From: a virus | Taxonomy: Duplodnaviria > Heunggongvirae > Uroviricota > Caudoviricetes | DNA length: 64,000 nt | IMG/VR virus record: IMGVR_UViG_3300042691_014730 | Location: 20,856 to 84,855 of that record | Reading direction: 5' to 3' (one strand) | Shown here: in pieces, positions 1 to 64,000 of the stretch | How positions within the stretch are numbered: the stretch's first letter is position 1 | How the letters are laid out: every line of letters begins with the position of its first letter | Position numbers and translations under genes: made by a program | The notes under the pieces: model-generated | The model's input: only the letters and a program-made list of their open reading frames with translations | Database searches by the model: none | What the model was told of the DNA's origin: nothing

Positions 1-98
1 GGAAATGTATAGGCAATAAGTCGAAAAAATCATAGAACTATCCAATAACGGACGTTCTAACTAACCTCTATCCGATAGGACGAGTGTAAGGAGTAAAT

Positions 99-1070
99 AT
101 GTCGAACGAAATCGATTCTGTTCAATCAGAACAAGCACCTGAAAGTGTAAACGAGAACTTAGAAGCACAACAAGCTTCTGAACAACCAGAACAATCAGCA
201 GAACCTAAAGCTGAAACCAAACAAGAAATTAAGAAAAAATTAAAACAATTGAAGATTAAATTCAATGGTAAAGAGTTTAACGAAGAACTTCCTTTTGAAA
301 TCGATGATGATCCAAAAGCTATTGAATATATGACTAAGCAATTACAGTTTGCTAAAATGGCAACTCATAGTGCTCAAGAGAAAGCCGCTTTAGAAAAAGA
401 CGTTACTGCTTTTTTTCAACAACTTAGAGAGAATCCAAGAAAGGCTTTAAATAATCCTAACTTCGGTGTAGATTTAAAGAAATTAGCTGCTGAGATTCTA
501 GAGGAAGAAATTGCAAACTCACGTAAAACACCAGAACAATTAAAAATCGAAGAATACGAAAGAAAGTTAAAAGAATTTGAAGAACAAAAGAAACTTCAAG
601 AAGAAGAGTTAAAAAAGACTAAGTATGAGAAATTAGTTGATGATCAGTATTCTTATTACGATGAACAAATTAGCGCAGCTATTAATAAACTTGGAATACC
701 TGATAGTCCGTATGTTATTAAAAAAGCAACAGACTACTTAATTTATAGCATTGAAAATAACATGCAAGTTGACGTTGAAGCTATTATGAATGTTGTAAAA
801 GATGAGTATTCTAATGATATTAGAGAAATGCTTCCTAAAATGAGTCCTTCTCAATTAAAAGAATTCTTCCAATCTATGAGTCCAGATGTTATTGAAGAGA
901 TTCTAGGAAATGAGAAAATCGATCAAATACGTAAGAAGAAGTTAGCTCAAGCTAGACAAAAACAAGCTCCTGTTAAACCTTCTATACCAGATACTGGAAA
1001 AAGTTCAAACGATACTTCTAATAGTAAGACTGTTGAACCTAAGACTTACAGAGATTATTTTGGTATCTAA
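99..1070 (+). CDS. putative capsid scaffolding protein (acidic, helical, low complexity)
   Basis: AGGAGT RBS 8 nt upstream of ATG. Acidic, E/K/Q-rich helical protein immediately upstream of the capsid gene. Call rests on position and composition only. Confidence 0.45.
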   Translation: MSNEIDSVQSEQAPESVNENLEAQQASEQPEQSAEPKAETKQEIKKKLKQLKIKFNGKEFNEELPFEIDDDPKAIEYMTKQLQFAKMATHSAQEKAALEKDVTAFFQQLRENPRKALNNPNFGVDLKKLAAEILEEEIANSRKTPEQLKIEEYERKLKEFEEQKKLQEEELKKTKYEKLVDDQYSYYDEQISAAINKLGIPDSPYVIKKATDYLIYSIENNMQVDVEAIMNVVKDEYSNDIREMLPKMSPSQLKEFFQSMSPDVIEEILGNEKIDQIRKKKLAQARQKQAPVKPSIPDTGKSSNDTSNSKTVEPKTYRDYFGI

Positions 1071-1119
1071 GTTATTGAAATTACGTAAATGTGTAAATAT
1101 ATAGTTAAGTTATTGAAAT
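1068..1119 (+). repeat. 15-bp direct repeat TAAGTTATTGAAATT x2 (1068-1082, 1105-1119), followed by a degenerate late-motif box at 1121-1136
   Basis: Exact 15-nt duplication in the scaffold-to-capsid intergenic region. Confidence 0.5.
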
Positions 1120-1262
1120 TTTAACAACTATTCACGTATCGAAGTGTTTTCTTCTCTCGATGACTTGTTATAACCTTAAGTGGGTAACAATATCTGAAAA
1201 GCGGTTGTAGACATCTGAGTACGAAAGAATAATAAAACTTGTAAATTAAGGAGAAATTAAAA

Positions 1263-1547
1263 ATGAGTTTTCAAGCAAAAAATTCTGCCATACAAGATAG
1301 ACAACTTAAAGTTCAAGAGTTAGTCATTCCTTATGGTAGTCCACTATACTCAGTGTCTGGTGGAGATGTAGTTATTGACATTGGCGAAAACGTTAAGTCA
1401 GTAGAGTGTTGTCATTTATCAGATGATTCAGCAGGAGCAATCGTTGTTATCCCTCAAGCGGATATCAGCATCTCTGGTTCTGAAATCACAGCGACAGTAA
1501 CTGTTGCAGCTAATGACAGATTAATAATCAAATATATCGTTGAATAA
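1263..1547 (+). CDS. hypothetical small virion protein
   Basis: Strong RBS (AAGGAG). Lies between the scaffold-like and capsid genes. Confidence 0.35.
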   Translation: MSFQAKNSAIQDRQLKVQELVIPYGSPLYSVSGGDVVIDIGENVKSVECCHLSDDSAGAIVVIPQADISISGSEITATVTVAANDRLIIKYIVE

Positions 1548-1562
1548 TAGAGGAGAATCACA

Positions 1563-2822
1563 ATGAGTAATACAGCAAACGAATTATCAACGCTGAACGG
1601 ACTTTTTAAAGAAACTTACGCAGATAAGCTTAAAGAGTTAATTCCTGATGGCGTTAAACTTTTAAACAAAATCAAATTTATGGCTAAACAAAAACAGCCA
1701 GGTAACTTTTTCCACCAACCATTAATCTTAGGTATGGAGCACGGTGTAACTTTCGCTGGTTCAGATGAAGATGCATTTAATCTAAATCCACCAGTTGCAG
1801 GTCAAATTAAAGATGCTTCAGTTAAAGGTTCACCTCTAGTAATGAGATCATTATTAGGATATGTTTCTGCTTCAAGAGCAGCACAAGGTGGAGCACAAGC
1901 TTTCGAAGACGCTACTAAATTCTTAGTTGCTAACATGCTTCGATCTATGGCTAAGAAACTTGAAATCCAAATGCTTTATGGTCAAAAATCATACGGTGCG
2001 ATTTCAGCTGTTTCAGGCGCTACTTTAACAATCAAAACTTCTGAGTGGGCTCCTGGTATTTGGGCTGGTGCTGAAAATATGCCAATCGAAATCAGAACGT
2101 ATCAAGCTGCTGGTGACACACCATCTTCTTCATCTTCTGTTGCTGAAGCTGTAGTTAAGTCAGTAGATTTAAATGCTAGAACAATTATTTTACAAGCTGC
2201 TGTTTCTGGTATCACTACTACTGCTAACCAAGAAGATGTTATCTTCCACAAAGGTGCTTTCGGTAATGAGTTCCCTGGTATCCACAAAATTATCTCTCAG
2301 TCAACTGGTTCTTTATTCGGAATCAACGTAGCTGACTATAACATGTATCGTGGTAACACATACGATGCTGGTTCTGCTAACCTTTCATTCGCTAAGTTAA
2401 ACCAAGCTTTAACAAGAGCAGTTGAAAAAGGATTAGATGGAAAAGTATTAGTTATCTGTAACCCTCGTACTTGGGCTTCAATGCTTAATAACGAGTTAAC
2501 TTTAAGACAATACGATCAGTCTTATTCAAGTGCTAAATTAGAAAACGGTTCTAAATCGTTGAAGTTTTTCTCTCAAAATGGGGAAATGGAGATCGAACCT
2601 TCTATTTACGTAAAAGAAGGATATTGTTATATTCTTTCTCTTGAAGATTGGACTAGAATCGGTTCAAGCGATGTTTCTTTCAAACGTCCAGGTAAGAATG
2701 ATGAGTTCTTCCGTGACCTTGAAAACTCAGCAGCTTATGAATTAAGATTGTTCACAGATCAGTGTATTTTTACTAGCTCAGTTGGTAGAAACGTACTAGT
2801 TCATGGAATCGTCAATTCTTAA
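1563..2822 (+). CDS. putative major capsid protein
   Basis: 419 aa ORF with GAGGAG RBS, directly after the scaffold-like gene and ended by a strong terminator (the arrangement expected for a highly expressed capsid gene). No motif-level proof. Confidence 0.5.
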   Translation: MSNTANELSTLNGLFKETYADKLKELIPDGVKLLNKIKFMAKQKQPGNFFHQPLILGMEHGVTFAGSDEDAFNLNPPVAGQIKDASVKGSPLVMRSLLGYVSASRAAQGGAQAFEDATKFLVANMLRSMAKKLEIQMLYGQKSYGAISAVSGATLTIKTSEWAPGIWAGAENMPIEIRTYQAAGDTPSSSSSVAEAVVKSVDLNARTIILQAAVSGITTTANQEDVIFHKGAFGNEFPGIHKIISQSTGSLFGINVADYNMYRGNTYDAGSANLSFAKLNQALTRAVEKGLDGKVLVICNPRTWASMLNNELTLRQYDQSYSSAKLENGSKSLKFFSQNGEMEIEPSIYVKEGYCYILSLEDWTRIGSSDVSFKRPGKNDEFFRDLENSAAYELRLFTDQCIFTSSVGRNVLVHGIVNS

Positions 2823-2849
2823 TCTGAATCTAATTGATTAGTTTCAACA

Positions 2850-2880
2850 AGCCCGATGCAATGTCGGGCTTTTTTATTTT
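2850..2880 (+). terminator. rho-independent terminator after the capsid gene
   Basis: Stem AGCCCGA (2850-2856) pairs with TCGGGCT (2864-2870) around a 7-nt loop, followed by TTTTTTATTTT. Confidence 0.7.
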
Positions 2881-2891
2881 ATGGACTTATA

Positions 2892-2907
2892 TTAACAACT
2901 ATCATAG
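2892..2907 (+). promoter_or_regulatory. late-motif box ATTAACAACTATcATAG
   Basis: One of five copies of a conserved 16-17 nt motif located 14-24 nt upstream of + strand ATGs. Confidence 0.4.
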
Positions 2908-2930
2908 CAATTATTGCCTTTTGGAGTACT

Positions 2931-3428
2931 ATGCCTACTATCAATATTAAAGGAACTATCCTAGAACTTCCCGATTCAGCGAGTTCGCCTAATTGGGCAC
3001 CGAATGTTGTTGAATTTTTTAAGCTCGTAGCAGACGCTATTAACGGAATTTCAGGAGCTTTTGATGTTGCTCCTCAAACTTTCAATATAGACGCATTTAA
3101 TAACGCAACAGATGAAGATATTCAAGGATTATTGTTTCCTCCTTCAGATGTTAGAAGCTCTGTTATTATTTACGCTGTTTATAGGGAAACTGAAGAAACA
3201 ACACTTGGTCAAGGTGACAACCAAGCTGTATCAGAAGCAGGAACATTAGAAATTGTCTATAACGATTCAACTGGACTATGGTCGATGACTAGAATGGGAG
3301 TTGAAGATGCAATGATTGATTTTGGAATAGATTCAAACGGTCAAGTCACTTTTAGCACACAAGCTTTAACAGGAATAAACCATACTGGCATTATTACTTT
3401 TAGAGCCTTAGCAGTATTAAATACTTAG
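2931..3428 (+). CDS. hypothetical structural protein (start moved to ATG 2931)
   Basis: The tabled ORF start at 2856 lies inside the terminator hairpin. ATG at 2931 is in frame and has GGAG 7 nt upstream. Confidence 0.4.
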   Translation: MPTINIKGTILELPDSASSPNWAPNVVEFFKLVADAINGISGAFDVAPQTFNIDAFNNATDEDIQGLLFPPSDVRSSVIIYAVYRETEETTLGQGDNQAVSEAGTLEIVYNDSTGLWSMTRMGVEDAMIDFGIDSNGQVTFSTQALTGINHTGIITFRALAVLNT

Positions 3429-3435
3429 GAGAGAT

Positions 3436-6378
3436 ATGAATTTTAAGAAAATTTGGAAAGGGTTACAAATAGTTGCTGAGTCAGTTCTAGACTTGAATGC
3501 TAAAGGTCAGGTTCAAGTAGATGATTCATCAGGTAAAGCTCACTACCACAACGGCACTACTTCTTCGCCGATTGTAACAGAAGCACACTCTGGTACACTA
3601 ACTAATAAAACAATTGACGCAGATAATAATACAGTATCTAATATTGAAAATGATAATATTAAAGCAGCAGCAGGAATAGCTGAATCTAAGTTAAGCTTGG
3701 ATTACTCTACAAGCTCGCTTAATACGGCTATTACAGATCACATAAGCGACACTACAGATGCACATGACGCATCAGCAATTTCAAATGCTCCATCTGGAAA
3801 CCTAGCAGCTACAGATGTTCAAGCAGCGTTAAATGAACTACAAGGGGACATTGATACTACTAATTCAAACGTATCAAGTGTAACCACTGATGTTGCAGAT
3901 CTAGTTACTTTATCAGGAGTTACAGCAAACTCTACTGACTTAGGAACATTTACTGGCACAACTATTCCAGATAATAGTGATGTAAAAGAAGCATTACAAG
4001 CTTTAGAAACTGAAGTTGAATCTAAAATTGATGCATCTGACTTAACTACTCACGAAAATGACACTAGCACTCATGGAGTTGCAGGAGCTATTGTAGGAAC
4101 TTCAGACTCTCAAACATTGACAAATAAAACAATTGTTGTAGCAAATAATACTGTAACTACAGCAGCTACTGGAAACCTAGCAGCTACTGAATTAAACGCA
4201 GCGTTAGCTGAGTTACAAGGCGATATTGACACAAGAGCAACATCTTCTGCTTTAACTACTCATACTTCAGCTTCAACTGGAGTTCACGGAGTTACAGGAA
4301 GCGTAGTTGGAACTTCTGATACTCAAACTCTTACAAACAAAGACATTGATGGTGGGACTGCTTCTAATACAAACAGAATCACTCTACCTAAAGCAGCTAA
4401 AGCTACGTTAGATGGACTTACTCGTAAGGAAGCTACGTTAGTTTATGCTTCTGACCTCGATAAAGTATATTACGATGATGGTACAAACTTACGTGCAGTA
4501 GGTTCTGGATCAGGCTCTGATATTAATTACATCGAAAATGGAGATGCTGAAACTGGAACAACTGGTTGGGCTACATACGCAGATGCAGCAGGAACAATTC
4601 CTGTTGATGGTACTGGTGGAACAGCTTCTCAAACTTCTTTTTATACTCTTACTTCTAGTGCGAAAGCAAGGGGTAGTGCGTCATTTGGATTAGCAAAAGT
4701 AGGATCTGGTTCTGGTCAGGGTCAAGGTGTATCGTATGACTTTACAATAGACAATGCAGACAAAGCAAAACAATTAACCATCAGTTTTGATTATAATGCT
4801 TCATCTACTTATAATGATGGTTGGTTTAAAGTATTCGTATATGATGTAACAAATAATACACTAATTAGAGTTAATGGTGAAGATATATTAGCTGGTGGAG
4901 ATCAAACGAATGGCGTATATGTAAAACATTATGCTAGATTCCAGACATCTATAGACTCAACTAGTTATAGATTGATTATTCATAATTCAACTACACACGA
5001 TACTGTTGCTGCAACAGATTTTATACTTAATTTCGATAACGTACAAGTAAGTCCTAAATCTATTGTTTACGGAAGTCCTATTACTGATTGGACTTCTTAT
5101 ACTCCTACATTTGCAGGATTAGGAACAGTTACTAATATAGATTTTTATTACAGGAGAGTAGGAGATACTTTAGAAATTTATGGTTCTGGAACAACAGGAA
5201 CTGTAACAGCAACAACAGCATCAATATCACTTCCTTCAGGATTAGTTACATCAGCTAATATAAATTCAACATCGCCAAGAGGATCATTCTATTTATCAGG
5301 ATCTACAGCAGATGCAGTCGACGCATACAGATTGAATATAATAGCAAGTCCATCTGATACCACTGTAGGAATTGGGGAAAGAACTTCAGCAGCTTCAAAC
5401 GAAGTTCTTAAAAGAGCAGGAAATTCAATTGCAGGAAACTCTTTAAACTTTAACGTACTATTTTCAGTACCAATCCAAGGATGGTCAGCTAACGCAGCAA
5501 TGAGCGAAGATTTAGGAAATAGAACAATATTCGCTAGAATGAGATCCACAGCAGCACAACTAGTAAACAGTGCAGCAGAATTGGTGATATTTCAAGCAGT
5601 AGATTTTGATACAGTTGGAATGGCAAATATATCTACAGAAAGATTTACAATACCAGAAACAGGAGTTTATATTATAGGAGCTAGTGGCTCTGTAACTACA
5701 TTTACTAATTTTGATGACGGAGAAGAAGCTACTATTGAAGTGAGAGTCAATGGAGCTAACAATACCGATTCTTTTGCTCACTACCCATTCAGCACCGATG
5801 GTGGACAGTCATTTAATTTCGCAACACAGCCATATTATCTTAATAAAGGGGATTACGTAGAACTTTGGGTAAATAATATAGCTTCTGATCCAACAACTGA
5901 GACTTTTGAATTATCTCCTGGTACGTACTTTTCAATAACAAAAATAGCCTCTCCTCAAACAATATTTGAAACAGAAACAGTAGCTGCTGTTTATAATGAT
6001 TGCTCGCAAAATATACCTAGCTCAGTATCGACTATCGTCACTTTTGACACAAAAATTCAAGATACACATAACGCTTATGATACAGCTACTGGAGCATTCA
6101 CAATATTTACCTCAGGATATTACCATATAAGCGCATCGTTTGGTTTAACAGGGGCATCGGCATCAGGGTACTATTTTCCATATATATCTACATCTTCAGG
6201 CGAAACTATTTATGGAAACAGACTTCCAATATTAACAATAAATGTACAAAATATTATGTCATTTACGTATTATTTTAACAAAGGTGACACATTCTCTATT
6301 GGTATAAATCAAACAGAAGGAACTACAAGACCTTTAAATTCAACTTTCTGTAACTTTTCAGTAGCGAGGATAAAATAA
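3436..6378 (+). CDS. tail fiber protein with N-terminal tandem repeats
   Basis: 980 aa. Internal roughly 70-aa repeats (TDAHDAS...NLAAT..QAAL.ELQGDIDT...SDTQTLTNKTI). Ser/Thr/Gly/Asn-rich C-terminal half with two related C-terminal modules ending in NKGD motifs. RBS AGGAG. Confidence 0.6.
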   Translation: MNFKKIWKGLQIVAESVLDLNAKGQVQVDDSSGKAHYHNGTTSSPIVTEAHSGTLTNKTIDADNNTVSNIENDNIKAAAGIAESKLSLDYSTSSLNTAITDHISDTTDAHDASAISNAPSGNLAATDVQAALNELQGDIDTTNSNVSSVTTDVADLVTLSGVTANSTDLGTFTGTTIPDNSDVKEALQALETEVESKIDASDLTTHENDTSTHGVAGAIVGTSDSQTLTNKTIVVANNTVTTAATGNLAATELNAALAELQGDIDTRATSSALTTHTSASTGVHGVTGSVVGTSDTQTLTNKDIDGGTASNTNRITLPKAAKATLDGLTRKEATLVYASDLDKVYYDDGTNLRAVGSGSGSDINYIENGDAETGTTGWATYADAAGTIPVDGTGGTASQTSFYTLTSSAKARGSASFGLAKVGSGSGQGQGVSYDFTIDNADKAKQLTISFDYNASSTYNDGWFKVFVYDVTNNTLIRVNGEDILAGGDQTNGVYVKHYARFQTSIDSTSYRLIIHNSTTHDTVAATDFILNFDNVQVSPKSIVYGSPITDWTSYTPTFAGLGTVTNIDFYYRRVGDTLEIYGSGTTGTVTATTASISLPSGLVTSANINSTSPRGSFYLSGSTADAVDAYRLNIIASPSDTTVGIGERTSAASNEVLKRAGNSIAGNSLNFNVLFSVPIQGWSANAAMSEDLGNRTIFARMRSTAAQLVNSAAELVIFQAVDFDTVGMANISTERFTIPETGVYIIGASGSVTTFTNFDDGEEATIEVRVNGANNTDSFAHYPFSTDGGQSFNFATQPYYLNKGDYVELWVNNIASDPTTETFELSPGTYFSITKIASPQTIFETETVAAVYNDCSQNIPSSVSTIVTFDTKIQDTHNAYDTATGAFTIFTSGYYHISASFGLTGASASGYYFPYISTSSGETIYGNRLPILTINVQNIMSFTYYFNKGDTFSIGINQTEGTTRPLNSTFCNFSVARIK
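3595..3862 (+). repeat. repeat-module copy A shared with the second tail-fiber gene
   Basis: About 270 nt that is roughly 75-80% identical to 7980-8245, including an identical 38-nt core gcaatttcaaatgctccatctggaaacctagcagctac. Confidence 0.7.
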
Positions 6379-6379
6379 T

Positions 6380-6796
6380 ATGTTTAAAGTAAATATACAA
6401 TCATTAATAAGAGATATTTCTTGGGGAGCCGAACTTCCTACACTACAAGAAGCAGAAGCTTGGCTTAGTCAGCAAATAGGTAGACCTAATCGTTTACCTC
6501 AACGTGAGAAAGCAGTAAGCGAATGTTCACAAGAAGAACTTGACTCAGCTATCAGTATCGAGAACGATATTGCTACGCTACCAGCTCAGTTTACTTCAAG
6601 TATTGTAGACATTACAGCACAGAAAGCACAGGAAGCTATTAACGCAGAGAACAAGAAGTTTTTAGCTGATACTGACTATAAAGTATTACGTCATATTAGA
6701 CAGAAAGCTTTAAACATTCAAACTACTTTAACTGAACAAGAATATTTAGCATTAGAACAAGAAAGACATGACGCAGCTAGTGCGATTGTCGAATAA
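6380..6796 (+). CDS. hypothetical protein (possible tail-fiber accessory)
   Basis: GAGGA RBS. Tightly coupled to the upstream fiber gene. Confidence 0.35.
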   Translation: MFKVNIQSLIRDISWGAELPTLQEAEAWLSQQIGRPNRLPQREKAVSECSQEELDSAISIENDIATLPAQFTSSIVDITAQKAQEAINAENKKFLADTDYKVLRHIRQKALNIQTTLTEQEYLALEQERHDAASAIVE

Positions 6797-6807
6797 AAGG
6801 AAAATAA

Positions 6808-7146
6808 ATGAATTTAATTATCCACCAGATTAATCAGAAATTATTTGACAATCACGATATGACATCAGATGAGTCTAGTGATTCAATTAATATTAATAAC
6901 TACTCTTTATATGCGGTTCAGTATATATTTGATTCATTTGCTGGAATAGGATTTGATGTTAATTTAGAAGTATCAAATGATGGTGAAAACTTTTCGGTAT
7001 TGGATACTTTCACTTCAACAGACGCTTCTGGTTCTTTCATGGTGAATGTTGAGAAAGCAGGGTATTCCTTTGTTAGAGTAAGTCTAGAGGGAGATACTGT
7101 AACTGCTGGTAATTTAACTGTTATCTTTAATGGAAAAATGTTATAA
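6808..7146 (+). CDS. hypothetical protein
   Basis: AAAGGAAAA RBS. Lies within the structural operon. Confidence 0.35.
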   Translation: MNLIIHQINQKLFDNHDMTSDESSDSININNYSLYAVQYIFDSFAGIGFDVNLEVSNDGENFSVLDTFTSTDASGSFMVNVEKAGYSFVRVSLEGDTVTAGNLTVIFNGKML

Positions 7147-7586
7147 TGGGTAATTCTCAATTTCGTAATATACCTGGTGGAGGAGCTGAACAGTTTAAAC
7201 AACCTGTTCAATCGGTTGGTGATTTACCTTCTACTGGAAACTCATATGGAGATGTTAGAGTCGTTTTAGATTCTAATGAAATGTACATATGGGGACAATC
7301 AGATTCTTGGGTACTAAGTTCTGGAGGCGGAGGTAGTGGATCAACTCCTTTTGAACAAACATTTGTTACAAGTGATTGGATTTTAAACTCAGGAGAATAT
7401 AAAATAACTATAAATGAATCTACTCATTCAAGAGGTTCTGATATTATAGTTCAAGTTCAAGAATTAGTTGGTTCTTTTTATCAACCCGTAGATACTAATT
7501 ATTCCATAAATGCTACAGGCGATATAACAATAATAATAGGAAACGATTCACGATTTAATGGGCGTGTATTAATACAAGGAGCATAA
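7146..7586 (+). CDS. hypothetical structural protein
   Basis: Stop/start overlap with the previous gene. Gly/Ser-rich. Confidence 0.35.
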   Translation: MGNSQFRNIPGGGAEQFKQPVQSVGDLPSTGNSYGDVRVVLDSNEMYIWGQSDSWVLSSGGGGSGSTPFEQTFVTSDWILNSGEYKITINESTHSRGSDIIVQVQELVGSFYQPVDTNYSINATGDITIIIGNDSRFNGRVLIQGA

Positions 7587-9569
7587 ATGTCTACTAAAAG
7601 AATTAAAACAGATGTTAGTTTTGAACAAAAGGTATTATTACCTAATGAAACATCACAGAGAGCATTAAAAATTGACAATACTGGAGAAGTAGTCTCTTCA
7701 ACAGTAACAGAGACAGAGTTAGAGTACTTAAGTGGAGTAACATCTTCAGTACAGACTCAATTAAATGACAAGGCAAGCACTACTGACCTAAACAATCACA
7801 TTAATGATGCTACTGATGCTCACGATGCATCTTCTATTAGTGTCATTGAACAGAATGATGTAAATGGTACAAACGTACAAGCTGCTTTAGAAAACACAAT
7901 GGCAGATTTACTAAGTCACGTAGATAACAATGTAGCTCATGGTACAGCTAGTGATATTGTTGGTATTTCAGATACTCAAACTCTTACCAATAAGACAATT
8001 GATGCAGATTTAAACACAATTTCAAATATTGATAATAATGACATTAAAGCAGCAGCAGGAATCGTTGAATCAAAATTATCTTTAGATTACTCAACAGCAT
8101 CTTTAAATACTGCTATTAGTGATCACATCGCTGATACTTCAGATGCTCACGATGCTTCTGCAATTTCAAATGCTCCATCTGGAAACCTAGCAGCTACTAA
8201 CGTGCAAGGTGCATTAGACGAACTACAATCTGATGTAGATACAAGAGCTTTAGATTCTGACGTAATTAAAAAAGATGGATCTGTTGCATATATTGGCGAT
8301 CAGTCAATGGGTGGAAACAAGATTACAAACTTAGGAGCACCTACTAGTAATGGTCACGCACTAAGATATGATGAACTAGGGGCAGCTAATGGTATTGCTA
8401 CTCTAGATGGATCAGGAAAAGTTCCTGTTTCTCAATTACCTTCAGCAGTTATGACATACGAAGGTGTTTGGAATGCTTCTACAAACTCTCCTACTCTTGC
8501 TGACGGATCTGGAGATGCTGGTATGGTTTACAGAGTTGGAACTGCTGGATCTCAAGATCTAGGTTCTGGTTCAATCTCTTTTGCAGTTGGCGACTATGTA
8601 ATATACAATGGAACTATTTGGGAAAAATCAGACACTACTGACGCAGTAGCTTCTGTATTTGGAAGAACTGGAATTGTTACAGCTCAATCTGGAGATTATA
8701 CTGCTTCTCAAATTACAAACACTCCTGCTGGGAACATTTCAGCAACAACAGTACAAGCAGCTATTGATGAATTAGATTCTGAAAAATTCGCTTCTGCTGA
8801 TTTTAACTCATCTTTCGATACAAGATTAGCAACAAAGTCTACATCTGACTTAGCAGAAGGTTCAGCATTATATTTTACTGATGAAAGAGCACAAGATGCA
8901 GTAGGTAATAACTTATTAGATACAGCCTCTGTTAATTTATCATATAATGACGCTACTGGTCAGATCAGTGCAGACGTTCTTCCTGCTGGAGTTGATCACG
9001 ACTCTTTACAGAACTTTGTAGCTAATGAGCACATTGATCACTCTTCTGTATCAATCAACACAAATGCAAATAGTGGTTTAGCTGGAGGAGGAGATATTAC
9101 TGCCTCTAGAAGCTTAAGCGTAGATATCACAAATGCTACAGCAGAGACTTCAGCAGATGATGCAGACCTTATCCTTATTCATGATGATTCTGCAAATGCG
9201 TTACGTAAGATGACAAGAGCAAACTTCTTAGCTGGAATATCTTCAGGAAGTGCTGGTGACATAGAAGAAACATCTGCATCATTAAATGATAATCAAGCTT
9301 CAGCAGCTAATGTTACTGGATTATCTTTTGCAAATGCGACCGTTAGATCTTTTGAGGCAATGGTTTCAATAGTTAGAGGATCAACTTATGAAAAATTTAC
9401 ATTAGAGGGTATTCAAAAATCAGCTTCTTGGGATCTATATATTGAATCAGTAGGTGATGATTCTGGGATAACTTTTAGCATTACTTCTTCTGGACAAGTA
9501 CAGTATACTTCGACCAATACTGGTTCAGGAGCTACTTGTAAATTTAGAGCTATAACAACTACTGTGTAA
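7587..9569 (+). CDS. second tail fiber protein (paralog of 3436..6378 in the repeat module)
   Basis: 660 aa. Shares the TLTNKTIDAD...HDASAISNAPSGNLAAT...ELQ repeat module with the first fiber. The C-terminal domain differs. RBS AAGGAG. Confidence 0.6.
   Translation: MSTKRIKTDVSFEQKVLLPNETSQRALKIDNTGEVVSSTVTETELEYLSGVTSSVQTQLNDKASTTDLNNHINDATDAHDASSISVIEQNDVNGTNVQAALENTMADLLSHVDNNVAHGTASDIVGISDTQTLTNKTIDADLNTISNIDNNDIKAAAGIVESKLSLDYSTASLNTAISDHIADTSDAHDASAISNAPSGNLAATNVQGALDELQSDVDTRALDSDVIKKDGSVAYIGDQSMGGNKITNLGAPTSNGHALRYDELGAANGIATLDGSGKVPVSQLPSAVMTYEGVWNASTNSPTLADGSGDAGMVYRVGTAGSQDLGSGSISFAVGDYVIYNGTIWEKSDTTDAVASVFGRTGIVTAQSGDYTASQITNTPAGNISATTVQAAIDELDSEKFASADFNSSFDTRLATKSTSDLAEGSALYFTDERAQDAVGNNLLDTASVNLSYNDATGQISADVLPAGVDHDSLQNFVANEHIDHSSVSINTNANSGLAGGGDITASRSLSVDITNATAETSADDADLILIHDDSANALRKMTRANFLAGISSGSAGDIEETSASLNDNQASAANVTGLSFANATVRSFEAMVSIVRGSTYEKFTLEGIQKSASWDLYIESVGDDSGITFSITSSGQVQYTSTNTGSGATCKFRAITTTV
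7980..8245 (+). repeat. repeat-module copy B
   Basis: See 3595-3862. Confidence 0.7.
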
Positions 9570-9575
9570 ACAGTG

Positions 9576-9592
9576 ATTAACAACTATTATAG
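9576..9592 (+). promoter_or_regulatory. late-motif box ATTAACAACTATTATAG
   Basis: 22 nt upstream of ATG 9614. Confidence 0.45.
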
Positions 9593-9613
9593 AAATTTTA
9601 ACTGGAGAAATGA

Positions 9614-9943
9614 ATGGACGATTTAATGAAAAAAGCTAAACTTGAGGTATTAAAAGACCTTAGGAAGCAATGTATGGATTCTATGGGAAGCAGTATGAAA
9701 GGTGGATTGAATAAAGTTTCAGTTATGGCACCTGACGCTGAAAGCCTAAAAGAAGGCTTAGAAAAAGCTGAAGACATTGTTGAATCTAATCCTATGCAAA
9801 TGGGTGAAGAATCAGAAGAAATGGAAGACGAGGAAATGTCTGAAGAGTCGGAAGATTCAGAATCAGAAGAAATGTCTGAAGAAGAACTTGACAAGAAAAT
9901 CCAAGAATTAATGGCTAAAAAATCTAAGATTAAGAAAGCCTAA
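9614..9943 (+). CDS. highly acidic small protein (E/S/D-rich C-terminus)
   Basis: GGAG RBS. C-terminus reads EESEEMEDEEMSEESEDSESEEMSEEEL. Possible assembly chaperone or DNA mimic. Confidence 0.45.
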   Translation: MDDLMKKAKLEVLKDLRKQCMDSMGSSMKGGLNKVSVMAPDAESLKEGLEKAEDIVESNPMQMGEESEEMEDEEMSEESEDSESEEMSEEELDKKIQELMAKKSKIKKA

Positions 9944-9955
9944 TAAAGGCATTAA

Positions 9956-11167
9956 ATGAAACCTTATAAAACGTCAACTGATATAATCGAATCAGTGAAA
10001 CGTAATATATCCTTTCCTATTTCACAAAATACGTTTAGTGAAGAAGATATATTAGCTTTTGCTAATGAGGAAATGGATATTTCTCAAGTACCTAATGTTC
10101 TTCAGTTTCAAGAAAATTACTTCCTTTTTGAGGAAGATATTCCGTTAGTATCTGGTAAAAATAAATACCCTATTCCATCTAGAGCAATAGGAATGAACGT
10201 TAAAGCTGTGTTTTTCAAAGATTCAAATAATAATCTTTATGAAATGACTCAGATTAACGATGATGACTCTCCTTACTTTCAAAGAAATACTGGAAGTGAG
10301 ACAACTGCATATTCTTACTATTTCAAAAATACCGAAATAGTAATATCACAAGGATTTCAAAATACTCCTTCAACTGGTTACTTAACTATTAGATATTATT
10401 TAAGACCTAATAAATTAGTATTAAATGAAAGAGCAGCAGTTTGTACACACTTTATTAAAACTATTACTGTAAATAATACTGGATTAAACGCTGGTGATAT
10501 TGTAACTATTAATGGTGTAGAGTTAGAAGCTGGTACAGATTTCGCTATTGGAGTTAATTCTATAGCCACGGCAACTAATTTAAATACTGCAATAGTTAAT
10601 GCTGGTTTCATAGCCACGAATATTGTTGGAGCTAGTACAACTGAAACAATTACTATTAGATATAAAGTATTAGATATGGAAATATCTTCTGACAATGATT
10701 CTAGTTTAAGTGTTCAACAAACCATTACATTAGAATTTAATTCTGTTCCCGAGAATATCGTGGATGGGATTAAAATTGACTTTTTAGAGACAGCAAGTGG
10801 TCATAGAATTTATAACTACGATATTGAATTAGATTCTGGAGCTGTTGTTGGTAATAAAATAACTTTTGACTTTTCTGATGTACCATCCGATTTTAGAATA
10901 GGTGATTATATTTGTGAACAACATGAGTGTATTATTCCTAATATTCCAGATGATTTACATATTTCTTTAATACATAGAACTTGCGCTCGTGTTTTAGCTT
11001 CAATAAATGATCAAATAGGATTATCTTCTGTTCAATCTAAGATTGGAGAAATTGAAGCAAAACAAGGAACTATGATAGATAATCGTGGTTCTGGTGATCC
11101 TAAGAAAATAGTTAATAGACACTCTTTACTAAGATATGGAAAACATGGTGGCAGAAAGGGTATATAA
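9956..11167 (+). CDS. putative virion structural protein
   Basis: 403 aa. Coupled (ATAATGG) to the downstream giant gene. Confidence 0.4.
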   Translation: MKPYKTSTDIIESVKRNISFPISQNTFSEEDILAFANEEMDISQVPNVLQFQENYFLFEEDIPLVSGKNKYPIPSRAIGMNVKAVFFKDSNNNLYEMTQINDDDSPYFQRNTGSETTAYSYYFKNTEIVISQGFQNTPSTGYLTIRYYLRPNKLVLNERAAVCTHFIKTITVNNTGLNAGDIVTINGVELEAGTDFAIGVNSIATATNLNTAIVNAGFIATNIVGASTTETITIRYKVLDMEISSDNDSSLSVQQTITLEFNSVPENIVDGIKIDFLETASGHRIYNYDIELDSGAVVGNKITFDFSDVPSDFRIGDYICEQHECIIPNIPDDLHISLIHRTCARVLASINDQIGLSSVQSKIGEIEAKQGTMIDNRGSGDPKKIVNRHSLLRYGKHGGRKGI

Positions 11168-14100
11168 TGGCAAGTACTGTAACATTAAAAGCGTCTGGTT
11201 TATTCACTTCAGATAATGAGCTAACTTTGCCAGAAGGAGCTTTAGTTGAAGCTTCTAACGTAGTAATTCAGAACGAAGGTATAATTGAATCTAGGCGTGG
11301 TTATAAGTTATATGGCGACGCTATGCCCTCTATATCAGATAGGGCAAAACAATTAGCATCTTACCGTGAAAGAATTCTAAGACATTTTGGAACAACATTA
11401 CAATATGATGACGGTGATGGTAATTTTACTAGTTATACACTTCCTGTTGAGGAAACTCAGTCAGGATTAAGAATAAAGTTTACTGAATCAAATGGTAACT
11501 TATATTTCACTACAAGTACAGGTATTAAAAAGCTTTCAGCTAAAACTTCAAACGATCTTTCTTTAATAGAGATCGAATCTGCTGGTGCAATAAAAGCACT
11601 AGACATGACTGCAACTCCTATTTATACATTTGGTAATCAATCTGGATTCATGGCTCAAGATAGCGTTGTTGCATATAGAGCGTTATGGGCAAAGAAAGAT
11701 ATAAATAATAACCTATTAAGAGGAACTCCTAGTTCAACTACCACAGTATATAATTCTCTTTTAACTCTATTAATTCAAGACTATTTAAATGTTTTGGGTG
11801 CTCTAGATGATGTTACAGACAATACTGAATCAAGTAGAGTGTCTGATGGTGATTATGTTGATTCCTTAAAAGTTCCAATAACAGCAGACGCTTTAACTTT
11901 AAAAAATAATTTAGTTGCATTAGCTGCTAAAATAGATAATGACATATTATTAGCTGATGATGTTGCTTCTGCTACTCTTCAAATTGCTTCTTCTTCAGTA
12001 ACTGGTGGAGTTTGTACTGTTCATTTCGTTGCTGGACAAACAGAGTCTAATTATTTTCAAGTAGGTGATAGAATAAGGTTGTCCGGGTTTACTGGAATTG
12101 AAGAAGAAAGAGAAGTTGTATCTGTAGATGATGGAGCTAATCATGTTACATTTTTAACTTCAGCAGCAAATGGTTCAGTTTCATTGACTTCTCCTACTAT
12201 TTATTCAAATACTTTCCGTTCAATAACACAACCTTCCGATCCAACTATCCCCACACCGAATAATGATTTATTAGAACTCCAAGATTATCTAGACACAATC
12301 ATTACTGAATTACAAGATATTAGAGATACATCTATCACCGCATTGAATAAAACTAATTACATTGATATGTTAGATATAACAACAAGTGTTAATGTTGAAT
12401 TAAATGTAAATATTCCTTTAGACATAGACGATCAGTATTTTCTTCAGATATATAGAACAGATGTTTATCAGGCAACTGGAGTATCAACATTAGACGATAT
12501 TATTCTTCCTTCTGAATTTCAATTAGTTTATGAAGCTTATCCTACTCCAGATGAAATTACTGCTGGATTTATGATAGTAGAAGATATTCGTCCAGATGAA
12601 TTAAAAGAATCTAATTTATATACAAATCCATCCACTGGAGAAGGAGAGTTACAAGCCAATGATATTCCTCCTTTCGCTAAAGATATAAATAGATTTAGAA
12701 ATCACGTATTTTATGCTAATACTAGAACTAAACAAAGAATGTTTTTAAATTTATTAGGAGTCGATATATTAAGAGATAATATAATGACAAATACTCCTAA
12801 ATTAACTATATCAAATGGAACAGATTCAAATACCTATACTTTTGTATTGGGTGAAAAAGAAAGTTTCGATATAACAGTAACAAATGGTGCGTCTTTAGTC
12901 ACAGGTGCAACTGCATTATATTCAGATATTCCTTCTATGTCTGGAGATGTTTTTAGATTCTGGTTTAATACTGGAACCGAAACCGCTCCCTCTGTAACTA
13001 CACAAATACTAAAAGAGGTTAAAGTTGGTTCAACAGACGCTAATACTGTCGTGGCTCAAAAGTTTGCAGACAAGATATCTTTATTGGTTAATGATTTTTT
13101 AGTAACAGTGTTAAGTAACGTTGTTACAGTTTTACAAAATAAAATAGGTACAACAAATACTACTACGTCTGTAATAGAAGGAACTAGCCCATTTACTGCT
13201 GTAATAACTGCTGGTGTAGGTGAAGATGCTTTAACTAGAACAGTTGTCATATCTGATTCTTTGTCTTCTGGTAGAGCGACAGATGAAACAGCTAGAAGCT
13301 TTGTTCGAGTTATTAATGCTAATCCAAATGAATCAATTAGAGCATATTATTTATCAGGAACTGCTGATATTCCAGGAAAATTATTTTTTGAATCAGAAGA
13401 TTTAAGTTCTGATCCATTTTATATTATAGTCAATAGTGATATCACATCTATTGCGTTTGATCCTGATTTTACTCCAGAGAACTCAATATCTACTATTTCT
13501 GTCGGTTCTCAAACAACAATAACTTCAACTAATCCACATCAATTAACTCAAGGTGACTTTGTTTTAATTACTGATACAGACGCTACACCAGCTATAAATG
13601 GACAATCTCCGTTAGATGGGTTATTTGAAGTAATAGAGGTATTAAGTTCAACACAATTCGTTATTGATGTTAATACATCTTCTGCTGTTAATCAAGGTGT
13701 TTTTTCAAGAGCTTCCTATTCTCAGTTTTCAGAAAATGAAGTTAAACCTAATAGAATATACTATTCAAAGTTTTCTCAACCAGAAGCAGTTCCGTTAGTT
13801 AATTACTTTGACGTTGGTGCGGAAGAGAAAGAAATTTTAAGAATATTTCCTTTAAGAGATTCTTTATTCGTTTTTAAAGAAGATGGAGTTTACCGTGTTT
13901 CAGGAGAGACTGCTCCATTTAATGTTGGACTATTCGATAATACTTCACGATTAATCGCTTCTGATAGTTTAGGTTTATTAAATAATCTTATTTTCTGCTG
14001 GACAAAACAAGGAATTGTTGCTGTTTCAGAAGGTGGTATTGAAATTATAAGTAAACCAATAGATGATCAAATTTTAAAACTAGGTTCAAGTATATATGAA

Positions 14101-15468
14101 AATTTTAATACTGCTACTTTCGGTGTTGGATATGAGTCTGATAATAGCTATATGGTCTGGACGGTTGTAGACACATCAGATGAAATAGCTCAAATATGTT
14201 TCAGATACTCAACTTTAACTGGTACTTGGACTACTTTTGATAAATCAAACACTAGTGCTATAGTTAGTCCAAATCTAGATATTTTATTCTTAGGAGCAGG
14301 AGATACTAACCATTTAGAAGAAGAAAGAAAAACTTTTACTAGATATGACTTTGCTGATAGAGAATTAGATTTTACACTTTCAAATAATAAATATAATAAA
14401 GGTGTTATCTCTCTACCTACTGTATCAGGAATTGAAGTTGGAGATGTTGTAGTACAAGAACAATATGTTTCTTTATATGAATTCAATATGCTTTTAAAGA
14501 AATTAGATATTGATCCTAGTGTAGCTGATACTAACTATGAATCTTTATTACAAATAAATGCTGGTGAGAACTTAAGAGATCACCTAGAAGACTTAGCTGA
14601 TAAATTAGACTTAGATACTGGTGTAACCTTCACTAACTATAAATCAAGAATTAATAGTTTCTCTGGAACAATAACTAATATCCAAGCTGGTGATGAGACG
14701 ATTATTACAACAAGTGCTTCACATAATCTTCAAAATGGAAGAATAGTTAGAATAGTAAATTCTGATTGTGATCCTATTATAGACGGAGACTACGAAGTTA
14801 CTGTTTTATCCTCTACTACTTTTAAAATAGACAAAAGAACTATTGTTAACGGAACCTCTGGTGACTGGAATACAGTAATAACTGATTTAAAAGATATTAA
14901 AACTTGTTATAATTTAATAATTAGTAACTTAAACAACGATACAGGCGTTTCATTCTCTAATTATACTCAAGCGACAAATACTACAATACAAGAAGCAATC
15001 ATTACTAAAGTGGACACAGTTAAAAAACAAATTACTTTAAATTTAGATATTGACTTCTATGTTGGAGATTTTGTAGTGTATAAGAGTATTAAAACTACTT
15101 TTACTTATGGTCCAAACTTAATGGGTGATCCTATTAATTGGAAACATGTTAGAGAATTCACTCTAATGTTCAAAAGTAAAGCTTTAACTTCTGCTTCTGT
15201 TGCATTCGGTACTGATTTATTACCTGAATTCGTATCTGTTGATTTCGACTTAGATGGGAATGGTATATTTGGATTCTTACCTTTTGGTACAGGATTCTTT
15301 GGTGGATCATCGAACTCTGCACCATTTAGAACAACAATACCAAGAAATGCTCAAAGATGTAGATTTATTTCAGTTAAATTCAATCATTCAATTGCTAGAG
15401 AACAATATAAGATATTTGGTATTACTTTAACATTTGAAAATCTTTCAAGTACTAGGGCTTATAGATAA
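11167..15468 (+). CDS. large virion structural protein (putative tail or nozzle component)
   Basis: 1433-aa ORF with AAAGGG RBS. Size and position are typical of podovirus tail tube/nozzle proteins or myovirus baseplate proteins. Confidence 0.45.
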   Translation: MASTVTLKASGLFTSDNELTLPEGALVEASNVVIQNEGIIESRRGYKLYGDAMPSISDRAKQLASYRERILRHFGTTLQYDDGDGNFTSYTLPVEETQSGLRIKFTESNGNLYFTTSTGIKKLSAKTSNDLSLIEIESAGAIKALDMTATPIYTFGNQSGFMAQDSVVAYRALWAKKDINNNLLRGTPSSTTTVYNSLLTLLIQDYLNVLGALDDVTDNTESSRVSDGDYVDSLKVPITADALTLKNNLVALAAKIDNDILLADDVASATLQIASSSVTGGVCTVHFVAGQTESNYFQVGDRIRLSGFTGIEEEREVVSVDDGANHVTFLTSAANGSVSLTSPTIYSNTFRSITQPSDPTIPTPNNDLLELQDYLDTIITELQDIRDTSITALNKTNYIDMLDITTSVNVELNVNIPLDIDDQYFLQIYRTDVYQATGVSTLDDIILPSEFQLVYEAYPTPDEITAGFMIVEDIRPDELKESNLYTNPSTGEGELQANDIPPFAKDINRFRNHVFYANTRTKQRMFLNLLGVDILRDNIMTNTPKLTISNGTDSNTYTFVLGEKESFDITVTNGASLVTGATALYSDIPSMSGDVFRFWFNTGTETAPSVTTQILKEVKVGSTDANTVVAQKFADKISLLVNDFLVTVLSNVVTVLQNKIGTTNTTTSVIEGTSPFTAVITAGVGEDALTRTVVISDSLSSGRATDETARSFVRVINANPNESIRAYYLSGTADIPGKLFFESEDLSSDPFYIIVNSDITSIAFDPDFTPENSISTISVGSQTTITSTNPHQLTQGDFVLITDTDATPAINGQSPLDGLFEVIEVLSSTQFVIDVNTSSAVNQGVFSRASYSQFSENEVKPNRIYYSKFSQPEAVPLVNYFDVGAEEKEILRIFPLRDSLFVFKEDGVYRVSGETAPFNVGLFDNTSRLIASDSLGLLNNLIFCWTKQGIVAVSEGGIEIISKPIDDQILKLGSSIYENFNTATFGVGYESDNSYMVWTVVDTSDEIAQICFRYSTLTGTWTTFDKSNTSAIVSPNLDILFLGAGDTNHLEEERKTFTRYDFADRELDFTLSNNKYNKGVISLPTVSGIEVGDVVVQEQYVSLYEFNMLLKKLDIDPSVADTNYESLLQINAGENLRDHLEDLADKLDLDTGVTFTNYKSRINSFSGTITNIQAGDETIITTSASHNLQNGRIVRIVNSDCDPIIDGDYEVTVLSSTTFKIDKRTIVNGTSGDWNTVITDLKDIKTCYNLIISNLNNDTGVSFSNYTQATNTTIQEAIITKVDTVKKQITLNLDIDFYVGDFVVYKSIKTTFTYGPNLMGDPINWKHVREFTLMFKSKALTSASVAFGTDLLPEFVSVDFDLDGNGIFGFLPFGTGFFGGSSNSAPFRTTIPRNAQRCRFISVKFNHSIAREQYKIFGITLTFENLSSTRAYR

Positions 15469-15881
15469 TGAAACTCCCTAACTTTAAAAGAATACTGAGT
15501 ACTGACTTTCAGGATGAGTATAAAGGACTCGTTAATAAGTTAGCTGTTTCTATTAATGATGGTTTAGAAAGTGTTTATAATGCTTTAAATAAGAGATTAA
15601 CACTTAAAGATAATATCCAATGTACAGTTAAAAGCGTTCAGATTTCAGTTAATTCTAACGGAATTCCATCAACTACTACAACTTTCCAAGTAGATGTTCC
15701 AAATACTAAAGTAGAGGGGTGTATGGTTATTAGTGCAATTAATCAAACAAATCCAGGTACTTATCCTACTGCTGGAGTATTCGTATCGTTCACACAATTA
15801 GAAAATAATATAAGAATAGACCATGTTACAGGGTTACAGGCTAATGCCTCGTATTCATTGAAGATTGTAGCATTCAATTAA
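15468..15881 (+). CDS. hypothetical structural protein
   Basis: ATGA overlap with the upstream gene. Confidence 0.35.
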   Translation: MKLPNFKRILSTDFQDEYKGLVNKLAVSINDGLESVYNALNKRLTLKDNIQCTVKSVQISVNSNGIPSTTTTFQVDVPNTKVEGCMVISAINQTNPGTYPTAGVFVSFTQLENNIRIDHVTGLQANASYSLKIVAFN

Positions 15882-15893
15882 CAACTATTATAG
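15877..15893 (+). promoter_or_regulatory. late-motif box ATTAACAACTATTATAG
   Basis: 16 nt upstream of ATG 15909. Confidence 0.45.
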
Positions 15894-15908
15894 GTCTTCG
15901 GAGATTAA

Positions 15909-17585
15909 ATGGGTCCTATTATCGATAATAAATTTAAGCAACCTCAACAGAATCCTCAACAAAGAAGAGGAACTGGATTTACTAATCTTAATAAAATACT
16001 TAATGCTCAACAAGGAAGTAAAGTAGGTTCTGCTGTTTCAGGAGGAATTAGTAACGTTGCTCAACAAGCAAGAGCAGGAACTGAATCCGCTAAACAAGAG
16101 TTTGGTCAAAAAGCTGAACAATCTAGAGTATCTTCTTCTCAGCAAGGACAAGAAAAATCACAAGGATTTGTTAGTAGATTTGGTGTTCCAGCTCAACCAG
16201 CAACTCAACAACCAGGTCAACCTTCACAACCTAATAACGATCAAAGAGAGGTTGTAGCTAATGACAGATTAAATAATATGAATAGGGATGTTGGAACTAG
16301 ATCAGATGCATTAGCTGAACAAAGAAGAATTACAGCTGGATTAGGTCCTATTCAAGAAGCAGCAGTATATGAAGGTGATTTTCAAGCATTAACTGATGAA
16401 GAAATTGCTGATTATCAAAAACTTACTGCAGGAACATATGCTGGTCCAAGAGATTTACAAAATCAAGAACAATTATTAGCTAAAGCGCAAAGAGCTGAAA
16501 CTTTAGGCGGATTAACTCAATCTTCTGGTGGAAGAGAAGAACTTCTTAGACAATTTGTCGGTGGAGGTCAAGGATATACTTCAGGTATGAGTAAATTAGA
16601 TCAGTTAATACTTGGTAAACAAGGTAATTTAACTGGTGCCAGAAGAGAGACAAGAGGACAAATGCAAGATGTTTCACAAGCTGCTCAGTCTGCGAGAAAC
16701 CTTGCTTCACAAATCGAAGGACAAGAAAAAGCTGCTTCTGAAAAATTAAAAGCAGATATTGCAGGAATTGGTACAACTATTTCTGGTGATATTGAAAATA
16801 GATTTAAGTCAGCAGAACAATTCGAACAAAATAGAGCAAAAATAGCAACAGAGTTACAAAACTTTAAAGGAAATTCGGATCAATTAGGTCAATTTTTATT
16901 TGATAAGGGATTGATTGGACCACAGCAATTAGAACAAATAAATGCAATCGACAAAGCAAATAAAATAGCAGCTGGATTAGCTGAACATGAACACGGATTA
17001 AAAGATAAAAATAAATATACAGAATCATACTATAAAGATAAATTAAATGAATTTATCACCCAAGGATCATCCGCTTCTCAAAATTTATCACAAGCTGGTG
17101 TAACTTCTGCTGAACAAGCAGCTAGATTACAAGCATTACAACAATTAGGTGCTGGTCAATTTCAGCAGTATTTAGGAGATGACATTAATAAAGTAGGTTC
17201 TTTTCAAGCGGGTAAAGTAGGTATTAGCGATAAATCTCTTAATAGTTACTTACAAGGTTTATCTAAAGATTTATACAAAGCTGAGTTAGATAGAATAAAT
17301 GACCAAATGGATAAAGGCGAATTTGCTAGAAAAGAATCATCTAGACAAATAACTCCAGGAATAACGAGTTATTCTTTTATTGATTCAGGAAAAGAAGATA
17401 TATACGCAGATTACAGAAATCAATTAAAACCATTTGATGAATATGGTGATTTGAGCAGTCTAGTTAATCTTATTTCTGGAAGCAGAGCAAGTACTAAAAA
17501 ACAATTAGAAGATAATTTAAAGAGACTACAAGAACAAGGTTATGACGTTAATCAAGAAAGATATTATGATTTTTATAAGAACTAG
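15909..17585 (+). CDS. Q-rich putative internal virion protein
   Basis: 558 aa, Gln/Ala-rich low complexity. GGAG RBS. Late-motif box upstream. Confidence 0.4.
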   Translation: MGPIIDNKFKQPQQNPQQRRGTGFTNLNKILNAQQGSKVGSAVSGGISNVAQQARAGTESAKQEFGQKAEQSRVSSSQQGQEKSQGFVSRFGVPAQPATQQPGQPSQPNNDQREVVANDRLNNMNRDVGTRSDALAEQRRITAGLGPIQEAAVYEGDFQALTDEEIADYQKLTAGTYAGPRDLQNQEQLLAKAQRAETLGGLTQSSGGREELLRQFVGGGQGYTSGMSKLDQLILGKQGNLTGARRETRGQMQDVSQAAQSARNLASQIEGQEKAASEKLKADIAGIGTTISGDIENRFKSAEQFEQNRAKIATELQNFKGNSDQLGQFLFDKGLIGPQQLEQINAIDKANKIAAGLAEHEHGLKDKNKYTESYYKDKLNEFITQGSSASQNLSQAGVTSAEQAARLQALQQLGAGQFQQYLGDDINKVGSFQAGKVGISDKSLNSYLQGLSKDLYKAELDRINDQMDKGEFARKESSRQITPGITSYSFIDSGKEDIYADYRNQLKPFDEYGDLSSLVNLISGSRASTKKQLEDNLKRLQEQGYDVNQERYYDFYKN

Positions 17586-17594
17586 GAGAATATA

Positions 17595-18581
17595 ATGGAC
17601 CCACTTACCGCCGCCGCAGTATCAACTGGAGTATCAGTTATTGGAGGTATAGCAGCAAATGCTTCTGCATCTGGTGATAGAAATAGAGCTAATGAATTAG
17701 CAGGACAAGCACTGAGTGTCTTAAAAGATATGGGATATCCTCCTGATCTATCTCGTAAGATAGTTTTTGAACAATTTACTCAACAAGGAGTAATGACTCC
17801 TGAGTTAGAACAAGAATTATCTGCCGGTCCTTCAAGATTTGAACAAGTTCAAGAAGCTCCAGAAATGAGATTAGCTCAACTTGAAGCTTTACAAGCATTA
17901 CAACAAAGAGGTAAAGCAGGATTAGGAGCAGAAGATAGAGCTGCTTTAAATCAATCACGTAGAATGGTTCAGAAAGACGCTGAAGCAAAAAGACAGCAAA
18001 TATTAATGGATATGCAAGCTCGTGGACAATCTGGATCAGGAGCTGAATTAATCGCTCAATTAGCTGGTAATCAAGCAGCACAAGAAACACAATCACAAGA
18101 ATCTGATAGACTAATGGCTCAAGCTGCTCAAACAGCTTTACAATCTATGCAAAATGCTGGGACACTTGGTGGACAAATTAGAGAACAAGATTACGGTGTG
18201 ATGTCAGATAAAGCAAGAGCTGCTGATCAAATGAGTCAATTTAATACTCAATTATCTGCTGGAAGGCAACAAAGAAATGTTGGTGCTATTAATGAATCAA
18301 GAGCTGCTAATTTAGCAGAAAAACAACGATTAGCTGATATTAATATTAAAACTCGTAATGAAGAAAGACTAAGACAACGTGCATCTGAACAAGATGAATA
18401 TAGACTGAATATGGATAGAGCTAGGTTATTATCTGGTGGATATCAAGACGCAGCAACTACTGCACAAGCTAGAGGAGACGCAACAGCAGCTCAAACTATG
18501 GGTGTAGCAAATGCAATCGGTGGTGGTGTTAATTCTTATATGAAATGGAAAAAAGACGAAAAAAATGCCAGCGAAGACTAA
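17595..18581 (+). CDS. coiled-coil Q/A-rich putative internal virion protein with N-terminal hydrophobic segment
   Basis: AGGAG RBS. N-terminal hydrophobic segment LTAAAVSTGVSVIGGIAANA. Confidence 0.4.
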   Translation: MDPLTAAAVSTGVSVIGGIAANASASGDRNRANELAGQALSVLKDMGYPPDLSRKIVFEQFTQQGVMTPELEQELSAGPSRFEQVQEAPEMRLAQLEALQALQQRGKAGLGAEDRAALNQSRRMVQKDAEAKRQQILMDMQARGQSGSGAELIAQLAGNQAAQETQSQESDRLMAQAAQTALQSMQNAGTLGGQIREQDYGVMSDKARAADQMSQFNTQLSAGRQQRNVGAINESRAANLAEKQRLADINIKTRNEERLRQRASEQDEYRLNMDRARLLSGGYQDAATTAQARGDATAAQTMGVANAIGGGVNSYMKWKKDEKNASED

Positions 18582-18726
18582 AAAACAATTTAGATTCATG
18601 AAAGCAGTTGAGAATAATCCAAAATTTGCTAAAAAAGTAGGAGTGTCTCAAAAGGTAGCTGAGGAATTTACAAAAGAAAATAAAGGCAAAAGAAGATTTA
18701 GTAAATTGTTAGGAAAAGCGAGATAA
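18565..18726 (+). CDS. small basic protein (53 aa) missed by the ORF track
   Basis: ATG at 18565 to TAA at 18724-18726, giving MPAKTKKQFRFMKAVENNPKFAKKVGVSQKVAEEFTKENKGKRRFSKLLGKAR. Fills an otherwise empty 150-nt gap. Confidence 0.4.
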   Translation: MPAKTKKQFRFMKAVENNPKFAKKVGVSQKVAEEFTKENKGKRRFSKLLGKAR

Positions 18727-18730
18727 TATT

Positions 18731-19525
18731 ATGGCTGATAGAAGAGAATTACAAAAAGAGTTAAATCGCATTAATGAATTATACCAAGAGTATGATTTAC
18801 GAATGAGAAAGGCTGGGGCTTCAGATGAAGAGCGACAAAAAATGCGTGACATGATGAACGCAAAAAAACAAGAAGTAATTTCTCAAATGGGAGACGATTT
18901 ACAAAAATTAAATCAAACTGGTAAGCAAACTATTTCAGGAGGCACGGTTAGTAAAGGGTTGAGTCAATCTGGTATTCCTGATGCTCCTGGTGCTAGTAAA
19001 TTCAAAAACCTACTTAAAAAAGCTGCTCCAGCATTAAAAGCTGGCGGTAAAGCACTTCCTGTTGTCGGAGCAATCGCTGCTGGACTAAGTTCAGACGATG
19101 CTGCCGCTGCCGGAATGGATATATTTATTCCAGGTGGACTAGAAGGAACTGGACCTCAGAAAGGTTCTGAAGATTACGCTTTAGAAAAGGGAATGATAGA
19201 TGAATCTTTAGGAAAAAGTCTTTTTGAAAACCAAAAACAAGGTTTACAAAAATCATATTCTGACGATACTCCTGAAATACAACAAGCTAGAATAGCTGCT
19301 CTTAAAAAATTAAAAGATAAAGAGATGGCTATGTTTAAAGAAAAAACATTAAGAAATAGAGATGAAGAAATTCTAGAACAAGAATCATCAGGAGTTGGTT
19401 CGTATTTTTCTCCAGAAAACAGAGGTTCTTTACAAACTGCTGAAACTGTAAAACAACAACTTGAACAAAATAAAAGAGATAGAGATCTAACTGAATATTT
19501 AGGAAAAAAAAGGACAATGAGGTAG
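18731..19525 (+). CDS. hypothetical structural protein
   Basis: 264 aa, charged and coiled-coil. Confidence 0.4.
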   Translation: MADRRELQKELNRINELYQEYDLRMRKAGASDEERQKMRDMMNAKKQEVISQMGDDLQKLNQTGKQTISGGTVSKGLSQSGIPDAPGASKFKNLLKKAAPALKAGGKALPVVGAIAAGLSSDDAAAAGMDIFIPGGLEGTGPQKGSEDYALEKGMIDESLGKSLFENQKQGLQKSYSDDTPEIQQARIAALKKLKDKEMAMFKEKTLRNRDEEILEQESSGVGSYFSPENRGSLQTAETVKQQLEQNKRDRDLTEYLGKKRTMR

Positions 19526-19528
19526 TTT

Positions 19529-20296
19529 ATGTCAGATTATAAAAAACAAATACAAGAAAAAAATGCAGAAGCATCTCAAAAAGCAAGAGAAAGACTTAAG
19601 AAAGAAATAGAGCTTAGAAAGTATTTAAGAGATAAAAATGCTATCGAATTACAAGATAGAAAAGATATGAGAGACCTATTAAATATTGAATACGATGTTG
19701 ATGATTATGATATAGATGATTCTAATCAAAGAAAATATAATGAAATGACTGGTCTTCCTGATCAAATGACTAAAAAAGAAGCAGAAGATTATTCTAAGTT
19801 ATATCAAGAAGAATTACACGATGAAATGGTTAAAAGGGGAGAATATCCAGAATTAAGAGCGGACAATACTCCTAGAAAGTCAGATTTTTCTGCTGACCAG
19901 GTTCTTAAAGAAAGAGATGACTTTTTTAAGAAAGCAGATAGCGTAATTAATAAAACAGATAGAATTCAAAATCCAATAGTTAAGGAAGCTTTAGAACAAA
20001 GAATGGCTAAAAAAGCAGCGGAAATTGGAGCTAAAAAAGCAGGAAAATTAGGTTTATTACCTCTATTAACTGGTGGTGCTGGTCTTCTTTATTCAGGTCT
20101 TAGTGAGGCATCGGATGCTCCAGAAGCTGGTTCAAGTCAAAGTTCATTGTCTAGAAAGTTAGAATCAGGAAATAGATTGTCACCAGAGGAATATGAAAAG
20201 TTAGGAACTGAAGAAGATGTTGACACAGAAGACCTTGAAAAAAGAGCAAAAAAAGAAGCTATGTTACGTTACTTTAGCAACAAAATGAGTAGATAA
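19529..20296 (+). CDS. hypothetical structural protein (highly charged)
   Basis: GAGGT RBS. 255 aa. Confidence 0.4.
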   Translation: MSDYKKQIQEKNAEASQKARERLKKEIELRKYLRDKNAIELQDRKDMRDLLNIEYDVDDYDIDDSNQRKYNEMTGLPDQMTKKEAEDYSKLYQEELHDEMVKRGEYPELRADNTPRKSDFSADQVLKERDDFFKKADSVINKTDRIQNPIVKEALEQRMAKKAAEIGAKKAGKLGLLPLLTGGAGLLYSGLSEASDAPEAGSSQSSLSRKLESGNRLSPEEYEKLGTEEDVDTEDLEKRAKKEAMLRYFSNKMSR

Positions 20297-20312
20297 TAAA
20301 CAACTATAATAG
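20296..20312 (+). promoter_or_regulatory. late-motif box ATAAACAACTATAATAG
   Basis: 16 nt upstream of ATG 20328. Confidence 0.45.
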
Positions 20313-20327
20313 AAATATAGGTAAATA

Positions 20328-22259
20328 ATGAAAATATTAGGTGATGTAATTGAAAGATTAATGAAGTCTGGAGCAAGTGCTGATGAAGCAATTGAAGCAG
20401 TTGCTAAACAATCTGGAAAATCAACAGATGAAGTGGCAGAAGCATTAAAAAGTACTTCAGATATTGCACCTCAAGTCCCAATTGGAAGTGGTAAAAACTT
20501 AAAAGCTTTACAAGAAGCAAGAGTTGGTGCTCCTGATGTTTCAGACATTGATTCTTATCCTAAAAATATAACACAAGATGAACTAGCTAATCCAGGTCCT
20601 TTTAAACTAGAAGGTGCTCCTCAATCTAAAGATTTTACAATGCCTGATCCTGAAGCTGGATTACCTGTACCAAGTTCTGGAAATATGCCACAACCTTCTA
20701 AACTAGATTTAGGATATAATAAAGCCCCTGATGAATATAGTAAATTAGGTACTAGTAATATAGATGTTGTAGATTATCAAGGTCCTCTTAGACCTTCTTC
20801 TGGCATTACAGAAGGATTTGATACAGATATGACTAAAAGAATCTCTGATCAAGTTGGTCCTATTAAATTCGATGAAAACCCATTAAAAAAGTTTATGCCA
20901 GCTGCAACAGCTGTAGCTGCAGGAGCTACTTTATATAATATGTCTGGAGATGGTGATTCTAAACAAAATATTACTTCTCCTAAACAACCAATTGAAAAAC
21001 AAAAAGATACACAAGCTCCTGTTGTTACTGAAGATAAAAAAGAAGATGCTTTACAAAATAAATCTATTAAACAAAAATTAATTGGAAGTAAAGTGACACC
21101 GATCACTGGAGAAAATAAAGAACAAGTATCTGCTGAACAAACTAAACCTGAACCTCAATCTCCTGAAGAAAAAACAATAGACAAATACTTAAAAATGATG
21201 GATGAGGCTGAACAGAAGCGACAAGACAATGAGTTTATAAATGCAATGTATCGTGCTGGGATTATGGCTGGTTCAGCAATAGCTGGAGTAAAAGCTGATT
21301 ATTCTCTAGTGGATGCTTTAGATAAGTTAGCAGATTCAGATGTCAAACGTGTTAAAAACACAATGATGACAGAGGCTGAAGTTCAAAAATTAAAGCAAGC
21401 TAGAAAAATGGAAATTCTAGAAGAGAAGGCTAATGATCCAAATAATCCAATTGCAGTAAAGGCTACAATGATGATGAGGAATCATATTCCAGGATTTCCA
21501 GAAGGTCATTCTATTGCTGAAATAGAGAAATTAACAGGATTAAAAGTTGCAACTATCTTAGGTTATGATGAAAATGAGAAAGCAAGAAAAGAGGCTGCTT
21601 CTGAAAGAAAAGAATTAAAACAATTAGAAATTGAATTACAACAGAAAGAAAAAGAAAAAAGATTAGATGAGAGACAACGTAAGTATGTTTCTGATTTAAG
21701 AAAAGAAACTAGAACTGGTGAATTAGGTAAAAAGTATAGAGAATTCACTAAACTAAATATAATAGTTAAAGCTTTGACTGATTTTTCTAAAGACCCAAGT
21801 GGTTATAGTGATTACGCTACTTTAATGGGAAGTTTAAAAGCTTTACAGGGTGATGAATCAGTAGTTAAAGAAGCAGAAATTCGACTAGGTATGGATGCTA
21901 CATCTTATTTTAATAAGTTAATGAACTCTGTTGAGAAATTTAGAACAGGAAAATCTTTGCAACCTTCTCAAAGAGAAGATATAATTAAAGCAGTAGATAA
22001 ATTGAGTTCTTTAAATCGTAATAGTTACTTAGAAGCAATTCAACCTATATTAATAAATGCTGAACAGGAAGGAATCGATAAAAGTTTAATTATTCCTCCA
22101 GATGTTGCTCTTGCTTTAGAATCTCAATCATATAAAAAGAATGATGTCGAAGATAAATCACCTTCTGTTAAAAAAAGTAAAGTTGGACAACAAGTTAAAA
22201 TTAGAGGAAAACTTTATAAGATAATTAACGAAAATGGTGATCTTGAGGAAGTTAAATAA
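20328..22259 (+). CDS. putative internal virion or ejection protein
   Basis: 643 aa. Late-motif box upstream. Pro/charged N-terminal half and coiled-coil C-terminal half. Confidence 0.4.
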   Translation: MKILGDVIERLMKSGASADEAIEAVAKQSGKSTDEVAEALKSTSDIAPQVPIGSGKNLKALQEARVGAPDVSDIDSYPKNITQDELANPGPFKLEGAPQSKDFTMPDPEAGLPVPSSGNMPQPSKLDLGYNKAPDEYSKLGTSNIDVVDYQGPLRPSSGITEGFDTDMTKRISDQVGPIKFDENPLKKFMPAATAVAAGATLYNMSGDGDSKQNITSPKQPIEKQKDTQAPVVTEDKKEDALQNKSIKQKLIGSKVTPITGENKEQVSAEQTKPEPQSPEEKTIDKYLKMMDEAEQKRQDNEFINAMYRAGIMAGSAIAGVKADYSLVDALDKLADSDVKRVKNTMMTEAEVQKLKQARKMEILEEKANDPNNPIAVKATMMMRNHIPGFPEGHSIAEIEKLTGLKVATILGYDENEKARKEAASERKELKQLEIELQQKEKEKRLDERQRKYVSDLRKETRTGELGKKYREFTKLNIIVKALTDFSKDPSGYSDYATLMGSLKALQGDESVVKEAEIRLGMDATSYFNKLMNSVEKFRTGKSLQPSQREDIIKAVDKLSSLNRNSYLEAIQPILINAEQEGIDKSLIIPPDVALALESQSYKKNDVEDKSPSVKKSKVGQQVKIRGKLYKIINENGDLEEVK

Positions 22260-24343
22260 TGAATATTAACGATTTTAAAGACGAAGAGATTGAATTTGTT
22301 GATAATATAAATGATGTTTCAGAAGACGAAATAGAGTTTATTGAGCAACCTAAGACAACATCCTCTGTTTTAAAAAATAAATTACTTTCAAGCGTTGAAG
22401 GTTCAGGAGATTCTTTATCTAATATTGCATCTGATACAATGTCAAATATTAAAGATTTAGGAATGGGAATTGCTCAAGGTTCTACTTTGGGCGGAGCTGA
22501 AGAAATAGGAGCAGGACTACAAACATTACTAGCTAAAATAATGCCTAATAGTCCATTAGACGTTGATAAACAATTAGCTGAACAAGGATTTAAAGGAGAT
22601 ATAACTCCTAGTGCTGGCGAGTTTTATAGACAAGCTGAAAATGAAGAACAAGCTAGGTTTAAAGAGGCAGAAGAAAGAAGCCCTTATTTGTATGGTGCTG
22701 GGGAATTAGGCGGAGCAATTACTACAGGTATTGCAACTGGTGGAGCAGTAGATAAAGTATTTGGGTTAGGTAAAGTAGCTTTAAAAGATATTTTAAAAAA
22801 CCAAGGAAAACAAGCTTTTGCTAAAGAAGTATTGAAACGTGGTGGTGTTCTAGGTGCAACTGGAACTGTTGAAGGTGGAATTGCTGGTGCTTTAGGTTCA
22901 GAAGAAGGTGAAATTATTGGTGCAACTCCTGAACAAACTGAAAAGTTAAAAGCAGACGCTGCTGGTGGTGCATTAATGGGTGGAACACTAGGTTTGGGTG
23001 GTAGTGTTCTTGCTGATGTTGTAAGTACTAAAACTGGAGAAATGTTAGAAGGTGCTAAAGTAAAATTGGATGAATTTGTAGAAGAAAAGCCGTTCTTAAG
23101 AAAACTTAAAGAACAATATAAAATGGGCAAAGATCAAATCGATCCTACTCGAGAAACAGATTTAGGTATTAAAACTAAATATGATGCTCAAGGTAACCCT
23201 ATTGTTGGACCTAAGGTTTCTCAGTATGCTCAGAATGAAGCAAGTAGAATAATGGATGAAATTATTGAAGCACGTAATGAAATAGGTAGAACTGTTGGAA
23301 AAGCATTAGACGATGCAGCACAGAAAGGCATTACTATTGATTTACGAAATGAAATAGCTAATGCTGGTCAAAGAATAATGAGTGCTTATAATTTAGCTCC
23401 TAATATAATGGTTAATCCAAAGGGTAGAGCGGCTTACGATAGAATGGTTCAAGCTGGAGGAGCGTCTATTAGTGAAATTAAAGCAGTATTAGATGACATG
23501 GACACTATCTATAATCAATTAGATTCAGTTAAAAATAAAGATACGGCAACTGAATTAACTATGCGTAATATTGCGGATTTTAGAAAACAAGTGTCTAATA
23601 AATTAAAAGAATCAATTCCTGAATATAAAAATGCTTCAGAAAGATTTCAAAGATTTAATGAATTAGTTCCTGAAACTATTATATCTAAAGATAAACCAAG
23701 AGATGTTGCTGGTGTATTTTTTGGTAACTTAAAAACACAACAACAAGATAATAAATTATACGATGCTTTAATTGATTTATTCGATAAAGGAACAGCTCCA
23801 GGTACTTCTAGTTTAAAAGGCAAAACTGCTTTAACTAATGTATTAGATGGATTAAAACAATTTGAATTAGAAGAAGCATTACGTGTGAATAAAGGTCAAA
23901 TTCCTAACTCTGCTTTAAAGCGTGGAGCTAAAGAATTTGAAAAAGACTTCCAAACTATATCAGATAAACTAGGTTCTATAAAGTTATCTATGTTTGAAAG
24001 AGCAGACTCTGGACAACAAGCTAAAGGACTTAACGTTTTATTTGGTTTAGGTGAAGGTATGGCTGGAACTTCAATGAGAGCGGCTAATATTGTTGGAAGA
24101 AACATGGATAATATTTCTAATGTATCTAAATCAGTGTATAAAATGCCAGCAAATAAAATGAATGAATTAGCTCAAAAACTTAAAGGTATTCCTGGACTTA
24201 AAACTTATGGAGAATACTTAGAAGAAGGACTTAATTCGAATAATTTAGCTAAAAGAAACGCAGCATTATTTACCATTGTACAAAATCCACAATCTCGTAT
24301 GCTAATATCAGCTGAAGATTTAGAAGAAACACCAGAGGAATAA
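22259..24343 (+). CDS. putative internal virion or ejection protein with Gly-rich hydrophobic segments
   Basis: 694 aa. GAGGAAG RBS. Glycine-zipper-like stretches (GGAITTGIATGGAV, GGALMGGTLGLGG). Confidence 0.4.
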   Translation: MNINDFKDEEIEFVDNINDVSEDEIEFIEQPKTTSSVLKNKLLSSVEGSGDSLSNIASDTMSNIKDLGMGIAQGSTLGGAEEIGAGLQTLLAKIMPNSPLDVDKQLAEQGFKGDITPSAGEFYRQAENEEQARFKEAEERSPYLYGAGELGGAITTGIATGGAVDKVFGLGKVALKDILKNQGKQAFAKEVLKRGGVLGATGTVEGGIAGALGSEEGEIIGATPEQTEKLKADAAGGALMGGTLGLGGSVLADVVSTKTGEMLEGAKVKLDEFVEEKPFLRKLKEQYKMGKDQIDPTRETDLGIKTKYDAQGNPIVGPKVSQYAQNEASRIMDEIIEARNEIGRTVGKALDDAAQKGITIDLRNEIANAGQRIMSAYNLAPNIMVNPKGRAAYDRMVQAGGASISEIKAVLDDMDTIYNQLDSVKNKDTATELTMRNIADFRKQVSNKLKESIPEYKNASERFQRFNELVPETIISKDKPRDVAGVFFGNLKTQQQDNKLYDALIDLFDKGTAPGTSSLKGKTALTNVLDGLKQFELEEALRVNKGQIPNSALKRGAKEFEKDFQTISDKLGSIKLSMFERADSGQQAKGLNVLFGLGEGMAGTSMRAANIVGRNMDNISNVSKSVYKMPANKMNELAQKLKGIPGLKTYGEYLEEGLNSNNLAKRNAALFTIVQNPQSRMLISAEDLEETPEE

Positions 24344-24344
24344 A

Positions 24345-24740
24345 ATGAAAGAATGGTTACAAGCATCAACAATTAGTCTATTTGCAGTATTCGCTCCTAT
24401 TAAAGCAATTATTATAACTGTTGGGTTTTTAATTGTTATGGATTGTATTACTGGTATTTTTGCAGCAATGAAGAGAGGTGAGAAAATTTCAAGTGCTGCA
24501 TTGAGAAGAACTGTAACTAAAGCATTCGTATATCAATCTGCGGTAATTACCGGGTTTTTGGTAGAAGTCTACTTGATTGATAAAGCATTTCCTATTAATA
24601 AAGTAGTTGCTGGACTAATAGGTGTTGTTGAATTTAAATCTATATTAGAAAATCTAAACACTATTCACGGTGAAAACCTATTTAAATCTATTATTGAAAA
24701 GCTAGGAAGCATCAATGATAAACTTAATAAAAAAGACTAG
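24345..24740 (+). CDS. putative holin (small protein with at least two TM helices)
   Basis: 131 aa. Hydrophobic helices LFAVFAPIKAIIITVGFLIVMDCITGIF and AFVYQSAVITGFLVEVYL with a charged C-terminus. Last gene of the late operon. Confidence 0.4.
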   Translation: MKEWLQASTISLFAVFAPIKAIIITVGFLIVMDCITGIFAAMKRGEKISSAALRRTVTKAFVYQSAVITGFLVEVYLIDKAFPINKVVAGLIGVVEFKSILENLNTIHGENLFKSIIEKLGSINDKLNKKD

Positions 24741-25186
24741 TCAGTATCTTTTGTATCAAATAACGATACTAATGAATCACTTAATGATTCGTCTTCCTCT
24801 GTACTTTCTGTAATTTCAAATTCTTTCTTTTTCATATCTTCTAAGTAATCCATGTTATGATCACCTTGAGCTTTCTGTTTAGTATATACGCATCTATTTC
24901 TTTGGTTATTACGTCTATAACACTCTAGTTCACCTTCTTTATCTTTGATAATTCTATCTCCTTTATGATTAAAATTAGCACATACTGTTTCTTCCATAAA
25001 CGAATTTAACCATTCTTTAGGGTTCATCTTCTTAACTGTACCATCTGCTAAAGTAACTTCTATTTCTCTATCAGGAATTTTCTTAGCATATGTTGCAACG
25101 TCTGCGATTTCTTCATATCTTGTTTTCAGGTTTAACTCAGGGTCTAGAGCTTTATATTTAACTTTATCTCGTTTAGTTTTAGCCAT
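24737..25186 (-). CDS. hypothetical protein
   Basis: 149 aa ORF convergent with the late operon. Confidence 0.35.
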   Translation of the reverse strand: MAKTKRDKVKYKALDPELNLKTRYEEIADVATYAKKIPDREIEVTLADGTVKKMNPKEWLNSFMEETVCANFNHKGDRIIKDKEGELECYRRNNQRNRCVYTKQKAQGDHNMDYLEDMKKKEFEITESTEEDESLSDSLVSLFDTKDTD

Positions 25187-25841
25187 TTTTTCTCCTAGAA
25201 TGACGAATTACGTCTCTTTGTTCTCTGGTAAATATTTTACAAATAAATTCAGGATTGATTTTAAACCATTTACTTCTGTTTGAGCTTCTTCTTGAATTAG
25301 GTAAATATAAACTCAACATACTAATAAAAACAGGGTATGAGAACCTCGACTGTTTTCTTCTTAATCTACAGAGTTCACGATATGCTTCATATATAATAAA
25401 CCCTTCACACCACTTAATTCCGCCTTGTATATTGGTTTCTTTTAAAAAGTTTTCAAAAGCTTTTCTATGTGATTGATTCTTTGTTTTATTTATACTAGAT
25501 TTAGATAATTGATTGTATAGCATCTTAGATATATTAATAGAGTTAATATTAATTTTAAAAAACTTACCTTTTGAGTTAGTATAATATGGTAAATGTTTAT
25601 TAATTTCTAAAGCAAATTGTATTTTATTAACAGGGTTATTAGAATACGCTTTGTATAGTTTATCAATTAAACTTGCATGCACGTTATTTTCACCTGGTAT
25701 AATATTAAACCTACTTAAAAAAGGAATAACGTCATTAAAATATTCGCTAATTTCTTCTTGTTCAGAAACATCTGATTCATCATTTAAAGCATCTAAAAGA
25801 TCCTCTGTATCAATTTGGTGGGGTAACTTAGGGTTATTCAT
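25179..25841 (-). CDS. hypothetical protein
   Basis: 220 aa ORF. Confidence 0.35.
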   Translation of the reverse strand: MNNPKLPHQIDTEDLLDALNDESDVSEQEEISEYFNDVIPFLSRFNIIPGENNVHASLIDKLYKAYSNNPVNKIQFALEINKHLPYYTNSKGKFFKININSINISKMLYNQLSKSSINKTKNQSHRKAFENFLKETNIQGGIKWCEGFIIYEAYRELCRLRRKQSRFSYPVFISMLSLYLPNSRRSSNRSKWFKINPEFICKIFTREQRDVIRHSRRKNG

Positions 25842-26224
25842 TATCTAAGCTCCTGTGCCCCTTTAATAGCTAAACTAGTGGCTAATACACCTAATACGAA
25901 CCACCCTGCTCTTTCATAATTATTTACTTTCTTGATTGATTCTAGGTCTTCATGTAGTTTAACGTTGCGTTGTTTATAGTAATGAATTTGTTCATCTTTA
26001 AGTTCTAATTGTTCGACCTGTAAGTTAATTATTTTTTTCTGATTGGCGTTTAGCTTCTTTTGTGTTTCTAGATCAATAAGTTTATTTTTAACTTCTATTG
26101 CTTTAGAAGGAGTGAATAAATAACCAGTATATGGTGCGGGTTCGTTTCTTTCTATGTATACAACATCAGCCTTACTATTTAGACTTATTAAAGAAATCAA
26201 GAATATCTTGAACATTGTTCTCAT
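25841..26224 (-). CDS. secreted coiled-coil protein with C-terminal TM helix (spanin-like)
   Basis: N-terminal signal-like segment, central coiled coil, C-terminal hydrophobic helix. No lipobox cysteine. Confidence 0.35.
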   Translation of the reverse strand: MRTMFKIFLISLISLNSKADVVYIERNEPAPYTGYLFTPSKAIEVKNKLIDLETQKKLNANQKKIINLQVEQLELKDEQIHYYKQRNVKLHEDLESIKKVNNYERAGWFVLGVLATSLAIKGAQELR

Positions 26225-26432
26225 TTTTCTTCTCCTCCCCTTCTTTAATTATCTGTTTATCTTCTTTTTGAATAGAATCAATTTGTTTATCTATGTTATC
26301 CACTTCTTTCTCAATTCGTTTAACTTGTTCTTCTAGTTTTTTATCTGTTGATACTGCATTCTTTTGTACAAAGAATCGATATAAAATCAATCCCATTGTT
26401 GAACCAAGAATAGCAATTATTAATTCATTCAT
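26175..26432 (-). CDS. membrane-anchored coiled-coil protein (i-spanin-like), start moved to ATG 26432
   Basis: GGAG RBS before MNELIIAILGSTMGLILYRFF (TM helix) followed by a K/E-rich coiled coil. Confidence 0.4.
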   Translation of the reverse strand: MNELIIAILGSTMGLILYRFFVQKNAVSTDKKLEEQVKRIEKEVDNIDKQIDSIQKEDKQIIKEGEEKKNENNVQDILDFFNKSK

Positions 26433-26620
26433 CTTTTCTCCGTTAATACTAGTAATACTTTTATACTTGTTAAGTAAGTTAAAAAAGTAACAAGATGCAC
26501 ACATACTCTATCAAAATAACTAGAATCCAATCCAAACATATAATACATGATTATTATATATGTGTAAAAGAAAGTTCCTGCTATTAAATTGTTGATTAGT
26601 TCTTGAAATTTACTATTCAT
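26429..26620 (-). CDS. small two-TM membrane protein
   Basis: 63 aa and hydrophobic. Confidence 0.35.
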   Translation of the reverse strand: MNSKFQELINNLIAGTFFYTYIIIMYYMFGLDSSYFDRVCVHLVTFLTYLTSIKVLLVLTEKR

Positions 26621-26967
26621 TTTTTCTTCTTTTTCTTATCTTCTTTGTATTTCTTTCTAAATTCGTCCTCAATCATTGTTTTAGTTTCATGACAAGCTAC
26701 ACAACATATTTGAAACGAACTAGGGTCTTCTGGCAATAAACGTTCAATGTATGAGTCGAATGTCGTAAATCCTTCTTTAATGTCAATTACTGGTTCAATA
26801 TGGTCAATCTGCACATCTTTTCTTTTAAAGGAATCACCACACATAGCACATTTATATAATCCACGTTCAATCCTAGCATCAGTAAGTGCTTGATTTCTTG
26901 CCCACCATCTCAACGATGCTGAACGAAGAACGTGTTTTACAAAAGATATTCTATTTTGCTTCTTCAT
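26617..26967 (-). CDS. HNH endonuclease
   Basis: CxxC...DHIxP...N...CxxCH HNH pattern (CAMCGD...QIDHIEPV...CCVACHETK). Confidence 0.6.
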   Translation of the reverse strand: MKKQNRISFVKHVLRSASLRWWARNQALTDARIERGLYKCAMCGDSFKRKDVQIDHIEPVIDIKEGFTTFDSYIERLLPEDPSSFQICCVACHETKTMIEDEFRKKYKEDKKKKKK

Positions 26968-26976
26968 TACTGTTCC

Positions 26977-27005
26977 AGTATATCATACTTTCTTAATTTT
27001 GTCAA
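26977..27005 (-). promoter_or_regulatory. sigma70-like promoter (TTGACA-N17-TATACT) reading leftwards
   Basis: Reverse complement reads TTGACA at 27005-27000, a 17-nt spacer, then TATACT. Confidence 0.5.
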
Positions 27006-27423
27006 GTAATTTTATATCGTCTGGTACTAAATCGTTTAGTTTCCAGAAATAAGTTAGAGCAAAAAAAGAATTAATATCTGGTTTATCGTAATGTGCTCTC
27101 TTAAACACTTTTAAAAACTCAACCTTTTGAGATTGAGTTGCTTTGTTTTCTTTTATAGCTCTTAAGTAGAAAGGATGTTCTTCAGGTGAAATAGACTTAT
27201 CGAATACTTGAACTACTAAAGTTGGGTTTATTACTTCCCAAGTTAGTCCTTCTTCTGGAGGCTCACCTTGATAATACAATAGCGTTTGTTTTAACTGTTC
27301 TAAATTATGAAAACTATATGAATAAGCTATTTCATCTGAGTCATTATTAAACCCTAACCTTCCTTGATAGTAGATCACTTCTTGTTCAGCTTCTTTAATA
27401 AGTTTTTGTATTTTATCTATCAT
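26983..27423 (-). CDS. hypothetical protein
   Basis: 146 aa ORF. Confidence 0.35.
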   Translation of the reverse strand: MIDKIQKLIKEAEQEVIYYQGRLGFNNDSDEIAYSYSFHNLEQLKQTLLYYQGEPPEEGLTWEVINPTLVVQVFDKSISPEEHPFYLRAIKENKATQSQKVEFLKVFKRAHYDKPDINSFFALTYFWKLNDLVPDDIKLLDKIKKV

Positions 27424-27811
27424 TCTTTTTCCTTAGTTCAGTAAATTTGCAATCTTCGTTTAAACAGAATACCATGTTCCCAAAACTAAGTCTATCAATT
27501 CTAACTTCCCCATTACATTTACAACATTTGTTATTATTCTCTGTTTTCATTTGTTTAAGTGTTTGATCTTTCTTAGCTGCTTCAATTGCGTCTTCTACAC
27601 TAAAGTCTTCTAATGAACCCTTTAAGAACTTTTTAGTTTTATCAAATGCTGATTCTAATGTCTTTATTTCAGATTTTAACTGTCTATTCTCTCTTTCTAA
27701 TTTTTGTATTCTTTCTTTTAATTTTGATAACTCTCCATCTTTCTCTTCTCTATTATACGTTCTATGTTTAGATTTACCCAATTTAAACTCCTTATGAGCC
27801 AGTTGAACCAA
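27413..27811 (-). CDS. coiled-coil protein with C-terminal zinc ribbon
   Basis: CCKCNG...FCLNEDC cysteine pattern. Confidence 0.35.
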   Translation of the reverse strand: MVQLAHKEFKLGKSKHRTYNREEKDGELSKLKERIQKLERENRQLKSEIKTLESAFDKTKKFLKGSLEDFSVEDAIEAAKKDQTLKQMKTENNNKCCKCNGEVRIDRLSFGNMVFCLNEDCKFTELRKKNDR

Positions 27812-28220
27812 AGCCTCCAGTACCTCTGTCAGTAGAACTCAATTCGTCTACTTCTTCAAATTCTATTTGCGGATACGGTATAATCATTATTTGTCCGATT
27901 CTTTCATTTTCATCGAATACTTTCTCAAAATAATAATCTTTTGCTGTTGATCTGTATTTAAACATTATGGATCCTCTGTACTGACTATCTATAACTCCTA
28001 CACTATTAGCCATAATTAAATCTTTTTTAAATACACTTGATCTAGGAAATAGTAGTCCTACGTGTCCTTCTGGAATTTCAATAGCTAATCCTGTATCATA
28101 TGTAATTATATTTCCTTCAATCTCATAGTCAATAGCTGTTAAATCTAATGCTGCATCTCCTGGTTTGGCATATTTTGGAATAATAGCATCTTTGTGTAAT
28201 TTTTTTATTTTAACCTTCAT
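27792..28220 (-). CDS. dut: dUTP diphosphatase
   Basis: dUTPase motifs: AGxDL (PGDAALDLTA), GLLFPRSS, VIDSQYRG, C-terminal RGTGGFGSTG. Confidence 0.75.
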   Translation of the reverse strand: MKVKIKKLHKDAIIPKYAKPGDAALDLTAIDYEIEGNIITYDTGLAIEIPEGHVGLLFPRSSVFKKDLIMANSVGVIDSQYRGSIMFKYRSTAKDYYFEKVFDENERIGQIMIIPYPQIEFEEVDELSSTDRGTGGFGSTGS

Positions 28221-28878
28221 TCTTTCCTCCGTATAAATAAGCCTTCTGTCCTAGTTTTTCTAATTGACGAACTGAAGTACGTAATTCAGAAATATTTCCA
28301 TTATTATATAAAATAAAATCGTATTCTGAATCTTCTCCTAAATTATTTTCACTAATATGACCATCATTACTATCGTCAACCATTTCTCTTTTAATTCTAC
28401 AAATTATTCCTTTAAGATTTTTAATAAACTTTCTTTCGTGACTAAATCTCATATCAGCAATTACCACAGGTGTTTCAATTTTATCAATTGTGTTTTTTAA
28501 TAAATTAATCCAGAAGTCATTCCCATACATTTCTTTTCTAACAATATCTGTTCCAATTGTTTGCATTATTGTTCTTGGTGATTCGAAACTAAGTTCAATT
28601 GTTTTAGAATCTTCTGGTATTTCAAACTTTAAATTAAAATATTCATTTATGTTTTCACATAACTCATATTTATTTAGAATAACCTTTTTACTAAAAGCTA
28701 CATCTTTTAAATTTTCATCATAAAAGTTTTTTAATGGTATTTTAGTAACTGCTGCACACATTTTTTTTAAATCATCTCCAAAACTGAGTTTAGTATACCC
28801 AAATTCAGACACTAAAATATCAGCCGATGTATCTTTTCCTGAACGTTTTTTTCCTCCTAGCCCTAAAACAAATCCCAT
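28210..28878 (-). CDS. deoxynucleoside monophosphate kinase (T4 gp1-like)
   Basis: GGKKRSGKDTSADI P-loop closely matches T4 gp1 GVKRSGKDTTADFI. C-terminal NNGNISELRTSV resembles T4 NDGSLEELFSKI. Confidence 0.65.
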   Translation of the reverse strand: MGFVLGLGGKKRSGKDTSADILVSEFGYTKLSFGDDLKKMCAAVTKIPLKNFYDENLKDVAFSKKVILNKYELCENINEYFNLKFEIPEDSKTIELSFESPRTIMQTIGTDIVRKEMYGNDFWINLLKNTIDKIETPVVIADMRFSHERKFIKNLKGIICRIKREMVDDSNDGHISENNLGEDSEYDFILYNNGNISELRTSVRQLEKLGQKAYLYGGKNEG

Positions 28879-28885
28879 ATTCCTC

Positions 28886-29869
28886 CTATCGTGCGGTTTT
28901 CTTTCTTAGACTTTTACGTTTCTCTAAACTCAGTAGGTTCTTTGAATCCCTAGATTCGTGACCACAATCGATACAACGATATCTTTGGAACTTTCCTGTG
29001 TTAGAATAATGATATCCTGCTTTTTTAAATCTAGTTCCACCGCATGAACTACATGAGTTATCTGTATCATCGTGGTAAACATTAAAGTCGATACTATTAT
29101 CCCAAGGAATTAACTTATAATATACTGATTCTAACGTTAAAACGTCATTTTTATTATAACGCTCCATTTCATTCCAAGCTTCTTGATTACCTTTCAAACA
29201 CTCCATCCATAATTCATGTCCTGGATATTTTTTATGTTTTAACTTCTTATACTTAGCTCCTAAAAAGTCTGCTAAATATTCTAATTTATTAGACGTAAAT
29301 CCGAAATGTTTTTTTGCTATACGTTTCGTATCTATCTGTCTAAAGCTACTAGGTGGCTGAAATCCATTATAAATAATTCGAGCATTTAATCGTTTAGTGT
29401 CAAAAGCAATACTGTTATGACCGATAACAATATCTGCTTCATTCATTAATTTCCAAATGTTTTTTAACAAGGTTTTATCGTTATGTACGTCCTTGTTCTT
29501 CCTATTATCTTCATATAAGATTTCATCTGAATGTAACCATTTAGCACTCCAACTAAGAATACTCCAATCCTTAACTACTTGATTCAAACCGACGTTATTG
29601 TCCCACAATCCCCAAACGTGAGCAATAATAGGAGCTGTTTCAATATCTAGTAATAGTACTTTGGGTTTTTTCTTTTCGGTTACAATGGAATCGCTGTAAC
29701 GATAGAATGCTTTTTTTATAGCATTTGGTGTTTTCTCTAAACCAAATTCATCGTTTAAAAGTAACGATATCTCTTGACAGGAATGATTTTGGTATAGTTC
29801 TTTGAGTCGATTAATTGACTCTTGTGACCAATCATTCTTTGATCTAGATTTTAATTTAATGTTTTTCAT
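28886..29869 (-). CDS. DnaQ-like 3'-5' exonuclease (DEDD) with C-terminal zinc ribbon
   Basis: LLLDIETAP (Exo I), GHNSIAFD (Exo II-like), C-terminal CSSCGG...CIDCGHE. Confidence 0.5.
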   Translation of the reverse strand: MKNIKLKSRSKNDWSQESINRLKELYQNHSCQEISLLLNDEFGLEKTPNAIKKAFYRYSDSIVTEKKKPKVLLLDIETAPIIAHVWGLWDNNVGLNQVVKDWSILSWSAKWLHSDEILYEDNRKNKDVHNDKTLLKNIWKLMNEADIVIGHNSIAFDTKRLNARIIYNGFQPPSSFRQIDTKRIAKKHFGFTSNKLEYLADFLGAKYKKLKHKKYPGHELWMECLKGNQEAWNEMERYNKNDVLTLESVYYKLIPWDNSIDFNVYHDDTDNSCSSCGGTRFKKAGYHYSNTGKFQRYRCIDCGHESRDSKNLLSLEKRKSLRKKTAR

Positions 29870-30120
29870 TCTTCGCTCTCTTTTTCAACTAAATCAGATA
29901 TTCTATCTAACTCGTCTCTAATTTGTTTAATTCTATTAGAATATTCCGATCTAATATAATTTAATTCGTTTGCTATATGTTTTAATCTTGAATCTGTTGT
30001 ACTTCCATCATTTAATACCGACATACATAGTTGCATATTTTTTAAATTAATTTCAATATTCTTAAGTGTCTTTAAGAGTGCTTTCCTTCTTTTTCTCATT
30101 GAAAAACTATGAACTGTCAT
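29866..30120 (-). CDS. hypothetical coiled-coil protein
   Basis: GGAG RBS. First gene after promoter P2. Confidence 0.4.
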   Translation of the reverse strand: MTVHSFSMRKRRKALLKTLKNIEINLKNMQLCMSVLNDGSTTDSRLKHIANELNYIRSEYSNRIKQIRDELDRISDLVEKESEE

Positions 30121-30137
30121 CGTAACTCCTAATTTCT

Positions 30138-30166
30138 ACTATACCACATTTTTAATAAAAAGTCAA
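30138..30166 (-). promoter_or_regulatory. sigma70-like promoter TTGACT-N17-TATAGT with TGG extended -10
   Basis: + strand reads actataccacatttttaataaaaagtcaa; the reverse complement gives the -35 and -10 hexamers. Confidence 0.6.
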
Positions 30167-32316
30167 GCAACATTTATAATTTCGTTAATAATTTTTAAAT
30201 TTTTTTTCAAAGAATAATTAGGAAAGTGTGTTTTAATATCAAAAATAGTATCAAACACAGATATAGTGTCGTATATGTTTTTATATAATCTAGGTTTATT
30301 ATATTCTCCATCAAAGTTTTCAACTAATCCAAGACTGTTATCTGGTTTATAATACACGAAAAACCTGTCACCTTCAGTGTAGTCTGAACCCTCTAATGCA
30401 TCTAATACTTTAGTTTCGTTTGTTCGACTTGATTCCATCATCGTAGATGATAGTGTCTTTCTTGCTGCCCATCTTTTAATATCTTTAACGTTGGACGCTT
30501 CTTTTATGTATTCGATATATAGTTGTTTTATTTCTTCGAATGATTTACCATATAGAGTATTTTTTATTATGTATTTAATCATTTCTTTTAGAGCAAGACA
30601 TTTGGTAGATGCTTTTAGTGCCGACCCCTTTACTGTTATCTTATCTCCTTCCCTATAAGCATAGTTTTTAGCCTTTACAACCATAATTGAATCATACATT
30701 GAATCTAATTCAAATTTAATTTCAATAGGCAATAGTCCGTTTATTTCATTTAATAATTGTTTAACTTCATCATTATTAAATGCTTCTCCATTTTTCCATA
30801 TAGTAATGGAATCTGTATCAACTTTTGGGACAGTAAATCCTTTAGAAAGAGCCCAATCTATAGAATACTGAAGTGTCTCTCTTCCTCTTCTAGTAACTTC
30901 TGCTGCTCCTGCTGGATAATTAAAGTTAAGCCCTGCTGCCCCCATGAACCCATACAATGAGTTAATTAATATCTTCTGACTAGTGTCTAGGTGCTTATAT
31001 AAACTATCTCCAGTCTCTTTTGCTAGTTTTTTATTCTTTAGACGCTCTGCTCTTAAATATTCTAATAATCCTAACATATGACAATTAGGGTCTTTTTCTG
31101 GGCTATATATTTTATACTGAAGCATAACTGATGGATATAGCGATGCGATATCGAAAGATACAGCATTTGCGTATATCCCAGGTGTTCCGTATGAGATGGC
31201 ACCTTCATAATCAACTGGTCCATCCTCTTTAGGAATACTATGTCTATTTTGTAAGTAACTTCTGACCATTAGAGCATTTAACTGACTACCACTAGCACTT
31301 TCTACTATTTGTTGAAATGTTTTAGGAATCATTTGAGTCATATAGAAAAAAGGAGCAGACATTAAGTCATATAGAGTCAATGAATCATCACTATCATCCT
31401 CACAATATACTTTTATCTTTTCCCATTCTTCAGGAATTAAATAATTGTTACGTATCTGACTAGCATCATAATGAACTCTTTTTTCTTTCTCAAGTCCTTC
31501 TGTTTTTATAATAGACTTAAGACCATAAGATTCGTATTTTTTAGTGGCGGTGTCGTATCTGTAGGCTAAGAACATGGTATCGATTAAATCTCTTCCATAT
31601 ACTTTGCAACGATTATAATGTAAATCTCTACTACCATCTACTCTAAATTTAGATTCTCTTTTAGCTCGAATTAAAGGAGAAGAATCTCTTCCTAGTTTTA
31701 ATTCATATCCGTATCTATCTGCGCAATGAATCATATACGGTAAATCGTATCCAAAAATATTATGTCCGATGATAAGACAAGGATCGATTTCTCTAACCCA
31801 TTGACACCAATCGTCGATCATTTCACCGCAGTTAGAATAATTTTCGTAAGAGAATAGTTTCTTAATTATAATACCGTTTTTACGAAATGTGTTTGATATT
31901 AATAATACTTTAGAATCATTATTATGTTCTAATCCAGTACCCTCGATATCGAATGATAACATTGGTATTTCAGTATTCTTTAGTCCTTTATAATAAGTAA
32001 ATCCGTCCTTTAACATGAAGGCTTCTTGTGGATTGTAGACGCTATAAATGTCTTCGTTTCTGTATTTTATTCTAGCTTCTTCTAGCTCTGATCTAGTTTC
32101 GTATTGAATTCCGTATTTGTAGTGGAGATTACCATTTAAACGGACTGCTGTGTTTGTTAATTTTCTATCGGAAAGTATCCAAAAACGGTTCGATACATAC
32201 TGTAAATGAGTTTTAAACTGCTCGTCTACAGTATATATCGCCGCTTTGTTATCTTCAATTTCTATTGAAACAATTCGTTGTGTTGAATTCTTGCCGTAAA
32301 TTAAAGATTCTGACAT
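30163..32316 (-). CDS. family B DNA polymerase with 3'-5' proofreading exonuclease
   Basis: Exo I FDIEGTGL, Exo II GHNIFGYD, pol motif A DIASLYPS, motif B KILINSLYGFMG, motif C KVDTDS. Confidence 0.8.
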   Translation of the reverse strand: MSESLIYGKNSTQRIVSIEIEDNKAAIYTVDEQFKTHLQYVSNRFWILSDRKLTNTAVRLNGNLHYKYGIQYETRSELEEARIKYRNEDIYSVYNPQEAFMLKDGFTYYKGLKNTEIPMLSFDIEGTGLEHNNDSKVLLISNTFRKNGIIIKKLFSYENYSNCGEMIDDWCQWVREIDPCLIIGHNIFGYDLPYMIHCADRYGYELKLGRDSSPLIRAKRESKFRVDGSRDLHYNRCKVYGRDLIDTMFLAYRYDTATKKYESYGLKSIIKTEGLEKEKRVHYDASQIRNNYLIPEEWEKIKVYCEDDSDDSLTLYDLMSAPFFYMTQMIPKTFQQIVESASGSQLNALMVRSYLQNRHSIPKEDGPVDYEGAISYGTPGIYANAVSFDIASLYPSVMLQYKIYSPEKDPNCHMLGLLEYLRAERLKNKKLAKETGDSLYKHLDTSQKILINSLYGFMGAAGLNFNYPAGAAEVTRRGRETLQYSIDWALSKGFTVPKVDTDSITIWKNGEAFNNDEVKQLLNEINGLLPIEIKFELDSMYDSIMVVKAKNYAYREGDKITVKGSALKASTKCLALKEMIKYIIKNTLYGKSFEEIKQLYIEYIKEASNVKDIKRWAARKTLSSTMMESSRTNETKVLDALEGSDYTEGDRFFVYYKPDNSLGLVENFDGEYNKPRLYKNIYDTISVFDTIFDIKTHFPNYSLKKNLKIINEIINVA

Positions 32317-32319
32317 TAT

Positions 32320-32439
32320 CTACTCTTTTGTAGATTGTTTTTCTAACTCTTCTAATGCTAGTTCAAACCATGATTGTTCGTCTTGTTCTGATCTAACGAT
32401 GATTGTAAATGGCGGCATTGGTGATTTGTTGTCTTTCAT
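32320..32439 (-). CDS. 39-aa upstream ORF with perfect AGGAGG RBS preceding the polymerase gene
   Basis: ATG 32439, product MKDNKSPMPPFTIIVRSEQDEQSWFELALEELEKQSTKE, stop 4 nt before the polymerase ATG. Below the ORF-track size cutoff. Confidence 0.35.
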   Translation of the reverse strand: MKDNKSPMPPFTIIVRSEQDEQSWFELALEELEKQSTKE

Positions 32440-32458
32440 AAGGTCCTCCTAATATCGT

Positions 32459-32488
32459 ACTATACCACATTTTAAGAAGTTTGTCAAG
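32459..32488 (-). promoter_or_regulatory. sigma70-like promoter TTGACA-N18-TATAGT
   Basis: gtactataccacattttaagaagtttgtcaag, nearly identical to P2 across the -10 region. Confidence 0.6.
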
Positions 32489-32496
32489 TACTATTT

Positions 32497-32841
32497 TTAG
32501 TCATTTATTTTTATAGAACCGTTTTGTAAAAATGTAACCATAGAACATTTATCTATTCTAGAATTATCTCTCTTTCTAAAGAAATAATCGAATTTGTACG
32601 GATTATAAGATGCGTCTATTGTACATAAGTCAAGACTACAAAATTCATTTAATTCTCCTTTAATGTAAGCGTGTACATTTTTTCTTTTCTCTCTTAATAC
32701 TTTTTTTCTTCCAGCTGGTTGAACTCTAAAAACACAGTTTAATAAAACTAAAGAATCTAAATGTTTTATTATTCTACCTTTGTGTCTAATAGACCACTTG
32801 TTTTTATGTAAATTTCTATATACTTCTACAGTTATTCCCAT
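32497..32841 (-). CDS. hypothetical basic protein
   Basis: 114 aa. Overlaps the primase-helicase stop. Confidence 0.35.
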   Translation of the reverse strand: MGITVEVYRNLHKNKWSIRHKGRIIKHLDSLVLLNCVFRVQPAGRKKVLREKRKNVHAYIKGELNEFCSLDLCTIDASYNPYKFDYFFRKRDNSRIDKCSMVTFLQNGSIKIND

Positions 32842-34790
32842 CCTGAATCTCCACCGTTTTTACTTTCTTTTTTCAATTTAAGCAATTCTTTTAGTTCTTG
32901 TTTTTCAATGTCTTCAAGTTCATAAATTTCGCCAGTTTTACCTTTCCATCCAAATTCCAATCTATCTAATTCACCCAAATCGTTTTTTAATATATTCATA
33001 ATCATATACTTATCTAACTCTTTTGTAGATGGAGTGTAGAATGGTCTAGATAAACCAACAATACCTCTGAATGATTGATACAAGAAAGAGCTACCTTTAA
33101 TTGACGTATAACTAGTTAATTCAGTGTCTGGTCCACTTCCTAAACTAAACTTATTTGGCTGACACAGAGTTATCGATGCTATGTCTAAATCGTTTACCAT
33201 ATCTTGGATTTCGTTTGCAATCTTCTTAGAGGCAGCAGTATCGTCGGCTACGTCAGTATTTACTCGTTCAAAGTAATCTAACATAACAAATCTTACCTTT
33301 TCTCCTGTCGTTTGTTCTACTTCTTGAACATAATTTCTAATACTATTAATTGTCGCTGAACTTCTATCATAAAACCAAACGTTTCCATATTTCTCTTTAA
33401 TCTTAACCATTAATTCTTTTTGTTTAGGTCCACCTGTTTTAAAGATATGATATACTTCCTCTCTAGGAAGCCCTGTAACCTTATATAGAAGCTTTTCAAA
33501 TAACCTATTACGGTGCATATCTAACGAGGCAAAAACGCTTATAATGCCTTGTTTTGAAGTATTCTCAAGGATATTTAGTGCTAGTGCAGTTTTTCCCGCA
33601 CCTGGAGCTGCCACGATACCAACGTTCGAACCTACAGTTATAGGCATTGTTGCGTCTAAGCTTTTTATTCCTGTTTTAATTGTATTCTTTTCTATGTTCT
33701 GAACAAAGTTAATGAACTGACCTTCGATTTCTGAAATCTTCATTGGTTCAACATCGATGTCTGTTTTGTTCTTAACTCCCATACTACTAGCGTATTGAGC
33801 TAACCAGTTAGTAGGGTCTTTGGTTGTGAACTGTCCACCTTTCCAATGTTCCGAAAATACTTGTCCAATAATTAAATCGATCTCGTTATCAGGGAATTGT
33901 TCTTCTCCTGTTCTTTTGGATTGAATTTCAGCAACACCGTTTAATAAATTCTTAACGTGTTCTTCGGCATATCCTACGTTTCGATATGTAGCAGCAAGAC
34001 ATAACATAGCGTGATTTCGTTGACCACTTTTAAAGAAACCATTGGCTAATAACCATCTAGCTTCATCTAAATACTTTGGTTTAACTTTCATGTCCAACGT
34101 TGTATGATCAAATGAGTATTCTACTTCAACCTTGGTTTTTGTTTCTGGAATCTGAATGTTTTTTAAAGACTCAGGTAATGACACTTTAGTACTGCTTTGT
34201 GTTAAAGGTCTTGGATTTTTAGCTAGCTCAATAATGTCTGTTAAAGACATTTCGTCTAACTCATATAATTCTAATGGGATTTTATATAGTCCTGATTTCT
34301 GATGTTTAGTGTTAGGTAATCTGATAATTCTATTAGGATCGTTCACTACTTTATCGAATGTTTTAAGATCGCCAGCAACATCAAATACTATAGCTTTAAA
34401 CATTGAAGGAGTTATACTATCGTTTAACTGAACTTCTAGAGAAAAACCTTTGTTTCCAGTAAAGTGTGAACTAATTGCTGTTTCAGGTATTCCACGTTCA
34501 ATTAATCTATGTGCAGTCGTAACTGCGTCTTTTCTGGCAAATTCAATATTATCTTTACTGTCGAAGTCGAAATATAGTATATTGGTTTCAGTATCTTCTA
34601 TTCCAGATACAGTGCCTGTCGTTGTTACTATTTTTTTATGGTTTTGATTGTATAAGAATAAACTTCTGTACCAATCTTTAGATTTATCTTTAATGAGGTT
34701 TTGATATTCATTAGCAGATACTAAGTTAGCTTTACTGGACAACCCTTCACGAAGGTTAATAAACTTCATTTCATCCTCCAAATTATTCAT
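32832..34790 (-). CDS. DNA primase / DnaB-like replicative helicase fusion
   Basis: C-terminal Walker A APGAGKT, DnaB-like Walker B VMLDYFERV and LCQPNK (compare DnaB SQLNR). N-terminal domain carries a DFD motif consistent with a primase. AGGAGG RBS. Confidence 0.65.
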   Translation of the reverse strand: MNNLEDEMKFINLREGLSSKANLVSANEYQNLIKDKSKDWYRSLFLYNQNHKKIVTTTGTVSGIEDTETNILYFDFDSKDNIEFARKDAVTTAHRLIERGIPETAISSHFTGNKGFSLEVQLNDSITPSMFKAIVFDVAGDLKTFDKVVNDPNRIIRLPNTKHQKSGLYKIPLELYELDEMSLTDIIELAKNPRPLTQSSTKVSLPESLKNIQIPETKTKVEVEYSFDHTTLDMKVKPKYLDEARWLLANGFFKSGQRNHAMLCLAATYRNVGYAEEHVKNLLNGVAEIQSKRTGEEQFPDNEIDLIIGQVFSEHWKGGQFTTKDPTNWLAQYASSMGVKNKTDIDVEPMKISEIEGQFINFVQNIEKNTIKTGIKSLDATMPITVGSNVGIVAAPGAGKTALALNILENTSKQGIISVFASLDMHRNRLFEKLLYKVTGLPREEVYHIFKTGGPKQKELMVKIKEKYGNVWFYDRSSATINSIRNYVQEVEQTTGEKVRFVMLDYFERVNTDVADDTAASKKIANEIQDMVNDLDIASITLCQPNKFSLGSGPDTELTSYTSIKGSSFLYQSFRGIVGLSRPFYTPSTKELDKYMIMNILKNDLGELDRLEFGWKGKTGEIYELEDIEKQELKELLKLKKESKNGGDSGWE

Positions 34791-34869
34791 AATATCCTCC
34801 TTTTAGATACCCTTCCGTGGCATTGCACCAGGGAAGGGATTTATTAATACTAGCAGTTGGAGGGAGCCA

Positions 34870-35148
34870 CTAGTCTTTTGTAGTTTGGATAATTTCAAAT
34901 CTAACGAAATCAGGAATCTCGTTAGCATATTCAAGTTGTTTCTTTGCATAATCTTCTGTAATTTTACCATCTTTTAAGGCTTTGTTAATTCCGTCAATCT
35001 TAGATTTTTTACTTTCTAAGTTTAGAAATACCTTTTTACCTTCTGGGACTACAATGCTTCTAAATAACTCAATGTAATCTGATTCACCAGGGTTTTTTGA
35101 TTTCTTAATTGCTCCGACTTTTTTTCTAGACATTTTTTTCTCCTTCAT
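34870..35148 (-). CDS. hypothetical protein
   Basis: 92 aa, lysine-rich. Confidence 0.35.
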   Translation of the reverse strand: MKEKKMSRKKVGAIKKSKNPGESDYIELFRSIVVPEGKKVFLNLESKKSKIDGINKALKDGKITEDYAKKQLEYANEIPDFVRFEIIQTTKD

Positions 35149-35560
35149 TAATAATTTCTAAATCTTTCTTTTCTTGTTCAGTGAGTTCCACGTTAGGGTC
35201 TGCTGCTTTTTGTAGTAAATCTCGTGCATTATTTAATGTTTCTAACATCATTAAGAACTTACATTCTAAAGCATAGTTTCCAATTTCCAATAGAACCTTT
35301 TCTGTTTTATTTAACTTATAAGAAGCATCATTTAAGTCTTTATCTACTAAAGCTTTTAATAAACGTTTTGCTCCTCTTGAAGATAAATAGTCTACACCTT
35401 GTCTGAACTTAGTAGAATATAATCCATACCCTAAACTTGCTGTAGCTAGTGGATCGTTTGCTCGTTTTTCTGCTTCAGCTAAAAGTCTTTCTTCTTCAGC
35501 TTTAACGTCTAATTCTTTTAATTGTTCTTCTTCTGTCAATTGTTTATTTTCTTCTGACAT
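35126..35560 (-). CDS. hypothetical coiled-coil protein
   Basis: 144 aa. Confidence 0.35.
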   Translation of the reverse strand: MSEENKQLTEEEQLKELDVKAEEERLLAEAEKRANDPLATASLGYGLYSTKFRQGVDYLSSRGAKRLLKALVDKDLNDASYKLNKTEKVLLEIGNYALECKFLMMLETLNNARDLLQKAADPNVELTEQEKKDLEIINEGEKNV

Positions 35561-35569
35561 AATTATCCT

Positions 35570-36085
35570 TTATTGCCAACCGTCGTCTTGTTGTGGCTCT
35601 GTTTGTTTTGTTTCAGTAGCTTTGTTTGGTCTGCTAAATCCAGATGATTTAGACGAAGAAGCTTTAGGTGTTTCTTGTTTTGTTTCAGTAGAAGATTCTT
35701 TAACGTCAGTTACAGGAGAGTCTACGATTCTAGAACCTTCGTCTAGGTCAGCTAGAGCGAATTGGGTTCCGTAACCGATGAGAGCCATACATCTACCAAT
35801 ACTTCCTGTTTCTGCTTTTTCAGTGTGATCAGAAAAGTCTTTCTTTGTTTCACGTTTAGTTGCAGAAACGCTTTTAATCATCTGTCCCTGCTCATTAAAA
35901 ATAGTTACAGTACTTTGTGCAACGGTCTGATCATCATCAATATGTAAAAATTTTGTTTCAATTTGAAAGTTACTAACTTCTTCATTAAACCATTGTAATC
36001 TGTGTGCAACTAAAAGATACTGTTTACCTTTTAAATTAACTAACGGTAGATCAGTTCCTTTAGGTGTCTTAAGTGTTTTACTCAT
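35570..36085 (-). CDS. putative ssDNA-binding protein with disordered acidic C-terminal tail
   Basis: Globular N-terminal domain followed by a low-complexity tail ending QQDDGWQ (acidic plus aromatic, as in T7 gp2.5 or SSB tails). Sits in the replication/recombination cluster. Inference only. Confidence 0.3.
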   Translation of the reverse strand: MSKTLKTPKGTDLPLVNLKGKQYLLVAHRLQWFNEEVSNFQIETKFLHIDDDQTVAQSTVTIFNEQGQMIKSVSATKRETKKDFSDHTEKAETGSIGRCMALIGYGTQFALADLDEGSRIVDSPVTDVKESSTETKQETPKASSSKSSGFSRPNKATETKQTEPQQDDGWQ

Positions 36086-36094
36086 TATATCTCC

Positions 36095-36340
36095 TTAGTT
36101 AAATAATCCTTCTTTGATTACTGACATTTTAAATCTTTCAACTGCTACTGTTTTTTCAACGTCTTCTCCTAGAACTTCTGGAACCCCAGCTAATCCTAGT
36201 TCTACATTGTATGGTACTTTAATAGTTTTAAAAACACCATTATGTTTAACTAAACCAATAGCAGCGTTATTAAATTCTGTTAATTCGTTTTGTTCTTCGT
36301 TTGAAGATTCTACTTCATTTTGTTTTTTAGACTTTGACAT
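36095..36340 (-). CDS. hypothetical protein
   Basis: First gene after promoter P4. Confidence 0.4.
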   Translation of the reverse strand: MSKSKKQNEVESSNEEQNELTEFNNAAIGLVKHNGVFKTIKVPYNVELGLAGVPEVLGEDVEKTVAVERFKMSVIKEGLFN

Positions 36341-36361
36341 TTGTGTCCTTTTGTTAAAATT

Positions 36362-36390
36362 ACTATATCACACTTTTTAAATTTTGTCAA
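36362..36390 (-). promoter_or_regulatory. sigma70 consensus promoter TTGACA-N17-TATAGT
   Basis: Reverse complement reads gttgTTGACAaaatttaaaaagtgtgaTATAGTaa. Confidence 0.65.
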
Positions 36391-36546
36391 CAACTTTATA
36401 ATAAAAAATAAGCAATTAAAAACACCCAACCACCAATAACATAAGGTCTGGATTCTTTAATCCGTTCTTCAGACTTAGGGAAAATTCCACCTTGTTTATA
36501 TATAGCAATAATAAACATTACTAAAGCAGCTGTATTCAATACCATT

Positions 36547-36762
36547 TTATAATCCATTTAGTATTCTCCTTAATTTCCTACGACATTTATAATAGAATGC
36601 CATTAATTTATTACCTTCAATCGTGTGTAATAGTTCTTCAATTAAATGCATATTATTGATAATGGGTTCATCTAAAAATTTAATATATTCAATATCGTTT
36701 ACTATTTTATTCTGATAAAGAAGATTTGCTATCTCTAATTTTCCCGCAGTACTTACGTACAT
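36547..36762 (-). CDS. hypothetical protein
   Basis: 71 aa. Confidence 0.3.
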   Translation of the reverse strand: MYVSTAGKLEIANLLYQNKIVNDIEYIKFLDEPIINNMHLIEELLHTIEGNKLMAFYYKCRRKLRRILNGL

Positions 36763-36763
36763 A

Positions 36764-37834
36764 TTAGTCCTTTTTTATCACTTGACTGTAATCATCTTTA
36801 TGACATATCTCGTAGAAAGCACATTTACCGTAAGGTTTGATACAAGCACTTAAGTTTCTAGGAAATATTTCAGTTTTAATTGCAGCATTAACCATATTCA
36901 TATTTTCAATAACAATTTGTTCTAATTTCTCTGGTATTTCGTTTATTAAAATCTGAGTGAATATACTTGGATTTAAAATTTCTTTCCATTCACCATCACA
37001 TCTTATTCCTTCGATAATATTATTACATGTTTTATGTCTACCACCTGTACCATCGAATCCACATTTAGTACATGTTTTAGTTTTATTCTTACGAATATGT
37101 TTATGTAAAACAAAAAATCCTGCTAATCTTGTGTTTTCAAAATCAGGACTAAGACCGTGAACATATAAACTTAATTGAGGACTTGTCATTACTGCATTAT
37201 CTTCATACATTCTACTAGAAGTTTTAAAGTCTAAAATAATAGGCTTATCATATCCTTTCCATTTAACTACGGCATCTGCATATCCTATAATACTATCACC
37301 TTCTGAATTAGTTAGTTCAACTTTAACTTGCGTTCCTAGTACTTTTTCTACGTTTTTATTAATGATCTTACTCGCTTCCTGAATCATTAATGTACCCTTA
37401 ACCAACATGACATGCCAGTTAATAAAATTAAGTTCTTTTTTCTTTGAGTTAGGTAATCCATCATAACTTAATTTATCTTTTAATTCATATAAAGCGTCAA
37501 CTTGTTCTTTAGTCGGTAGATCATCTCCTAGCTGACAAAACTGTTCAAGTATTTCATAATCAAAGTCAGAGTTAGCATACACTACATTCGTAGCTTCTTT
37601 TAACTGTGTTTTAACTCCATTCAAATCTTGTTCTGTCCACATGTTTTTAAATATTTTAATAGAAGCCGATTCATCTCTAGTTATTATAAGATGTTCTAGT
37701 GCTTTATCTAGGGCAGTACCGAATAACAATGCTGACGAATGTAAGTTCCCACGGAATCCTTTTTTATAATGAAGTTCCCATGCTTTAGAACAGTCAGTGT
37801 ATTTAGTTACTGAAGAGTGTGATAATTTATTCAA
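36764..37834 (-). CDS. PD-(D/E)XK exonuclease, Cas4/RecB-like with C-terminal Cys cluster
   Basis: Nuclease motifs IGYADAV ... ILDFKTS (D ... D/E-x-K). Cysteine clusters CTKCGF...C and CIKPYGKCAFYEIC suggest an Fe-S domain. Confidence 0.55.
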   Translation of the reverse strand: MNKLSHSSVTKYTDCSKAWELHYKKGFRGNLHSSALLFGTALDKALEHLIITRDESASIKIFKNMWTEQDLNGVKTQLKEATNVVYANSDFDYEILEQFCQLGDDLPTKEQVDALYELKDKLSYDGLPNSKKKELNFINWHVMLVKGTLMIQEASKIINKNVEKVLGTQVKVELTNSEGDSIIGYADAVVKWKGYDKPIILDFKTSSRMYEDNAVMTSPQLSLYVHGLSPDFENTRLAGFFVLHKHIRKNKTKTCTKCGFDGTGGRHKTCNNIIEGIRCDGEWKEILNPSIFTQILINEIPEKLEQIVIENMNMVNAAIKTEIFPRNLSACIKPYGKCAFYEICHKDDYSQVIKKD

Positions 37835-37919
37835 TGATTAACTCCTGTTTTAGTTATTGTGACTATTACACCAACTAAAAATCCCATTAAAAATGTTATT
37901 CCAAATTGAAATATTTTTT

Positions 37920-38201
37920 CTAACATGCTTCCTGCTTTTTTTGAAAAAACTGTTCTAAGGTTAGAGAAGCTTTGCTGAAATTACATGATCTGCAACATAC
38001 TGCAAGATTATCTATTCTATTAGAACCTCCCTTAGATAGGGGTAGTTTATGATCGATTGTTACATAATTAGGTAATTGTGGATTGTCGAATTGCATATCG
38101 TTTTCACAATATTCACATTTATATTTATTATGTTTTAATAAGTTACGTTTAATTAGATTACGTCTATTTCTTTGATATTGACTTCCGTTTTTACATGCCA
38201 T
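37920..38201 (-). CDS. HNH endonuclease
   Basis: CEYCEN...IDHKLPLSKGGSNRIDNLAVCCRSCN HNH signature. GGAGG RBS. Confidence 0.6.
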   Translation of the reverse strand: MACKNGSQYQRNRRNLIKRNLLKHNKYKCEYCENDMQFDNPQLPNYVTIDHKLPLSKGGSNRIDNLAVCCRSCNFSKASLTLEQFFQKKQEAC

Positions 38202-38223
38202 TATTTCCTCCCAATGACATGTT

Positions 38224-38252
38224 TACTATATCATACTTTTGTTATTTTGTCA
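38224..38252 (-). promoter_or_regulatory. sigma70 consensus promoter TTGACA-N17-TATAGT with TGn extended -10
   Basis: Reverse complement reads TTGACAaaataacaaaagtatgaTATAGT. Confidence 0.65.
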
Positions 38253-38560
38253 AGCATTTTAATTGCTTCTCCTAAACCTAGAATGATAACAACGTCTGTT
38301 TCATCTAATTGAATAGCGACAGTGACGGGATTTGAACACATTGTTGCTGCTTTTATTGGTGAGTAACTGAGTATATTGCCATCTATATCTTTTACTGGAT
38401 AAGGACACCCTACTAATCTTTGACAAATATTCATTTTAGCTTCCTTTTGGATAGATTTTAATATACTCATGTTATTTATAATTGTTTCTTTTGATATTTG
38501 ATTAACTCCAAATCCTGAATTTGTATAAATCTTTTTACTTTTTTCTGGGAGTTCACTCAT
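38231..38560 (-). CDS. hypothetical protein
   Basis: 109 aa. Confidence 0.35.
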   Translation of the reverse strand: MSELPEKSKKIYTNSGFGVNQISKETIINNMSILKSIQKEAKMNICQRLVGCPYPVKDIDGNILSYSPIKAATMCSNPVTVAIQLDETDVVIILGLGEAIKMLDKITKV

Positions 38561-38582
38561 TCATTATCCTTTTTTATTAGAT

Positions 38583-38771
38583 TCATAATTTAAAAACTCC
38601 ATTAATAAGATTCCCTAAAAAATAACAAAACAATATAAATAACAAACCAGGAACTATTACTTCAATGTAGTCTTTAAAAAAAATGTACACGCTTGTAATT
38701 CCAAGAACAATAACAAAAATTAAAAAACTAAATGCAAATCCAATAAAAATATTATGAAGTATCTCCAACAT
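38583..38771 (-). CDS. small membrane protein
   Basis: 62 aa with two hydrophobic helices. Confidence 0.3.
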   Translation of the reverse strand: MLEILHNIFIGFAFSFLIFVIVLGITSVYIFFKDYIEVIVPGLLFILFCYFLGNLINGVFKL

Positions 38772-38772
38772 T

Positions 38773-39072
38773 CTATTCTCCTTTTAGTTCGCTTAATTTT
38801 TGATTTATCTCATTGAGTTCATTTTGTAATTCAAGAGACGTGCTTCCACTTAAGTACATCAACTTAACTCTGTCCATTGGATAATCCACACAGCTTGTCA
38901 TATCTAAAGCTGACCCGATTTCGTGAGCTTTTCTGTCATAGCATCTTCCGTAGTAGTTCATTAATTTATCTGCGATTTCACCTTTACGCTCAAGGAGTGA
39001 GATTTTATTAAGCAGTACTGCCACATCATCTCTGTGCCACCATTTACTATCTACTGTAATCTTACCGCTCAT
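38773..39072 (-). CDS. hypothetical protein
   Basis: 99 aa. Confidence 0.35.
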   Translation of the reverse strand: MSGKITVDSKWWHRDDVAVLLNKISLLERKGEIADKLMNYYGRCYDRKAHEIGSALDMTSCVDYPMDRVKLMYLSGSTSLELQNELNEINQKLSELKGE

Positions 39073-39401
39073 TCACTCACCTCTATTTCTGTTGAGAATT
39101 TTTCCGTTTTGATAAATTTCCATTTATTACCGATTACGTCGCCCATCGAATTTATAAAAACTTGGTCATAATCATCTATGTAAAATGAAACATTAAACTC
39201 AATTTTCTTGGTTTTAACTGGAATAGCTTTTTGATAGCTCCCTAGTGGATCAGAAAAATGCAATGAACACTTATTTAGGCAAAAATACTGACCGTCTTCG
39301 TTGGCAGTAAATATAGAACCAGCAATCTTAATTGGTTTTCTGTCTGCCGCCCACTGGTGTAGCTCTGAGTAATCTTTAAATGGTTCAAATTTGTATTTCA
39401 T
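39069..39401 (-). CDS. hypothetical protein
   Basis: 110 aa. Confidence 0.35.
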   Translation of the reverse strand: MKYKFEPFKDYSELHQWAADRKPIKIAGSIFTANEDGQYFCLNKCSLHFSDPLGSYQKAIPVKTKKIEFNVSFYIDDYDQVFINSMGDVIGNKWKFIKTEKFSTEIEVSE

Positions 39402-39585
39402 CTGTAATCCTCTGTTTTGTAATAAGCTTTAAATTTTTTAATTAAATCTGGATATAAATATGTTTCTTCTTTTGTATATTCATGCCAACCCCAAGACATT
39501 TCAACCCATAGTGAATCAGTGGATTCTCTGTACCACTTAAATCCAGACAAAAACATGTTTAGTATTTCTTTAAACATTATTATTC

Positions 39586-40062
39586 CTAATCATCACCATC
39601 AAATAGATTATCATACTCTTCTTCACTCATATTGTCAAATATGGATTGATTATTTAATTTAGTTTCTAAAAAAGAAGGATTATCTTTATACCTGTTTATA
39701 AGCTCTTGTTTTGAGCAATATAAATCTGAGTCTATCAAAGAAACGTCAGTAGGGATAAGTTTAGATACTACATTTAATTGACTCTCGGTACTGCATCCTA
39801 TTGTACAAGTGAGAGAAGTCTTACTATCCGTTAAATTGTGGTTTGGAATTTCTGTAGAAGTTGTGCAATATACCATACTTTTATCAAAATGAGGAATTTC
39901 TACTCCACCTGTTCCATCTTGTATTTTCAAACTGGGAGTTACCTTAGTCATTACCAAAGCTATATGATCCTTTATGATCTTTACCTGTTGTTCGTTTAAT
40001 GTAGTAGCTCCACTTAGTTCTAGGAATCCTTGTAACCAGTAAATAAAGTCTCTTTCATTCAT
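39586..40062 (-). CDS. hypothetical protein with acidic C-terminus
   Basis: 158 aa. Confidence 0.35.
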   Translation of the reverse strand: MNERDFIYWLQGFLELSGATTLNEQQVKIIKDHIALVMTKVTPSLKIQDGTGGVEIPHFDKSMVYCTTSTEIPNHNLTDSKTSLTCTIGCSTESQLNVVSKLIPTDVSLIDSDLYCSKQELINRYKDNPSFLETKLNNQSIFDNMSEEEYDNLFDGDD

Positions 40063-40075
40063 GTTATTTCCCTTG

Positions 40076-40270
40076 TTATTTACAATTATCTTCTGCTTCT
40101 TGTTTAGTTTCGTAATATGTCTGACTCAAGTGTTTAATTCCATAGTTTTCACCAGAATAATATTTGAGACATACCCAAGCTCCTTCTTTAGGATATACCC
40201 AATAATGCCATGAGTACCGATTTGCACATGAGGTTACTATTAAAGGTAATATTATAAAAATTATATTCAT
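40076..40270 (-). CDS. small lipoprotein
   Basis: Signal peptide with lipobox-like LIVTSC. Confidence 0.4.
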   Translation of the reverse strand: MNIIFIILPLIVTSCANRYSWHYWVYPKEGAWVCLKYYSGENYGIKHLSQTYYETKQEAEDNCK

Positions 40271-40551
40271 TATAAGCCTCTTCTTTGTTTGTAAAAATTT
40301 ATTGCATTTAATTCTTTTTCATCAAATTGAAATAAATGAAATTCACTTTTGGAAGTTTCATCAATTTGCATACTACAAATAGGTACATAATTCCCAGTTT
40401 TTTCATCATGCCAAGCAGTAGCATTAACATATTTCATTTTCATTTCATTACCAATTGCAACGCACTTATTTGAAAATTCAGTCATGTCAATTGCCCTAGG
40501 AACTTTTTCAGAACAACCAATTAATAATAACAATACTAAAAATTTTACCAT
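40270..40551 (-). CDS. lipoprotein
   Basis: Lipobox LLLIGCSEK. Confidence 0.4.
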   Translation of the reverse strand: MVKFLVLLLLIGCSEKVPRAIDMTEFSNKCVAIGNEMKMKYVNATAWHDEKTGNYVPICSMQIDETSKSEFHLFQFDEKELNAINFYKQRRGL

Positions 40552-40561
40552 ATACTACCTT

Positions 40562-41119
40562 TTACCAACTAACATCCATATTACTATCTACAGTAAAATG
40601 ACAATTACTTCCATCTGTAGTCATGTAATTTCCTTGAGGTAGGACTGATAGATACCTATTTCCACCTACTTCAAAATATGCTACAAGTTTGTTACTGTTT
40701 GTCCTAATCAATACTTCATCGTATCCGACAGAATCTCCACAAGGATCAACTAACTCTGCTACAGATTCTTCTGTCTTTTCTTCTACTAATTCAGTTAACT
40801 CCACTATATCATTGTTTACGGAATTTTGTAAGCTATTTATAATAGATAATATGTTATTATACATACTATCATTCGAATCTCCTATAACATCCAGCTCGTT
40901 ATATAGTGAGTTTATTTCGTTTATATTATCTTGTATACTGAGTTCAAGAGCGTCGATTCTAACGTTGATCTTATCTATCTCTTCGTCTTGGTCTGAGTTT
41001 TTTCTATCTAAATGTTTAACGTCTTGATCGTAATTAGCACCAATTAAATCTCTAGTATATTGCTTTAAACCTTCGTTTCTACCACATGATACTAATAAAA
41101 TAAACATTAAAAACTTCAT
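40562..41119 (-). CDS. lipoprotein with coiled-coil region
   Basis: Lipobox ILLVSCGRN followed by a coiled coil. Confidence 0.45.
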   Translation of the reverse strand: MKFLMFILLVSCGRNEGLKQYTRDLIGANYDQDVKHLDRKNSDQDEEIDKINVRIDALELSIQDNINEINSLYNELDVIGDSNDSMYNNILSIINSLQNSVNNDIVELTELVEEKTEESVAELVDPCGDSVGYDEVLIRTNSNKLVAYFEVGGNRYLSVLPQGNYMTTDGSNCHFTVDSNMDVSW

Positions 41120-41128
41120 AACGTGTCC

Positions 41129-41305
41129 TTATTCAAATTTATTCTTAACGCAACTAGCTTTAACTCTAGTGTTTGCTGTTTCCATATTTATTAACTCTTC
41201 TAATGCTTTTCTACAAGAATACATATCTTCAAACTGAATTGAGTTAGTTGTCACAGACACTACATTGGATAATGTCATTACATAATAAATTAATATTGCT
41301 TTCAT
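41129..41305 (-). CDS. small secreted protein (58 aa), not in ORF track
   Basis: GGAG RBS. Product MKAILIYYVMTLSNVVSV... ATGA-coupled to an upstream 36-aa basic ORF (41302..41412) and a 42-aa TM ORF (41409..41534). Confidence 0.3.
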   Translation of the reverse strand: MKAILIYYVMTLSNVVSVTTNSIQFEDMYSCRKALEELINMETANTRVKASCVKNKFE

Positions 41306-41543
41306 TTTAATCTCCTATACGCTTTTTTAATTATCGTTGGTAGCTTCTTATTGTTCTTTCTTAAAGCTCGATTATAAAATTTAATCATTTGTTTAGCTTC
41401 TTTCTTTGTCATAGATTAAACCCTCTTACAAATGTTAAGTATATAACCCTAGCAAAAAAAATAGCAAGAAGTAGTGCAAGTGAAATAAAAACTAAATATT
41501 GTATTAAATTTAATATTTTTTCTAACACTTCCATTTACTCTCC

Positions 41544-42755
41544 TTAATGAAAGTCAGTATTATCTTTATCCAAATAAGCCTCAGAAATCCATTTTAATGA
41601 CTTTCTAGAGTTAGGACAAGATGGGTTATTATAATCTACTACAGATTTAATCACAATACCTTCTCGTATCTTTTGTGACGGACAATATACTGAATCACCT
41701 TTAGTAAGTTCGTACGCTTGTTCTTTATTAAAAGGTCCAGAGTATAAAGTAGGAACGATATCAAATCCTCGTTCTTTAGCGTACTCTTGTACCTCTAGTG
41801 GGTTTAACCATCTAGTAGAACCGTCTTCATTTAAAATCTTTACATCAAATAATACGAAGTGATGTTCGTTTTTAAATCCGTAATCATAGTTCTTTTGAAT
41901 GCCATGACCTATTAACTCTCCAAATATAGTTTCGTTTGGTTTAATCTTTTCATTAGCTTTTACTTTTTTAAAAACAGCACCGTAAACATCTTCTCCATAG
42001 AATCCAGTATATCCAACTCTGTTGGTTAATTCAACGTTATTAGAACCATAACAAAATTCGTATTTAGGTAATAGTCCTAGTGTATTCTTAATCGATCTTA
42101 AAAACATATTAAGACATGACAACAGAATACTTTTTCTTTCATTAGGTCTAGTTTTTAATAGTTTTAAAGCTGATAGTATTTCCTTAATAGAAGGAACTAC
42201 AGTAGGTAAGTAAGAACAACGTGCGTTACTACCATGTAACTTCTCTTGTATTACTACAATCTCACCTTCTTCGAATAAGTTAGGGAACCATTTAATGTTC
42301 TCAAGTCCGTTGAACTTATGGAACAATGGATTCTCTAGTGGTTTATTTCTAGAAGTCTTTACTGAAACAGAAAACGATGGAGCAGGAGGTTCATACTTAA
42401 CTATTCCTAGTTTCTCTGAAACGTCGTCTTCTTCGTTAATGTTTGATATATTAATTAAGTCTTTAACTTCGTCTAAGTTAATTAACATTCCCTGAGAAGG
42501 GAAGTTTCTGATTCGTATTTGTTTAACTCTGGACTTATGTAGTTTGATTTTACTTCCTTCTGGGAAGAGTTTAGACTCTAGTGAAGGAGGTAGAACTGAA
42601 TCAATAGGAACGTATAATACTGAGTCTCCTACTTTATACTTGTCTTTCTGAATAACTACTTGGAAACCATAAACTGTCGCTACCTCTAGTTTCTCCGCAT
42701 TAAAGTGAGGAGTGATGTTAATGATTTTAGTTAAAGGTACTTTAAATAGTGACAT
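41544..42755 (-). CDS. Rnl2-like RNA ligase (nucleotidyltransferase superfamily)
   Basis: Motif I EKLHGSN resembles Rnl2 KIHGTN. GGAGGG RBS. Gene has its own promoter. Confidence 0.5.
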   Translation of the reverse strand: MSLFKVPLTKIINITPHFNAEKLEVATVYGFQVVIQKDKYKVGDSVLYVPIDSVLPPSLESKLFPEGSKIKLHKSRVKQIRIRNFPSQGMLINLDEVKDLINISNINEEDDVSEKLGIVKYEPPAPSFSVSVKTSRNKPLENPLFHKFNGLENIKWFPNLFEEGEIVVIQEKLHGSNARCSYLPTVVPSIKEILSALKLLKTRPNERKSILLSCLNMFLRSIKNTLGLLPKYEFCYGSNNVELTNRVGYTGFYGEDVYGAVFKKVKANEKIKPNETIFGELIGHGIQKNYDYGFKNEHHFVLFDVKILNEDGSTRWLNPLEVQEYAKERGFDIVPTLYSGPFNKEQAYELTKGDSVYCPSQKIREGIVIKSVVDYNNPSCPNSRKSLKWISEAYLDKDNTDFH

Positions 42756-42866
42756 ATCCCTCCAGATATAAAAGAGTCAGGTAGCTAATCAGATACTGTC
42801 CGAAATGACTTTACTAGCATTTTGGTTCGAATCCATAACTAACAGTCGTGACCTGAACTCTAATTG

Positions 42867-42896
42867 ACTATATCACGTTTTAACGATTTTGTCAAG
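42867..42896 (-). promoter_or_regulatory. sigma70-like promoter TTGACA-N18-TATAGT
   Basis: Reverse complement reads TTGACAaaatcgttaaaacgtgaTATAGT. Confidence 0.6.
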
Positions 42897-42923
42897 CATT
42901 ATTTTTATCTAGTAAGTGTTATA

Positions 42924-43340
42924 TTAAAAATTTATGCTAATTGCATGTGAAGTTATTCCAAGCGATATAATATTTTCTAGTTTAAGCTCATAATTTTCAT
43001 TTTTATATAATGACATTTTAAAATTAGCCCCTAACACTGGTGTTATACCATAAACAGATGGAGGCATAATGTCCAATTCTTTAAATTCTTTAAAATTTGT
43101 ATTATATCCACCAAACACAAAATCAACATCGTCAGTAATTTTGGTAGATGTTACGGCACCAGTTATTTCACCGCACGCTGAGTCTCTACCTTTTAAAATT
43201 CCTGCTTTAAATTCTTCATCGCCGACCATACCTATAACGTATTCGTTGTGAATAGTTCCGTAATTATTGACAGTATTACAATAAGGCAAGCTGGGTGCAA
43301 GATAATGATTAGTTATACCGCCATAAATTATAGTTATCAT
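42924..43340 (-). CDS. hypothetical protein
   Basis: 138 aa. Confidence 0.3.
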   Translation of the reverse strand: MITIIYGGITNHYLAPSLPYCNTVNNYGTIHNEYVIGMVGDEEFKAGILKGRDSACGEITGAVTSTKITDDVDFVFGGYNTNFKEFKELDIMPPSVYGITPVLGANFKMSLYKNENYELKLENIISLGITSHAISINF

Positions 43341-43816
43341 ACTTTAATATAAACTACTATTTCGTTTTCACCAATAACTTCATTTATAATCTTTTCAATA
43401 ATATTCCAATCTCCACCACCTAACCCTGCTCCGATCTTAGGAATAGCTACTGTCTTACCACGATCTAAATATTTCTCTTTAAGTTTAATAAAGCAATCTT
43501 GTATTGCTTCATAGTCAACATACTGTTTTCCATCATACCCATAATTCTCTTGTGTGAAACAGTTTACTATTGTACGGTTTGGTGCTACTTTAATCGGTTG
43601 TATCATTCCTAATAATATTCCTTCTCCAAATCCCATTGACTTATAGTGTTCACATAATCCGTGATAACTACCTTTCACGATTGGATATCTTTCAGTTATT
43701 GTTTTAGCTAATCCTGAGCCAAACTTACTCTGACAGTTTACTCCATGAGCTATAATCTCACAGTCTGTATTAAATAGATCACCTTGTACGTATTTCAACA
43801 TAATCATAACCTCCAA
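43337..43816 (-). CDS. macro domain protein (ADP-ribose binding or processing)
   Basis: VQGDLFNTDCEIIAHGVNCQSKFGSGLAKTI and IPKIGAGLGGGDW match the macro domain GDIT / hhVNAAN / GxGGV and PxIGxGxxGG motifs. Confidence 0.65.
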   Translation of the reverse strand: MEVMIMLKYVQGDLFNTDCEIIAHGVNCQSKFGSGLAKTITERYPIVKGSYHGLCEHYKSMGFGEGILLGMIQPIKVAPNRTIVNCFTQENYGYDGKQYVDYEAIQDCFIKLKEKYLDRGKTVAIPKIGAGLGGGDWNIIEKIINEVIGENEIVVYIKV

Positions 43817-43961
43817 AACTATTTTCTACTTGTTTTAATTGAAATCCAAACCTAGTTAATATTTCTGCTAGTGGTTGAGATGGATTGTATATCCTTCCAT
43901 TCTGGATACTAGCATATAATAGCTCTAGTACTTCTTCCTTTGTAATTTGTTCTGTTTTCAT
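43779..43961 (-). CDS. hypothetical protein
   Basis: 60 aa. Confidence 0.3.
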   Translation of the reverse strand: MKTEQITKEEVLELLYASIQNGRIYNPSQPLAEILTRFGFQLKQVENSFGGYDYVEIRTR

Positions 43962-44854
43962 TAAAAATCTCCATAATTGACTTGCAGTGTTCTTATATTT
44001 TTATTTCTAAGCATCTTTACTACTTGATCTCTGTCATCTAGTGCGAACTTAATATTGTATTTAGGTAAGATTTCATAATCTAGCAGTATACTCTTCACTA
44101 AATCGTCTCTTCTAAAATCTCCTCTGCTTCTCATTACTAATTCATCAAAGGGTATGTTATTATTTTGTAACCAAGTAGTTGTTAATGTTCTATAATCATC
44201 TGGTCTTCCAGAACAAAGTACTATTTTAGTTCCTTTTTCTTTATAAGTTCTCAGTATATCAACGATATCCTCATAAACCAAGTCATTTATCATATCGTCA
44301 AAGAATCCTTTCCAGTTTTTCTTACCTTCACCGTGTACATGATGTAATCTTTGATCTATATTAGCGATTGTACCGTCGATATCACAGTATATTGCATCTG
44401 GTTTGACTTTTTCGCTGTATTTCTCCGTTAAAACGTTGTCTGCTTCGTCCTCAGTAATGTATTCATACTTACTGAAGAACGTGTTTAAAGCGTTTATGGC
44501 GTGTTTAGACGATGTTATCGTAGGATGGTTTAACCTACATTTCATTCTACTGAAACAAACGCTTAAAGGAACAATAATGTTGTGAATACTTGTAGTATAA
44601 CCTAGTTCTTTTGCTGGCTTTAGGTATCGTTCACGTTGTTGTTTACTAAAATTCATTCGGTCTACTACAATATCGTCTTGTCGTTCTAAAGCTTCTTTAA
44701 ATAATTTTAAATGACCTTCCTTGCCTTGATCGTCTTGCGATATTCTAGTATATCCTATGTAACTTTTACTAAGAGATGACTTACCTGATCCAGGAGGTCC
44801 AACTAATAACACTATGTTTTTCATTCCTTGTCCTCCCATTCTATTAGAAAACAA
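43961..44854 (-). CDS. pnk: polynucleotide kinase / 3'-phosphatase (T4 Pnk-like)
   Basis: N-terminal P-loop LLVGPPGSGKSSL. C-terminal HAD phosphatase motif IYCDIDGTIA (DxDGT). Confidence 0.65.
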   Translation of the reverse strand: MFSNRMGGQGMKNIVLLVGPPGSGKSSLSKSYIGYTRISQDDQGKEGHLKLFKEALERQDDIVVDRMNFSKQQRERYLKPAKELGYTTSIHNIIVPLSVCFSRMKCRLNHPTITSSKHAINALNTFFSKYEYITEDEADNVLTEKYSEKVKPDAIYCDIDGTIANIDQRLHHVHGEGKKNWKGFFDDMINDLVYEDIVDILRTYKEKGTKIVLCSGRPDDYRTLTTTWLQNNNIPFDELVMRSRGDFRRDDLVKSILLDYEILPKYNIKFALDDRDQVVKMLRNKNIRTLQVNYGDF

Positions 44855-45183
44855 GTCTTTTCTTTTGCTGTTTTTATAATTTTTTTAAGTGATGTAAATT
44901 GTATCTTATCTAAAACACTACACACTACAAATAAAACAGCTCCAACTAAACAAATAAATATAACTATCATTCCAAATTGAGAATGGGTTTTATAATATGA
45001 ATCTTCTGGGTAAGAGATAAATAACGTACCTATTGCTAAAAAAACACAAATTAATGAAAATAATGTATGAAGTGAAATAACAAACGTCATAACAGTTAAT
45101 ATTATTAATTGACATGTATTATTCGGTTCACATTGTGTCCAAAATTTTATAAACTTATATAACAAACCTTTTTTTAATCTCAT
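44821..45183 (-). CDS. membrane protein
   Basis: 120 aa with three or four hydrophobic helices. Confidence 0.35.
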   Translation of the reverse strand: MRLKKGLLYKFIKFWTQCEPNNTCQLIILTVMTFVISLHTLFSLICVFLAIGTLFISYPEDSYYKTHSQFGMIVIFICLVGAVLFVVCSVLDKIQFTSLKKIIKTAKEKTCFLIEWEDKE

Positions 45184-45380
45184 TTTCGTCCTTCTATGTG
45201 TTTTACAATAACATCAATTATATCATCCGTTAGAATCATTAGGAAAAATAGAAACGAAACTATGTTCATCAAAGGATAGAAAGAATATTTATATAATTCA
45301 GTCTGATTAAAGTAATTTGCAGCTAATAACGTTCCTAGCATTGGAAATACGTATATAAGAATAAAGAAGTTTACAATCAT
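45180..45380 (-). CDS. small membrane protein
   Basis: 66 aa. Confidence 0.3.
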   Translation of the reverse strand: MIVNFFILIYVFPMLGTLLAANYFNQTELYKYSFYPLMNIVSFLFFLMILTDDIIDVIVKHIEGRK

Positions 45381-45541
45381 CGTTTGCCCTTATACTTAGG
45401 TTTAGATTTACGTTTAGCACGTCTTCTGTTTTCACCGTCGTGCATAGGACAAAAAGAACACTTACCAGTCTCGTTACAAATTTTATTTCGACGAAGTTTT
45501 TTGTATTCTTGTGAATTATTCGTTTCGTCAATTCTTTTCAT
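45378..45541 (-). CDS. 54-aa basic zinc-ribbon protein, not in ORF track
   Basis: ATG 45541. Product MKRIDETNNSQEYKKLRRNKICNETGKCSFCPMHDGENRRRAKRKSKPKYKGKR. ATGA-coupled to the downstream gene. Preferred over the overlapping TTG-start ORF 45307..45531. Confidence 0.35.
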
Positions 45542-45830
45542 ACTTCGCCTTCAATTTCTCTAATAAAGCACGTTCTTTCTTTTCTTTTTCAGAAGAACGT
45601 TTTAATTTATCTTTTAGAACTTTTGTTTCAAGTTTAATTCGTTTATTGTACTCTGAATCAGTCTCATCTCTATGATATGCAATATATAATTCATCATACT
45701 CAAATCCTATATACAAATTATTAGATGTTTCATTTAATTCATAAATAGCATCTATTTCTTCTTTTAATTGATCTAAACTGATAGCACTAGAGTTAAGATA
45801 CATAAATTCGTGTATTTTCTTTTTACTCAT
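45528..45830 (-). CDS. hypothetical protein
   Basis: 100 aa. Confidence 0.3.
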   Translation of the reverse strand: MSKKKIHEFMYLNSSAISLDQLKEEIDAIYELNETSNNLYIGFEYDELYIAYHRDETDSEYNKRIKLETKVLKDKLKRSSEKEKKERALLEKLKAKYEKN

Positions 45831-45839
45831 AATATCTCT

Positions 45840-46061
45840 TTAGTTAGCATAAATTAAAGAAAATAAATTTTGAACTTCATCTTTTCCTAGAGTTTTATTA
45901 AGTACTTCTCTACAAATTAAAAAATCCTCTGATAACATGAAAGCATCTTCTCCTTTATGTAATTTTAAAAAAGCAGTGCAGTAGTCTAGTGCGTCAGTAA
46001 CAGATGCCTCTCCTTTTAAAGGAGGTTTTGTGTCTCTTTGAACTTCTACTGAAATTTTCAT
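45840..46061 (-). CDS. hypothetical protein (start moved to ATG 46061)
   Basis: AAGGA RBS before MKISVEVQRD. The tabled start at 46118 lies inside the terminator hairpin. Confidence 0.35.
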   Translation of the reverse strand: MKISVEVQRDTKPPLKGEASVTDALDYCTAFLKLHKGEDAFMLSEDFLICREVLNKTLGKDEVQNLFSLIYAN

Positions 46062-46077
46062 GTTATTCCTTTTGTTA

Positions 46078-46385
46078 AAAAAAAAGCGATAGCTCGCCAC
46101 CCTAACAACTTGTACCATAGTGTGTTACTCTATCGCACTCTTTCAACGTTACTACCGTTTAACAGATGATACGTTCTGTAGTGAGGTGAACTTTACTCTA
46201 AGCTATAACTTTGTGTAGGTAATTAAACGAAAGTATCTTCCGCCCCTTCCAACCCATAATTCGCTTAGACCAACGTTTCATAAACTACCGTAGTTCACTG
46301 CTGGGGAATTACTTTGCCTTCTAGTCAAGCTCATTTAAAGACGAAGTGTTTATCATGCTCCACCTTGACTTGGACTCACTGAGGT
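46078..46385 (-). ncRNA. candidate structured RNA (about 300 nt), GC-rich, bracketed by promoter P7 and a hairpin/U8 terminator
   Basis: No ORF. GC content is clearly above that of the flanks. Promoter at 46387-46416. The - strand reads GCGATAG-N37-CTATCGC followed by UUUUUUUU. Internal direct repeat CAACGTT...ACTACCGT occurs twice. Confidence 0.3.
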
Positions 46386-46386
46386 T

Positions 46387-46416
46387 ACTATATCATATTT
46401 TAAGAAATTTGTCAAG
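46387..46416 (-). promoter_or_regulatory. sigma70-like promoter TTGACA-N18-TATAGT
   Basis: Reverse complement reads ccTTGACAaatttcttaaaatatgaTATAGTaa. Confidence 0.6.
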
Positions 46417-47193
46417 GGATTTTTTTGTAATGTCGTAGATCGGAGGATCATACTTTGCACGAGAATAGTATCTTAGTGCAGAAATAACTCCGTTGTCTCC
46501 TTCTTCAAAATAATCCTTGAAAGAACGATGGAAAAGAAAATAGAAACTAAACCCAAGTTTACTAAAAAGGGTTTCTTTGGTTAGCTTTGTTTGAATTAAA
46601 GCTGAAACCTGATGAAATACTGTTGAAGTTTGAAAATATTTAGTATGAGATTTTAAAACATGAACTATTAAATGTAGAAGCCAGAAAAAATCCAACAAAT
46701 ATAGAAACAGAACTAAACTCTTCTTCTGAAATAACGCACGATATATAATAGACCATGTACTTAATCCACAAAAGTCTGGTAAAAACTTACGTTTACCTTT
46801 AGTAGTGTGGGTGTTTTGAAAAAAGCTACCACGTTTTAGTATATCTAGTGCGATTTTCTTAACTCTATTCGTTTCACCCATAAACCCAGCTAGGATTATG
46901 TAACCTATACTGTTATCTCTAGACACAGTTCTAGGGTCTGTCCACAGTCTACCCTCTTCTGAGTCTTGTATTGAGTGATAACGACGTATTTTACCGTTAG
47001 TAAAGAAGCGATATAGAGCTAGAATTGCTGTTGTCGTACATTTATTACCGTTCACCCATTCATTGTCTTCAGAAGCTAGTTTTTGGTACAAAGCGTTTGT
47101 TGTTAGAAAGTTAGAATCTACAGCATTAAAATGATCTGGTGTCTTTTGTACAAGAAATGTGTAATCATCTATGAATCTTTCTAACTTTTTCAT
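46393..47193 (-). CDS. hypothetical protein
   Basis: 266 aa. Confidence 0.35.
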   Translation of the reverse strand: MKKLERFIDDYTFLVQKTPDHFNAVDSNFLTTNALYQKLASEDNEWVNGNKCTTTAILALYRFFTNGKIRRYHSIQDSEEGRLWTDPRTVSRDNSIGYIILAGFMGETNRVKKIALDILKRGSFFQNTHTTKGKRKFLPDFCGLSTWSIIYRALFQKKSLVLFLYLLDFFWLLHLIVHVLKSHTKYFQTSTVFHQVSALIQTKLTKETLFSKLGFSFYFLFHRSFKDYFEEGDNGVISALRYYSRAKYDPPIYDITKKSLDKFLKI

Positions 47194-47204
47194 TTATTCT
47201 CCTA

Positions 47205-48827
47205 TTATAAACCACATACTCCACCAACACACTCTGTCATATTTTCTTCAAATATAACTCCTTCATTAGCTAGTGCTTCTTCTAGAGAAACTCTAGTTAA
47301 AGGCTGACCTCCTCGGCATCCGTCTGGATAACAAGTAAATCCTCTTAGTCTCTTTGCGTATTTTAAAAGTATCTTTGCTTTTTCTTCTAACGTTGACTCG
47401 TTATTATTTTCAGTTCCCCACGATGGAATATTACATGTTGAACTTATCGCCATGTCAACATAATTCTGTACGTCTGCTTGGAACTTAACTCTTGTTTTAA
47501 AATCTAAATCATATGAATCTTGTATATCTTCAATTTTAACTCCTTGTTCTAGAAGTCTTTTAACTGATCCATCTATAACATATTGTGATAGCCATTTTCC
47601 TTCTTTGAAATATCTTCTTTTGTATGCTTTGCAAAATAAAGGTTCAATACCTGTTGTTGTTTCAGCAATAATGCCAATAGTTCCAGTTGGTGCTATTGCT
47701 CTTACTCCTTTCGGTACAGATACTCCTAATTGTTTAGCACATACAAAAGCTTCTGAATTTGATTCGTCTTCATATACTGAAAGCCATCTATGTAATTCAG
47801 GAGTTACTTCGTATTTCATTCCTCTAGACATTAACCATTCGTGTATTCCACCTAATCCCAATCCAATTCTATTATTACGATTACCAACTTCTTTAATCTG
47901 TGCATTAGGAACATCCGAATAAAGTCCCCCGCATAATAAAAATTTGGTCGCATACTTTGTGACTTTTCTAAGTTCTTTAGTATCTTTTATTCTATTGATC
48001 CAGATAGTTCCCAAATTACATTTATCGCTATCATCTTCACTAACTACTTCAGTACAAGCATTACGTAGTGTTTCGTTGTCTTTTCTAAAGTTAAATGAAA
48101 ATCCGGGTTCAGCAGTACTGAATGCTTGTTTACAATTTAATAAATAAACTTCCCAAGCACGTTGGTGTAGTGGGTGTGATTCGTTTTCAATTGCAATAAA
48201 AAATTCAGTGTCGTAATTTACTGAAATATTTGTTAGTTCCATATCTAACTGGAAATTAAAATCTTTTTCTTTTTGCAATCTTAATTCTTCTGAATGATTT
48301 TTCATTAAAAGAAATTTATCTATGTCTTGATGTTTCCAATTCAATGACGCATAAATAGCAGATCTTCTCTGACCACCCTGCATAATATTTCTTCCTGCTT
48401 CATTTACCATTCTCATTAATGCTAATGGTCCAGTACTGAAACCACCAGTGCGTTTTACTAAAGCACCCTCTGGTCTAAGAGCAGAGTAATCTACTCCTAT
48501 TCCACCACCAGTCATAAGAGCAGATGTTATTTTATACATTAACTCTGCCCATTCTTCCCTACTATCTCCTGCTCTAAATAAAAAACAGTTATTAACTTGG
48601 TGAAAAGGTCTTCCTGCTGAATAAAGGTATCTCCCTCCTGGAATAAATTTTCTTTCATAAATTATTTTAAATATATTTTCTTTATCTTCTGGACTTAGAT
48701 ACTGACCACACACTGACATTGTGACACGTCTTGCTGTCTCTTCCCATGTTTCTTGACCATTTAATGAATATTTTTGTAAGTAAACGTCTTGACTAAACTT
48801 ATTTGAAAATACATCAAACTTTGACAT
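47205..48827 (-). CDS. ribonucleotide reductase, class II-like
   Basis: GGGIGVDYSALRPEG glycine-rich motif, VNNCF active-site cysteine loop, C-terminal cysteine pair CVGGVCGL. Start uncertain (48827 or 48869). Confidence 0.55.
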   Translation of the reverse strand: MSKFDVFSNKFSQDVYLQKYSLNGQETWEETARRVTMSVCGQYLSPEDKENIFKIIYERKFIPGGRYLYSAGRPFHQVNNCFLFRAGDSREEWAELMYKITSALMTGGGIGVDYSALRPEGALVKRTGGFSTGPLALMRMVNEAGRNIMQGGQRRSAIYASLNWKHQDIDKFLLMKNHSEELRLQKEKDFNFQLDMELTNISVNYDTEFFIAIENESHPLHQRAWEVYLLNCKQAFSTAEPGFSFNFRKDNETLRNACTEVVSEDDSDKCNLGTIWINRIKDTKELRKVTKYATKFLLCGGLYSDVPNAQIKEVGNRNNRIGLGLGGIHEWLMSRGMKYEVTPELHRWLSVYEDESNSEAFVCAKQLGVSVPKGVRAIAPTGTIGIIAETTTGIEPLFCKAYKRRYFKEGKWLSQYVIDGSVKRLLEQGVKIEDIQDSYDLDFKTRVKFQADVQNYVDMAISSTCNIPSWGTENNNESTLEEKAKILLKYAKRLRGFTCYPDGCRGGQPLTRVSLEEALANEGVIFEENMTECVGGVCGL

Positions 48828-48894
48828 TGTAAACCTTTTAATTGAAAAAGGGAAGTGAATTCTTCCCATTAAAGAGTTGTTTACTGATTAAACG

Positions 48895-50391
48895 TTAAGC
48901 TGAAATTTTTTGCTCTTTTAATGTTTTTCGTATATTAGACAAAGTATCGTTGAATAAAAAGTTACCATTAATAAAAATAGGTTTCAACAAATCTTCTTTA
49001 GTGTTAGTTAGTGTTGTATCATCTGAGTATTCTAAAATCCCTTGATCATTTTTAAACACTTTTACTTTACCCTTAGCCGAGTTCTTGGTTCCATCATCTG
49101 TTTTAGGTGCTTTAAATATAGCCTTTTCTGTTCCATTAATTGTAACAGATGTTGCCTTCATTGCAAATCCTAATGTATCTCTAGTGATGTATTGATAAGT
49201 ATAAGAACCAATTCCTAGTACAACGTTAGTTGAAGCGAATCCTTTTTGTTTTAATCTTTCACAAATTTCCTTGCATCTAGTAATTGTGATTGAATCTCCG
49301 TAGATAGCTCCTACTTTTGGATTTAGTAGTTTGAATCCTTGCGGCGTTACTGATCCTCCGAATGTTTCGTAAAGTAATTCAATAACACCTTTGCTCTCAG
49401 ATGAACCAGGTTTAGCTTCAGGGTCACCACAAAGAATATTTACTGGATCACCGCTATCTGGTCGGATAACTACTTTATCTAAAGAGCCTTCTCCTCCGTT
49501 ACGAGCAAGGATAGATTCTTTTAATGAAGGAATAATATTTGTCATTACATTCCATAAATCCCATGTATCTGAAACAATAGATACAATTCCTGTTGGATAT
49601 AAGTCTTCAATAAATCTTCTATATGTTTCTCTTTCATCTTCATATCCTCCAGCACACATACAACTGTGTTCTGAAGCGGGAACCGAGCATCCTACTAGTT
49701 CTTTAGTAACGTCTGCGCCATAATACTGTTCAGCGTATGAGATGGCTGGTAATGTGTCAGTTCCTACAAACGAAAGTAAATGACCTACTCCTGATCTAGC
49801 TGAATCTTCTGGACCACTTTGACCTCTCATAGAAAAGTCGTGTCCTTGGAATTCTACTCCTGCTGTAGAGCCTGTTGTTTGTAAAGCATAATCATCTAAT
49901 ATACTTCTGTATGTGTGAGCAATGCTTGCCGTTGTAGAAGGCTTCCATAGTAGGGAAGATAGAATCGTTTCAAGATAATTAGTTACCCAAAAGAATTCAG
50001 GCTTTGTGTTTTCGATAGTCATCATTGGAACACGATATGGTACTAGAGTACCTTCCTTCAGAGACTTAACTTCAATAGGTAGAAATCCCAAATCGTGTAA
50101 ATCTTCAATGTGTTTTGTTTCAACGTTCGGATTAAATAAATAAGCACTTACTTGTCTTTTGTACTCAATAATTACTTCTTCTTTTGAACGATTGAAGAAC
50201 TGTTTATTAAACAAATCATTAACTTCTTTTAATGCCCCTTGAATACCAAAACAAACTACGTTCTTAATTTCTGGAGCATGCTTTCCAGATCGAGGAATCC
50301 ATGTACTGTAAACGTTTGTAGTGCCTTTTGGGTACTGAATTCTGTGACTAAGTTTATATCCATCAGCTGCTAATGTTGCAATTAAATTCAT
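48895..50391 (-). CDS. nadV: nicotinamide phosphoribosyltransferase (NadV-type NAMPT)
   Basis: N-terminal LAADGYKLSHRIQYP resembles the NAMPT DSYKxxH signature. About 500 aa. Own consensus promoter. Confidence 0.65.
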   Translation of the reverse strand: MNLIATLAADGYKLSHRIQYPKGTTNVYSTWIPRSGKHAPEIKNVVCFGIQGALKEVNDLFNKQFFNRSKEEVIIEYKRQVSAYLFNPNVETKHIEDLHDLGFLPIEVKSLKEGTLVPYRVPMMTIENTKPEFFWVTNYLETILSSLLWKPSTTASIAHTYRSILDDYALQTTGSTAGVEFQGHDFSMRGQSGPEDSARSGVGHLLSFVGTDTLPAISYAEQYYGADVTKELVGCSVPASEHSCMCAGGYEDERETYRRFIEDLYPTGIVSIVSDTWDLWNVMTNIIPSLKESILARNGGEGSLDKVVIRPDSGDPVNILCGDPEAKPGSSESKGVIELLYETFGGSVTPQGFKLLNPKVGAIYGDSITITRCKEICERLKQKGFASTNVVLGIGSYTYQYITRDTLGFAMKATSVTINGTEKAIFKAPKTDDGTKNSAKGKVKVFKNDQGILEYSDDTTLTNTKEDLLKPIFINGNFLFNDTLSNIRKTLKEQKISA

Positions 50392-50417
50392 ATTTATATT
50401 CCCTTTGTTTTATAATT

Positions 50418-50446
50418 ACTATATCATACTTTTGTCATTTAGTCAA
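50418..50446 (-). promoter_or_regulatory. sigma70-like promoter TTGACT-N17-TATAGT
   Basis: + strand reads actatatcatacttttgtcatttagtcaa; the reverse complement gives the -35 and -10. Confidence 0.6.
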
Positions 50447-50638
50447 GTCTTTTCCGAAGATTTTTTTGTTCATTTTTTGTATAAATGGAATACCGAAAGC
50501 AACGATAGCACATAGTACATGTATTGTAATAGCTAATGTTCTAAAATCATTTTGGCTGATAGGTGCAAATATTAATAAACACCCAAAGAAAAATACACTA
50601 GATGCTATTGTAATTCCTAGTTTTAAATCACTTAACAT
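50435..50638 (-). CDS. small two-TM membrane protein
   Basis: 67 aa. Confidence 0.35.
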   Translation of the reverse strand: MLSDLKLGITIASSVFFFGCLLIFAPISQNDFRTLAITIHVLCAIVAFGIPFIQKMNKKIFGKDLTK

Positions 50639-50868
50639 TTAAACTCCTTAGTAATAGTTTTCCTAAGTGTAATATTACAGCCAATAAAGTAAGTCCTCCT
50701 AGAATTGGAAGTTCATTTGAACGATGACTAAATAGGTATGGTAGTAAAAAACCAAAGTAAACAATTGCTGAAGCAATGATAATAAATAACTTAATAATAA
50801 CTCCTTTGTTAATAACGGCGACAGCTCGCCACTCTCACCACTTAAGCGGGGGTGACCCTGCACAGTAC

Positions 50869-51723
50869 TTATTTAATATTAATAAACGGAATAGCGTTGC
50901 TTCCTGTCATGGTCGGTAACTTACCATCCCATCTTTGGATGGCTTCATATTGAATAAGTTCAGATGTTAATGTTTTTAACTTTAAAGCGTTTGATTTAGA
51001 CTCAGCTTCAGCAATAGCGATCATTGATTTAGCTCTACCTTCTGCTTCAGCGATTTGTTTCTTAGCTTCTGCCTCTGCTTCTCTTAACTCATTCTCTCTT
51101 TGTTGAGCACGTTGTGTAGCTTCGATCTTAGAGTTCAACGCATTAACTACGTTGCTAGGTAATCGAATAGAACCGATTAAATAAACCTTTTCAATTAAGA
51201 TTCCGTTACTCTTTAAGTTAGTTCTTACAATCTCTTCTACCTTAGAAAATAACTCTGCTTTACCTGATCCATATACTGATTCAACATTCATCGTAGAAGC
51301 TACAGTATTTAGAGCGTCTCTAATAGCATTCTTTACTACAATAGATTTAATCTCATCAATGCCCTTTCTATACTTTTGAAATAACTTACTAATTTTTTCA
51401 GCGTCAACACTAAAAGTTACACCAACGTCAATGTTACAAGAAAGACCTTCTTGTGTTTGAAATGTAAAAGATTCATCTGTTTCCGAATCCTCTTGTTCAT
51501 CAGCTGTATATACTTTTGTTTGTTGAAAAGTAGGGAAGATGTATAGTTCTTCATTAATACCAATGAAGTATCTACCTACTCCAAGTACTTCGTGATCTAC
51601 CCCTTTGTCTTTTCCTAGTAAATAAATCTTGACTCCGACGTTTCCTGCTGGAACTTTAGAACATGATGTTGTTAGTGTTACTCCTAACAGAATAACAAAA
51701 GCTAACGTAATAAATCTAATCAT
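50869..51723 (-). CDS. SPFH (band 7 / stomatin-prohibitin-like) lipoprotein
   Basis: Lipobox LTTSCSK. Ala/Glu-rich EAEAEAKKQIAEAEGRAKS...IQRWDGKLP segment typical of SPFH or HflK/C. Confidence 0.6.
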   Translation of the reverse strand: MIRFITLAFVILLGVTLTTSCSKVPAGNVGVKIYLLGKDKGVDHEVLGVGRYFIGINEELYIFPTFQQTKVYTADEQEDSETDESFTFQTQEGLSCNIDVGVTFSVDAEKISKLFQKYRKGIDEIKSIVVKNAIRDALNTVASTMNVESVYGSGKAELFSKVEEIVRTNLKSNGILIEKVYLIGSIRLPSNVVNALNSKIEATQRAQQRENELREAEAEAKKQIAEAEGRAKSMIAIAEAESKSNALKLKTLTSELIQYEAIQRWDGKLPTMTGSNAIPFINIK

Positions 51724-52477
51724 TAATTTCTCCTTTATAAGTAAAGATTCGGTTAATACCTGAATCTCTTAATGTTTGAATACCTTTAGTAAATAATCCA
51801 TGTGATACATACAAATCAACATTCGATACTTTGTGTTTATTTAATAATTGTTCAGCGACTAATTTAAATGTTCCTCCTCCATCACATAAGTCGTCAACAA
51901 TTAAACATCTCTTATTTGTTAAATCTTCTTTGGATAATAAATCCATTCCAATAATGTTACCAGTTAATTGATCTCTTGTTTTTTCGAAATAGACTTTAGT
52001 ATGGTTTGGTAAATAGTATCTTAAACTTGCTCCTTTGTCTGGGTATACTATAATATCTGCATCTGTTTTAATGAACGTGTGTTTTATTATTTCGTTAGGC
52101 AATACATTCACAAACCTTTTTATACCGTGGTTATTTGAATGTACATCTACACTCGATACTTTATTAAAGTTAAAAGAATTAATTATGTTAGAGAAAGCTT
52201 GAAGACCAAACGTTGTATTATTACTAACCTCTTTATCTTGTCTGGCATAAGGTAAATAAGGAATAAACAGTTCACCTCGTTTTTCTTCAATACTACCGAT
52301 CAATAATCGTAACTGACAAACGTTTATTAATTCCGCTTCGTTTTCAAACTGCCATCTTATTTCGTTATAATATGAGTTTCTGATTTTAGAATAGACTTCA
52401 TCTGGAAGTTTCCATACTTGACTACATTTATCTGGGAACATAGTTGGTTTGACTAGGTATCCATTAATATATATCAT
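51716..52477 (-). CDS. phosphoribosyltransferase-domain protein, probably PRPP synthetase-like
   Basis: PRPP-binding loop CLIVDDLCDGGGTF. Directly upstream of SPFH and two genes from NAMPT. Exact family uncertain. Confidence 0.45.
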   Translation of the reverse strand: MIYINGYLVKPTMFPDKCSQVWKLPDEVYSKIRNSYYNEIRWQFENEAELINVCQLRLLIGSIEEKRGELFIPYLPYARQDKEVSNNTTFGLQAFSNIINSFNFNKVSSVDVHSNNHGIKRFVNVLPNEIIKHTFIKTDADIIVYPDKGASLRYYLPNHTKVYFEKTRDQLTGNIIGMDLLSKEDLTNKRCLIVDDLCDGGGTFKLVAEQLLNKHKVSNVDLYVSHGLFTKGIQTLRDSGINRIFTYKGEIND

Positions 52478-52478
52478 A

Positions 52479-52721
52479 TTATTCTCCGTATGTTACTTCA
52501 TCAATAACTTCCTCGATAGCAGATGTTTCAGCCGTAGTTGGTTCTCCACTATAAAATTTTTTAAGCTCCTCTAATGAATCAAGTAAAGCTGGGATAGGTA
52601 CAGCAAACTTATGTCCTTCATGTTCTAATATAACTCCGTCCTTATTTCCTTTTAATATTCGAACCGATGCCTCGATTCCTTTTTCACTTGTTTGAATGTA
52701 TATAACTAATTCTTTTCTCAT
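52479..52721 (-). CDS. hypothetical protein
   Basis: 80 aa. Confidence 0.3.
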   Translation of the reverse strand: MRKELVIYIQTSEKGIEASVRILKGNKDGVILEHEGHKFAVPIPALLDSLEELKKFYSGEPTTAETSAIEEVIDEVTYGE

Positions 52722-52722
52722 A

Positions 52723-53094
52723 CTAACTCCTTTCGAGTATTCGAGTTTTGTTTATATTAATAGCGTCTTCAGTAGGTTTATAATCATTATTGAATTCCAT
52801 GGGGAATTGACAGAAGATACTACTATCTCTAAAGCTAGGATTATATCCTCTTCTTAACATTTCAGAAACTAATTGTTCGTATCTGTTTTTTAGATAAATC
52901 ATTTTATCATAAAAGAATTTTACATGTCCTTTACCTAGAGTGTACTCATTGGGTATTTCAGTTAAACTAAAAGGAGATGTTAATCTATTCAATGACTTCT
53001 TAAGATTATTTGGAAGTCTAGTTATTTCTCTATACTCAGCTATAAGGTGTTTAGTACTAAGAGTTTCGACTGGAACAACGTTTATTCTAGTCAT
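52723..53094 (-). CDS. denV: pyrimidine dimer DNA glycosylase / AP lyase (T4 endonuclease V-like)
   Basis: MTRINVVPVETLSTKHLIAEYREI and GKGHVKFFYDKMIYLKNRYEQLVSEMLRRGYNP closely match T4 DenV [24 protein letters not shown] and [33 protein letters not shown]. Start set at MTRIN (53094), because the tabled start lies in the promoter -35. Confidence 0.75.
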   Translation of the reverse strand: MTRINVVPVETLSTKHLIAEYREITRLPNNLKKSLNRLTSPFSLTEIPNEYTLGKGHVKFFYDKMIYLKNRYEQLVSEMLRRGYNPSFRDSSIFCQFPMEFNNDYKPTEDAININKTRILERS

Positions 53095-53104
53095 AGACCT
53101 CCTT

Positions 53105-53133
53105 ATTATATCATATATTTTATAATTTGTCAA
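53105..53133 (-). promoter_or_regulatory. perfect sigma70 consensus promoter TTGACA-N17-TATAAT
   Basis: Reverse complement reads gcTTGACAaattataaaatatatgaTATAATaaggaggtctATG. The -10 sits only about 11 nt from the denV ATG. Confidence 0.65.
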
Positions 53134-53204
53134 GCACTATTTTATATCTAAATCCTTGGTTAAGTAAACAAATCCTAAATAACATACTGCCATAACTATA
53201 AATA

Positions 53205-53510
53205 CTAAGGGCATATCTCACCTACTTTGTTTAAGTCTGCTGAATAAAATTTAAGTTCTACTGGAATACTACCCAATGTTTCTAAGCTGTACACTTTAAT
53301 TCCAATATCCATATAGCTATCCTCTATTGATGATATAACACCGATATAACTTAATAGATCTTTATTTATTAATCGTTTTTTAATATAATAGTTTGATATA
53401 TATCGATTGTTATATGCATCGTATGCAGTGTCGTCAATTACTTGTACAATGTCTCCTACTTTAAACATATCCCTCCTTATCTGTTTCTTTCTTACAGCTT
53501 CTACACACAT
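53205..53510 (-). CDS. hypothetical protein
   Basis: 101 aa. Confidence 0.3.
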   Translation of the reverse strand: MCVEAVRKKQIRRDMFKVGDIVQVIDDTAYDAYNNRYISNYYIKKRLINKDLLSYIGVISSIEDSYMDIGIKVYSLETLGSIPVELKFYSADLNKVGEICP

Positions 53511-53862
53511 AGAATGATTTACCGTATGCTGTATTCATAACAATATTTTTATTATTACAACATTGTTTCTTAGAGTTATGTATGTTGTTTATATTTGAAG
53601 TATAGTCAAAGTCTACTAAAGGAAATTCTCCATTAATAAATCCATACAGTTCATCTTTAATTTCAATACAGTCATCGAACATAACGTCAAATGTGTTACC
53701 ATCAAACGGATCGGTAACAGTGAAGTGATGCCAAGGATAAAAATATTCTTTTGCTTCTAATTCATAGAAGTTATTGTTTAACCATTTATTGATTTTAGTA
53801 ATGTCCATTCCTACATTATGTGAATTAGCTGAGGAAATTATTTTGATTTTCTTATAACTCAT
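53461..53862 (-). CDS. Cys-rich protein (zinc ribbon)
   Basis: C-terminal KKQCCNN...CRSCKK. Confidence 0.35.
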   Translation of the reverse strand: MSYKKIKIISSANSHNVGMDITKINKWLNNNFYELEAKEYFYPWHHFTVTDPFDGNTFDVMFDDCIEIKDELYGFINGEFPLVDFDYTSNINNIHNSKKQCCNNKNIVMNTAYGKSFYVCRSCKKETDKEGYV

Positions 53863-53864
53863 AA

Positions 53865-54440
53865 TTATCTCCTTAGTTGATATTCAAATCTTAGTTTATG
53901 TTTCTGTTTAATTACTTTAGCTTTACCTTCTTTTATAAGTTCTTGAAACTTAATTGCAGCTTTAGTATATTCTCCGTTCAGTTTAGCATATAGTTGTCTT
54001 ATGTGTACTTTCTTTCCATCGTCCAACAATAGTACTCTAGGATTAGGAGTTTTTTCTGCTCCAGTAAATACGAAGTTACTGGCTTTATATATTGTTCCAT
54101 TGTGTCCGACATTAGGATCGGTGTACGATAATACATACGGAGGAGTATCTAGTTCTTTAAGAAGTCTTAATGTCTTCCCTAAGAAGAAAGACTCTGTATT
54201 CTTTTGTGTATTATCTATTAAACAGAAGCGTCTTAATTCTATATACTTATCATTATCAACATTAGTACCCATTGGTTGTCCGTATATTGCAACACCGACT
54301 AGAGTGTTATCGTGTGTTCTTAACGTAAAGACGTGCTTTTGTTTTAGCGATCTATATGATTTAGAATAGTGCCATTGAACAATGAAGTCCATGATCTCCA
54401 CACTTAAAGCTTCCTCTTCAACTTTATATATATCTTTCAT
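53865..54440 (-). CDS. hypothetical protein
   Basis: 191 aa. Confidence 0.35.
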   Translation of the reverse strand: MKDIYKVEEEALSVEIMDFIVQWHYSKSYRSLKQKHVFTLRTHDNTLVGVAIYGQPMGTNVDNDKYIELRRFCLIDNTQKNTESFFLGKTLRLLKELDTPPYVLSYTDPNVGHNGTIYKASNFVFTGAEKTPNPRVLLLDDGKKVHIRQLYAKLNGEYTKAAIKFQELIKEGKAKVIKQKHKLRFEYQLRR

Positions 54441-54642
54441 CTACTATTCTCCATTTCTTTAATTGTTCTTTTATACTTAACAATTTAGTAAATTCAAATC
54501 CTCCGTCACACATTAGTTTATTATTTTCTATATATAGATAATCATGTTTTAACCAGTCAGAAGCTTGTACTTTGTGTCCTTGTTCCATCTTTTCTAAAGC
54601 TTCAATGAATGTCATCCACTTTATTTTTTTATTATTTTTCAT
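54424..54642 (-). CDS. hypothetical protein
   Basis: 72 aa. Confidence 0.3.
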   Translation of the reverse strand: MKNNKKIKWMTFIEALEKMEQGHKVQASDWLKHDYLYIENNKLMCDGGFEFTKLLSIKEQLKKWRIVDERYI

Positions 54643-54875
54643 GTAACCTCACCTATTTTAATAAAAGTATTTTCACAATTGAAGTTAAATTTGAAAGAAT
54701 TTTCATCCCAATCATTACGTGAACTCCGACAGCATAAATATTTTACTTCAACAATATTATTTTCATAAATGTTTTCTATGTAAACAAGTCTTGTTTGTTT
54801 AAAAATACCATCAAGGTTAACCCACATATATAATCCACCAACAGATAAGTCGTTAATATCTTTGACATATTGCAT
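54639..54875 (-). CDS. small paralog-family protein (member 1)
   Basis: Shares hVGxhYhh N-terminal and hKIGEV C-terminal motifs with the 55256-55990 genes. Confidence 0.35.
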   Translation of the reverse strand: MQYVKDINDLSVGGLYMWVNLDGIFKQTRLVYIENIYENNIVEVKYLCCRSSRNDWDENSFKFNFNCENTFIKIGEVT

Positions 54876-54984
54876 TTTGTCCTCACTTTTTACTTGACAA
54901 AAGTTTAATTGTGTGTTACAACTATTATGCGACGTTCGAAAGAACCATAAAGTTCAGTCGCAAAGTTATTATGAAACGTTTGAT

Positions 54985-55254
54985 TTAAGGGATAGTGTGT
55001 TTGAAGTTATCTACGAACTTAACACCTAATGACTCTAAGTATTGTCTGATCTCTTCTTTGGCTTTCTTTAAAGATTTATAAGATGTCTTATGAATGTTGA
55101 TGAACGAGTCAACATTGATGACTTCTCTAATTGCGTAAGTTCTATTTTGTAGGTTAATACATATGTAGTATATCGTTCCATTAACCATAAAGTCTTGACT
55201 AAAAAGGAACGTAGATTGTTTCTTATATACTATTTTAGTTGGAGATGGATTCAT
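54985..55254 (-). CDS. hypothetical small protein
   Basis: 89 aa. Confidence 0.3.
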   Translation of the reverse strand: MNPSPTKIVYKKQSTFLFSQDFMVNGTIYYICINLQNRTYAIREVINVDSFINIHKTSYKSLKKAKEEIRQYLESLGVKFVDNFKHTIP

Positions 55255-55255
55255 T

Positions 55256-55510
55256 TTAAAACTCCAATGAATAAATATGATCTTCTAAAGAAAGATGTTG
55301 GTCATTTATAACTTGACTTGTTGTAATAAACGAGTGCTTTCCATCAATTGAATCTAAAGCTAATAGATAATTATCACTATCTAAAGAAGAAGGAGTTCCT
55401 CCTCTATATATACAAAGAGTAATATCTATCATAAAATCCTTTTGCACGTCTTTAGCATATAAATACAATTGACCTTCCTTTAATTCAAAAGGGTATGTTA
55501 TTCTTTTCAT
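55256..55510 (-). CDS. small paralog-family protein (member 2)
   Basis: LKEGQLYLY motif. Confidence 0.35.
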   Translation of the reverse strand: MKRITYPFELKEGQLYLYAKDVQKDFMIDITLCIYRGGTPSSLDSDNYLLALDSIDGKHSFITTSQVINDQHLSLEDHIYSLEF

Positions 55511-55752
55511 ATAACTTCTCCTATTAGATAAAGTTCATCTTTTGTAGAATCTTTGTATTCTTCATTTAAGAAAGAAGAACAAGTACTATCTAATGATCTA
55601 GTGTCCAGTCTTCTTAGTTGAACTGTATCAATTAATATCTTTTCTACTTGAACAAGTAAAACGTTTAATAACTTTTCAGAATGACAGTTACGTAGAAATA
55701 AGTATACACTTCCTACTTTAAGCTTATTAACTTCTGTTATTTTATTCATCAA
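55507..55752 (-). CDS. small paralog-family protein (member 3)
   Basis: LKVGSVYLF ... LYLIGEVI. Confidence 0.35.
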   Translation of the reverse strand: MMNKITEVNKLKVGSVYLFLRNCHSEKLLNVLLVQVEKILIDTVQLRRLDTRSLDSTCSSFLNEEYKDSTKDELYLIGEVI

Positions 55753-55990
55753 TACTCCCTATTTTATATATTGAATCTTTATATGAAGCAAAGTCATGCT
55801 TAATTAAATGCTGTTCATGTAAAGAGTTACGAAACTCACCTGCAATACTAGTAAAGTACCACAATGATCCAATCTTCTCTATTGTTCCTAAATAAAATTC
55901 ATAATCTAATCGATTAAATGAACCTTTATTATACTGATACATATATAAACTATTATTTTCTAAATTAACCATATCTAAAATTCTTTTCAT
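55742..55990 (-). CDS. small paralog-family protein (member 4)
   Basis: LENNSLYMY ... IYKIGSIDE. Confidence 0.35.
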   Translation of the reverse strand: MKRILDMVNLENNSLYMYQYNKGSFNRLDYEFYLGTIEKIGSLWYFTSIAGEFRNSLHEQHLIKHDFASYKDSIYKIGSIDE

Positions 55991-56181
55991 TATATTACCT
56001 TTTTAAAGATTTTACGAAAGTCACTTAATAGTTTTGAGTTACCCTTACTGTTTTTTCCTAAGTAGTCGTAAAAAATAATACTTTCTGAAACTAGAACTAT
56101 AATAACTAAACAGTCATGGTAGTCTGAATTTAACATATCAGAAGAATTACTTTGAAATATTTGTCCTATTTGAATATCCAT
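55990..56181 (-). CDS. hypothetical protein
   Basis: 63 aa. Confidence 0.3.
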   Translation of the reverse strand: MDIQIGQIFQSNSSDMLNSDYHDCLVIIVLVSESIIFYDYLGKNSKGNSKLLSDFRKIFKKVI

Positions 56182-56340
56182 TATACAACCTTTGTAAAGA
56201 GTTCATTGAATCTTTTAATATCTTTTAAAAAAATTCCTTGACCACCTAAGTATTTGTATTTAATAAATGGCTCTATACTTAATACTATAACTAAGTTATT
56301 TGTATAAGAAGAAGCTATTAAATCTGTGGCTTGATAAATA

Positions 56341-56739
56341 CTATCTGTAGTTATATTCATACATTACCTTTTTATAATAATTGTTATCGTATGGATTTGA
56401 AACATACGATCCACCTTTGTTACCTCTATTATAACATATAATAAAAGTATTGTTTGTTTTGTGTTTACAAGTATTACGAAAACTATTTAATAATTGAATC
56501 CCTCTATGTACATTAGTACAAGGGTCTAATAATTGTTCATGTGTTTCGATTACAAAAACAGGGCGTATTTGCATTAGTCCAACTTCCCCTACACTACCTA
56601 TAGTCTGGGAATTGAAACGTGACTCAACCGATATTACAGCGTTTACTAAGTTTTTATCAATGTTATATTTACTGGAGTACAAGTCTATACAAGAAGATAG
56701 AATCCAGTAGTTAATCAGACTTACCATAGACTGCATCAT
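56341..56739 (-). CDS. lytic transglycosylase (SLT domain), probable endolysin, with hydrophobic N-terminus
   Basis: AVISVESRFNSQTIGSVGEVGLMQI matches the SLT E-S...GLMQ catalytic signature. N-terminus VSLINYWILSSCI could be a signal-anchor. Confidence 0.6.
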   Translation of the reverse strand: MMQSMVSLINYWILSSCIDLYSSKYNIDKNLVNAVISVESRFNSQTIGSVGEVGLMQIRPVFVIETHEQLLDPCTNVHRGIQLLNSFRNTCKHKTNNTFIICYNRGNKGGSYVSNPYDNNYYKKVMYEYNYR

Positions 56740-56896
56740 AAACCTCCTCTAATGTATCAAAGTCTACCTCACCACCACCGATATTAATAATCAGTTCGTC
56801 TGGTAGTACAACCATAACATTAGATTTATCTAACTCAGCAATCAATGCCTTAGAGTTAAAACCTGTGTGCTTGTCTTTAAATAAGTGAATATTCAT
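56711..56896 (-). CDS. hypothetical protein
   Basis: 61 aa. Confidence 0.3.
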   Translation of the reverse strand: MNIHLFKDKHTGFNSKALIAELDKSNVMVVLPDELIINIGGGEVDFDTLEEVYDAVYGKSD

Positions 56897-56930
56897 AATG
56901 ACTCACACACAGTTGTTAATGTTAATAATT

Positions 56931-57116
56931 TCAAGCTCTTAGAAGCTTGCTTAATAATAGAGCAACGAAGACAAAAACTAATAAGCTATTACTTAACAAA
57001 GTCAATAAAACAATACCAGATAATCTCACTAATAGTTTTGAAATGTCACTCATAAAAATGAATGTGCCTAGTATAACTAGGATAAATAAAATGTTAGTCG
57101 AATTGCACCTCCCCAA
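56931..57116 (-). CDS. small two-TM membrane protein
   Basis: Product MGRCNSTNILFILVILGTFIFM...LLVFVFVALLLSKLL. Confidence 0.3.
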   Translation of the reverse strand: MGRCNSTNILFILVILGTFIFMSDISKLLVRLSGIVLLTLLSNSLLVFVFVALLLSKLLRA

Positions 57117-57202
57117 TGTTGAAAATTTTTCTAAACGAATTGACTAGCTTCAAAAATAGAAACAAAACTAACGCCACTATAATAGTCTTTTGCATAGTAC
57201 TC

Positions 57203-57562
57203 CTAGTGTTTAATTGTTTCTTTATTAGGAAACGATATAACATTAGATATATCATCTAAGGTATCAGAATTAGATAATGATTCTACTTCTGTGTATAGAC
57301 TTTTTTCAAGTTCGTCAATTTGTTCTGGTGTATCAGCAATTAATAGTTGTAAAGTTGTTGCCTTTACCACCTCAAACTCTTCTTTACTCAATGTTTGTTT
57401 TATGTTATTTAGATAATCAGTTTGAACATCTAATAAACATTGAAGTAACACAATAAAAGGTCCTTGTGTTTCAATTAAGCTTGGAGAAGTTTCCGAAATT
57501 TCCACAGCTTTAACTTTAATCATGTCAACTAACGATTCAATAACTACTTTATACTCTTTCAT
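57203..57562 (-). CDS. hypothetical acidic protein
   Basis: 119 aa. Confidence 0.3.
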   Translation of the reverse strand: MKEYKVVIESLVDMIKVKAVEISETSPSLIETQGPFIVLLQCLLDVQTDYLNNIKQTLSKEEFEVVKATTLQLLIADTPEQIDELEKSLYTEVESLSNSDTLDDISNVISFPNKETIKH

Positions 57563-57703
57563 TTAACTCCTTTGTTAAACAATTGCCAATAATTGTTACA
57601 GTTTTATATGTAATATCATCTTTCAATATACGTTCATCACAACATCTAAACACATAATTAGGTCCTACTAAAAATAACATTTGAAAACATTGATATAGTT
57701 TCA

Positions 57704-57979
57704 TTATACTACCTCATCTAATTCTAGAGGGTGTGCCATTCTTATTTCATTAGTATTACTTATCGGTCTTAAGTATACAATATGAATTGAACTAGGGGCA
57801 CCACTAAACCAATTAGGTTTCTTAGTAACTACAAATATTTCTCCTAACTCACACATATCATATATAGATTTTATTCCTTTTTTAAAAGTTACTGTATTAT
57901 ATGTATATTCATCATGATTATCAAAGTCCTTTACTGTGCGATTCAGTATTACCAAGTCATTAGTTTTGAATAGATTCAT
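57704..57979 (-). CDS. hypothetical protein
   Basis: 91 aa. Confidence 0.3.
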   Translation of the reverse strand: MNLFKTNDLVILNRTVKDFDNHDEYTYNTVTFKKGIKSIYDMCELGEIFVVTKKPNWFSGAPSSIHIVYLRPISNTNEIRMAHPLELDEVV

Positions 57980-58523
57980 ATTGAATTCCTTTTATAACTT
58001 GACATACCTTATTCAATGTTTCTTTATTTACATCTGTACATAGATACTTACAAACATCTGTTAAGTCTTGTAATAAATAATCTTCTAAATAAAATTGTAT
58101 TTCATTATTTAAAATCTTTAACAATTTTCTTGTGTCTCTTTTAATAAGATAATACTGATTAATTTTTTTATCCTGTGGTAACCAATCGTATAGTAATATT
58201 AAAGCCCCAGCATGAGCCAATATTTCTTCGTGTAATACATCAACTTCTTCTTTTAATTTATTTAAAGTTATTCTATTTAATCTATTAAACCTACCAGTCG
58301 AATGTATTATTTCATGAACTAAAGTAATTTGTGCCCAATATCTATTTAATAACATTTCATTATTTAATGCTATAATATCTAAAGGTATTAGATATTTACC
58401 ATATGCATTGATCTCATTTGTAATTATAATTTTAGGGAGATTTATAGTATTTAATGCTAGAGTATTGTTCATTGCTTTATTAAGCTCGACGATTGATTGA
58501 TCCATTTGTTCCCCTTTGTTCAT
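57960..58523 (-). CDS. HExxH zinc-metallopeptidase-like protein
   Basis: ITLVHEIIHSTGRFNRL. Overlaps the ATP-grasp gene (translational coupling). Confidence 0.4.
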   Translation of the reverse strand: MNKGEQMDQSIVELNKAMNNTLALNTINLPKIIITNEINAYGKYLIPLDIIALNNEMLLNRYWAQITLVHEIIHSTGRFNRLNRITLNKLKEEVDVLHEEILAHAGALILLYDWLPQDKKINQYYLIKRDTRKLLKILNNEIQFYLEDYLLQDLTDVCKYLCTDVNKETLNKVCQVIKGIQYESIQN

Positions 58524-59274
58524 TGATGTATTGAACTATATTGTTTACCCATATATCTAAATTCAAAGAGTTAAGTCCAGGACTTGAATTAACTTCTATT
58601 ACATAGAATCGTTTCTTATCTCTGTCGAATATAATATCGACACCACCGAATAGTAACCCTAATCCTTGTACTGCTTTAATACACATTTGTTGTGCATTAT
58701 AATTACAAGTAGATATTTCTGGATTACATTTTCTGAACTGACAGTTATGTGATTTATATATTTTAACATTAGAATCATTTGGTATCTTCTCGTAAACACC
58801 TAATATCTTACCATTAAATACATGAACTCTATACTCTTTCTTATTACTAATAGGTCTAGTAATGTATAGATCATTAGGTCTAAGTTGGTTATCATATCTA
58901 ACCACCATGTCTCTACCTCTAACATAGAAGTAACCAGATGAATCTTTAAATCTTTCAATATCAAATGTATTTCTATCGCCTTCAATTAAATCGAAATACT
59001 GGGGAGTTCTAACACCTTCTATTAACTTAAGACTCTTTAACATATAATGTTTGTTAGATGCTTTCTTAACAGCTAGTCTATCATTTAATGTTAATGTCTG
59101 ACCACTATCAGGAGTTCTACTTTCTCCCCAACGAATTGTAACGGCTGATTGTTTTGGTGTCATGTATTCTCTAACTCTTCTAACTCTACTGAATAGTCTA
59201 GAGTTTTTAAGTTTTAAATATAATGACTTACCTGTCTTACAGGATTTGTTTGAATAACAAAAATTAATAAACAT
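58480..59274 (-). CDS. ATP-grasp ligase (RimK / glutathionylspermidine-synthase-like)
   Basis: C-terminal FYVIEVNSSPGL is the characteristic ATP-grasp E-x-N...PG motif. Product about 260 aa. Confidence 0.55.
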   Translation of the reverse strand: MFINFCYSNKSCKTGKSLYLKLKNSRLFSRVRRVREYMTPKQSAVTIRWGESRTPDSGQTLTLNDRLAVKKASNKHYMLKSLKLIEGVRTPQYFDLIEGDRNTFDIERFKDSSGYFYVRGRDMVVRYDNQLRPNDLYITRPISNKKEYRVHVFNGKILGVYEKIPNDSNVKIYKSHNCQFRKCNPEISTCNYNAQQMCIKAVQGLGLLFGGVDIIFDRDKKRFYVIEVNSSPGLNSLNLDIWVNNIVQYINEQRGTNGSINRRA

Positions 59275-59452
59275 AACAATCTCCTATTTTTTTATATCTA
59301 TTTGAATGTGGACCAAGCGTAGATGAGTAATGATCGAATCCATTACAAGCCGCAGTACTCCAATAAGTATAATAATTATAGTATGCTCCTGATTCCCTTT
59401 TCTCAAAAAGAACTAGTCCTTTAAATACTATATCAAAATATAATTCAATCAT
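59264..59452 (-). CDS. hypothetical protein
   Basis: 62 aa. Confidence 0.3.
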   Translation of the reverse strand: MIELYFDIVFKGLVLFEKRESGAYYNYYTYWSTAACNGFDHYSSTLGPHSNRYKKIGDCYVY

Positions 59453-59684
59453 TTTTTACCTCACATATAAGTTTCAATAACTCTCCTTTAACAAACCTAG
59501 AGTATCTCCTGTCGTGTATTTCAAAATCAGATGTTCCAACATTACCCAAATAATAATACTGTATAATATCAGCCATAGGGTCAACACTTAAAACAATCAC
59601 TAATCTATTTAGATTATTAGCAGAAAAGAAATTACCATATTGGTTACCTTTTGTTGTTAAGTATAGACAGTTTGGTTTATACAT
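59445..59684 (-). CDS. hypothetical protein
   Basis: 79 aa. Confidence 0.3.
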   Translation of the reverse strand: MYKPNCLYLTTKGNQYGNFFSANNLNRLVIVLSVDPMADIIQYYYLGNVGTSDFEIHDRRYSRFVKGELLKLICEVKND

Positions 59685-59685
59685 A

Positions 59686-59934
59686 TTATCCTCTTTTTGA
59701 TTTTAACTGACCATCTTTTGTTAAAGTTATATTATCTTTAATAAGTTGAAGTACTGTACCAATTGCTTCATATTCATCTGAATTAAAAAAGTCCCACTGT
59801 TCTTCTGATATAATACCAGTTTCTTGAAAATCATACATATTATCAGCTAATGTGTACATATCTTCAATTGCTTTATCTAATGCTTCCAATAACTTATCAT
59901 TTGATAATGTAACCTTTTCATTATTTATTTTCAT
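59686..59934 (-). CDS. hypothetical acidic protein
   Basis: 82 aa. Confidence 0.3.
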   Translation of the reverse strand: MKINNEKVTLSNDKLLEALDKAIEDMYTLADNMYDFQETGIISEEQWDFFNSDEYEAIGTVLQLIKDNITLTKDGQLKSKRG

Positions 59935-59943
59935 ATGTTCTCC

Positions 59944-61044
59944 TTAGTATTGAATGCTATAAGGTTGACTATCACTCATGTAAGCATCATATAATAGTTG
60001 CATCTTTGTCTCATAATCTAAACTATTTAATACGTTTTGTTCGTCACTAGATAGTTTAAGAAAGTATTCATTTAATGTAGATGCTATTTTATTAATTTCT
60101 AGTATATCAACTTTAGTTTTCTTAACATCAGAGTATTTAGAATCCGAGGCTTCTTCGTTATTATACAACCAGTTATATGATTGACTATGGTTTTCTTCCC
60201 ATCTGTTTCTGCTAGAGGATAACCTCCGTGACCTACTTGATGTAGTCCAATTAGTTGAAATTGTTCTAGTAATGTCAGTGACTGAAATAGGTTCTCCAGT
60301 AATTGCATCTACTCTTAGTAACTTGTTATCATACAGTGGGAAACATCTAGGCTTTTTCCAATTAAGTTTATCACAAGTATTCTTAATAATATCATCACTT
60401 GTACAGATAACCATGCCACCTAACTCTTCTACTTGAGCCAAGAATAAAGGGGCATTATTTTTAAATACATCTAATATACTTCTACCATCTGATTGTTTAG
60501 ACAATACAGCTACTCCCCAATAACCTTGTAAAGCATCTGTTGTTTCCTGAATCTTAGCTTGATTATTCTGAACATCATTCTTAAGATATTCATTTAAGAT
60601 TGTTTCAGAGTCACAAGTTGAAATAACATTTGTTAATGTATGTGAGTTATTAATAATACCATTGTGAATTAAAGCAGTATTACCTATAATAAAAGGGTGT
60701 ACATTTTCAAATGTCCTAGCACAAGTTGCGAATCTTGTATGATAGATAATAGATTTAACATCTTCAAAATTCACAACACCAGTTGTAGAATATTCAGTTG
60801 GTTCTAATTGTGTAGGAACTTGTTCTTTAAGAACACCCTGATATTTAGCTACTTCAGTTAATGGTTTAACAAATGCTTTCTCTACATTTAGAAATCTTTC
60901 AGAGAACATATTACCTTGTCCATCAATTGCGGCATAACCTAATCCATGACTATCTGATTTAGTCATATCAGCTTTAGATGCAACCATAAATTTTCTAGCG
61001 TTCAATCCGTTCTTAATACCAAACATCACCATAACTTTACACAT
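59944..61044 (-). CDS. class II (Ntn) glutamine amidotransferase-like protein (YafJ/GATase_4-like)
   Basis: Starts MCK (Cys2 nucleophile position). DSHGLGYAAIDGQGNMF and HTRFATCARTFENVHPFII resemble the NGDGFG and H.R.AT.G....N.HPF motifs. Confidence 0.5.
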   Translation of the reverse strand: MCKVMVMFGIKNGLNARKFMVASKADMTKSDSHGLGYAAIDGQGNMFSERFLNVEKAFVKPLTEVAKYQGVLKEQVPTQLEPTEYSTTGVVNFEDVKSIIYHTRFATCARTFENVHPFIIGNTALIHNGIINNSHTLTNVISTCDSETILNEYLKNDVQNNQAKIQETTDALQGYWGVAVLSKQSDGRSILDVFKNNAPLFLAQVEELGGMVICTSDDIIKNTCDKLNWKKPRCFPLYDNKLLRVDAITGEPISVTDITRTISTNWTTSSRSRRLSSSRNRWEENHSQSYNWLYNNEEASDSKYSDVKKTKVDILEINKIASTLNEYFLKLSSDEQNVLNSLDYETKMQLLYDAYMSDSQPYSIQY

Positions 61045-61053
61045 ACTTACTCC

Positions 61054-62517
61054 TTATGCAAATGCATTAATATTGTTATTAATATAATCTAAAGATGTCT
61101 GAGGAATATTTTCAATATAATTAGGAATCGTTTCAACTTTTCTTGGAGCAGATTCTAATTTAGTTGATTTGTTTACAATAGGTAATAAGAAGTTAATCCA
61201 GTTACTAATCTCAATACAATCAACAGTTCCTTTATGTACTCTAATCTCTAATGTTTTATGACGAGCATAAGACATAGGATTAATAACTAAATATCTTTCT
61301 GATCTACCTCTATGTCCATCTTTATATGAATATTTTTCAATATCAGCAAATTCAGTTGGCTTACAATATGTATTGCTTCTACGTTCAATAGGTTGTGAAT
61401 CAATTAAAAACTTTTGCATCTTAACTAAATTATGAAACGCAGTAGCAACATCTCTATTTCTCATATCTAAATGAACGTGAAGACCACAAGAACTATTAAC
61501 TGAACATTTAGCATCTTGTAATGCAACTCCTAATTGTTTAAGAATATCTTCTCTCTTAGATTCAGGAAGCAACACTCTAATTTCATGTGTATAATTATAT
61601 CCATCTGAAGTTCTTAATGAACCATCGGAAGTAACATTTGTCCACTTTTGGAGCTTATGTTTAATGAGAATATTTTTAAGCTCAGTAACGTCTGACTTAG
61701 AAATTAATTCAATTTCAATACCAATAAAGTTTTCACTATTGAAAGGAACTTTCTCGTCATTAATATAGTTGGATTGAATGTGGTTATATAATTTCAGATA
61801 CTCTTCTGGTTTAGAATGTACCTTACCTAACAAGGTAACTGAACCAAATTTATTTTTAATAACTTTCTCAACTAATTTCTTAGAAGCACGTTCCTCTCGG
61901 ATTAAAGAATTTAATGCGACAAAAGCTTTTAACTTTGCATTCTTTAAATCTTTTTTAATAATATCCTTTCCTGCTTCATTGACTGAAATAGTTGGCATCG
62001 GAATACTGATCTCTTTCTTAACTCCATTAACAATTCGACTAGCTTGTACAAAGATTTCAGCGTTTAATATGTTACTAATCTTAGCTCTGTTTTCTCTGAT
62101 CTTAGTAGATAAAGTAGACTCCTTATCTTTAGAACCTTTAAGCTTTAACTTCTGCTGTTGTCTATCTAAGTCTTCTAGCTTTTTTGTATCTCTTAATAAA
62201 GTAAATAACATTGTATTTTTATTATCACTCTTATTAACAATTCTAATCTTAAAGTCTTTAGGATAAATAACTTTTTCATACCTACTAAACACTAGATTAT
62301 CTTTTAGTACAATGAACTGAGTACCGACTGGAACTTTAATTTTCTTAGAGTCAACAGTAATTATTACATCTTCGTATGTTTCGATTGTACAATACTTATC
62401 ACTTAAACTATACTCACCAATGTATTTAACTTCTTTGTTTAAAAAGAATGTACCTAGTTTGTTGTCTCTGTCCTTTGCAATTTTGTAAATACTTCCTAAT
62501 TCTAATTTTGTTGACAT
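61054..62517 (-). CDS. amidoligase-like (glutamine synthetase / GCS2-fold) protein with a novel N-terminal domain
   Basis: C-terminal half contains GIEIELIS (G-x-E-x-E), CGLHVHLDM (H-x-H) and RYLVINP...EIRVHKG, consistent with the Amidoligase_2 / carboxylate-amine ligase fold. Recalled from memory, not searched. Confidence 0.4.
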   Translation of the reverse strand: MSTKLELGSIYKIAKDRDNKLGTFFLNKEVKYIGEYSLSDKYCTIETYEDVIITVDSKKIKVPVGTQFIVLKDNLVFSRYEKVIYPKDFKIRIVNKSDNKNTMLFTLLRDTKKLEDLDRQQQKLKLKGSKDKESTLSTKIRENRAKISNILNAEIFVQASRIVNGVKKEISIPMPTISVNEAGKDIIKKDLKNAKLKAFVALNSLIREERASKKLVEKVIKNKFGSVTLLGKVHSKPEEYLKLYNHIQSNYINDEKVPFNSENFIGIEIELISKSDVTELKNILIKHKLQKWTNVTSDGSLRTSDGYNYTHEIRVLLPESKREDILKQLGVALQDAKCSVNSSCGLHVHLDMRNRDVATAFHNLVKMQKFLIDSQPIERRSNTYCKPTEFADIEKYSYKDGHRGRSERYLVINPMSYARHKTLEIRVHKGTVDCIEISNWINFLLPIVNKSTKLESAPRKVETIPNYIENIPQTSLDYINNNINAFA

Positions 62518-62519
62518 AA

Positions 62520-62714
62520 TTAATTTCCTCCTATAGATTGTTGTTTTTCCATTAGTTTAGTTTTAATATTTTGATTTAAATTTTCATAAACTTTTTCTAA
62601 TCTTGATTGCCACAATAATGCTTGTTCTAAATTTAATTCTTTAGGACATCTATTGTATGTTTTCCAACCTTTATTATCTAAATTATACATTATGTAATAT
62701 TTAGTTTCGTCCAT
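62520..62714 (-). CDS. hypothetical protein
   Basis: 64 aa. Confidence 0.3.
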   Translation of the reverse strand: MDETKYYIMYNLDNKGWKTYNRCPKELNLEQALLWQSRLEKVYENLNQNIKTKLMEKQQSIGGN

Positions 62715-62722
62715 AGTTCCTC

Positions 62723-62905
62723 CTATAATATTTGTTTAATTTCATCATGGTCTATAAATTTTTTTCCCCTATTAATAACAAATACCTCATACATAGTTCC
62801 TCTATGAAAAGAGTTAATAGCCATAATAATACCCATACGTTTTACAAGATAGCCATCTATCCATGCTTCAAATTTAACAATGTCGTTTACTTTAATCTCT
62901 TTCAA
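62723..62905 (-). CDS. hypothetical small protein (KOW/SH3-like pattern)
   Basis: 60 aa. MKEIKVNDIVKF... Confidence 0.3.
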   Translation of the reverse strand: MKEIKVNDIVKFEAWIDGYLVKRMGIIMAINSFHRGTMYEVFVINRGKKFIDHDEIKQIL

Positions 62906-63099
62906 GATACCTCCTTTATGCTATTTTCTGGTAACCATATTTCTTTTTTACCTAACACTAATACTTTTAACCAAGAAGGTTTACCATTTTCCCATGTTAT
63001 TTGTTTAATAATAGCTAGCCTATTAATAAAATCATTTTTATTAAGTTTATGATAATAGTCTGGTATTGATACTATTGTAATTACATCATTTATTTTCAT
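62902..63099 (-). CDS. hypothetical small protein
   Basis: 65 aa. MKINDVITIVS... Confidence 0.3.
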   Translation of the reverse strand: MKINDVITIVSIPDYYHKLNKNDFINRLAIIKQITWENGKPSWLKVLVLGKKEIWLPENSIKEVS

Positions 63100-63371
63100 G
63101 GTATAATATCTCCTTTATATACATATACTTTATTAATATAATAATTATAACTTCTTTGACTACCATAACACTGATCACTATATAGTAAATAAACATTTAA
63201 AGGTGAGCAATGTATTCCTTGATAACATGTATTACCATATGCAAAGTCTGAATTCATTACTTCTTGTGGTGTACTACGTATTGACAATATATATCCTTGT
63301 TGTAATAACCATAACATATGAGCATGGTTATAACATATTATATCGGTTTCAACTAGATTGTTTATCACCAT
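63096..63371 (-). CDS. hypothetical protein
   Basis: 91 aa. Confidence 0.3.
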   Translation of the reverse strand: MVINNLVETDIICYNHAHMLWLLQQGYILSIRSTPQEVMNSDFAYGNTCYQGIHCSPLNVYLLYSDQCYGSQRSYNYYINKVYVYKGDIIP

Positions 63372-63546
63372 ATATTACAATCTCCTTTGTTGATTTCATT
63401 ATATCATGAATTGACCTATAAAGATAAAAGGGTTGACCAATATAATTATACGTTATTTCTTTTTTTAACTCACCCTTAATAATAATTAAACGACCTTTTG
63501 ACATACCTATCTCATTAGGTAAAACTTGTCTAATATGAATTACCAT
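63349..63546 (-). CDS. hypothetical protein
   Basis: 65 aa. Confidence 0.3.
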   Translation of the reverse strand: MVIHIRQVLPNEIGMSKGRLIIIKGELKKEITYNYIGQPFYLYRSIHDIMKSTKEIVIYGDKQSS

Positions 63547-63932
63547 AACTTAATCCTTTTATAAACGTATCCATTTTCAAAAACATGAGAGTACCAAGAC
63601 TTACTAGGAAGTATATCAGATTTGAAATTATGATTAAATTCTTTTAAAAATTTACATTCTTTTATCTGATATTGTTTAATTGCATCTGTACCTCCATATA
63701 TTCTACCATTTCTACTATAATAAATTATATCCCAATCACCTTTTCCACAACCATATCCTTTTTCAATTAAATACAAAGCATGAGCTAAGTTATATGTTCT
63801 TAAGTTACATCTAATCCATCTGTGACTAGTCATCAATAAGTAAATCTTCATCATTAATACAATGTGTTTTATTATTAGGATTTTGAATTTCATCACAATC
63901 ATGTTGTAATAAAAAGTTATAAATGTATTCAT
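63540..63932 (-). CDS. hypothetical protein
   Basis: 130 aa. Resembles 63096..63371 (HALYLIEKGY versus HMLWLLQQGY), so it may be another paralog pair. Confidence 0.3.
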   Translation of the reverse strand: MNTFITFYYNMIVMKFKILIIKHIVLMMKIYLLMTSHRWIRCNLRTYNLAHALYLIEKGYGCGKGDWDIIYYSRNGRIYGGTDAIKQYQIKECKFLKEFNHNFKSDILPSKSWYSHVFENGYVYKRIKLW

Positions 63933-64000
63933 TAATGAAGTCCTTGTTAAAATACTTTTTTAATTTATTGAACATACTTGCCTCCAAAATAGAAACAAAA

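Follow-up and report, generated by a model that had tools for sequence, protein, structure and literature searches.

The locus at positions 41544-44854 of the window, i.e. the entire 64,000-nucleotide stretch of phage DNA analysed here, probably encodes two separate counter-defence functions side by side, an end-healing and sealing pair consisting of Pnkp and an Rnl5-family RNA ligase, and a macro-domain hydrolase. We assign this reading a probability of roughly 0.55. The macro-domain protein is probably an ADPR-1''-phosphate phosphatase that works with nearby genes for rebuilding NAD+ and not in RNA repair and, as part of the same reading, the placement of its gene between Pnkp and ligase would be a lineage-specific rearrangement and not the sign of a three-enzyme pathway. 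The locus thus contains known kinds of enzymes in a lineage-specific arrangement.

The window derives from a freshwater tailed phage with a genome of about 85 kb, ~20 kb of which lie outside the window. The locus is situated in an early/middle gene block for replication and nucleotide metabolism, including RNR, DNA polymerase, primase-helicase and exonuclease (PHROGs). A first-pass annotation had described it as three genes, for Pnkp, a macro-domain protein and a ligase, forming an anti-defence islet driven from one promoter, P6. The three genes are present where they had been placed, all on the minus strand, but the locus consists of five ORFs, as a 60-aa and a 138-aa ORF also lie between Pnkp and ligase. 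The features of the locus and its surroundings are:

41544..42755, minus strand: candidate ATP-dependent RNA ligase, Rnl5 (DraRnl/NgrRnl) family, 403 aa (NCBIfam TIGR02306, PDB, Pfam)
42756..42866, minus strand: leader of approx. 110 nt, from the promoter -10 hexamer to the ligase start
42867..42895, minus strand: sigma-70-type promoter-like site with extended -10, TTGACA-17-TGATATAGT (11/12 hexamer matches)
42924..43340, minus strand: 138-aa ORF, predicted 8-stranded beta-barrel, start overlapping the macro stop (ATGA)
43337..43801, minus strand: macro-domain protein, 154 aa, TARG1/DarG/Poa1p/BT1257 class, candidate ADPR-1''-phosphate phosphatase (Adpp-like; PHROG 335, profiles, AlphaFold2)
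43779..43961, minus strand: 60-aa ORF between Pnkp (TAATG junction) and the macro gene (23-nt overlap)
43961..44824, minus strand: bifunctional polynucleotide 5'-kinase/3'-phosphatase of the T4 Pnkp type, 287 aa (Pfam, PHROG, PDB)
44821..45183, minus strand: predicted membrane protein, 120 aa (PHROG 944 membrane protein, 1e-5)
46387..46415, minus strand: promoter-like site of the same 29-nt family, the nearest one 5' of Pnkp
48895..50391, minus strand: NAMPT-like protein, 498 aa, candidate Namat (PHROG 448, 1e-194; Pfam NAPRTase and NAMPT_N)
51716..52477, minus strand: PRPP-synthetase-like protein, 253 aa, candidate Adps (PHROG 619, 6e-57)

The Pnkp-Rnl5 pair

The Pnkp ORF spans 44854..43961, but translation probably begins at the ATG at 44824. 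This codon forms an ATGA overlap with the stop codon of the upstream gene, has a GGAGGA 7 nt upstream and gives the same length, 287 aa, as a public gene call. An N-terminal P-loop kinase domain (GPPGSGKS; AAA_33, 7.5e-14) precedes a C-terminal HAD phosphatase domain of the DxDGT type (DIDGT; HAD_PNKP, 3.8e-35), the whole protein matches PHROG 505 polynucleotide kinase (8e-52), and the top PDB matches are Pnkp1 (4xrp) and T4 Pnk (1ltq). In an alignment with T4 Pnkp the equivalents of K15, S16, D35, the RxxxR lid, D165/D167, R176, R213, D254 and D277/D278 are kept. Only Arg38, among the catalytic residues checked, has no aligned equivalent, because of a 2-residue deletion. The bifunctional kinase-phosphatase proposed in the first-pass annotation is thus confirmed, with all phosphatase residues in place.

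The ligase is composed of an N-terminal OB module (PHA02142 OB domain, 2.5e-13) and a nucleotidyltransferase domain (RNA_ligase, 3e-24), which carries the KLHGSN motif and an insertion of ~55 aa after motif I. Its best PDB match, covering both domains, is NgrRnl from Naegleria (5cot, 2.5e-13), and K172, E280, E365-G366 and K388 are invariant across 12 homologues. That the gene encodes an ATP-dependent RNA ligase with its catalytic residues is therefore upheld, but its description as Rnl2-like was wrong: the protein passes TIGR02306 (RNA_lig_DRB0094; 175.9 bits vs a cut-off of 151.15) and reaches just 24 bits in TIGR02307 (Rnl2), the cut-off being 197, so that Rnl2 identity is rejected. Nor does it group with ATP-dependent DNA ligases, as its OB domain corresponds to the module at the N-terminus of Rnl5 enzymes and not to the C-terminal OB domain of DNA ligases. 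The protein is a member of the Rnl5/DraRnl family and a candidate for the corresponding activity.

Across phages the two genes occur together. Pnkp is found within 600 nt of the ligase gene in 8/80 ligase-centred viral loci (RNR control: 0/80); these eight fall among the 10 closest ligase relatives, with Pnkp immediately upstream. Thus, Pnkp and Rnl5 constitute a real module, in support of the repair pair described earlier. Breaks made by metal-independent host ribonucleases would be healed by Pnkp, through phosphorylation of the 5'-OH ends and removal of 2',3'-cyclic or 3'-phosphates, and the Rnl5-family ligase would then seal the resulting 3'-OH/5'-PO4 break via lysyl-AMP at K172. As characterised Rnl5 enzymes seal duplex nicks with an RNA 3'-OH strand, breaks that RNA secondary structure keeps in register, e.g. 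in tRNA or rRNA, are the likely substrates. While the identities of both enzymes are established by the evidence above, we infer their substrates and the defence system that they counter.

Alternatively, Pnkp and Rnl5 might serve phage DNA replication or repair instead of RNA repair, acting on nicks with a ribonucleotide 3'-OH, e.g. at RNA primers, or on DNA breaks that end in 3'-phosphate and 5'-OH. We consider this improbable, as Pnkp paired with an RNA ligase is the standard set-up for RNA repair in phages, known from T4. The location of the genes in the replication and nucleotide-metabolism block is in line with a function on DNA, and scans of minus-strand ORFs (PHROGs, Pfam) revealed no dedicated DNA ligase, although one could be encoded in the ~20 kb beyond the window. 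DraRnl seals nicks in which the 5'-PO4 strand and the template are DNA, and D. radiodurans lacking it survives ionising radiation less well (PMC5397189); however, RNA at the 3'-OH end is strictly required by Rnl5 enzymes (PMC5397189, PMC4408790). Moreover, a close relative of the phage also encodes the nucleotidyltransferase RlaP, named after its association with RNA ligases (PMC12776372), which likewise argues against a role in DNA metabolism.

That phages encode homologues of DraRnl has been on record since 2007 (PMC1807946). Rnl5 enzymes seal nicks, and what they do physiologically is not settled (PMC5397189). Therefore, of the earlier statement that the locus holds the classic countermeasure to anticodon nucleases, the presence of a Pnkp/RNA ligase pair stands, whereas a role against PrrC is an analogy and not a demonstrated equivalence, the ligase being an Rnl5 enzyme.

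The macro-domain protein and its putative NAD+ context

The macro ORF (43816..43337) has its likely start at 43801. A macro-domain gene between Pnkp and ligase had been predicted correctly: the protein matches PHROG 335 'phosphatase' (1e-43), narrowly passes the Pfam Macro model (22.4 vs a cut-off of 22), and its AlphaFold2 model (pLDDT 91.5) superimposes on macro domains with a TM of about 0.8. In a profile search against the PDB it matches BT1257 (3e-29), SCO6735 (3e-22), MtbDarG (8e-20) and Poa1p (1e-18). The position of the catalytic lysine of DarG (K80) and TARG1 (K84) is occupied by an invariant Gln and that of TARG1 D125 by Gly, and the equivalent of Poa1p H23 is invariant in the family. 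Of the functions suggested earlier, action on ADP-ribose-derived molecules covers the current best lead, ADPR-1''-phosphate phosphatase activity, whereas for reversal of ADP-ribosylation of the DarG/TARG1 type the protein lacks the catalytic lysine.

PHROG 335 is also the family of Adpp, which acts as ADPR-1''-phosphate phosphatase in the phage pathway NARP1-AP; according to the 2026 preprint on this pathway, macro proteins lie at most two genes from 15% of 859 phage NARP1 operons, and one of them, an ADPR-1''P phosphatase, is required to get past aRES defence (bioRxiv 10.64898/2026.01.28.702374). In the window, candidate Adps and Namat genes are located 5 to 8 kb upstream of the macro gene on the same strand. 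The candidate Adps is C-terminally short and remains under the cut-off in all NCBIfam ribose-phosphate diphosphokinase models, which corresponds to the published Adps signature (PMC13586617). It is 30% identical to Adps from phiAbaA1, and the candidate Namat is 37% identical to phiAbaA1 Namat; an NMNAT or Nudix gene was not found among the scanned minus-strand ORFs of the window. This NAD+ reconstitution context had not been part of the first-pass annotation.

We propose that the macro hydrolase acts on a soluble ADP-ribose derivative, most likely as an ADPR-1''-phosphate phosphatase like Adpp and Poa1p. Its substrate would be the product of NAD+ phosphorolysis by RES domains and its own product ADP-ribose, from which the Adps-like and Namat-like enzymes would rebuild NAD+, a connection that family membership and the literature suggest.

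NARP1-adjacent macro proteins are scattered over the family tree, including branches near the window protein, which shows 35% identity to the NARP1-associated macro protein from phiAbaA1 and 26% to Adpp from Vibrio phage Gary, the validated enzyme. However, Gary Adpp is as distant from the window protein as human TARG1 (BLOSUM distances 0.805 and 0.811, respectively), so that homology alone cannot carry the function over. The macro gene is ~10 genes (5.1 kb) away from the Namat-like gene and thus outside the preprint's definition of a NARP1-AP (at most two genes). Many phages carry the family away from NARP1 genes: NAMPT is absent within 10 kb at the sister loci L013 and L018-L020, and members occur in T4-like phages by the valyl-tRNA synthetase modifier gene (among the tblastn matches). 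T4 itself is not known to carry NARP1. In 80 macro-centred loci, NAMPT and the RNR control are adjacent (≤600 nt) equally often, in four each (ligase 3, Pnkp 2), i.e. neighbourhood counts do not discriminate. Given these counts and the 26% identity to the validated enzyme, the NARP1 assignment is one that we infer.

In a different scenario, the macro protein might be an orphan antitoxin-like de-ADP-ribosylase directed against marks that host defence ADP-ribosyltransferases, e.g. DarT or CmdT, leave on phage DNA, RNA or proteins, and unrelated to both NAD+ salvage and the repair pair. The widespread occurrence of the family in phages whose macro gene is not next to NARP1 genes, the DarG models matched (PADLOC 2e-17, NCBIfam 2.5e-15), the superposition on DarG macrodomains (TM about 0.8) and the presence of SCO6735 among the closest solved relatives in the profile search all agree with this. 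SCO6735 is a protein de-ADP-ribosylase with Gln at the same position. There is also precedent in other phage orphan antitoxins, the NADAR protein AdfN (PMC11825919) and a reported chimallivirus DarG2-like macro protein (PMC13309987). Yet we regard such a function as rather unlikely: the score of 56.6 is far from the curated DarG cut-off of 250, the protein is only 154 aa long and lacks a C-terminal DarT-binding domain, the invariant Gln stands where DarG and TARG1 have their catalytic Lys, and Gly where TARG1 has Asp, and phage macro domains are predicted to act mostly on soluble ADPr derivatives in a comparative study (PMC9503650).

Gene order and transcription

From Pnkp via the 60-aa ORF and the macro gene to the 138-aa ORF all junctions overlap, suggesting translational coupling, and the stop codon of the 120-aa membrane protein gene overlaps the Pnkp start (ATGA), which places it in the same transcription unit as Pnkp. 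The promoter-like site at 46387..46415, directly followed by a 270-nt ORF-free stretch, heads a tightly packed string of ORFs leading into the same four genes, from Pnkp to the 138-aa ORF. This suggests that the four belong to a transcription unit that starts further upstream. The ligase, in contrast, has a separate promoter-like site (42895..42867) between the 138-aa ORF and its own start, directly 5' of the gene, so that a single promoter P6 driving all three genes is not borne out. The site, which is kept in the related phage, is one of five minus-strand copies of a 29-nt promoter family (0.02 expected by chance). The leader between this site and the ligase gene is 85% identical to that of the relative and includes a 31-nt invariant run, the ligase proteins being 71% identical. 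Its last predicted hairpin encloses the Shine-Dalgarno sequence and start codon of the ligase, and two compensatory pairs are seen in the two sequences; the stability of the predicted fold is not significant (z = -1.2), Rfam gave no match and public collections yielded no further copies.

Both small ORFs are absent in the related phage. The 60-aa ORF, annotated as a gene on a public contig, has one Pfam match far under the cut-off and none in PHROG, PADLOC and NCBIfam searches. The 138-aa ORF has 24 homologues (49-96% identity), none of them named, in unrelated gene contexts and in 0/160 macro- or ligase-centred loci, and its AlphaFold2 model (pLDDT 84) shows no significant match in a PDB comparison. 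It is a lineage-specific insert outside both modules.

The order Pnkp-macro-ligase occurs only in this phage and in one relative (L004/L009), where the Pnkp gene directly abuts or overlaps the macro gene without the 60-aa ORF. The macro gene being kept in this position in two phages whose macro proteins have diverged to 67% identity counts for a link to repair, and the locus might accordingly encode one RNA repair pathway of three enzymes, with the macro protein as third end-cleaning or by-product-clearing activity. It might strip ADP-ribose that a host ADP-ribosyltransferase has attached to 5'- or 3'-phosphate ends of RNA, so that Pnkp and the ligase can work on them, or clear ADPR-1''P or Appr>p from an NAD+-dependent 2'-phosphotransferase step. 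The T4-type HAD phosphatase leaves no 2'-phosphate, however, so no ADPR by-product would be expected. The overlapping junctions in the window and in the relative are compatible with such a pathway, as are an independent lineage (L081) with clustered genes for PRS-like, macro, phosphoesterase, Rnl5, HNH and Pnkp proteins, and Acinetobacter phage phiAbaA1, which clusters Rnl2, Adps, Namat, macro and a PseT-like fragment. Further points in its favour are a D. radiodurans operon for LigB, a poly ADP-ribose glycohydrolase and a polynucleotide kinase (PMC5397189) and the proposal of a KptA/2H/Macro wing of RNA repair (PMC9503650). Nevertheless, little probability falls to this pathway. In none of the eight Pnkp-adjacent loci among the closest ligase relatives does a macro gene lie in between (0/8; in two it is 6.7 to 7.6 kb away), adjacency of macro genes to ligase (3/80) or Pnkp (2/80) is not above that to RNR (4/80), and KptA/Tpt1 and 2H phosphoesterase were not found in Pfam scans of 38 minus-strand window ORFs. 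The missing Lys of the glycohydrolases DarG and TARG1 and the separate promoter of the ligase point in the same direction.

Two functions side by side hence remain our preferred reading. The label 'anti-defence islet' is reasonable in general terms, but a single functional or transcriptional unit is not supported, as the macro gene lies between Pnkp and ligase in this lineage alone and the ligase has its own promoter.

Comparison with known systems

As in T4 Pnkp (PseT), the P-loop kinase of the window protein comes first and the HAD phosphatase second, and it is likewise paired with an ATP-dependent RNA ligase, adjacent in related phages. In contrast to T4, where Rnl1 is the anticodon-loop enzyme of the PrrC-repair pathway, the ligase here is an Rnl5 enzyme, Arg38 has no counterpart and no tRNA genes were found within the window. 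With DraRnl (DR_B0094) and NgrRnl (5COT) the ligase shares an OB module fused to a nucleotidyltransferase domain ending shortly after motif V, but it has 403 instead of about 340 aa, NgrRnl-like homologues lack the ~55-aa insertion after motif I, and its partner, here and in near relatives, is Pnkp, whereas the operon partner of DraRnl is a DEDDh-like protein.

The macro protein resembles DarG and TARG1 in fold and ADP-ribose-binding loops (TM 0.7-0.82) and weakly matches DarG HMMs, but differs in the Gln and Gly substitutions and, from DarG, in lacking the DarT-binding domain and scoring far under the curated cut-off. With Adpp (Vibrio phage Gary KNV71_gp137) and yeast Poa1p it shares the PHROG 335/Poa1p-like macro class and the H23-equivalent His, with NARP1-associated macro proteins the Gln where glycohydrolases have Lys (bioRxiv 10.64898/2026.01.28.702374), and with Adpp also the presence of Adps-like and Namat-like genes in the same genome; it differs from Adpp in its low identity (26%) and in its location, as its gene sits inside the Pnkp operon and 5.1 kb separate it from the Namat-like gene.

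The bacterial, radiation-induced operon DR_B0100-DR_B0099-DR_B0098 of D. radiodurans (PMC5397189), compared by description, is built from three other families, i.e. LigB, a minimal ATP-dependent ligase-like protein for which joining activity has not been demonstrated, a PARG as hydrolase and a different kinase. It nonetheless brings together a ligase-type enzyme, an ADP-ribose hydrolase and a polynucleotide kinase and, encoding the same three kinds of protein, is the nearest precedent for this combination of genes.

Gene organisation and predicted promoters

The interval 41544-44854 is part of an extended run of early/middle phage genes on the minus strand with a GC content of ~30%, flanked downstream by DNA polymerase, primase-helicase and exonuclease genes and upstream by ribonucleotide reductase (RNR), NAMPT-like, SPFH and PRPP-synthetase-like (PRS-like) genes. 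The first-pass annotation, made from the sequence alone, had placed three genes here under the control of a single promoter, P6. Instead, we find five ORFs and a separate promoter-like site in front of the ligase gene.

Features of the locus (window positions)
44854..43961, minus strand: Pnkp (kinase-phosphatase), start placed at ATG 44824 (public gene calls and sequence)
43961..43779, minus strand: 60-aa ORF
43816..43337, minus strand: macro-domain protein, start placed at 43801 (public gene calls and sequence)
43340..42924, minus strand: 138-aa ORF
42755..41544, minus strand: RNA ligase, separated from the 138-aa ORF by a 168-nt gap
46415..46387, minus strand: promoter-like site, sigma-70 consensus 11/12, extended -10
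42895..42867, minus strand: promoter-like site between the 138-aa ORF and the ligase, sigma-70 consensus 11/12, extended -10
32459-32487, 36362-36390, 38225-38253, 42867-42895 and 46387-46415, minus strand: promoter-like family

The Pnkp start codon forms an ATGA overlap with the stop codon of an upstream membrane-protein gene and is preceded by GGAGGA 7 nt upstream. The junctions that follow, i.e. Pnkp/60-aa ORF (TAATG), 60-aa ORF/macro (23-nt overlap) and macro/138-aa ORF (ATGA), overlap as well; these genes are therefore tightly packed, and the sequence suggests translational coupling of all four. The promoter-like family has five members, each 29 nt long, nearly identical and confined to the minus strand (0.02 expected by chance), with the pattern TTGACAAA-N4-TTAAAA-N2-TGATATAGT; downstream of three of them, ribosome-binding site and start codon come within ~15 nt, and the other two have long leaders. 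As the site at 42895..42867 and its leader are conserved in the related phage L004, the ligase has its own, predicted promoter. Pnkp and the macro gene, judged from the sequence, would belong to a unit that starts further upstream.

The 110-nt ligase leader (42756-42866, minus strand; counterpart L004 10494-10607) is better conserved than the surrounding coding sequence, promoter and leader together sharing 85% identity with the related phage, including a 31-nt invariant run, GACTGTTAGTTATGGATTCGAACCAAAATGC. Its predicted terminal hairpin encloses the Shine-Dalgarno sequence and the ligase start codon, and the leader may control translation of the ligase. It has no Rfam match, and its predicted fold is not significantly stable. 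Publicly, two sequence variants of it exist, and scanning viral and metagenome collections for its exact patterns brought up, apart from chance matches, the same relative only. The idea that the leader contains a tRNA-like T-loop element found no support and was dropped.

Directly downstream of the site at 46415..46387 lie ~270 nt without an ORF (46119-46386, minus strand), perhaps a long leader or a small RNA; this stretch has no Rfam match and does not align to the two L004 segments compared. Rfam gave no match in the whole window, nor in 41.0-46.6 kb at a permissive setting, and a tRNA scan found no tRNA. When the 4.5-kb region was searched at the nucleotide level against GenBank phages, the sole match was a 70-nt patch inside the macro gene, found in Acinetobacter phages.

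Both extra ORFs are absent from the related phage and are thus accessory inserts. For the 138-aa ORF, 24 homologues (49-96% identity) were found in phage contigs of freshwater origin, where the neighbouring genes are unrelated; given these contexts and its absence from the relative, it was rejected as a fourth component of the locus. It is predicted to be an eight-stranded beta-barrel ending in Phe, with no significant solved structural match, and the invariant residues of its family include a His, an Asp-Ser, two Cys and an Asn-Thr-Asn. The 60-aa ORF gave no significant match in four protein-family libraries. Small ORFs downstream of the locus (40270-41119, minus strand) start with lipoprotein-like signal sequences, e.g. 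MKFLMFILLVSCG and MVKFLVLLLLIGCSE, suggesting a phage-encoded set of putative lipoproteins. On the other side, a Mom-like DNA modification gene (54440..53865, minus strand) lies upstream of ATP-grasp/RimK-like, glutamine amidotransferase-like and amidoligase genes (58480..62517), and the region 53865-62517 (minus strand) may be a DNA hypermodification cluster.

The kinase-phosphatase and the RNA ligase

Pnkp matches AAA_33 (7.5e-14) and, over the full profile, HAD_PNKP (3.8e-35) in Pfam as well as the polynucleotide kinase family in PHROGs (8e-52), and its best solved relatives are Capnocytophaga Pnkp1 (4xrp) and T4 Pnk (1ltq). In an alignment of the window protein with T4 Pnkp and four phage homologues the P-loop GPPGSGKS, D31 (T4 D35) and R93/R97 (T4 R122/R126, the RxxxR lid) are invariant in the kinase half, and so are D148-x-D150-G-T, R159, R207, D236 and D263-D264 in the phosphatase half, which correspond to T4 D165/D167, R176, R213, D254 and D277/D278. 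The roles of these T4 residues are reportedly known from mutagenesis. All phosphatase equivalents that were checked are present, and T4 R38 is the only checked residue that has no aligned counterpart. With both signatures in place, the protein is, by sequence, a T4-type bifunctional Pnkp, and its initial reading as a Pnk-type kinase-phosphatase from a P-loop and a DxDGT HAD motif was correct. Peptide-pattern searches of IMG/VR confirmed no close relatives.

Short proteins (~150 aa) whose similarity to Pnkp is confined to its HAD phosphatase half are found beside or near macro genes in four of the viral loci gathered for comparison (L049 9540-10001, L043, L056 and L071); in L049 this protein abuts the macro gene and a NAMPT-like gene lies 3.6 kb off. 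Acinetobacter phage phiAbaA1 has a 108-aa 'PseT' fragment near its own NAD+ reconstitution cluster. Possibly, Pnkp-type phosphatases that stand alone in this way take part in the metabolism of ADP-ribose or NAD.

The ligase had been regarded as Rnl2-like. It scores 24 bits against TIGR02307 (Rnl2; cut-off 197) with 70 residues matched only, and T4 Rnl2 appears in the PDB search at 1.3e-5 for residues 275-343 only. In contrast, the NCBIfam equivalog TIGR02306 (RNA_lig_DRB0094) is matched with 175.9 bits (cut-off 151.15) over profile positions 6-341 of 341. Among solved structures the best match is Naegleria NgrRnl, the prototype structure of Rnl5, and the match extends over the N-terminal OB module as well as the nucleotidyltransferase domain; NgrRnl residues 15-128 align to ligase residues 13-126 (i-E 5.9e-9), and Pfam finds the PHA02142 OB domain at residues 8-92 plus RNA_ligase. 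K172 (motif I, KLHGSN), E280, E365-G366 and K388 (motif V) do not vary among 12 homologues. After K388 the chain continues for 15 residues, i.e. no domain follows motif V and the C-terminal domain of Rnl2 is missing. By these sequence features the enzyme is an Rnl5 (DraRnl/NgrRnl) family ligase. Motif I is followed, ahead of the next block of conservation, by an insertion of ~55 residues (residues ~180-235) that is peculiar to the lineage of the window: the window ligase and that of the close relative have it, sister phages have a shorter version and NgrRnl-like homologues lack it. The case that the first-pass annotation set against RNA repair, a DNA ligase carrying both OB and DNA-binding domains, is not what we find: the OB domain is N-terminal, no Pfam DNA-ligase family matched at E 0.01 and the PDB hits below E 1 included no DNA ligase chain.

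The nicks that Rnl5 enzymes seal are in duplexes with RNA as the 3'-OH strand. What these enzymes do physiologically is called uncharted, and Deinococcus that has lost DraRnl is more sensitive to radiation (PMC5397189, PMC4408790). That phages have homologues of DraRnl was noted in 2007 (PMC1807946). In L004 an RlaP (PF10127) nucleotidyltransferase is encoded at 17023-18006, ~5 kb downstream of the ligase, the family being named after its association with RNA ligases (PMC12776372); the syntenic stretch of the window contains no ORF of matching size (~327 aa).

To see which genes accompany the ligase, 80 viral loci centred on ligase homologues were collected and their ORFs searched with the window proteins, RNR serving as control. 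No more than 600 nt separate Pnkp from the ligase in 8/80 loci, all 8 among the 10 closest ligase relatives, as compared with 0/80 for RNR, and Pnkp and ligase therefore form a real, conserved two-gene module. In these 8 loci the macro gene is never found between the two and lies 6.7-7.6 kb away in 2/8; it is therefore outside the core of the module and probably not part of the repair pair. Thus, of the proposed islet the repair pair itself persists, with a different ligase family and probably without the macro gene.

The macro domain protein and a possible link to NAD+ reconstitution

That the middle gene encodes a macro domain protein is borne out by Pfam Macro, which is barely passed (22.4, cut-off 22), PHROG 335 ('phosphatase', 1e-43) and an AlphaFold2 model (pLDDT 91.5) with Foldseek TM values of 0.70-0.82 to BT1257, DarG, SCO6735, Poa1p and TARG1. 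The protein carries the conserved motifs HGxNC and PKIGAGLGGGDW, and the model indicates a macro fold with ADP-ribose-binding loops. The family profile finds the same proteins in the PDB (BT1257 3e-29, SCO6735 3e-22, M. tuberculosis DarG 8e-20, Poa1p 1e-18, TARG1 1e-14). In the structure search all of them score alike, so that structure does not separate Poa1p-, DarG- and TARG1-like proteins. In the family, an invariant Gln occupies the position of the catalytic Lys of DarG/TARG1, a Gly that of TARG1 Asp125, and the His equivalent to Poa1p H23 is kept. The protein does not have the features of a DarG antitoxin: it hits DarG models weakly, with a score of 56.6 against NF048014 (cut-off 250), has Gln for the Lys of M. 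tuberculosis DarG, comprises 154 aa and contains no DarT-binding domain. AdfN was discarded as a macro-domain precedent as the corresponding paper (PMC11825919) deals with NADAR proteins.

A different role is suggested by work on NARP1, the phage NAD+ reconstitution pathway composed of Adps and Namat. According to a 2026 preprint (bioRxiv 10.64898/2026.01.28.702374), the cleavage of NAD+ by RES-domain defence proteins yields nicotinamide and ADPR-1''-phosphate, and the latter cannot be used by NARP1; in Vibrio phage Gary a macro protein, Adpp, turns ADPR-1''P into ADPR and is required to overcome RES defence, and a Poa1p-like macro gene is found within two genes in 15% of 859 phage NARP1 operons. 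The window has candidates for both NARP1 genes:

52477..51716, minus strand: candidate Adps, PRPP-synthetase-like, 253 aa, below every PRPS cut-off and C-terminally short
50391..48895, minus strand: candidate Namat, NAMPT-like, 37% identity to the Namat of Acinetobacter phage phiAbaA1

The PRPS alignments of the PRS-like protein stop before the profile ends, and a PRPS-like protein without the C-terminal alpha11-alpha12 module is the signature of Adps (PMC13586617). The NAMPT-like gene lies 1.3 kb from the PRS-like gene, and the minus-strand ORFs of the window that were scanned with Pfam included neither an NMNAT nor a Nudix gene. The region 48895-52477 thus looks like NARP1, i.e. a short PRPS-like gene with a nearby NAMPT-like gene and no NMNAT found, both genes being candidates by sequence. 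Between the two lie an SPFH/Band-7 gene (51723..50869, minus strand) and three small ORFs. The Adps-like/SPFH/Namat-like layout is kept in the related phage (L004 1334-5085), and in another viral locus, L083, an SPFH gene follows 14 nt after a macro gene. To our knowledge, no function has been described for SPFH proteins within NARP1 operons.

The macro gene (43337..43801) is on the same strand as the Namat-like gene (48895..50391), 5.1 kb and ~10 ORFs away, and this distance places it outside NARP1-AP (NARP1 plus Adpp) as the preprint defines it, i.e. within two genes. Its product shares 35% identity with the NARP1-associated macro protein of phiAbaA1 and 26% with Gary Adpp (1e-11), which falls in the same PHROG family; in the tree the validated Gary Adpp is as far from it as human TARG1. 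A NAMPT-like or PRS-like gene is immediately adjacent in 6/80 viral macro-centred loci, and such NARP1-adjacent loci are dispersed over the family tree, some of them on branches close to the window protein. However, within 600 nt of the macro gene the RNR control (4/80) is as frequent as NAMPT (4/80), and neighbourhood counts were downgraded accordingly as evidence for a macro-NARP1 link. Moreover, the family is common in phages away from NARP1, e.g. in T4-like phages beside the valyl-tRNA synthetase modifier gene. We regard an Adpp-like phosphatase that serves NARP1 in trans as the best lead for this candidate, at roughly even odds.

Alternatively, Pnkp, macro protein and ligase might act in one pathway, which we consider unlikely. 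The macro protein would then be a third RNA end-healing enzyme next to Pnkp and Rnl5, working on RNA whose ends or breaks bear ADP-ribose attached by a host defence ADP-ribosyltransferase, or, in a weaker form, NAD+ reconstitution and RNA repair would be mechanistically coupled; this too is improbable, but if true it would explain why the macro gene is kept between Pnkp and ligase and why comparable clusters recur in L081 and around NARP1 in phiAbaA1. The related 84-kb phage, whose macro protein is 67% identical, keeps the order Pnkp-macro-ligase, with overlapping Pnkp and macro genes and neither extra ORF; the independent lineage L081 clusters PRS-like, macro, phosphoesterase, Rnl5, HNH and Pnkp genes, and phiAbaA1 clusters Rnl2, Adps, Namat and macro genes plus a PseT-like fragment. 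Against a single pathway, a T4-type phosphatase leaves no 2'-phosphate, hence nothing that would need NAD+-dependent removal. Neither KptA/Tpt1 nor a 2H phosphoesterase was found by Pfam among the 38 longer minus-strand ORFs scanned (24.7-63.9 kb of the window), i.e. these ORFs do not include a KptA/2H/Macro NAD+-dependent RNA repair wing. A Deinococcus operon does combine LigB with poly ADP-ribose glycohydrolase and polynucleotide kinase (PMC5397189), yet the core Pnkp-ligase module occurs without a macro gene, the ligase has its own predicted promoter, and adjacency of the macro gene to ligase (3/80) or Pnkp (2/80) is no better than to RNR.

Relation to known repair and counter-defence systems

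Taken together, the repair pair described in the first-pass annotation stands, the Rnl2 assignment and the single promoter do not, and the macro gene probably lies outside the pair, so that the original observation is confirmed, and its interpretation supported, in part. The locus corrects a plausible mis-annotation, Rnl2 being replaced by Rnl5, and adds an example of a conserved phage Pnkp-Rnl5 pair while the physiological role of Rnl5 is still called uncharted. It also presents a Poa1p/Adpp-class macro gene in a NARP1-like genome, yet outside the NARP1 operon. Should the macro protein prove to be an ADPR-1''P phosphatase, counting NARP1-AP by operon (15% of NARP1 phages) would underestimate the number of phages able to counter RES-type NAD+ phosphorolysis. 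All components are of known kinds and only their arrangement is lineage-specific; in our interpretation the cluster fits a 'repair the damage' type of counter-defence, in which NAD+ is rebuilt and RNA is re-ligated.

Follow-up and report, generated by a model that had tools for sequence, protein, structure and literature searches.

On the minus strand of the window (the whole 64-kb stretch of phage DNA that was analysed), a promoter, about 300 nt of protein-free sequence and a terminator-like hairpin follow one another directly in front of the ribosome-binding site of a 73-aa gene (Table 1). We tentatively read this arrangement as a lineage-specific non-coding unit lodged in a hypervariable accessory slot in the genome of an AT-rich, uncultured phage, namely as a terminated leader that would double as a discrete RNA of ~300 nt; we put this reading at just short of an even chance. 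The anatomy of the unit at sequence level, its uniqueness and its context were established by the analyses presented below, and from the sequence we infer RNA production and termination at this site. The original prediction had described a structured RNA candidate, with a stand-alone small RNA (sRNA), a riboswitch or attenuator leader, and a protein-binding or origin-like element as options. The promoter-to-terminator non-coding unit ahead of a ribosome-binding site is borne out by the sequence elements, but the word 'structured' is not.

According to the preferred reading, the host sigma-70 RNA polymerase would initiate at a strong phage promoter with a -10 box that overlaps the upstream gene's stop codon, and would transcribe ~300 nt that are free of protein-coding sequence. 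Most of the polymerase would halt at a hairpin–U9 terminator placed 5 nt ahead of the Shine–Dalgarno (SD) sequence of the next gene, and a discrete RNA of ~300 nt, with a predicted paired 5' end and the terminator hairpin at its 3' end, would accumulate. The eight promoterless genes downstream, which include PNKP, would be expressed by read-through alone, so that the element would act as an attenuator or gate on the cluster.

Table 1. Coordinates in the window of the unit, its component features and the neighbouring genes
Feature	Position	Strand	Details
Sigma-70-type phage promoter	46387..46415	minus	TTGACA (46415-46410), 17 nt, TG-n-TATAGT (46395-46387); n = A
Promoter family sites	27005, 30166, 32487, 36390, 38253, 42895, 46415, 50446, 53133	minus	relaxed scan
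Predicted non-coding transcript, ~300 nt	46077..46380	minus	inferred +1 (A46380 or G46379) to end of U tract
Insertion-like block, 304 nt	46081..46384	minus	its removal leaves TATAGTAATTTTAACAAAAGGA, identical to P36390 leader
5' hairpin	46323..46370	minus	AGUCAAG/CUUGACU, 7 bp, 34 nt between arms (46364-46370 and 46323-46329); mean pair probability 0.70
Putative mini-ORF MINTSSLNELD, 11 aa	46321..46356	minus	ATG 46356; read from sequence
Direct repeat, copy 1	46271..46291	minus	ACGGTAGT-TTATGA-AACGTTG; repeat search
27-aa basic ORF	46198-46281		ORF list
Central long hairpin	46197..46269	minus	helix UCUAAGC/GCUUAGA, pair probability 1.0 (partition function)
Direct repeat, copy 2	46144..46158	minus	ACGGTAGTAACGTTG; just 5' of terminator hairpin
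Intrinsic-terminator-like element	46077..46136	minus	GCGAUAG/CUAUCGC closing a paired 37-nt segment, then U9; arms GCGATAG 46136-46130 and CTATCGC 46092-46086
SD and 73-aa ORFan gene	45840..46071	minus	AAGGA 46071-46067, ATG 46061
Mom-like protein	53865-54440		
DenV	52723-53133		
Phosphoribosyltransferase	51716-52477		
NAMPT	48895-50391		
RNR	47205-48869		
PNKP	43961-44854		
DarG-like macrodomain protein	43337-43816		
RNA ligase	41544-42755		

Anatomy of the promoter, the non-coding stretch and the terminator

The consensus promoter that was said to head the stretch has all its sequence elements in place and is part of a family of about nine members on the minus strand. The exact form TTGACA-N16-18-TATAGT is found five times in the window against 0.04 expected, on the minus strand in all five cases. 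When one or two mismatches are allowed (relaxed scan), approximately nine family members are found, again on the minus strand throughout, with the shared form TTGAC(A/T)AA...AAAA..TG.TATA(G/A/C)T. Based on these two scans, the predicted promoter at 46415 is a solid call. The stop codon TGA (46395-46393) of the upstream 266-aa gene sits within its extended -10 box.

The window has no larger non-coding gap than the one between this gene and the next (46062-46392, 331 nt), the runner-up being 192 nt, and the genome around it is very compact. The stretch had been described as containing no ORF, and this agrees with the several stops present in each of the six frames of the ~300 nt; the longest ORFs comprise 27-35 aa and are without convincing ribosome-binding sites. 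Concerning a coding frame with homologs, which the original prediction itself treated as contrary evidence, none was found: the six-frame translations of the stretch have no match in Pfam at E<=10, and tblastx shows no similarity to the relatives or to the rest of the window. A decayed gene was rejected on the same two results. An 18-mer scan showed that an asparagine-synthetase gene in L003 shares 21 nt with the stretch, encoding GLEGAED. A relic of that gene was also rejected, as the match was fished from a huge collection, with nhmmer E values of 0.03-0.2, weak extension and a blank Pfam result, and the 21-nt identity is treated as chance. A group I or II intron was discarded as well: P/R-like strings are present, but the order of the elements is wrong, the boundaries are without the final G and Rfam is silent. 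The absence of a split gene at the locus is further evidence against an intron, the 266-aa ORF ending where its homologs end.

The stretch had also been called visibly GC-richer. Its GC content is indeed higher than that of the window (39.6% vs 31.9%), but it is not unique in this respect, coding stretches reaching up to 43%. The value lies at the 97th percentile among 331-nt windows, and the GC of every other intergenic gap is lower (23-34%). A raised GC is the opposite of what is expected of a neutral AT-rich spacer, which is a point for function. The transcript is biased towards G (24% G vs 17% C).

At the 3' end, a hairpin followed by eight U had been reported; GCGATAG-N37-CTATCGC is present, but the T run (46085-46077) comprises nine residues, not eight. 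It is the longest T run in the window on either strand and the sole one that directly adjoins a stable hairpin (-13.6 kcal/mol for the final 60 nt). A nested alternative 5-bp hairpin, GGCGA/UCGCU, is the one called by the terminator scan, and the 37-nt 'loop' of the larger hairpin is atypical. Judged by these elements, the hairpin and its U tract form the best candidate terminator in the window. Its placement just before the ribosome-binding site of the next gene was rightly described, the SD being located 5 nt past the T run.

The relaxed scan finds no promoter of the phage family between 46387 and 42895, and the 73-aa gene is the first of eight without a family promoter before 42895. These comprise the ORFs of 73, 100, 54, 66 and 120 aa, PNKP, the DarG-like macrodomain protein and a 138-aa ORF; the P46415 transcripts, as well as any read-through from upstream, would reach the U9 terminator ahead of all eight. 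A search of 5.8 billion clusters yields no relatives of the 73-aa or the 100-aa protein, and neither of them matches any Pfam or PADLOC model. In a PHROG scan the 73-aa product has no match, and the 100-aa product matches two families of unknown function. The AF2 model of the 73-aa product is a three-helix bundle (pLDDT 75), with no match in the PDB either by fold or by sequence.

Relatives, genomic neighbourhood and the variable slot

The region is carried by four metagenome contigs (two ENA assemblies and one JGI sample); the phage occurs in lakes (JGI 3300032116; ENA ERZ27248021 and ERZ27247995). Over the 400 nt compared, these contigs show 100% identity, and overall they depart from the window by at most one base per 4.3 kb. 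Scans with 15-18-mers in IMG/VR (five), a 20-mer in JGI metagenomes and a 19-mer in GTDB genomes returned only the identical contigs and coding-sequence coincidences, and no homolog of the RNA came up in nhmmer runs (up to 1.38 Mb) over the loci fetched. The family of the upstream 266-aa protein is small (36 clusters). Six loci with this gene were fetched (83, 64, 49, 41, 41 and 38% aa identity); in none of the six is the gene followed by a comparable gap, and nhmmer sees no trace of the RNA there. The structural conservation in related genomes that had been proposed as a check is not found: the element is absent from every relative fetched, and all copies found are identical. So far, therefore, the element appears unique to one clonal phage population. 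The PolB of the phage shares at most 29% identity with the PolB of any cultured phage, which indicates that the lineage is far from anything cultured and is not T4-like.

In the closest relative (L001, the locus with 83% aa identity) the promoter is conserved and is followed by a short leader and then by a T4 endonuclease V-like denV. The nucleotide synteny between L001 and the window extends from 50633 down to 46390, i.e. exactly to the -10 box, and resumes at PNKP (44819). The cargo of the slot in between is unrelated in the two phages; in the window it consists of the RNA block and the ORFs of 73, 100, 54, 66 and 120 aa. The slot is filled with ORFans, and the flanking ones yield no functional linkage.

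Looking at the boundaries of the block, the 14-mer TTTTAACAAAAGGA has exactly two occurrences in the window, one here and one directly after the -10 box of P36390. P36390 reads ...TGATATAGTAATTTTAACAAAAGGAcacaaATG, and the locus reads ...TGATATAGTAA[304 nt]TTTTAACAAAAGGAataacATG; since the 14-mer is found at exactly these two places, deleting 46384-46081 restores a promoter-leader cassette of the ordinary kind. Apparently the block is an insertion into such a cassette, probably brought about by the promoter-mediated module shuffling that makes the slot variable. The final four U residues of the U9 tract would in that case stem from the old leader, and termination may be a by-product of the insertion.

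The neighbourhood of the unit (Table 1) is rich in nucleotide-metabolism and RNA-repair functions and, likely, in counter-defence functions as well.

A separate observation concerns the leader of 110 nt that separates P42895 from the RNA ligase gene (42866-42756); in L001 this leader is much better conserved than the flanking genes. A core of ~45 nt is identical in L001, vs ~72% nucleotide identity in the flanking genes. The predicted helices of this leader keep their pairing through two double changes, one in the outer helix and one in the hairpin, and also tolerate three single-sided changes with pairing kept; in one predicted hairpin the loop contains the SD and the stem the AUG. The leader has no match in Rfam. 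From the two sequences compared, the compensatory changes are suggestive, and this leader looks the stronger RNA candidate of the window.

Folding, internal repeats and alternative explanations

The minimum free energy (MFE) of the 321-nt transcript is -75.8 kcal/mol vs -73.6 +/- 4.5 kcal/mol for shuffles (z = -0.49), and sliding 120-nt windows on the transcribed strand have z between -1.85 and +1.44. Perfect 7-bp inverted repeats number five, vs 3.7 +/- 2.5 in shuffles; the 7-bp stems on which the original prediction relied are no more than chance supplies. The covariance models of Rfam 15 gave zero matches at gathering score in the whole window and, at E<=10, only noise in 45900-46600 (11.7-16.6 bits vs cut-offs of 34-60). 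ARAGORN found no tRNA or tmRNA in the window, and none in 46077-46385 even with the default thresholds lowered to 70%. A known RNA family was rejected on the results of Rfam (gathering score and E<=10) and of ARAGORN (default and relaxed). As the folding energy equals that of shuffles, the local windows are unremarkable, the stems occur at chance rate and the Rfam, tRNA and tmRNA scans are empty, the label 'structured' is not supported. The practical value of this check is a negative one, namely that the label rests on chance-level stems.

The partition-function fold, computed from one sequence, comprises a 5' closing helix (AGUGAG/CUCACU), the 5' hairpin, the central hairpin and the terminator. 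The central hairpin is the best-defined helix of this single-sequence prediction, and its G-rich tip helix GGGCGGAAG-AUA-CUUUCGUUU (46245-46225) has a pair probability of 0.95. Concerning AGTCAAG/CTTGACT, which had been taken for a long-range pairing, the stem is present but forms a local hairpin, with 34 nt between its arms; it encloses the SD-like AAGGUGGAG and then an 11-codon mini-ORF. A trans-antisense target in the phage was rejected, as RNAduplex scores are no better than those of shuffled RNAs: against 94 phage translation-initiation regions no target rises above background, and 72% of the shuffled RNAs score equally well.

A direct repeat was reported to occur twice, and ACGGTAGT-N0/6-AACGTTG is found at 46144-46158 and 46271-46291, the latter copy ending at 46291 and not at 46292. 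The composite repeat has no further occurrence in the window, and 30 out of 5000 dinucleotide-shuffled versions of the region contain a comparable one (post hoc p ~0.006). Both copies are located immediately 5' of a long predicted hairpin, copy 1 preceding the central one. The repeat search found only two short dispersed repeats in the region, 127-133 nt apart, and TRF (score >= 30) found no tandem repeats there; there are no iterons.

The serious rival to a functional unit is a non-functional recombination scar, i.e. a piece of foreign or decayed DNA, perhaps bringing a terminator along, that was dropped between the promoter cassette and the leader and is transcribed but has no role. We consider this unlikely on balance. 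The block is missing from all fetched relatives, has no homologs in the collection scans and has an insertion-like boundary in a slot full of ORFans, all of which a scar would explain; however, the genome is tightly packed (next gap 192 nt), and 300 nt of junk before eight genes would be costly and quickly deleted. A GC content unlike the phage average would fit a foreign origin, but neither Pfam nor tblastx traced a former coding frame. The lack of a structural signal in the MFE, the windows and the stems also accords with a scar, whereas the composite internal repeat is improbable by chance (p ~0.006).

A role through micro-peptides, in which the 11-aa MINTSSLNELD behind AAGGUGGAG or the 27-aa basic peptide would act as leader peptides or small effectors, is improbable. 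The 11-codon ORF is preceded by an SD-like sequence and its stop falls within the 3' arm of the 5' hairpin, but the spacing between the SD and the AUG is poor; the 27-aa ORF is present in the ORF list but is without an SD, and ORFs of such sizes are expected by chance in 300 nt.

We regard as quite improbable the idea that the ~300-nt RNA serves as an effector of counter-defence, acting as a decoy, sponge or antitoxin mimic against host RNA-targeting or RNA-sensing immunity. It would travel as a promoter-RNA-terminator cassette, and the two ACGGUAGU..AACGUUG motifs would be its binding sites; the setting would be a region with NAMPT, a phosphoribosyltransferase, the DarG-like macrodomain protein, PNKP and RNA ligase.

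A DNA-level element is very improbable, whether as an operator for a dimeric protein (AACTACGGTAGTT plus a half-site) or as a transcription-primed R-loop origin, of which T4 ori(uvsY) and ColE1 RNA II are examples. The perfect 13-bp palindrome AACTACGGTAGTT (46283-46295) overlaps repeat copy 1, and the half-site is repeated; the sites, however, are placed 85-235 nt past the promoter, a geometry that does not suit an operator. The G-rich transcript directly downstream of a strong promoter would suit an R-loop origin, but the region is GC-richer, with no AT-rich unwinding element and with no iterons or tandem repeats, and an origin would be expected in close relatives, whereas it is absent at this position in L001. 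Beyond the one 13-bp palindrome, the origin-like or protein-binding option of the original prediction retains nothing positive.

Finally, we give almost no credence to a ligand- or tRNA-sensing leader (riboswitch or T-box) that would control read-through into the 73-aa gene via alternative folds: the order of promoter, long leader, terminator and ribosome-binding site, the two alternative 5' partners of the terminator's 3' arm and a superficially T-box-like AGGGUGG near the terminator would fit it, but there is no Rfam match even at E<=10, every alternative pairing still ends at the U tract and nothing was found that sequesters the 5' arm GCGAUAG, thermodynamic and comparative support is lacking, the downstream gene is an ORFan without a metabolic link, and the riboswitch option, with no known aptamer and no antiterminator alternative, is unlikely.

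Returning to the reading as a terminated non-coding unit, provided that the RNA is produced and has a function, a region given over to RNA repair and, probably, to counter-defence would contain an accessory module at the RNA level, and promoter cassettes would shuffle non-coding cargo besides ORFans.

Comparison with known systems

Type III toxin-antitoxin loci (ToxIN, AbiF-type, AvcID) and phage pseudo-ToxI consist of a promoter, a non-coding RNA, a terminator and a protein gene. The unit has the same order, read-through would likewise set the protein dosage, and carriage is mobile or by phage in a defence or counter-defence context (context papers: PMC12373285, PMC10511110). Membership of this class was rejected: TRF and the repeat search found no tandem repeats of ~34-45 nt, and Pfam, PADLOC, PHROG and the AF2 fold found no ToxN, AbiF, CptN or TenpN downstream.

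Phage sRNAs with regulatory or counter-defence roles have been reviewed (PMC12197685; for RNA anti-CRISPRs, PMC10651486). The unit resembles them in that it is short and non-coding, has a promoter and a terminator of its own and lies among accessory genes. The differences are that, at ~300 nt, it is longer than most, that nothing in it resembles a CRISPR repeat and that none of its predicted targets rises above the shuffle background.

The PeSL cassettes of T4-type phages contain repeated near-consensus sigma-70 promoters in hyperplastic regions, beside ORFans, and these promoters act as recombination breakpoints (Arbiol et al. 2010, PMC2839356; Comeau et al. 2014, PMC4122927). Their stem-loop is located within or beside the promoter, so that upstream transcription stops and a new transcript starts (PMC2839356). 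The likeness lies in the repeated consensus sigma-70 promoters that border variable ORFan modules, in the breakpoint at 46390 and in the promoter-leader cassette of P36390, which is recreated once the 304-nt block is removed. In contrast to PeSLs, the terminator of the unit is ~300 nt downstream of the -10 box and would stop the promoter's own transcript; no qualifying stem-loop is found at the promoter 46415 itself, and the phage is not T4-like.

In its working, the unit would have its closest analogue in lambda PR'-tR', although we do not claim that it belongs to that system. In lambda PR'-tR', Q antitermination opens the leader, known as the 194-nt '6S' transcript; when terminated, this leader builds up as a separate small RNA. 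There are differences: neither a Q-like protein nor a qut site nor a pause signal was identified, the genes behind the terminator are accessory ORFans and PNKP rather than late genes, and the element is missing from the closest relative, hence outside the core regulatory plan of the lineage. Pfam shows no antiterminator domain in 36 scanned proteins of the window, which covers all but 20 kb of the genome; small phage members of this class are not reliably recognisable. The likeness to lambda concerns the arrangement as predicted from the sequence, i.e. a strong, constitutive promoter, a non-coding leader of a few hundred nt and an efficient intrinsic terminator directly before genes that would depend on read-through. 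At best, the unit would be an orphan phage sRNA or a terminated leader.

The leader of the RNA ligase gene

Feature coordinates are collected in the table below. When the window is compared with L001, the closest relative fetched, the flanking genes prove far less conserved than the RNA ligase 5' leader: a core of about 45 nt in the leader is identical, while the flanking genes have about 72% nucleotide identity. The predicted outer helix, GAGU(U)CAGGU/ACCUGACUC, carries one double change (C-G to U-A), and a second one (U-A to A-U) is found in a hairpin whose loop contains the SD and whose stem contains the AUG. Pairing is also kept through three single-sided changes. The leader has no match in Rfam. 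The core includes GGAUUCGAACC, the complement of a tRNA T-loop consensus.

Coordinates of the features (window positions unless a contig is named)
Feature	Position	Strand	Remark
RNA ligase	41544-42755	-	cluster 41544-54440
RNA ligase 5' leader, 110 nt	42756-42866	-	between promoter 42895-42867 and RNA ligase gene
Leader homologue	L001:7706-7824
DarG-like macrodomain protein	43337-43816	-	cluster 41544-54440
PNKP	43961-44854	-	cluster 41544-54440
266-aa protein gene	46393-47193	-	upstream of RNA; homologs P0002-P0037
NAMPT	48895-50391	-	cluster 41544-54440
Phosphoribosyltransferase	51716-52477	-	cluster 41544-54440
DenV	52723-53133	-	cluster 41544-54440
Mom-like protein	53865-54440	-	cluster 41544-54440
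Promoter family	27005, 30166, 32487, 36390, 38253, 42895, 46415, 50446, 53133	-	first base of -35 box
ENA contig L016	L016:1-545 (ERZ27247995 k141_778024)		compared against window 46522

The RNA region and the gene upstream

Within 46321-46366 (- strand), in the 5' hairpin of the predicted RNA of about 300 nt, an 11-codon ORF (MINTSSLNELD) comes after an SD-like AAGGUGGAG. As the stop of this ORF lies within the 3' arm of the hairpin, the ORF could encode a leader peptide, or its presence could be coincidental. A stretch of 21 nt in the G-rich RNA tip (GGGTTGGAAGGGGCGGAAG) is exactly identical to part of an asparagine-synthetase gene on an IMG/VR viral contig (L003:8745-8802), where the sequence encodes the conserved GLEGAED motif; after Pfam and nhmmer checks this identity was judged to be due to chance.

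The 266-aa protein encoded upstream of the RNA contains a hydrophobic segment and has no match in Pfam, PHROG or PADLOC. Its family is small (36 clusters, found in metagenomes only), and the gene neighbourhoods differ in more distant relatives, with, for example, ClpP-like and RNase H-like genes nearby. From 46522 downstream, the metagenome contig L016 is 100% identical to the window; the identical part takes in the final 42 codons of the gene for the 266-aa protein, then the promoter, the RNA and the ORFans. On the upstream side of this junction, the reading frame of L016 continues into a collagen-repeat ORF that is unrelated. L016 is a natural recombinant, with the cassette placed in a different context, or else a chimera produced by the assembly.

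Gene cluster and repeated promoters

The genes of the 41544-54440 cluster (- strand) are likely to provide counter-defence and repair functions. About nine near-identical promoters, all on the - strand, are found in the window, with the form TTGAC(A/T)AA..AAAA..TG.TATA(G/A/C)T; downstream of most of them lie a 15-25-nt leader and small ORFs. One of these promoters is the exact breakpoint of synteny with L001, which suggests module shuffling at repeated promoters similar to that of the PeSL cassettes of T4-type phages; the phage studied here is not T4-like.

Follow-up and report, generated by a model that had tools for sequence, protein, structure and literature searches.

Two minus-strand genes of an uncultured phage very probably form the core of a split NARP1, a phage pathway already described, from which no third enzyme is missing. 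We examined a 64 kb window (the whole stretch of DNA analysed here) from a contig that is 84.9 kb or longer, and the family membership, diagnostic residues, clade placement, fold and association of the two genes identify their products, as judged by sequence, as an ADP-ribose pyrophosphate synthetase (Adps) and a nicotinamide ADP-ribose transferase (Namat). An earlier note on this DNA had assigned both reading frames to a phage system for restoring NAD+ after its depletion by host defences, and this is what the pair would be. The chemistry it proposed, from ribose-5-phosphate through PRPP to NMN, is not supported: at the published positions that tell Adps and Namat from Prs and NAMPT, both proteins have the Adps or Namat features. 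The note overlooked that NARP1 is defined by just this pairing of a Prs-like with a NAMPT-like gene. This pathway (Adps plus Namat) is known from the Bacillus phages SPbetaL1 and FADO, the E. coli phage Bas63 and the Vibrio phage ICP1, as NrsA/NrsB (bioRxiv 10.1101/2024.02.11.579819), and structures are available (PMC12774641, PMC13586617).

Table 1. Features of the putative split NARP1 locus and its surroundings (window coordinates).
Feature	Position	Strand	Remarks
Macro gene, Poa1p-like	43337..43816	-	candidate Adpp; Pfam Macro
Class II RNR-like gene	47205-48869		follows Namat; likely true start ATG at 48827
Terminator-like hairpin	48850..48867	-	GGGAAG-aattca-CTTCCC + TTTTT
Predicted Namat gene	48895..50391	-	498 aa; NAMPT family; would be second NARP1 enzyme
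Promoter-like site	50418..50446	-	TTGACT-17-TATAGT + TGn; 10/12 consensus match
67-aa ORF	50435..50638	-	two hydrophobic segments; between SPFH and Namat
SPFH/Band_7 lipoprotein gene	50869..51723	-	between Adps and Namat; Pfam Band_7
Predicted Adps gene	51716..52477	-	253 aa, short form; Prs fold; would be first NARP1 enzyme
80-aa ORF (orf80)	52479..52721	-	directly upstream of Adps; 1 nt stop-to-ATG
Promoter-like site, sigma-70 type	53105..53133	-	TTGACA-17-TATAAT + TGn; 12/12 consensus match
Tad2-like (DUF2829) gene	54424..54642	-	72 aa; Pfam PF11195

The NAMPT-family protein carries a Namat clamp

The longer protein had been read as a NAMPT from a DGYKLSH signature. The signature is present (AADGYKLSH, residues 8–16) and the family agrees: the protein matches Pfam NAPRTase (E 4e-39) and NAMPT_N, and reaches 543.7 bits with NCBIfam PRK09198 (cut-off 405). 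Scored with phmmer, it gave 605 bits against the crystal structures of SPbetaL1 Namat (9W5X/9W5W), as compared to ~225 bits for true NAMPTs and 210 bits for the bacterial (Xcc-like) NAMPT 7yqo; the validated ICP1 Namat gave 451 bits with the same two structures, below the window protein. Identity to validated Namats is 47–57% overall (SPbetaL1 56.7%, FADO 55.9%, ICP1 49.3%) and 29–33% to KP15, Aeromonas phage 25 and human NAMPT, from which a neighbour-joining tree separated the protein with 100% bootstrap support.

Residues 395–405 read GSYTYQYITRD, the adenine-clamp (SCH) motif and a selectivity-clamp signature identical to that of NARP1, where NAMPTs read GGGLLQ...; the catalytic set, which the earlier note had made decisive, is kept in full (D10, Y12, F186, R189, D212, H242, R310, D312), with the catalytic His242 in place and R310 equivalent to R306. 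By contrast, the SCL stacking position holds Lys37-His38, where the NARP1 references have Arg or Lys-Tyr, a difference that counts against a NARP1 reading.

The Prs-like protein groups with Adps

The shorter protein bears the PRPP-type loop described earlier (LIVDDLCDGGGTF, residues 192–204) and matches Pfam Pribosyltran, while its scores with Prs models stay under the respective cut-offs (TIGR01251, 72.9 bits for a cut-off of 113). Its AlphaFold model (pLDDT 88.8) adopts the full two-domain PRPP-synthetase fold, with TM scores of 0.72–0.77 against E. coli, human and archaeal Prs. A single-domain phosphoribosyltransferase of the APRT, HPRT or ComF type, the possibility that the earlier note had set against its own reading, was rejected on this fold.

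An HMM built from six phage Adps sequences scored the protein at 171.7 bits, as compared to 47.1 bits for a Prs HMM; the control, an archaeal class III Prs fragment, gave 62.8 and 116.9 bits, respectively. The validated ICP1 Adps, left out of the HMM, scored 168.2 bits, so that the window protein resembles Adps no less than a proven member does. It also matched phrog_619 at 193.8 bits. The Adps references and the window family split from all Prs in 98.4% of 500 bootstrap replicates, and the family joined the class III Prs fragment in 1%.

As in NARP1 Adps, the catalytic Lys and the acceptor residues are retained: F14, R79, H113, D147, K166 and D195/D196 are kept, Lys166 corresponds to ICP1 K185 and SPbetaL1 K162, and F18, R87, H121, D161 and D212/213 of ICP1 are conserved. 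The remodelled PP loop reads CDGGGTF (CDGAASF in ICP1, CDGGATF in PAK_P4), as against IDTGGTL in Prs; the lid Phe204 and the TGxI beta-hairpin were found, and the alpha11-alpha12 module, the C-terminal regulatory helices of Prs, is absent, a loss shared with NARP1 Adps. The adenine contact Phe92 of ICP1 is Val84 in the window protein, a position at which SPbetaL1 and FADO also lack conservation.

The protein is nonetheless divergent. Its identity to the SPbetaL1 and FADO Adps is only ~29%, which counts against the NARP1 reading, and reaches at most 38% with relatives in cultured phages; it is 19–49 residues shorter than the six reference Adps (272–302 aa), its C-terminus ending earlier. It falls in a subclade of short forms (240–270 aa; bootstrap 98.2%), none of them characterised and all from uncultured viruses and MAGs, and the phage itself has no close cultured relative. 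One might see in this shortening, and in the SPFH gene inserted into the pair, the loss of the pathway, with Namat left as a low-grade NAMPT in a decayed module; the pair is indeed split and its Adps shorter than every characterised one. We consider such decay very unlikely: the two proteins preserve every catalytic and substrate-binding residue, the Adps model is confident, short-form Adps make up a large and conserved family (more than 1,100 metagenomic members; mean column identity of 51% in an alignment of 16 sampled members), and a sister phage whose Adps is 50% identical keeps the split layout, implying purifying selection.

Adps and Namat genes travel together

Among 70 distinct IMG/VR viral loci with the window-type Adps subfamily, each carries a same-strand Namat-like gene no more than 3.1 kb away; it lies downstream in 68, as in the window and in NARP1, where Adps lies upstream. 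These data bear on whether the Prs-like protein could instead be a minimal class III-like PRPP synthetase that serves phage DNA synthesis with RNR, dNMP kinase and dUTPase, its proximity to the NAMPT-like gene being coincidental. Its best solved-structure sequence match is indeed Thermoplasma class III Prs (52 bits), genes of nucleotide metabolism are plentiful nearby, and the two genes have apparently separate promoters. However, the PDB copy used predates the Adps structures and so could return only Prs, the class III grouping is the one with 1% bootstrap support, as compared to 98.4% for the Adps clade, and an association in 70/70 loci is not coincidental; we regard this explanation as highly improbable.

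The aromatic clamp is present in 64/70 partners. Clampless partners occur in L013, L014, L063, L083, L102 and L112, and the Adps subfamily may therefore lack functional uniformity. On genome contigs, 14 of 22 loci with a CDGG-type PP loop have a Namat-like neighbour, as does a further locus (L106) without a PP-loop match; none of 57 weaker matches (23–34% identity) without that loop has one.

The window pair is split, its genes lying 1.3 kb apart with the SPFH lipoprotein gene and the 67-aa two-TM ORF in between, a layout unlike that of the NARP1 references. Interrupted layouts are common in the subfamily, the Adps-Namat gap exceeding 150 bp in 23/70 loci, and the order Adps, SPFH, small ORFs, Namat, RNR is kept in the sister phage (L011/L021). 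Two interrupted NARP1 loci have been validated experimentally: the Adps-phosphatase-Namat locus of Vibrio phage Gary (bioRxiv 10.64898/2026.01.28.702374), and that of DyoEdafos, in which RyDEP lies inside the locus.

The SPFH and RNR neighbours noted earlier are both present. Nucleotide-metabolism genes, among them RNR, dNMP kinase and dUTPase, are abundant in the window. The SPFH gene matches Pfam Band_7 (E 7.8e-23) and phrog_200 'lipoprotein' (263 bits); its 5' end shares 8 nt with the 3' end of Adps, and its lipobox-like LTTSC is conserved in the L011 and L013 homologues (84.5% and 70% identity). The lipobox pattern applied is that of PROSITE PS51257. SPFH lies 3 kb off the pair in L013 and between the core genes in only 1/70 loci, and it is probably a lineage-specific passenger rather than a pathway enzyme. 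The 67-aa ORF, with two Kyte-Doolittle segments, had nothing above threshold in Pfam or PHROG, and is 64% identical to a 73-aa L011 ORF in the equivalent position. The 80-aa ORF, likewise without a family match in Pfam and PHROG scans, is 37% identical to an 83-aa ORF (L011:5572-5823), which an extra 59-aa ORF separates from Adps in that phage.

Two putative promoters, their function suggested by the consensus match, were found. The perfect-consensus site lies upstream of denV, orf80, Adps and SPFH, which appear to be co-transcribed from it. The second, its end 27 nt from the Namat ATG, is followed by an AAGGG ribosome-binding site; the earlier note had given this gene a consensus promoter of its own, and the site with its TGn is there, short of the full consensus. 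A terminator-like hairpin stands directly past the Namat stop codon, upstream of the likely RNR start. The region as a whole shows no excess of promoter-like sites (30 found, 43.9 expected). Adps and Namat seem to occupy separate transcription units, which weighs against the NARP1 reading.

Comparison with other NAD+ pathways

The window was scanned for NMNAT, Nudix, NadR and PnuC families, and none was found in 91 of its 95 gene-like ORFs and a few alternative calls; the four ORFs outside the scan, at 51–59 aa, are too short for NMNAT. The earlier note had likewise seen no NMNAT, and took this as a possible sign of a new pathway. As NARP1 makes NAD+ directly and needs no NMNAT, its absence is expected.

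NARP2 consists of the Nampt NadV and the bifunctional Nmnat/Nudix NatV of Vibrio phage KVP40. It is the pathway that the earlier note had in mind and, as the window pair would, employs a phage NAMPT-superfamily enzyme to restore NAD+ against NAD+-depleting defences. NARP2-type NAMPTs, taken here as T4-like and jumbo-phage NAMPTs without a neighbouring Adps-like gene, are only 28–31% identical to the window Namat, stand apart from it with 100% bootstrap and lack its ADPR-PP clamp; the window, for its part, has a Prs-like Adps and no Nmnat or Nudix. NARP3, a PnuC-like transporter with a NadR-like enzyme in phage Bas30 (PMC13464706), also restores NAD+ but with wholly different proteins, of which the window has no detectable family. 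With cellular Prs (classes I–III) and bacterial NAMPT (NadV), including prs-like/nadV/nrtR clusters, the pair shares its folds and the chemistry, in which ATP donates a pyrophosphoryl group and nicotinamide displaces pyrophosphate; unlike them, it falls below all curated Prs cut-offs, has CDGGGTF for IDTGGT[LI] and no alpha11-alpha12 module, and carries the aromatic clamp residues that NAMPTs lack.

A NARP2-like route, in which the Prs-like protein makes PRPP, NAMPT makes NMN and a host or unseen phage NMNAT completes NAD+, is in our view unlikely. Both family models match, Namat enzymes keep NMN-forming activity with PRPP in vitro, some relatives of the Adps pair with clampless NAMPT-like partners, sometimes beside an NrtR-type Nudix regulator, and the source contig extends at least 20 kb beyond the 64 kb window, where an NMNAT may lie. 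The scores speak otherwise: the Adps HMM exceeds the Prs HMM by 125 bits, the PP loop is Adps-type and the Prs C-terminal module gone, and the partner, with its complete clamp, falls among the validated Namats. Moreover, Osterman et al. (bioRxiv 10.1101/2024.02.11.579819; Fig. 1B) had started from this very scheme and refuted it for the gene pair: SPbetaL1 Adps gave no product in a Prs-type assay, SPbetaL1 Namat given both PRPP and ADPR-PP made NAD+ only, and they found no phages carrying both pathways.

A predicted route to NAD+

From these comparisons we infer the enzymatic activities, operon structure and anti-defence phenotype of the pair. Under the split NARP1 reading, a host defence (Thoeris TIR, DSR1/2, SIR2-HerA, SEFIR or similar) would cleave NAD+ to ADP-ribose and nicotinamide; Adps would take the beta,gamma-pyrophosphate from ATP and place it on the terminal ribose of ADP-ribose, yielding ADPR-PP and AMP; and Namat would replace the pyrophosphate of ADPR-PP with nicotinamide, giving NAD+ directly, with neither an NMN intermediate nor an NMN adenylyltransferase. 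The SPFH gene dividing the pair would be translationally coupled to Adps, and Namat would be served by its own promoter-like and terminator-like sites.

The Macro gene product matches Pfam Macro (22.4 bits, cut-off 22) and phrog_335 'phosphatase' (150.9 bits), with yeast Poa1p (6lfq) among its PDB relatives. Macro homologues occur inside NARP1 loci of cultured phages, and the window protein is 48% identical to the L013 Macro gene abutting Adps-Namat and 31% identical to that of PAK_P4. It is a candidate ADPR-1''-phosphate phosphatase (Adpp), which may supply the pathway from ADPR-1''-phosphate, the product of aRES defence, and would make the module a dispersed form of NARP1-AP, the Adps-Adpp-Namat arrangement of phage Gary, with which it shares an accessory gene interrupting the core and a Macro homologue on the same genome and strand. 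Unlike in NARP1-AP, the interrupting gene is SPFH and not the phosphatase, and Macro comes ninth among the genes downstream of Namat, at a distance of 5.1 kb. Its role may instead be in RNA repair, as it lies more than two genes from NARP1, adjoins PNKP and has an RNA ligase close by. The Tad2-like protein, encoded 2 kb upstream, matches PF11195 (26.3 bits, cut-off 25; E 1.1e-5) and phrog_3474 (E 2.7e-11), and weakly SPO1 Tad2 Gp34.65 (E 0.016). It is a candidate sponge that may sequester Thoeris signalling molecules, adding a separate anti-defence layer to the NAD+ restoration that NARP1 would provide.

The Prs-like and NAMPT-like genes probably encode NARP1

NARP1 is made up of two genes, a Prs-like one and, after it, a NAMPT-like one (Osterman et al., bioRxiv 10.1101/2024.02.11.579819). 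That study began with a scheme in which Prs makes PRPP and Nampt makes NMN, and went on to disprove it: the Prs-like enzyme (Adps) gives no product in a Prs-type assay and forms ADPR-PP from ADP-ribose and ATP, the NAMPT-like enzyme (Namat) prefers ADPR-PP to PRPP and makes NAD+ directly, and rescue by NARP1 is independent of host PncC and NadR. From homology to these characterised systems, on which the enzymatic steps and the phenotype also rest, we consider it very likely that the pair in the window is a NARP1 module.

The earlier note had suggested for this pair a PRPP-to-NMN route, and saw no NMN adenylyltransferase (NMNAT) in the window. Its observations were borne out: the DGYKLSH motif, the PRPP-type loop, the two intervening genes, the SPFH gene and the RNR gene are all present, the family assignments lie far beyond chance (values in the table), and no NMNAT or Nudix protein turned up in the window when 91 gene-like ORFs out of 95 were scanned with Pfam. 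Its interpretation is supported only in part. The proposed chemistry is the one that Osterman et al. disproved for the NARP1 pair, and the window proteins match the Adps and Namat discriminators; reading the pair as NARP1 removes the apparent NMNAT gap.

Features of the leftward arm around the Adps and Namat candidates
Feature	Coordinates	Strand	Remarks
Cluster of MPTase-PolyVal-like metallopeptidase, RimK-type ATP-grasp, GATase_6 and Amidoligase_2 genes	57960-62517	-	
Tad2-like ORF (Thoeris anti-defence 2, DUF2829)	54424-54642	-	72 aa; directly upstream of Mom
Mom gene	53865-54440	-	followed by two small ORFs
Perfect TTGACA-17-TATAAT promoter-like site	53105-53133	-	consensus match only; upstream of orf80, Adps candidate and SPFH gene
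DenV-like pyrimidine-dimer glycosylase gene	52723-53094	-	
orf80	52479-52721	-	
Prs-like gene (Adps candidate)	51716-52477	-	253 aa
SPFH/Band_7 lipoprotein gene	50869-51723	-	Band_7 E 7.8e-23
GC-rich stretch	50820-50870	-	right after the SPFH stop
GTG ORF, rejected as a gene	50699-50863		54 aa
Two-TM ORF	50435-50638	-	67 aa
NAMPT-like gene (Namat candidate)	48895-50391	-	498 aa; NCBIfam PRK09198, 543.7 bits
Class II RNR-like gene	47205-48869	-	followed by a 266-aa ORF and five small ORFs
PNKP gene	43961-44854	-	
Macro-domain gene	43337-43816	-	
DNA polymerase-like ORF	30163-32316	-	717 aa

The NAMPT-like protein groups with Namat

The Namat candidate scored 605 bits against PDB entries 9W5X/9W5W, identified in the structure paper as crystals of the SPbetaL1 Namat, exceeding the 451 bits of the validated ICP1 Namat against the same entries; its scores against human, rat and mouse NAMPT were ~225 bits, and against bacterial NAMPT 210 bits. 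It is 56.7%, 55.9% and 49.3% identical to the Namats of SPbetaL1, FADO and ICP1, respectively, and 29-33% identical to the NAMPTs of phages KP15 and Aeromonas phage 25 and of human (a sequence confirmed at 1131 bits over residues 1-491). A neighbour-joining (NJ) tree split the candidate and the Namats from these three NAMPTs with 100% bootstrap, placing it in the Adps-associated Namat clade, apart from Nmnat-associated NAMPT. Its tblastn scores were bimodally distributed. Its second-best PDB match, 9ke8 (470 bits), annotated like 9keo as 'Nicotinamide phosphoribosyltransferase', is not the ICP1 Namat; given a score this far above the ~225 bits of true NAMPTs, 9ke8/9keo are probably another Namat.

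The alignment also answers whether the NAMPT catalytic residues are present: the core of SPbetaL1 Namat (D13, Y15, F189, R192, D215, the catalytic His, R306, D308, G360, D361, R399) is identical in the window protein (D10, Y12, F186, R189, D212, H242, R310, D312, G365, D366, R404), including R310, the counterpart of R306, whose mutation kills NARP1 in SPbetaL1. The clamp helix reads GSYTYQYITRD at 395-405, with Y397 and Y401 as its aromatic residues, next to GSYTYQYVTRD in ICP1 and GSFTYQYNTRD in SPbetaL1; in KP15, Aeromonas phage 25 and human NAMPT this position reads GGGLLQ. The sole soft point for Namat identity is the variable selectivity-clamp loop, in which the stacking residue is either an Arg at the third position (Arg40 in SPbetaL1) or follows a Lys/Tyr (Lys-Tyr in FADO, ICP1 and phage K). 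The window protein has Lys37-His38 here, and His38 could stack on the adenine. The 498-aa protein is predicted to favour ADPR-PP over PRPP and to form NAD+ directly.

The Prs-like protein is a divergent, short-form Adps candidate

At 29% identity to the SPbetaL1 and FADO Adps proteins, the Prs-like protein is the more divergent partner of the pair. Comparison with profiles did not bear out a PRPP synthetase: the protein scored 171.7 bits against an HMM of six phage Adps and Adps-like proteins, from which its own subfamily was excluded, and 47.1 bits against one built from six canonical Prs. The preference was reversed for an independent fragment of an archaeal class III Prs (62.8 versus 116.9 bits). 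In a leave-one-out test the biochemically validated ICP1 Adps scored 168.2 bits, which puts the window protein on a par with a proven Adps in this comparison. It also matched phrog_619 at 193.8 bits. An NJ analysis with 500 bootstraps, counted as unrooted bipartitions, separated the Adps references and the window family from all Prs, including class III, in 98.4% of replicates, and grouped the window family with class III Prs in 1%.

An AlphaFold model (pLDDT 88.8) shows a complete two-domain Prs fold across the protein, and the best 50 PDB fold matches listed were all PRPP synthetases. This full-length fold excludes a single-domain type I PRTase such as APRT, HPRT or ComF, the alternative that the earlier note had raised. 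Fold comparison cannot tell Adps from Prs, as the Adps structures post-date the PDB copy searched, and sequence discriminators were used instead. These revealed a number of features: firstly, the catalytic beta-hairpin Lys (K185 in ICP1, K162 in SPbetaL1) is K166, and ICP1 F18, R87, H121, D161, D212 and D213 correspond to F14, R79, H113, D147, D195 and D196; secondly, the PP loop reads CDGGGTF at 198-204, as compared to CDGAASF in ICP1, CDGGATF in PAK_P4 and IDTGGT[LI] in Prs, the ATP-donor site of ICP1 Adps (PP loop C215-S220, lid F221) being remodelled relative to Prs, a change shared among Adps; thirdly, the protein has both the lid Phe and a TGxI hairpin; fourthly, the Prs alpha11-alpha12 C-terminal module is missing, the alignment ending in ...FTYKGEIND and the AF2 model stopping after strand 241-246. 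ICP1 Phe92, the RF-loop adenine contact, is replaced by Val84; this position is Glu in the validated SPbetaL1 and FADO Adps, so Phe92 is not family-defining. Canonical Prs identity was rejected on the differing PP loop and C-terminus and on scores that fall under every curated Prs cut-off (NCBIfam, 76.2 against 296 and 72.9 against 113). These comparisons lead us to predict that the 253-aa protein transfers pyrophosphate to ADP-ribose rather than to ribose-5-phosphate.

P0001, the gene call deposited with the source, begins at Met13 and yields 241 aa. The family alignment has invariant N5, T12 and F14 (the equivalent of ICP1 Phe18) at the N-terminus, ahead of or flanking this Met, so the 253-aa start is correct and P0001 is truncated.

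Related loci pair Adps with a Namat-like gene

The window protein belongs to a metagenomic Adps subfamily of 240-270 aa with >1,100 hits. The published association places a Namat homologue within ten genes of Adps; the window has one there, with two conserved genes between. All of 80 IMG/VR loci, 70 of them distinct, carry a same-strand Namat-like gene, which lies downstream of Adps in 68 of the 70. The two genes are <=150 bp apart in 47 loci; the gap is 151-500 bp in 10 loci, 501-1500 bp in another 10 and >1500 bp in 3. Of the 70 partners, 64 carry the aromatic clamp, and 25/70 loci have a Macro homologue. On genome contigs of bacteria and archaea, a Namat-like neighbour accompanies 14 of the 22 loci that carry a CDGG-type PP loop (32-46% identity) and one locus with no PP-loop match (L106), as against none of 57 weaker hits (23-34% identity) without a CDGG-type loop. 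The genome-contig scan found no close prophage, identity reaching at most 46%.

Adps-type CDGGRTF Prs-like genes also occur in Roseiflexaceae, Thermoflexus and Chloroflexota MAGs (L114, L116, L118-L120, L124), with no Namat-like gene within 4-kb flanks, some of these contigs being short. At another locus (L015:8298-11467) the Adps-Namat pair is followed by a 215-aa ORF and a NADAR-domain protein, and 2 kb past the latter lies a 149-aa CTP_transf_like protein, possibly NMNAT-like, which would be an unusual mix with NARP1.

Six loci with members of the same short Adps-like subfamily combine an identical CDGG PP loop with a clamp-less partner: L013 (6723-8156), L014 (6792-8243), L063, L083, L102 and L112. 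The clamp helix of these partners reads GG[LI]LLQQHNRD, NAMPT-like by the published rule, and an NrtR-type Nudix regulator is also present in L014 and L102. Two explanations offer themselves: the clamp rule has exceptions, or a PRPP route operates in some of the pairs.

The core genes are split in an uncultured phage lineage

The window is AT-rich (GC ~26-37% per 2-kb stretch, mostly 29-34%), and its coding strand changes at around 24.3 kb; the pair sits in a long leftward-transcribed arm. Neither Rfam nor tRNA scanning of the window gave a match, and megablast of an 8-kb region against 50,697 phage records found none. The 717-aa ORF matches cultured-phage proteins annotated as DNA polymerase at 27-29% identity at best, the closest in Salinibacter and Nostoc/Anabaena phages, and a family B polymerase Pfam match falls among the same group of ORFs. 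The low polymerase identity and the lack of megablast matches indicate an uncultured phage lineage. The metallopeptidase-to-amidoligase cluster, which together with Mom suggests a peptide or DNA hypermodification system, recurs in the sister phage (L011) and in L013.

Interrupted NARP1 cores have two experimental precedents: Vibrio phage Gary, with the order Adps-phosphatase-Namat (bioRxiv 10.64898/2026.01.28.702374), and the DyoEdafos NARP1 locus, which contains RyDEP. In the 84-kb sister phage (L011/L021) the order Adps, SPFH, small ORFs, Namat, RNR is kept, with Adps 50% and Namat 83% identical to those of the window. The start of SPFH and the stop of Adps share 8 nt, and a single nucleotide separates the end of orf80 from the Adps ATG, spacing that suggests co-translation of the three genes. 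The -10 element of the perfect promoter-like site ends 10 nt before the DenV ATG at 53094, so that a transcript would be nearly leaderless. This ATG is probably the DenV start, the mechanical ORF start being too long: both the promoter-like site and an AGGAGG ribosome-binding site fall inside the TTG-start extension. Upstream of the Namat candidate lie TTGACT-17-TATAGT with a TGn extension and, nearer the gene, an AAGGG ribosome-binding site; past the stop codon of the candidate comes a terminator-like hairpin with a T-run. All are consensus matches only. The RNR gene most probably starts past this hairpin, at the ATG at 48827, its mechanical ORF start also being too long. Right after the SPFH stop is the GC-rich stretch gtgcagggtcacccccgcttaagtggtgagagtggcgagctgtcgccg, in a genome of ~31% GC; it has no Rfam match and forms the 5' part of the 54-aa GTG ORF, which was ruled out as a gene for its lack of conservation in the sister phage.

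The SPFH gene lies between the core genes in only 1/70 related loci, and L013 has a 70% identical SPFH gene at a distance of 3 kb from its cluster of abutting Macro, Adps and partner genes. SPFH was therefore rejected as a general NARP1 accessory, and we read it as lineage synteny rather than a pathway component. A rival reading makes SPFH and the two-TM ORF functional accessories or extra counter-defence, and/or gives the short Adps subclade an altered substrate range. In favour of such an accessory role are the position of the two genes between Adps and Namat, the apparent translational coupling of SPFH to Adps and the conserved layout in the sister phage. The lipobox is conserved across the window, L011 and L013, and SPFH (L011:6765-7619, 84.5% identical to the window; L013:2706-3542) is much better conserved across the two loci than Adps (~50% in L011, ~46% in L013) or its partner (83% and 38%, respectively). 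It is conceivable that these proteins act at the membrane, the site of action of several NADase or Thoeris-type effectors, and an altered Adps range, if true, might explain the subclade members with clamp-less partners; we nevertheless judge this reading improbable and retain lineage synteny.

Other NAD+ pathways and candidate companion genes

No CTP_transf_like (PF01467), NUDIX (PF00293), NadR-type or PnuC match was found in the scanned ORFs and a few alternatives, the four unscanned gene-like ORFs being 51-59 aa long; the search covers the 64-kb window of a source contig of at least 84,855 bp, which extends at least 20 kb further. Within the window, these Pfam negatives leave NARP2 and NARP3 unsupported: for NARP2 there is no Nmnat, a CTP_transf_like enzyme that is often a fusion with Nudix, and the Namat candidate falls outside the Nmnat-associated Nampt clade; for NARP3 there is neither a PnuC-like transporter nor a NadR-like kinase/adenylyltransferase.

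The Macro protein matches phrog_335 'phosphatase' (150.9 bits), has yeast ADPR-1''-phosphate phosphatase among its PDB relatives, and is 48% identical to the Macro protein abutting Adps in L013 and 31-36% identical to those in NARP1 loci of cultured phages. NARP1-AP is defined by a Poa1p-like Macro-domain phosphatase (Adpp) at most two genes from the NARP1 pair; the Macro gene here is the ninth downstream of Namat, 5.1 kb away, similar to FADO, a validated NARP1 phage whose Macro gene likewise lies ~25 kb from the core pair. The protein is a candidate Adpp, in which case the module would be a dispersed NARP1-AP. An equally good alternative, suggested by its neighbours PNKP and RNA ligase, is a role in RNA repair: the gene adjoins PNKP, and an RNA-ligase family match occurs among the ORFs of 29.8-52.7 kb, possibly ORF 41544-42755. 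The same neighbourhood recurs in PAK_P4 (RNA ligase, AAA_33 kinase, Adps, Namat, Macro).

The Tad2-like ORF scores 26.3 bits against a Pfam cut-off of 25 and weakly matches SPO1 Tad2 Gp34.65 (E 0.016). It may be a second anti-Thoeris layer beside NARP1.

Implications

In the probable NARP1 of this window the Adps is divergent and of the short form, the SPFH insertion is specific to the lineage, and companion genes for counter-defence may be present. It adds a divergent system from an uncultured phage lineage, and documents a large short-form Adps subfamily (453 IMG/VR stretches; >1,100 metagenomic members) of which no member is characterised. It shows that automated Prs and NAMPT annotations mislead in the case of NARP1. 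The by-product of most use to specialists comes from beyond the window: the clamp-less partners of Adps-like genes are a natural experiment on the selectivity-clamp rule as published. In the genome itself, as many as three counter-defences centred on NAD+ may be combined, namely NARP1, a Tad2-like sponge and a Poa1p-like phosphatase.
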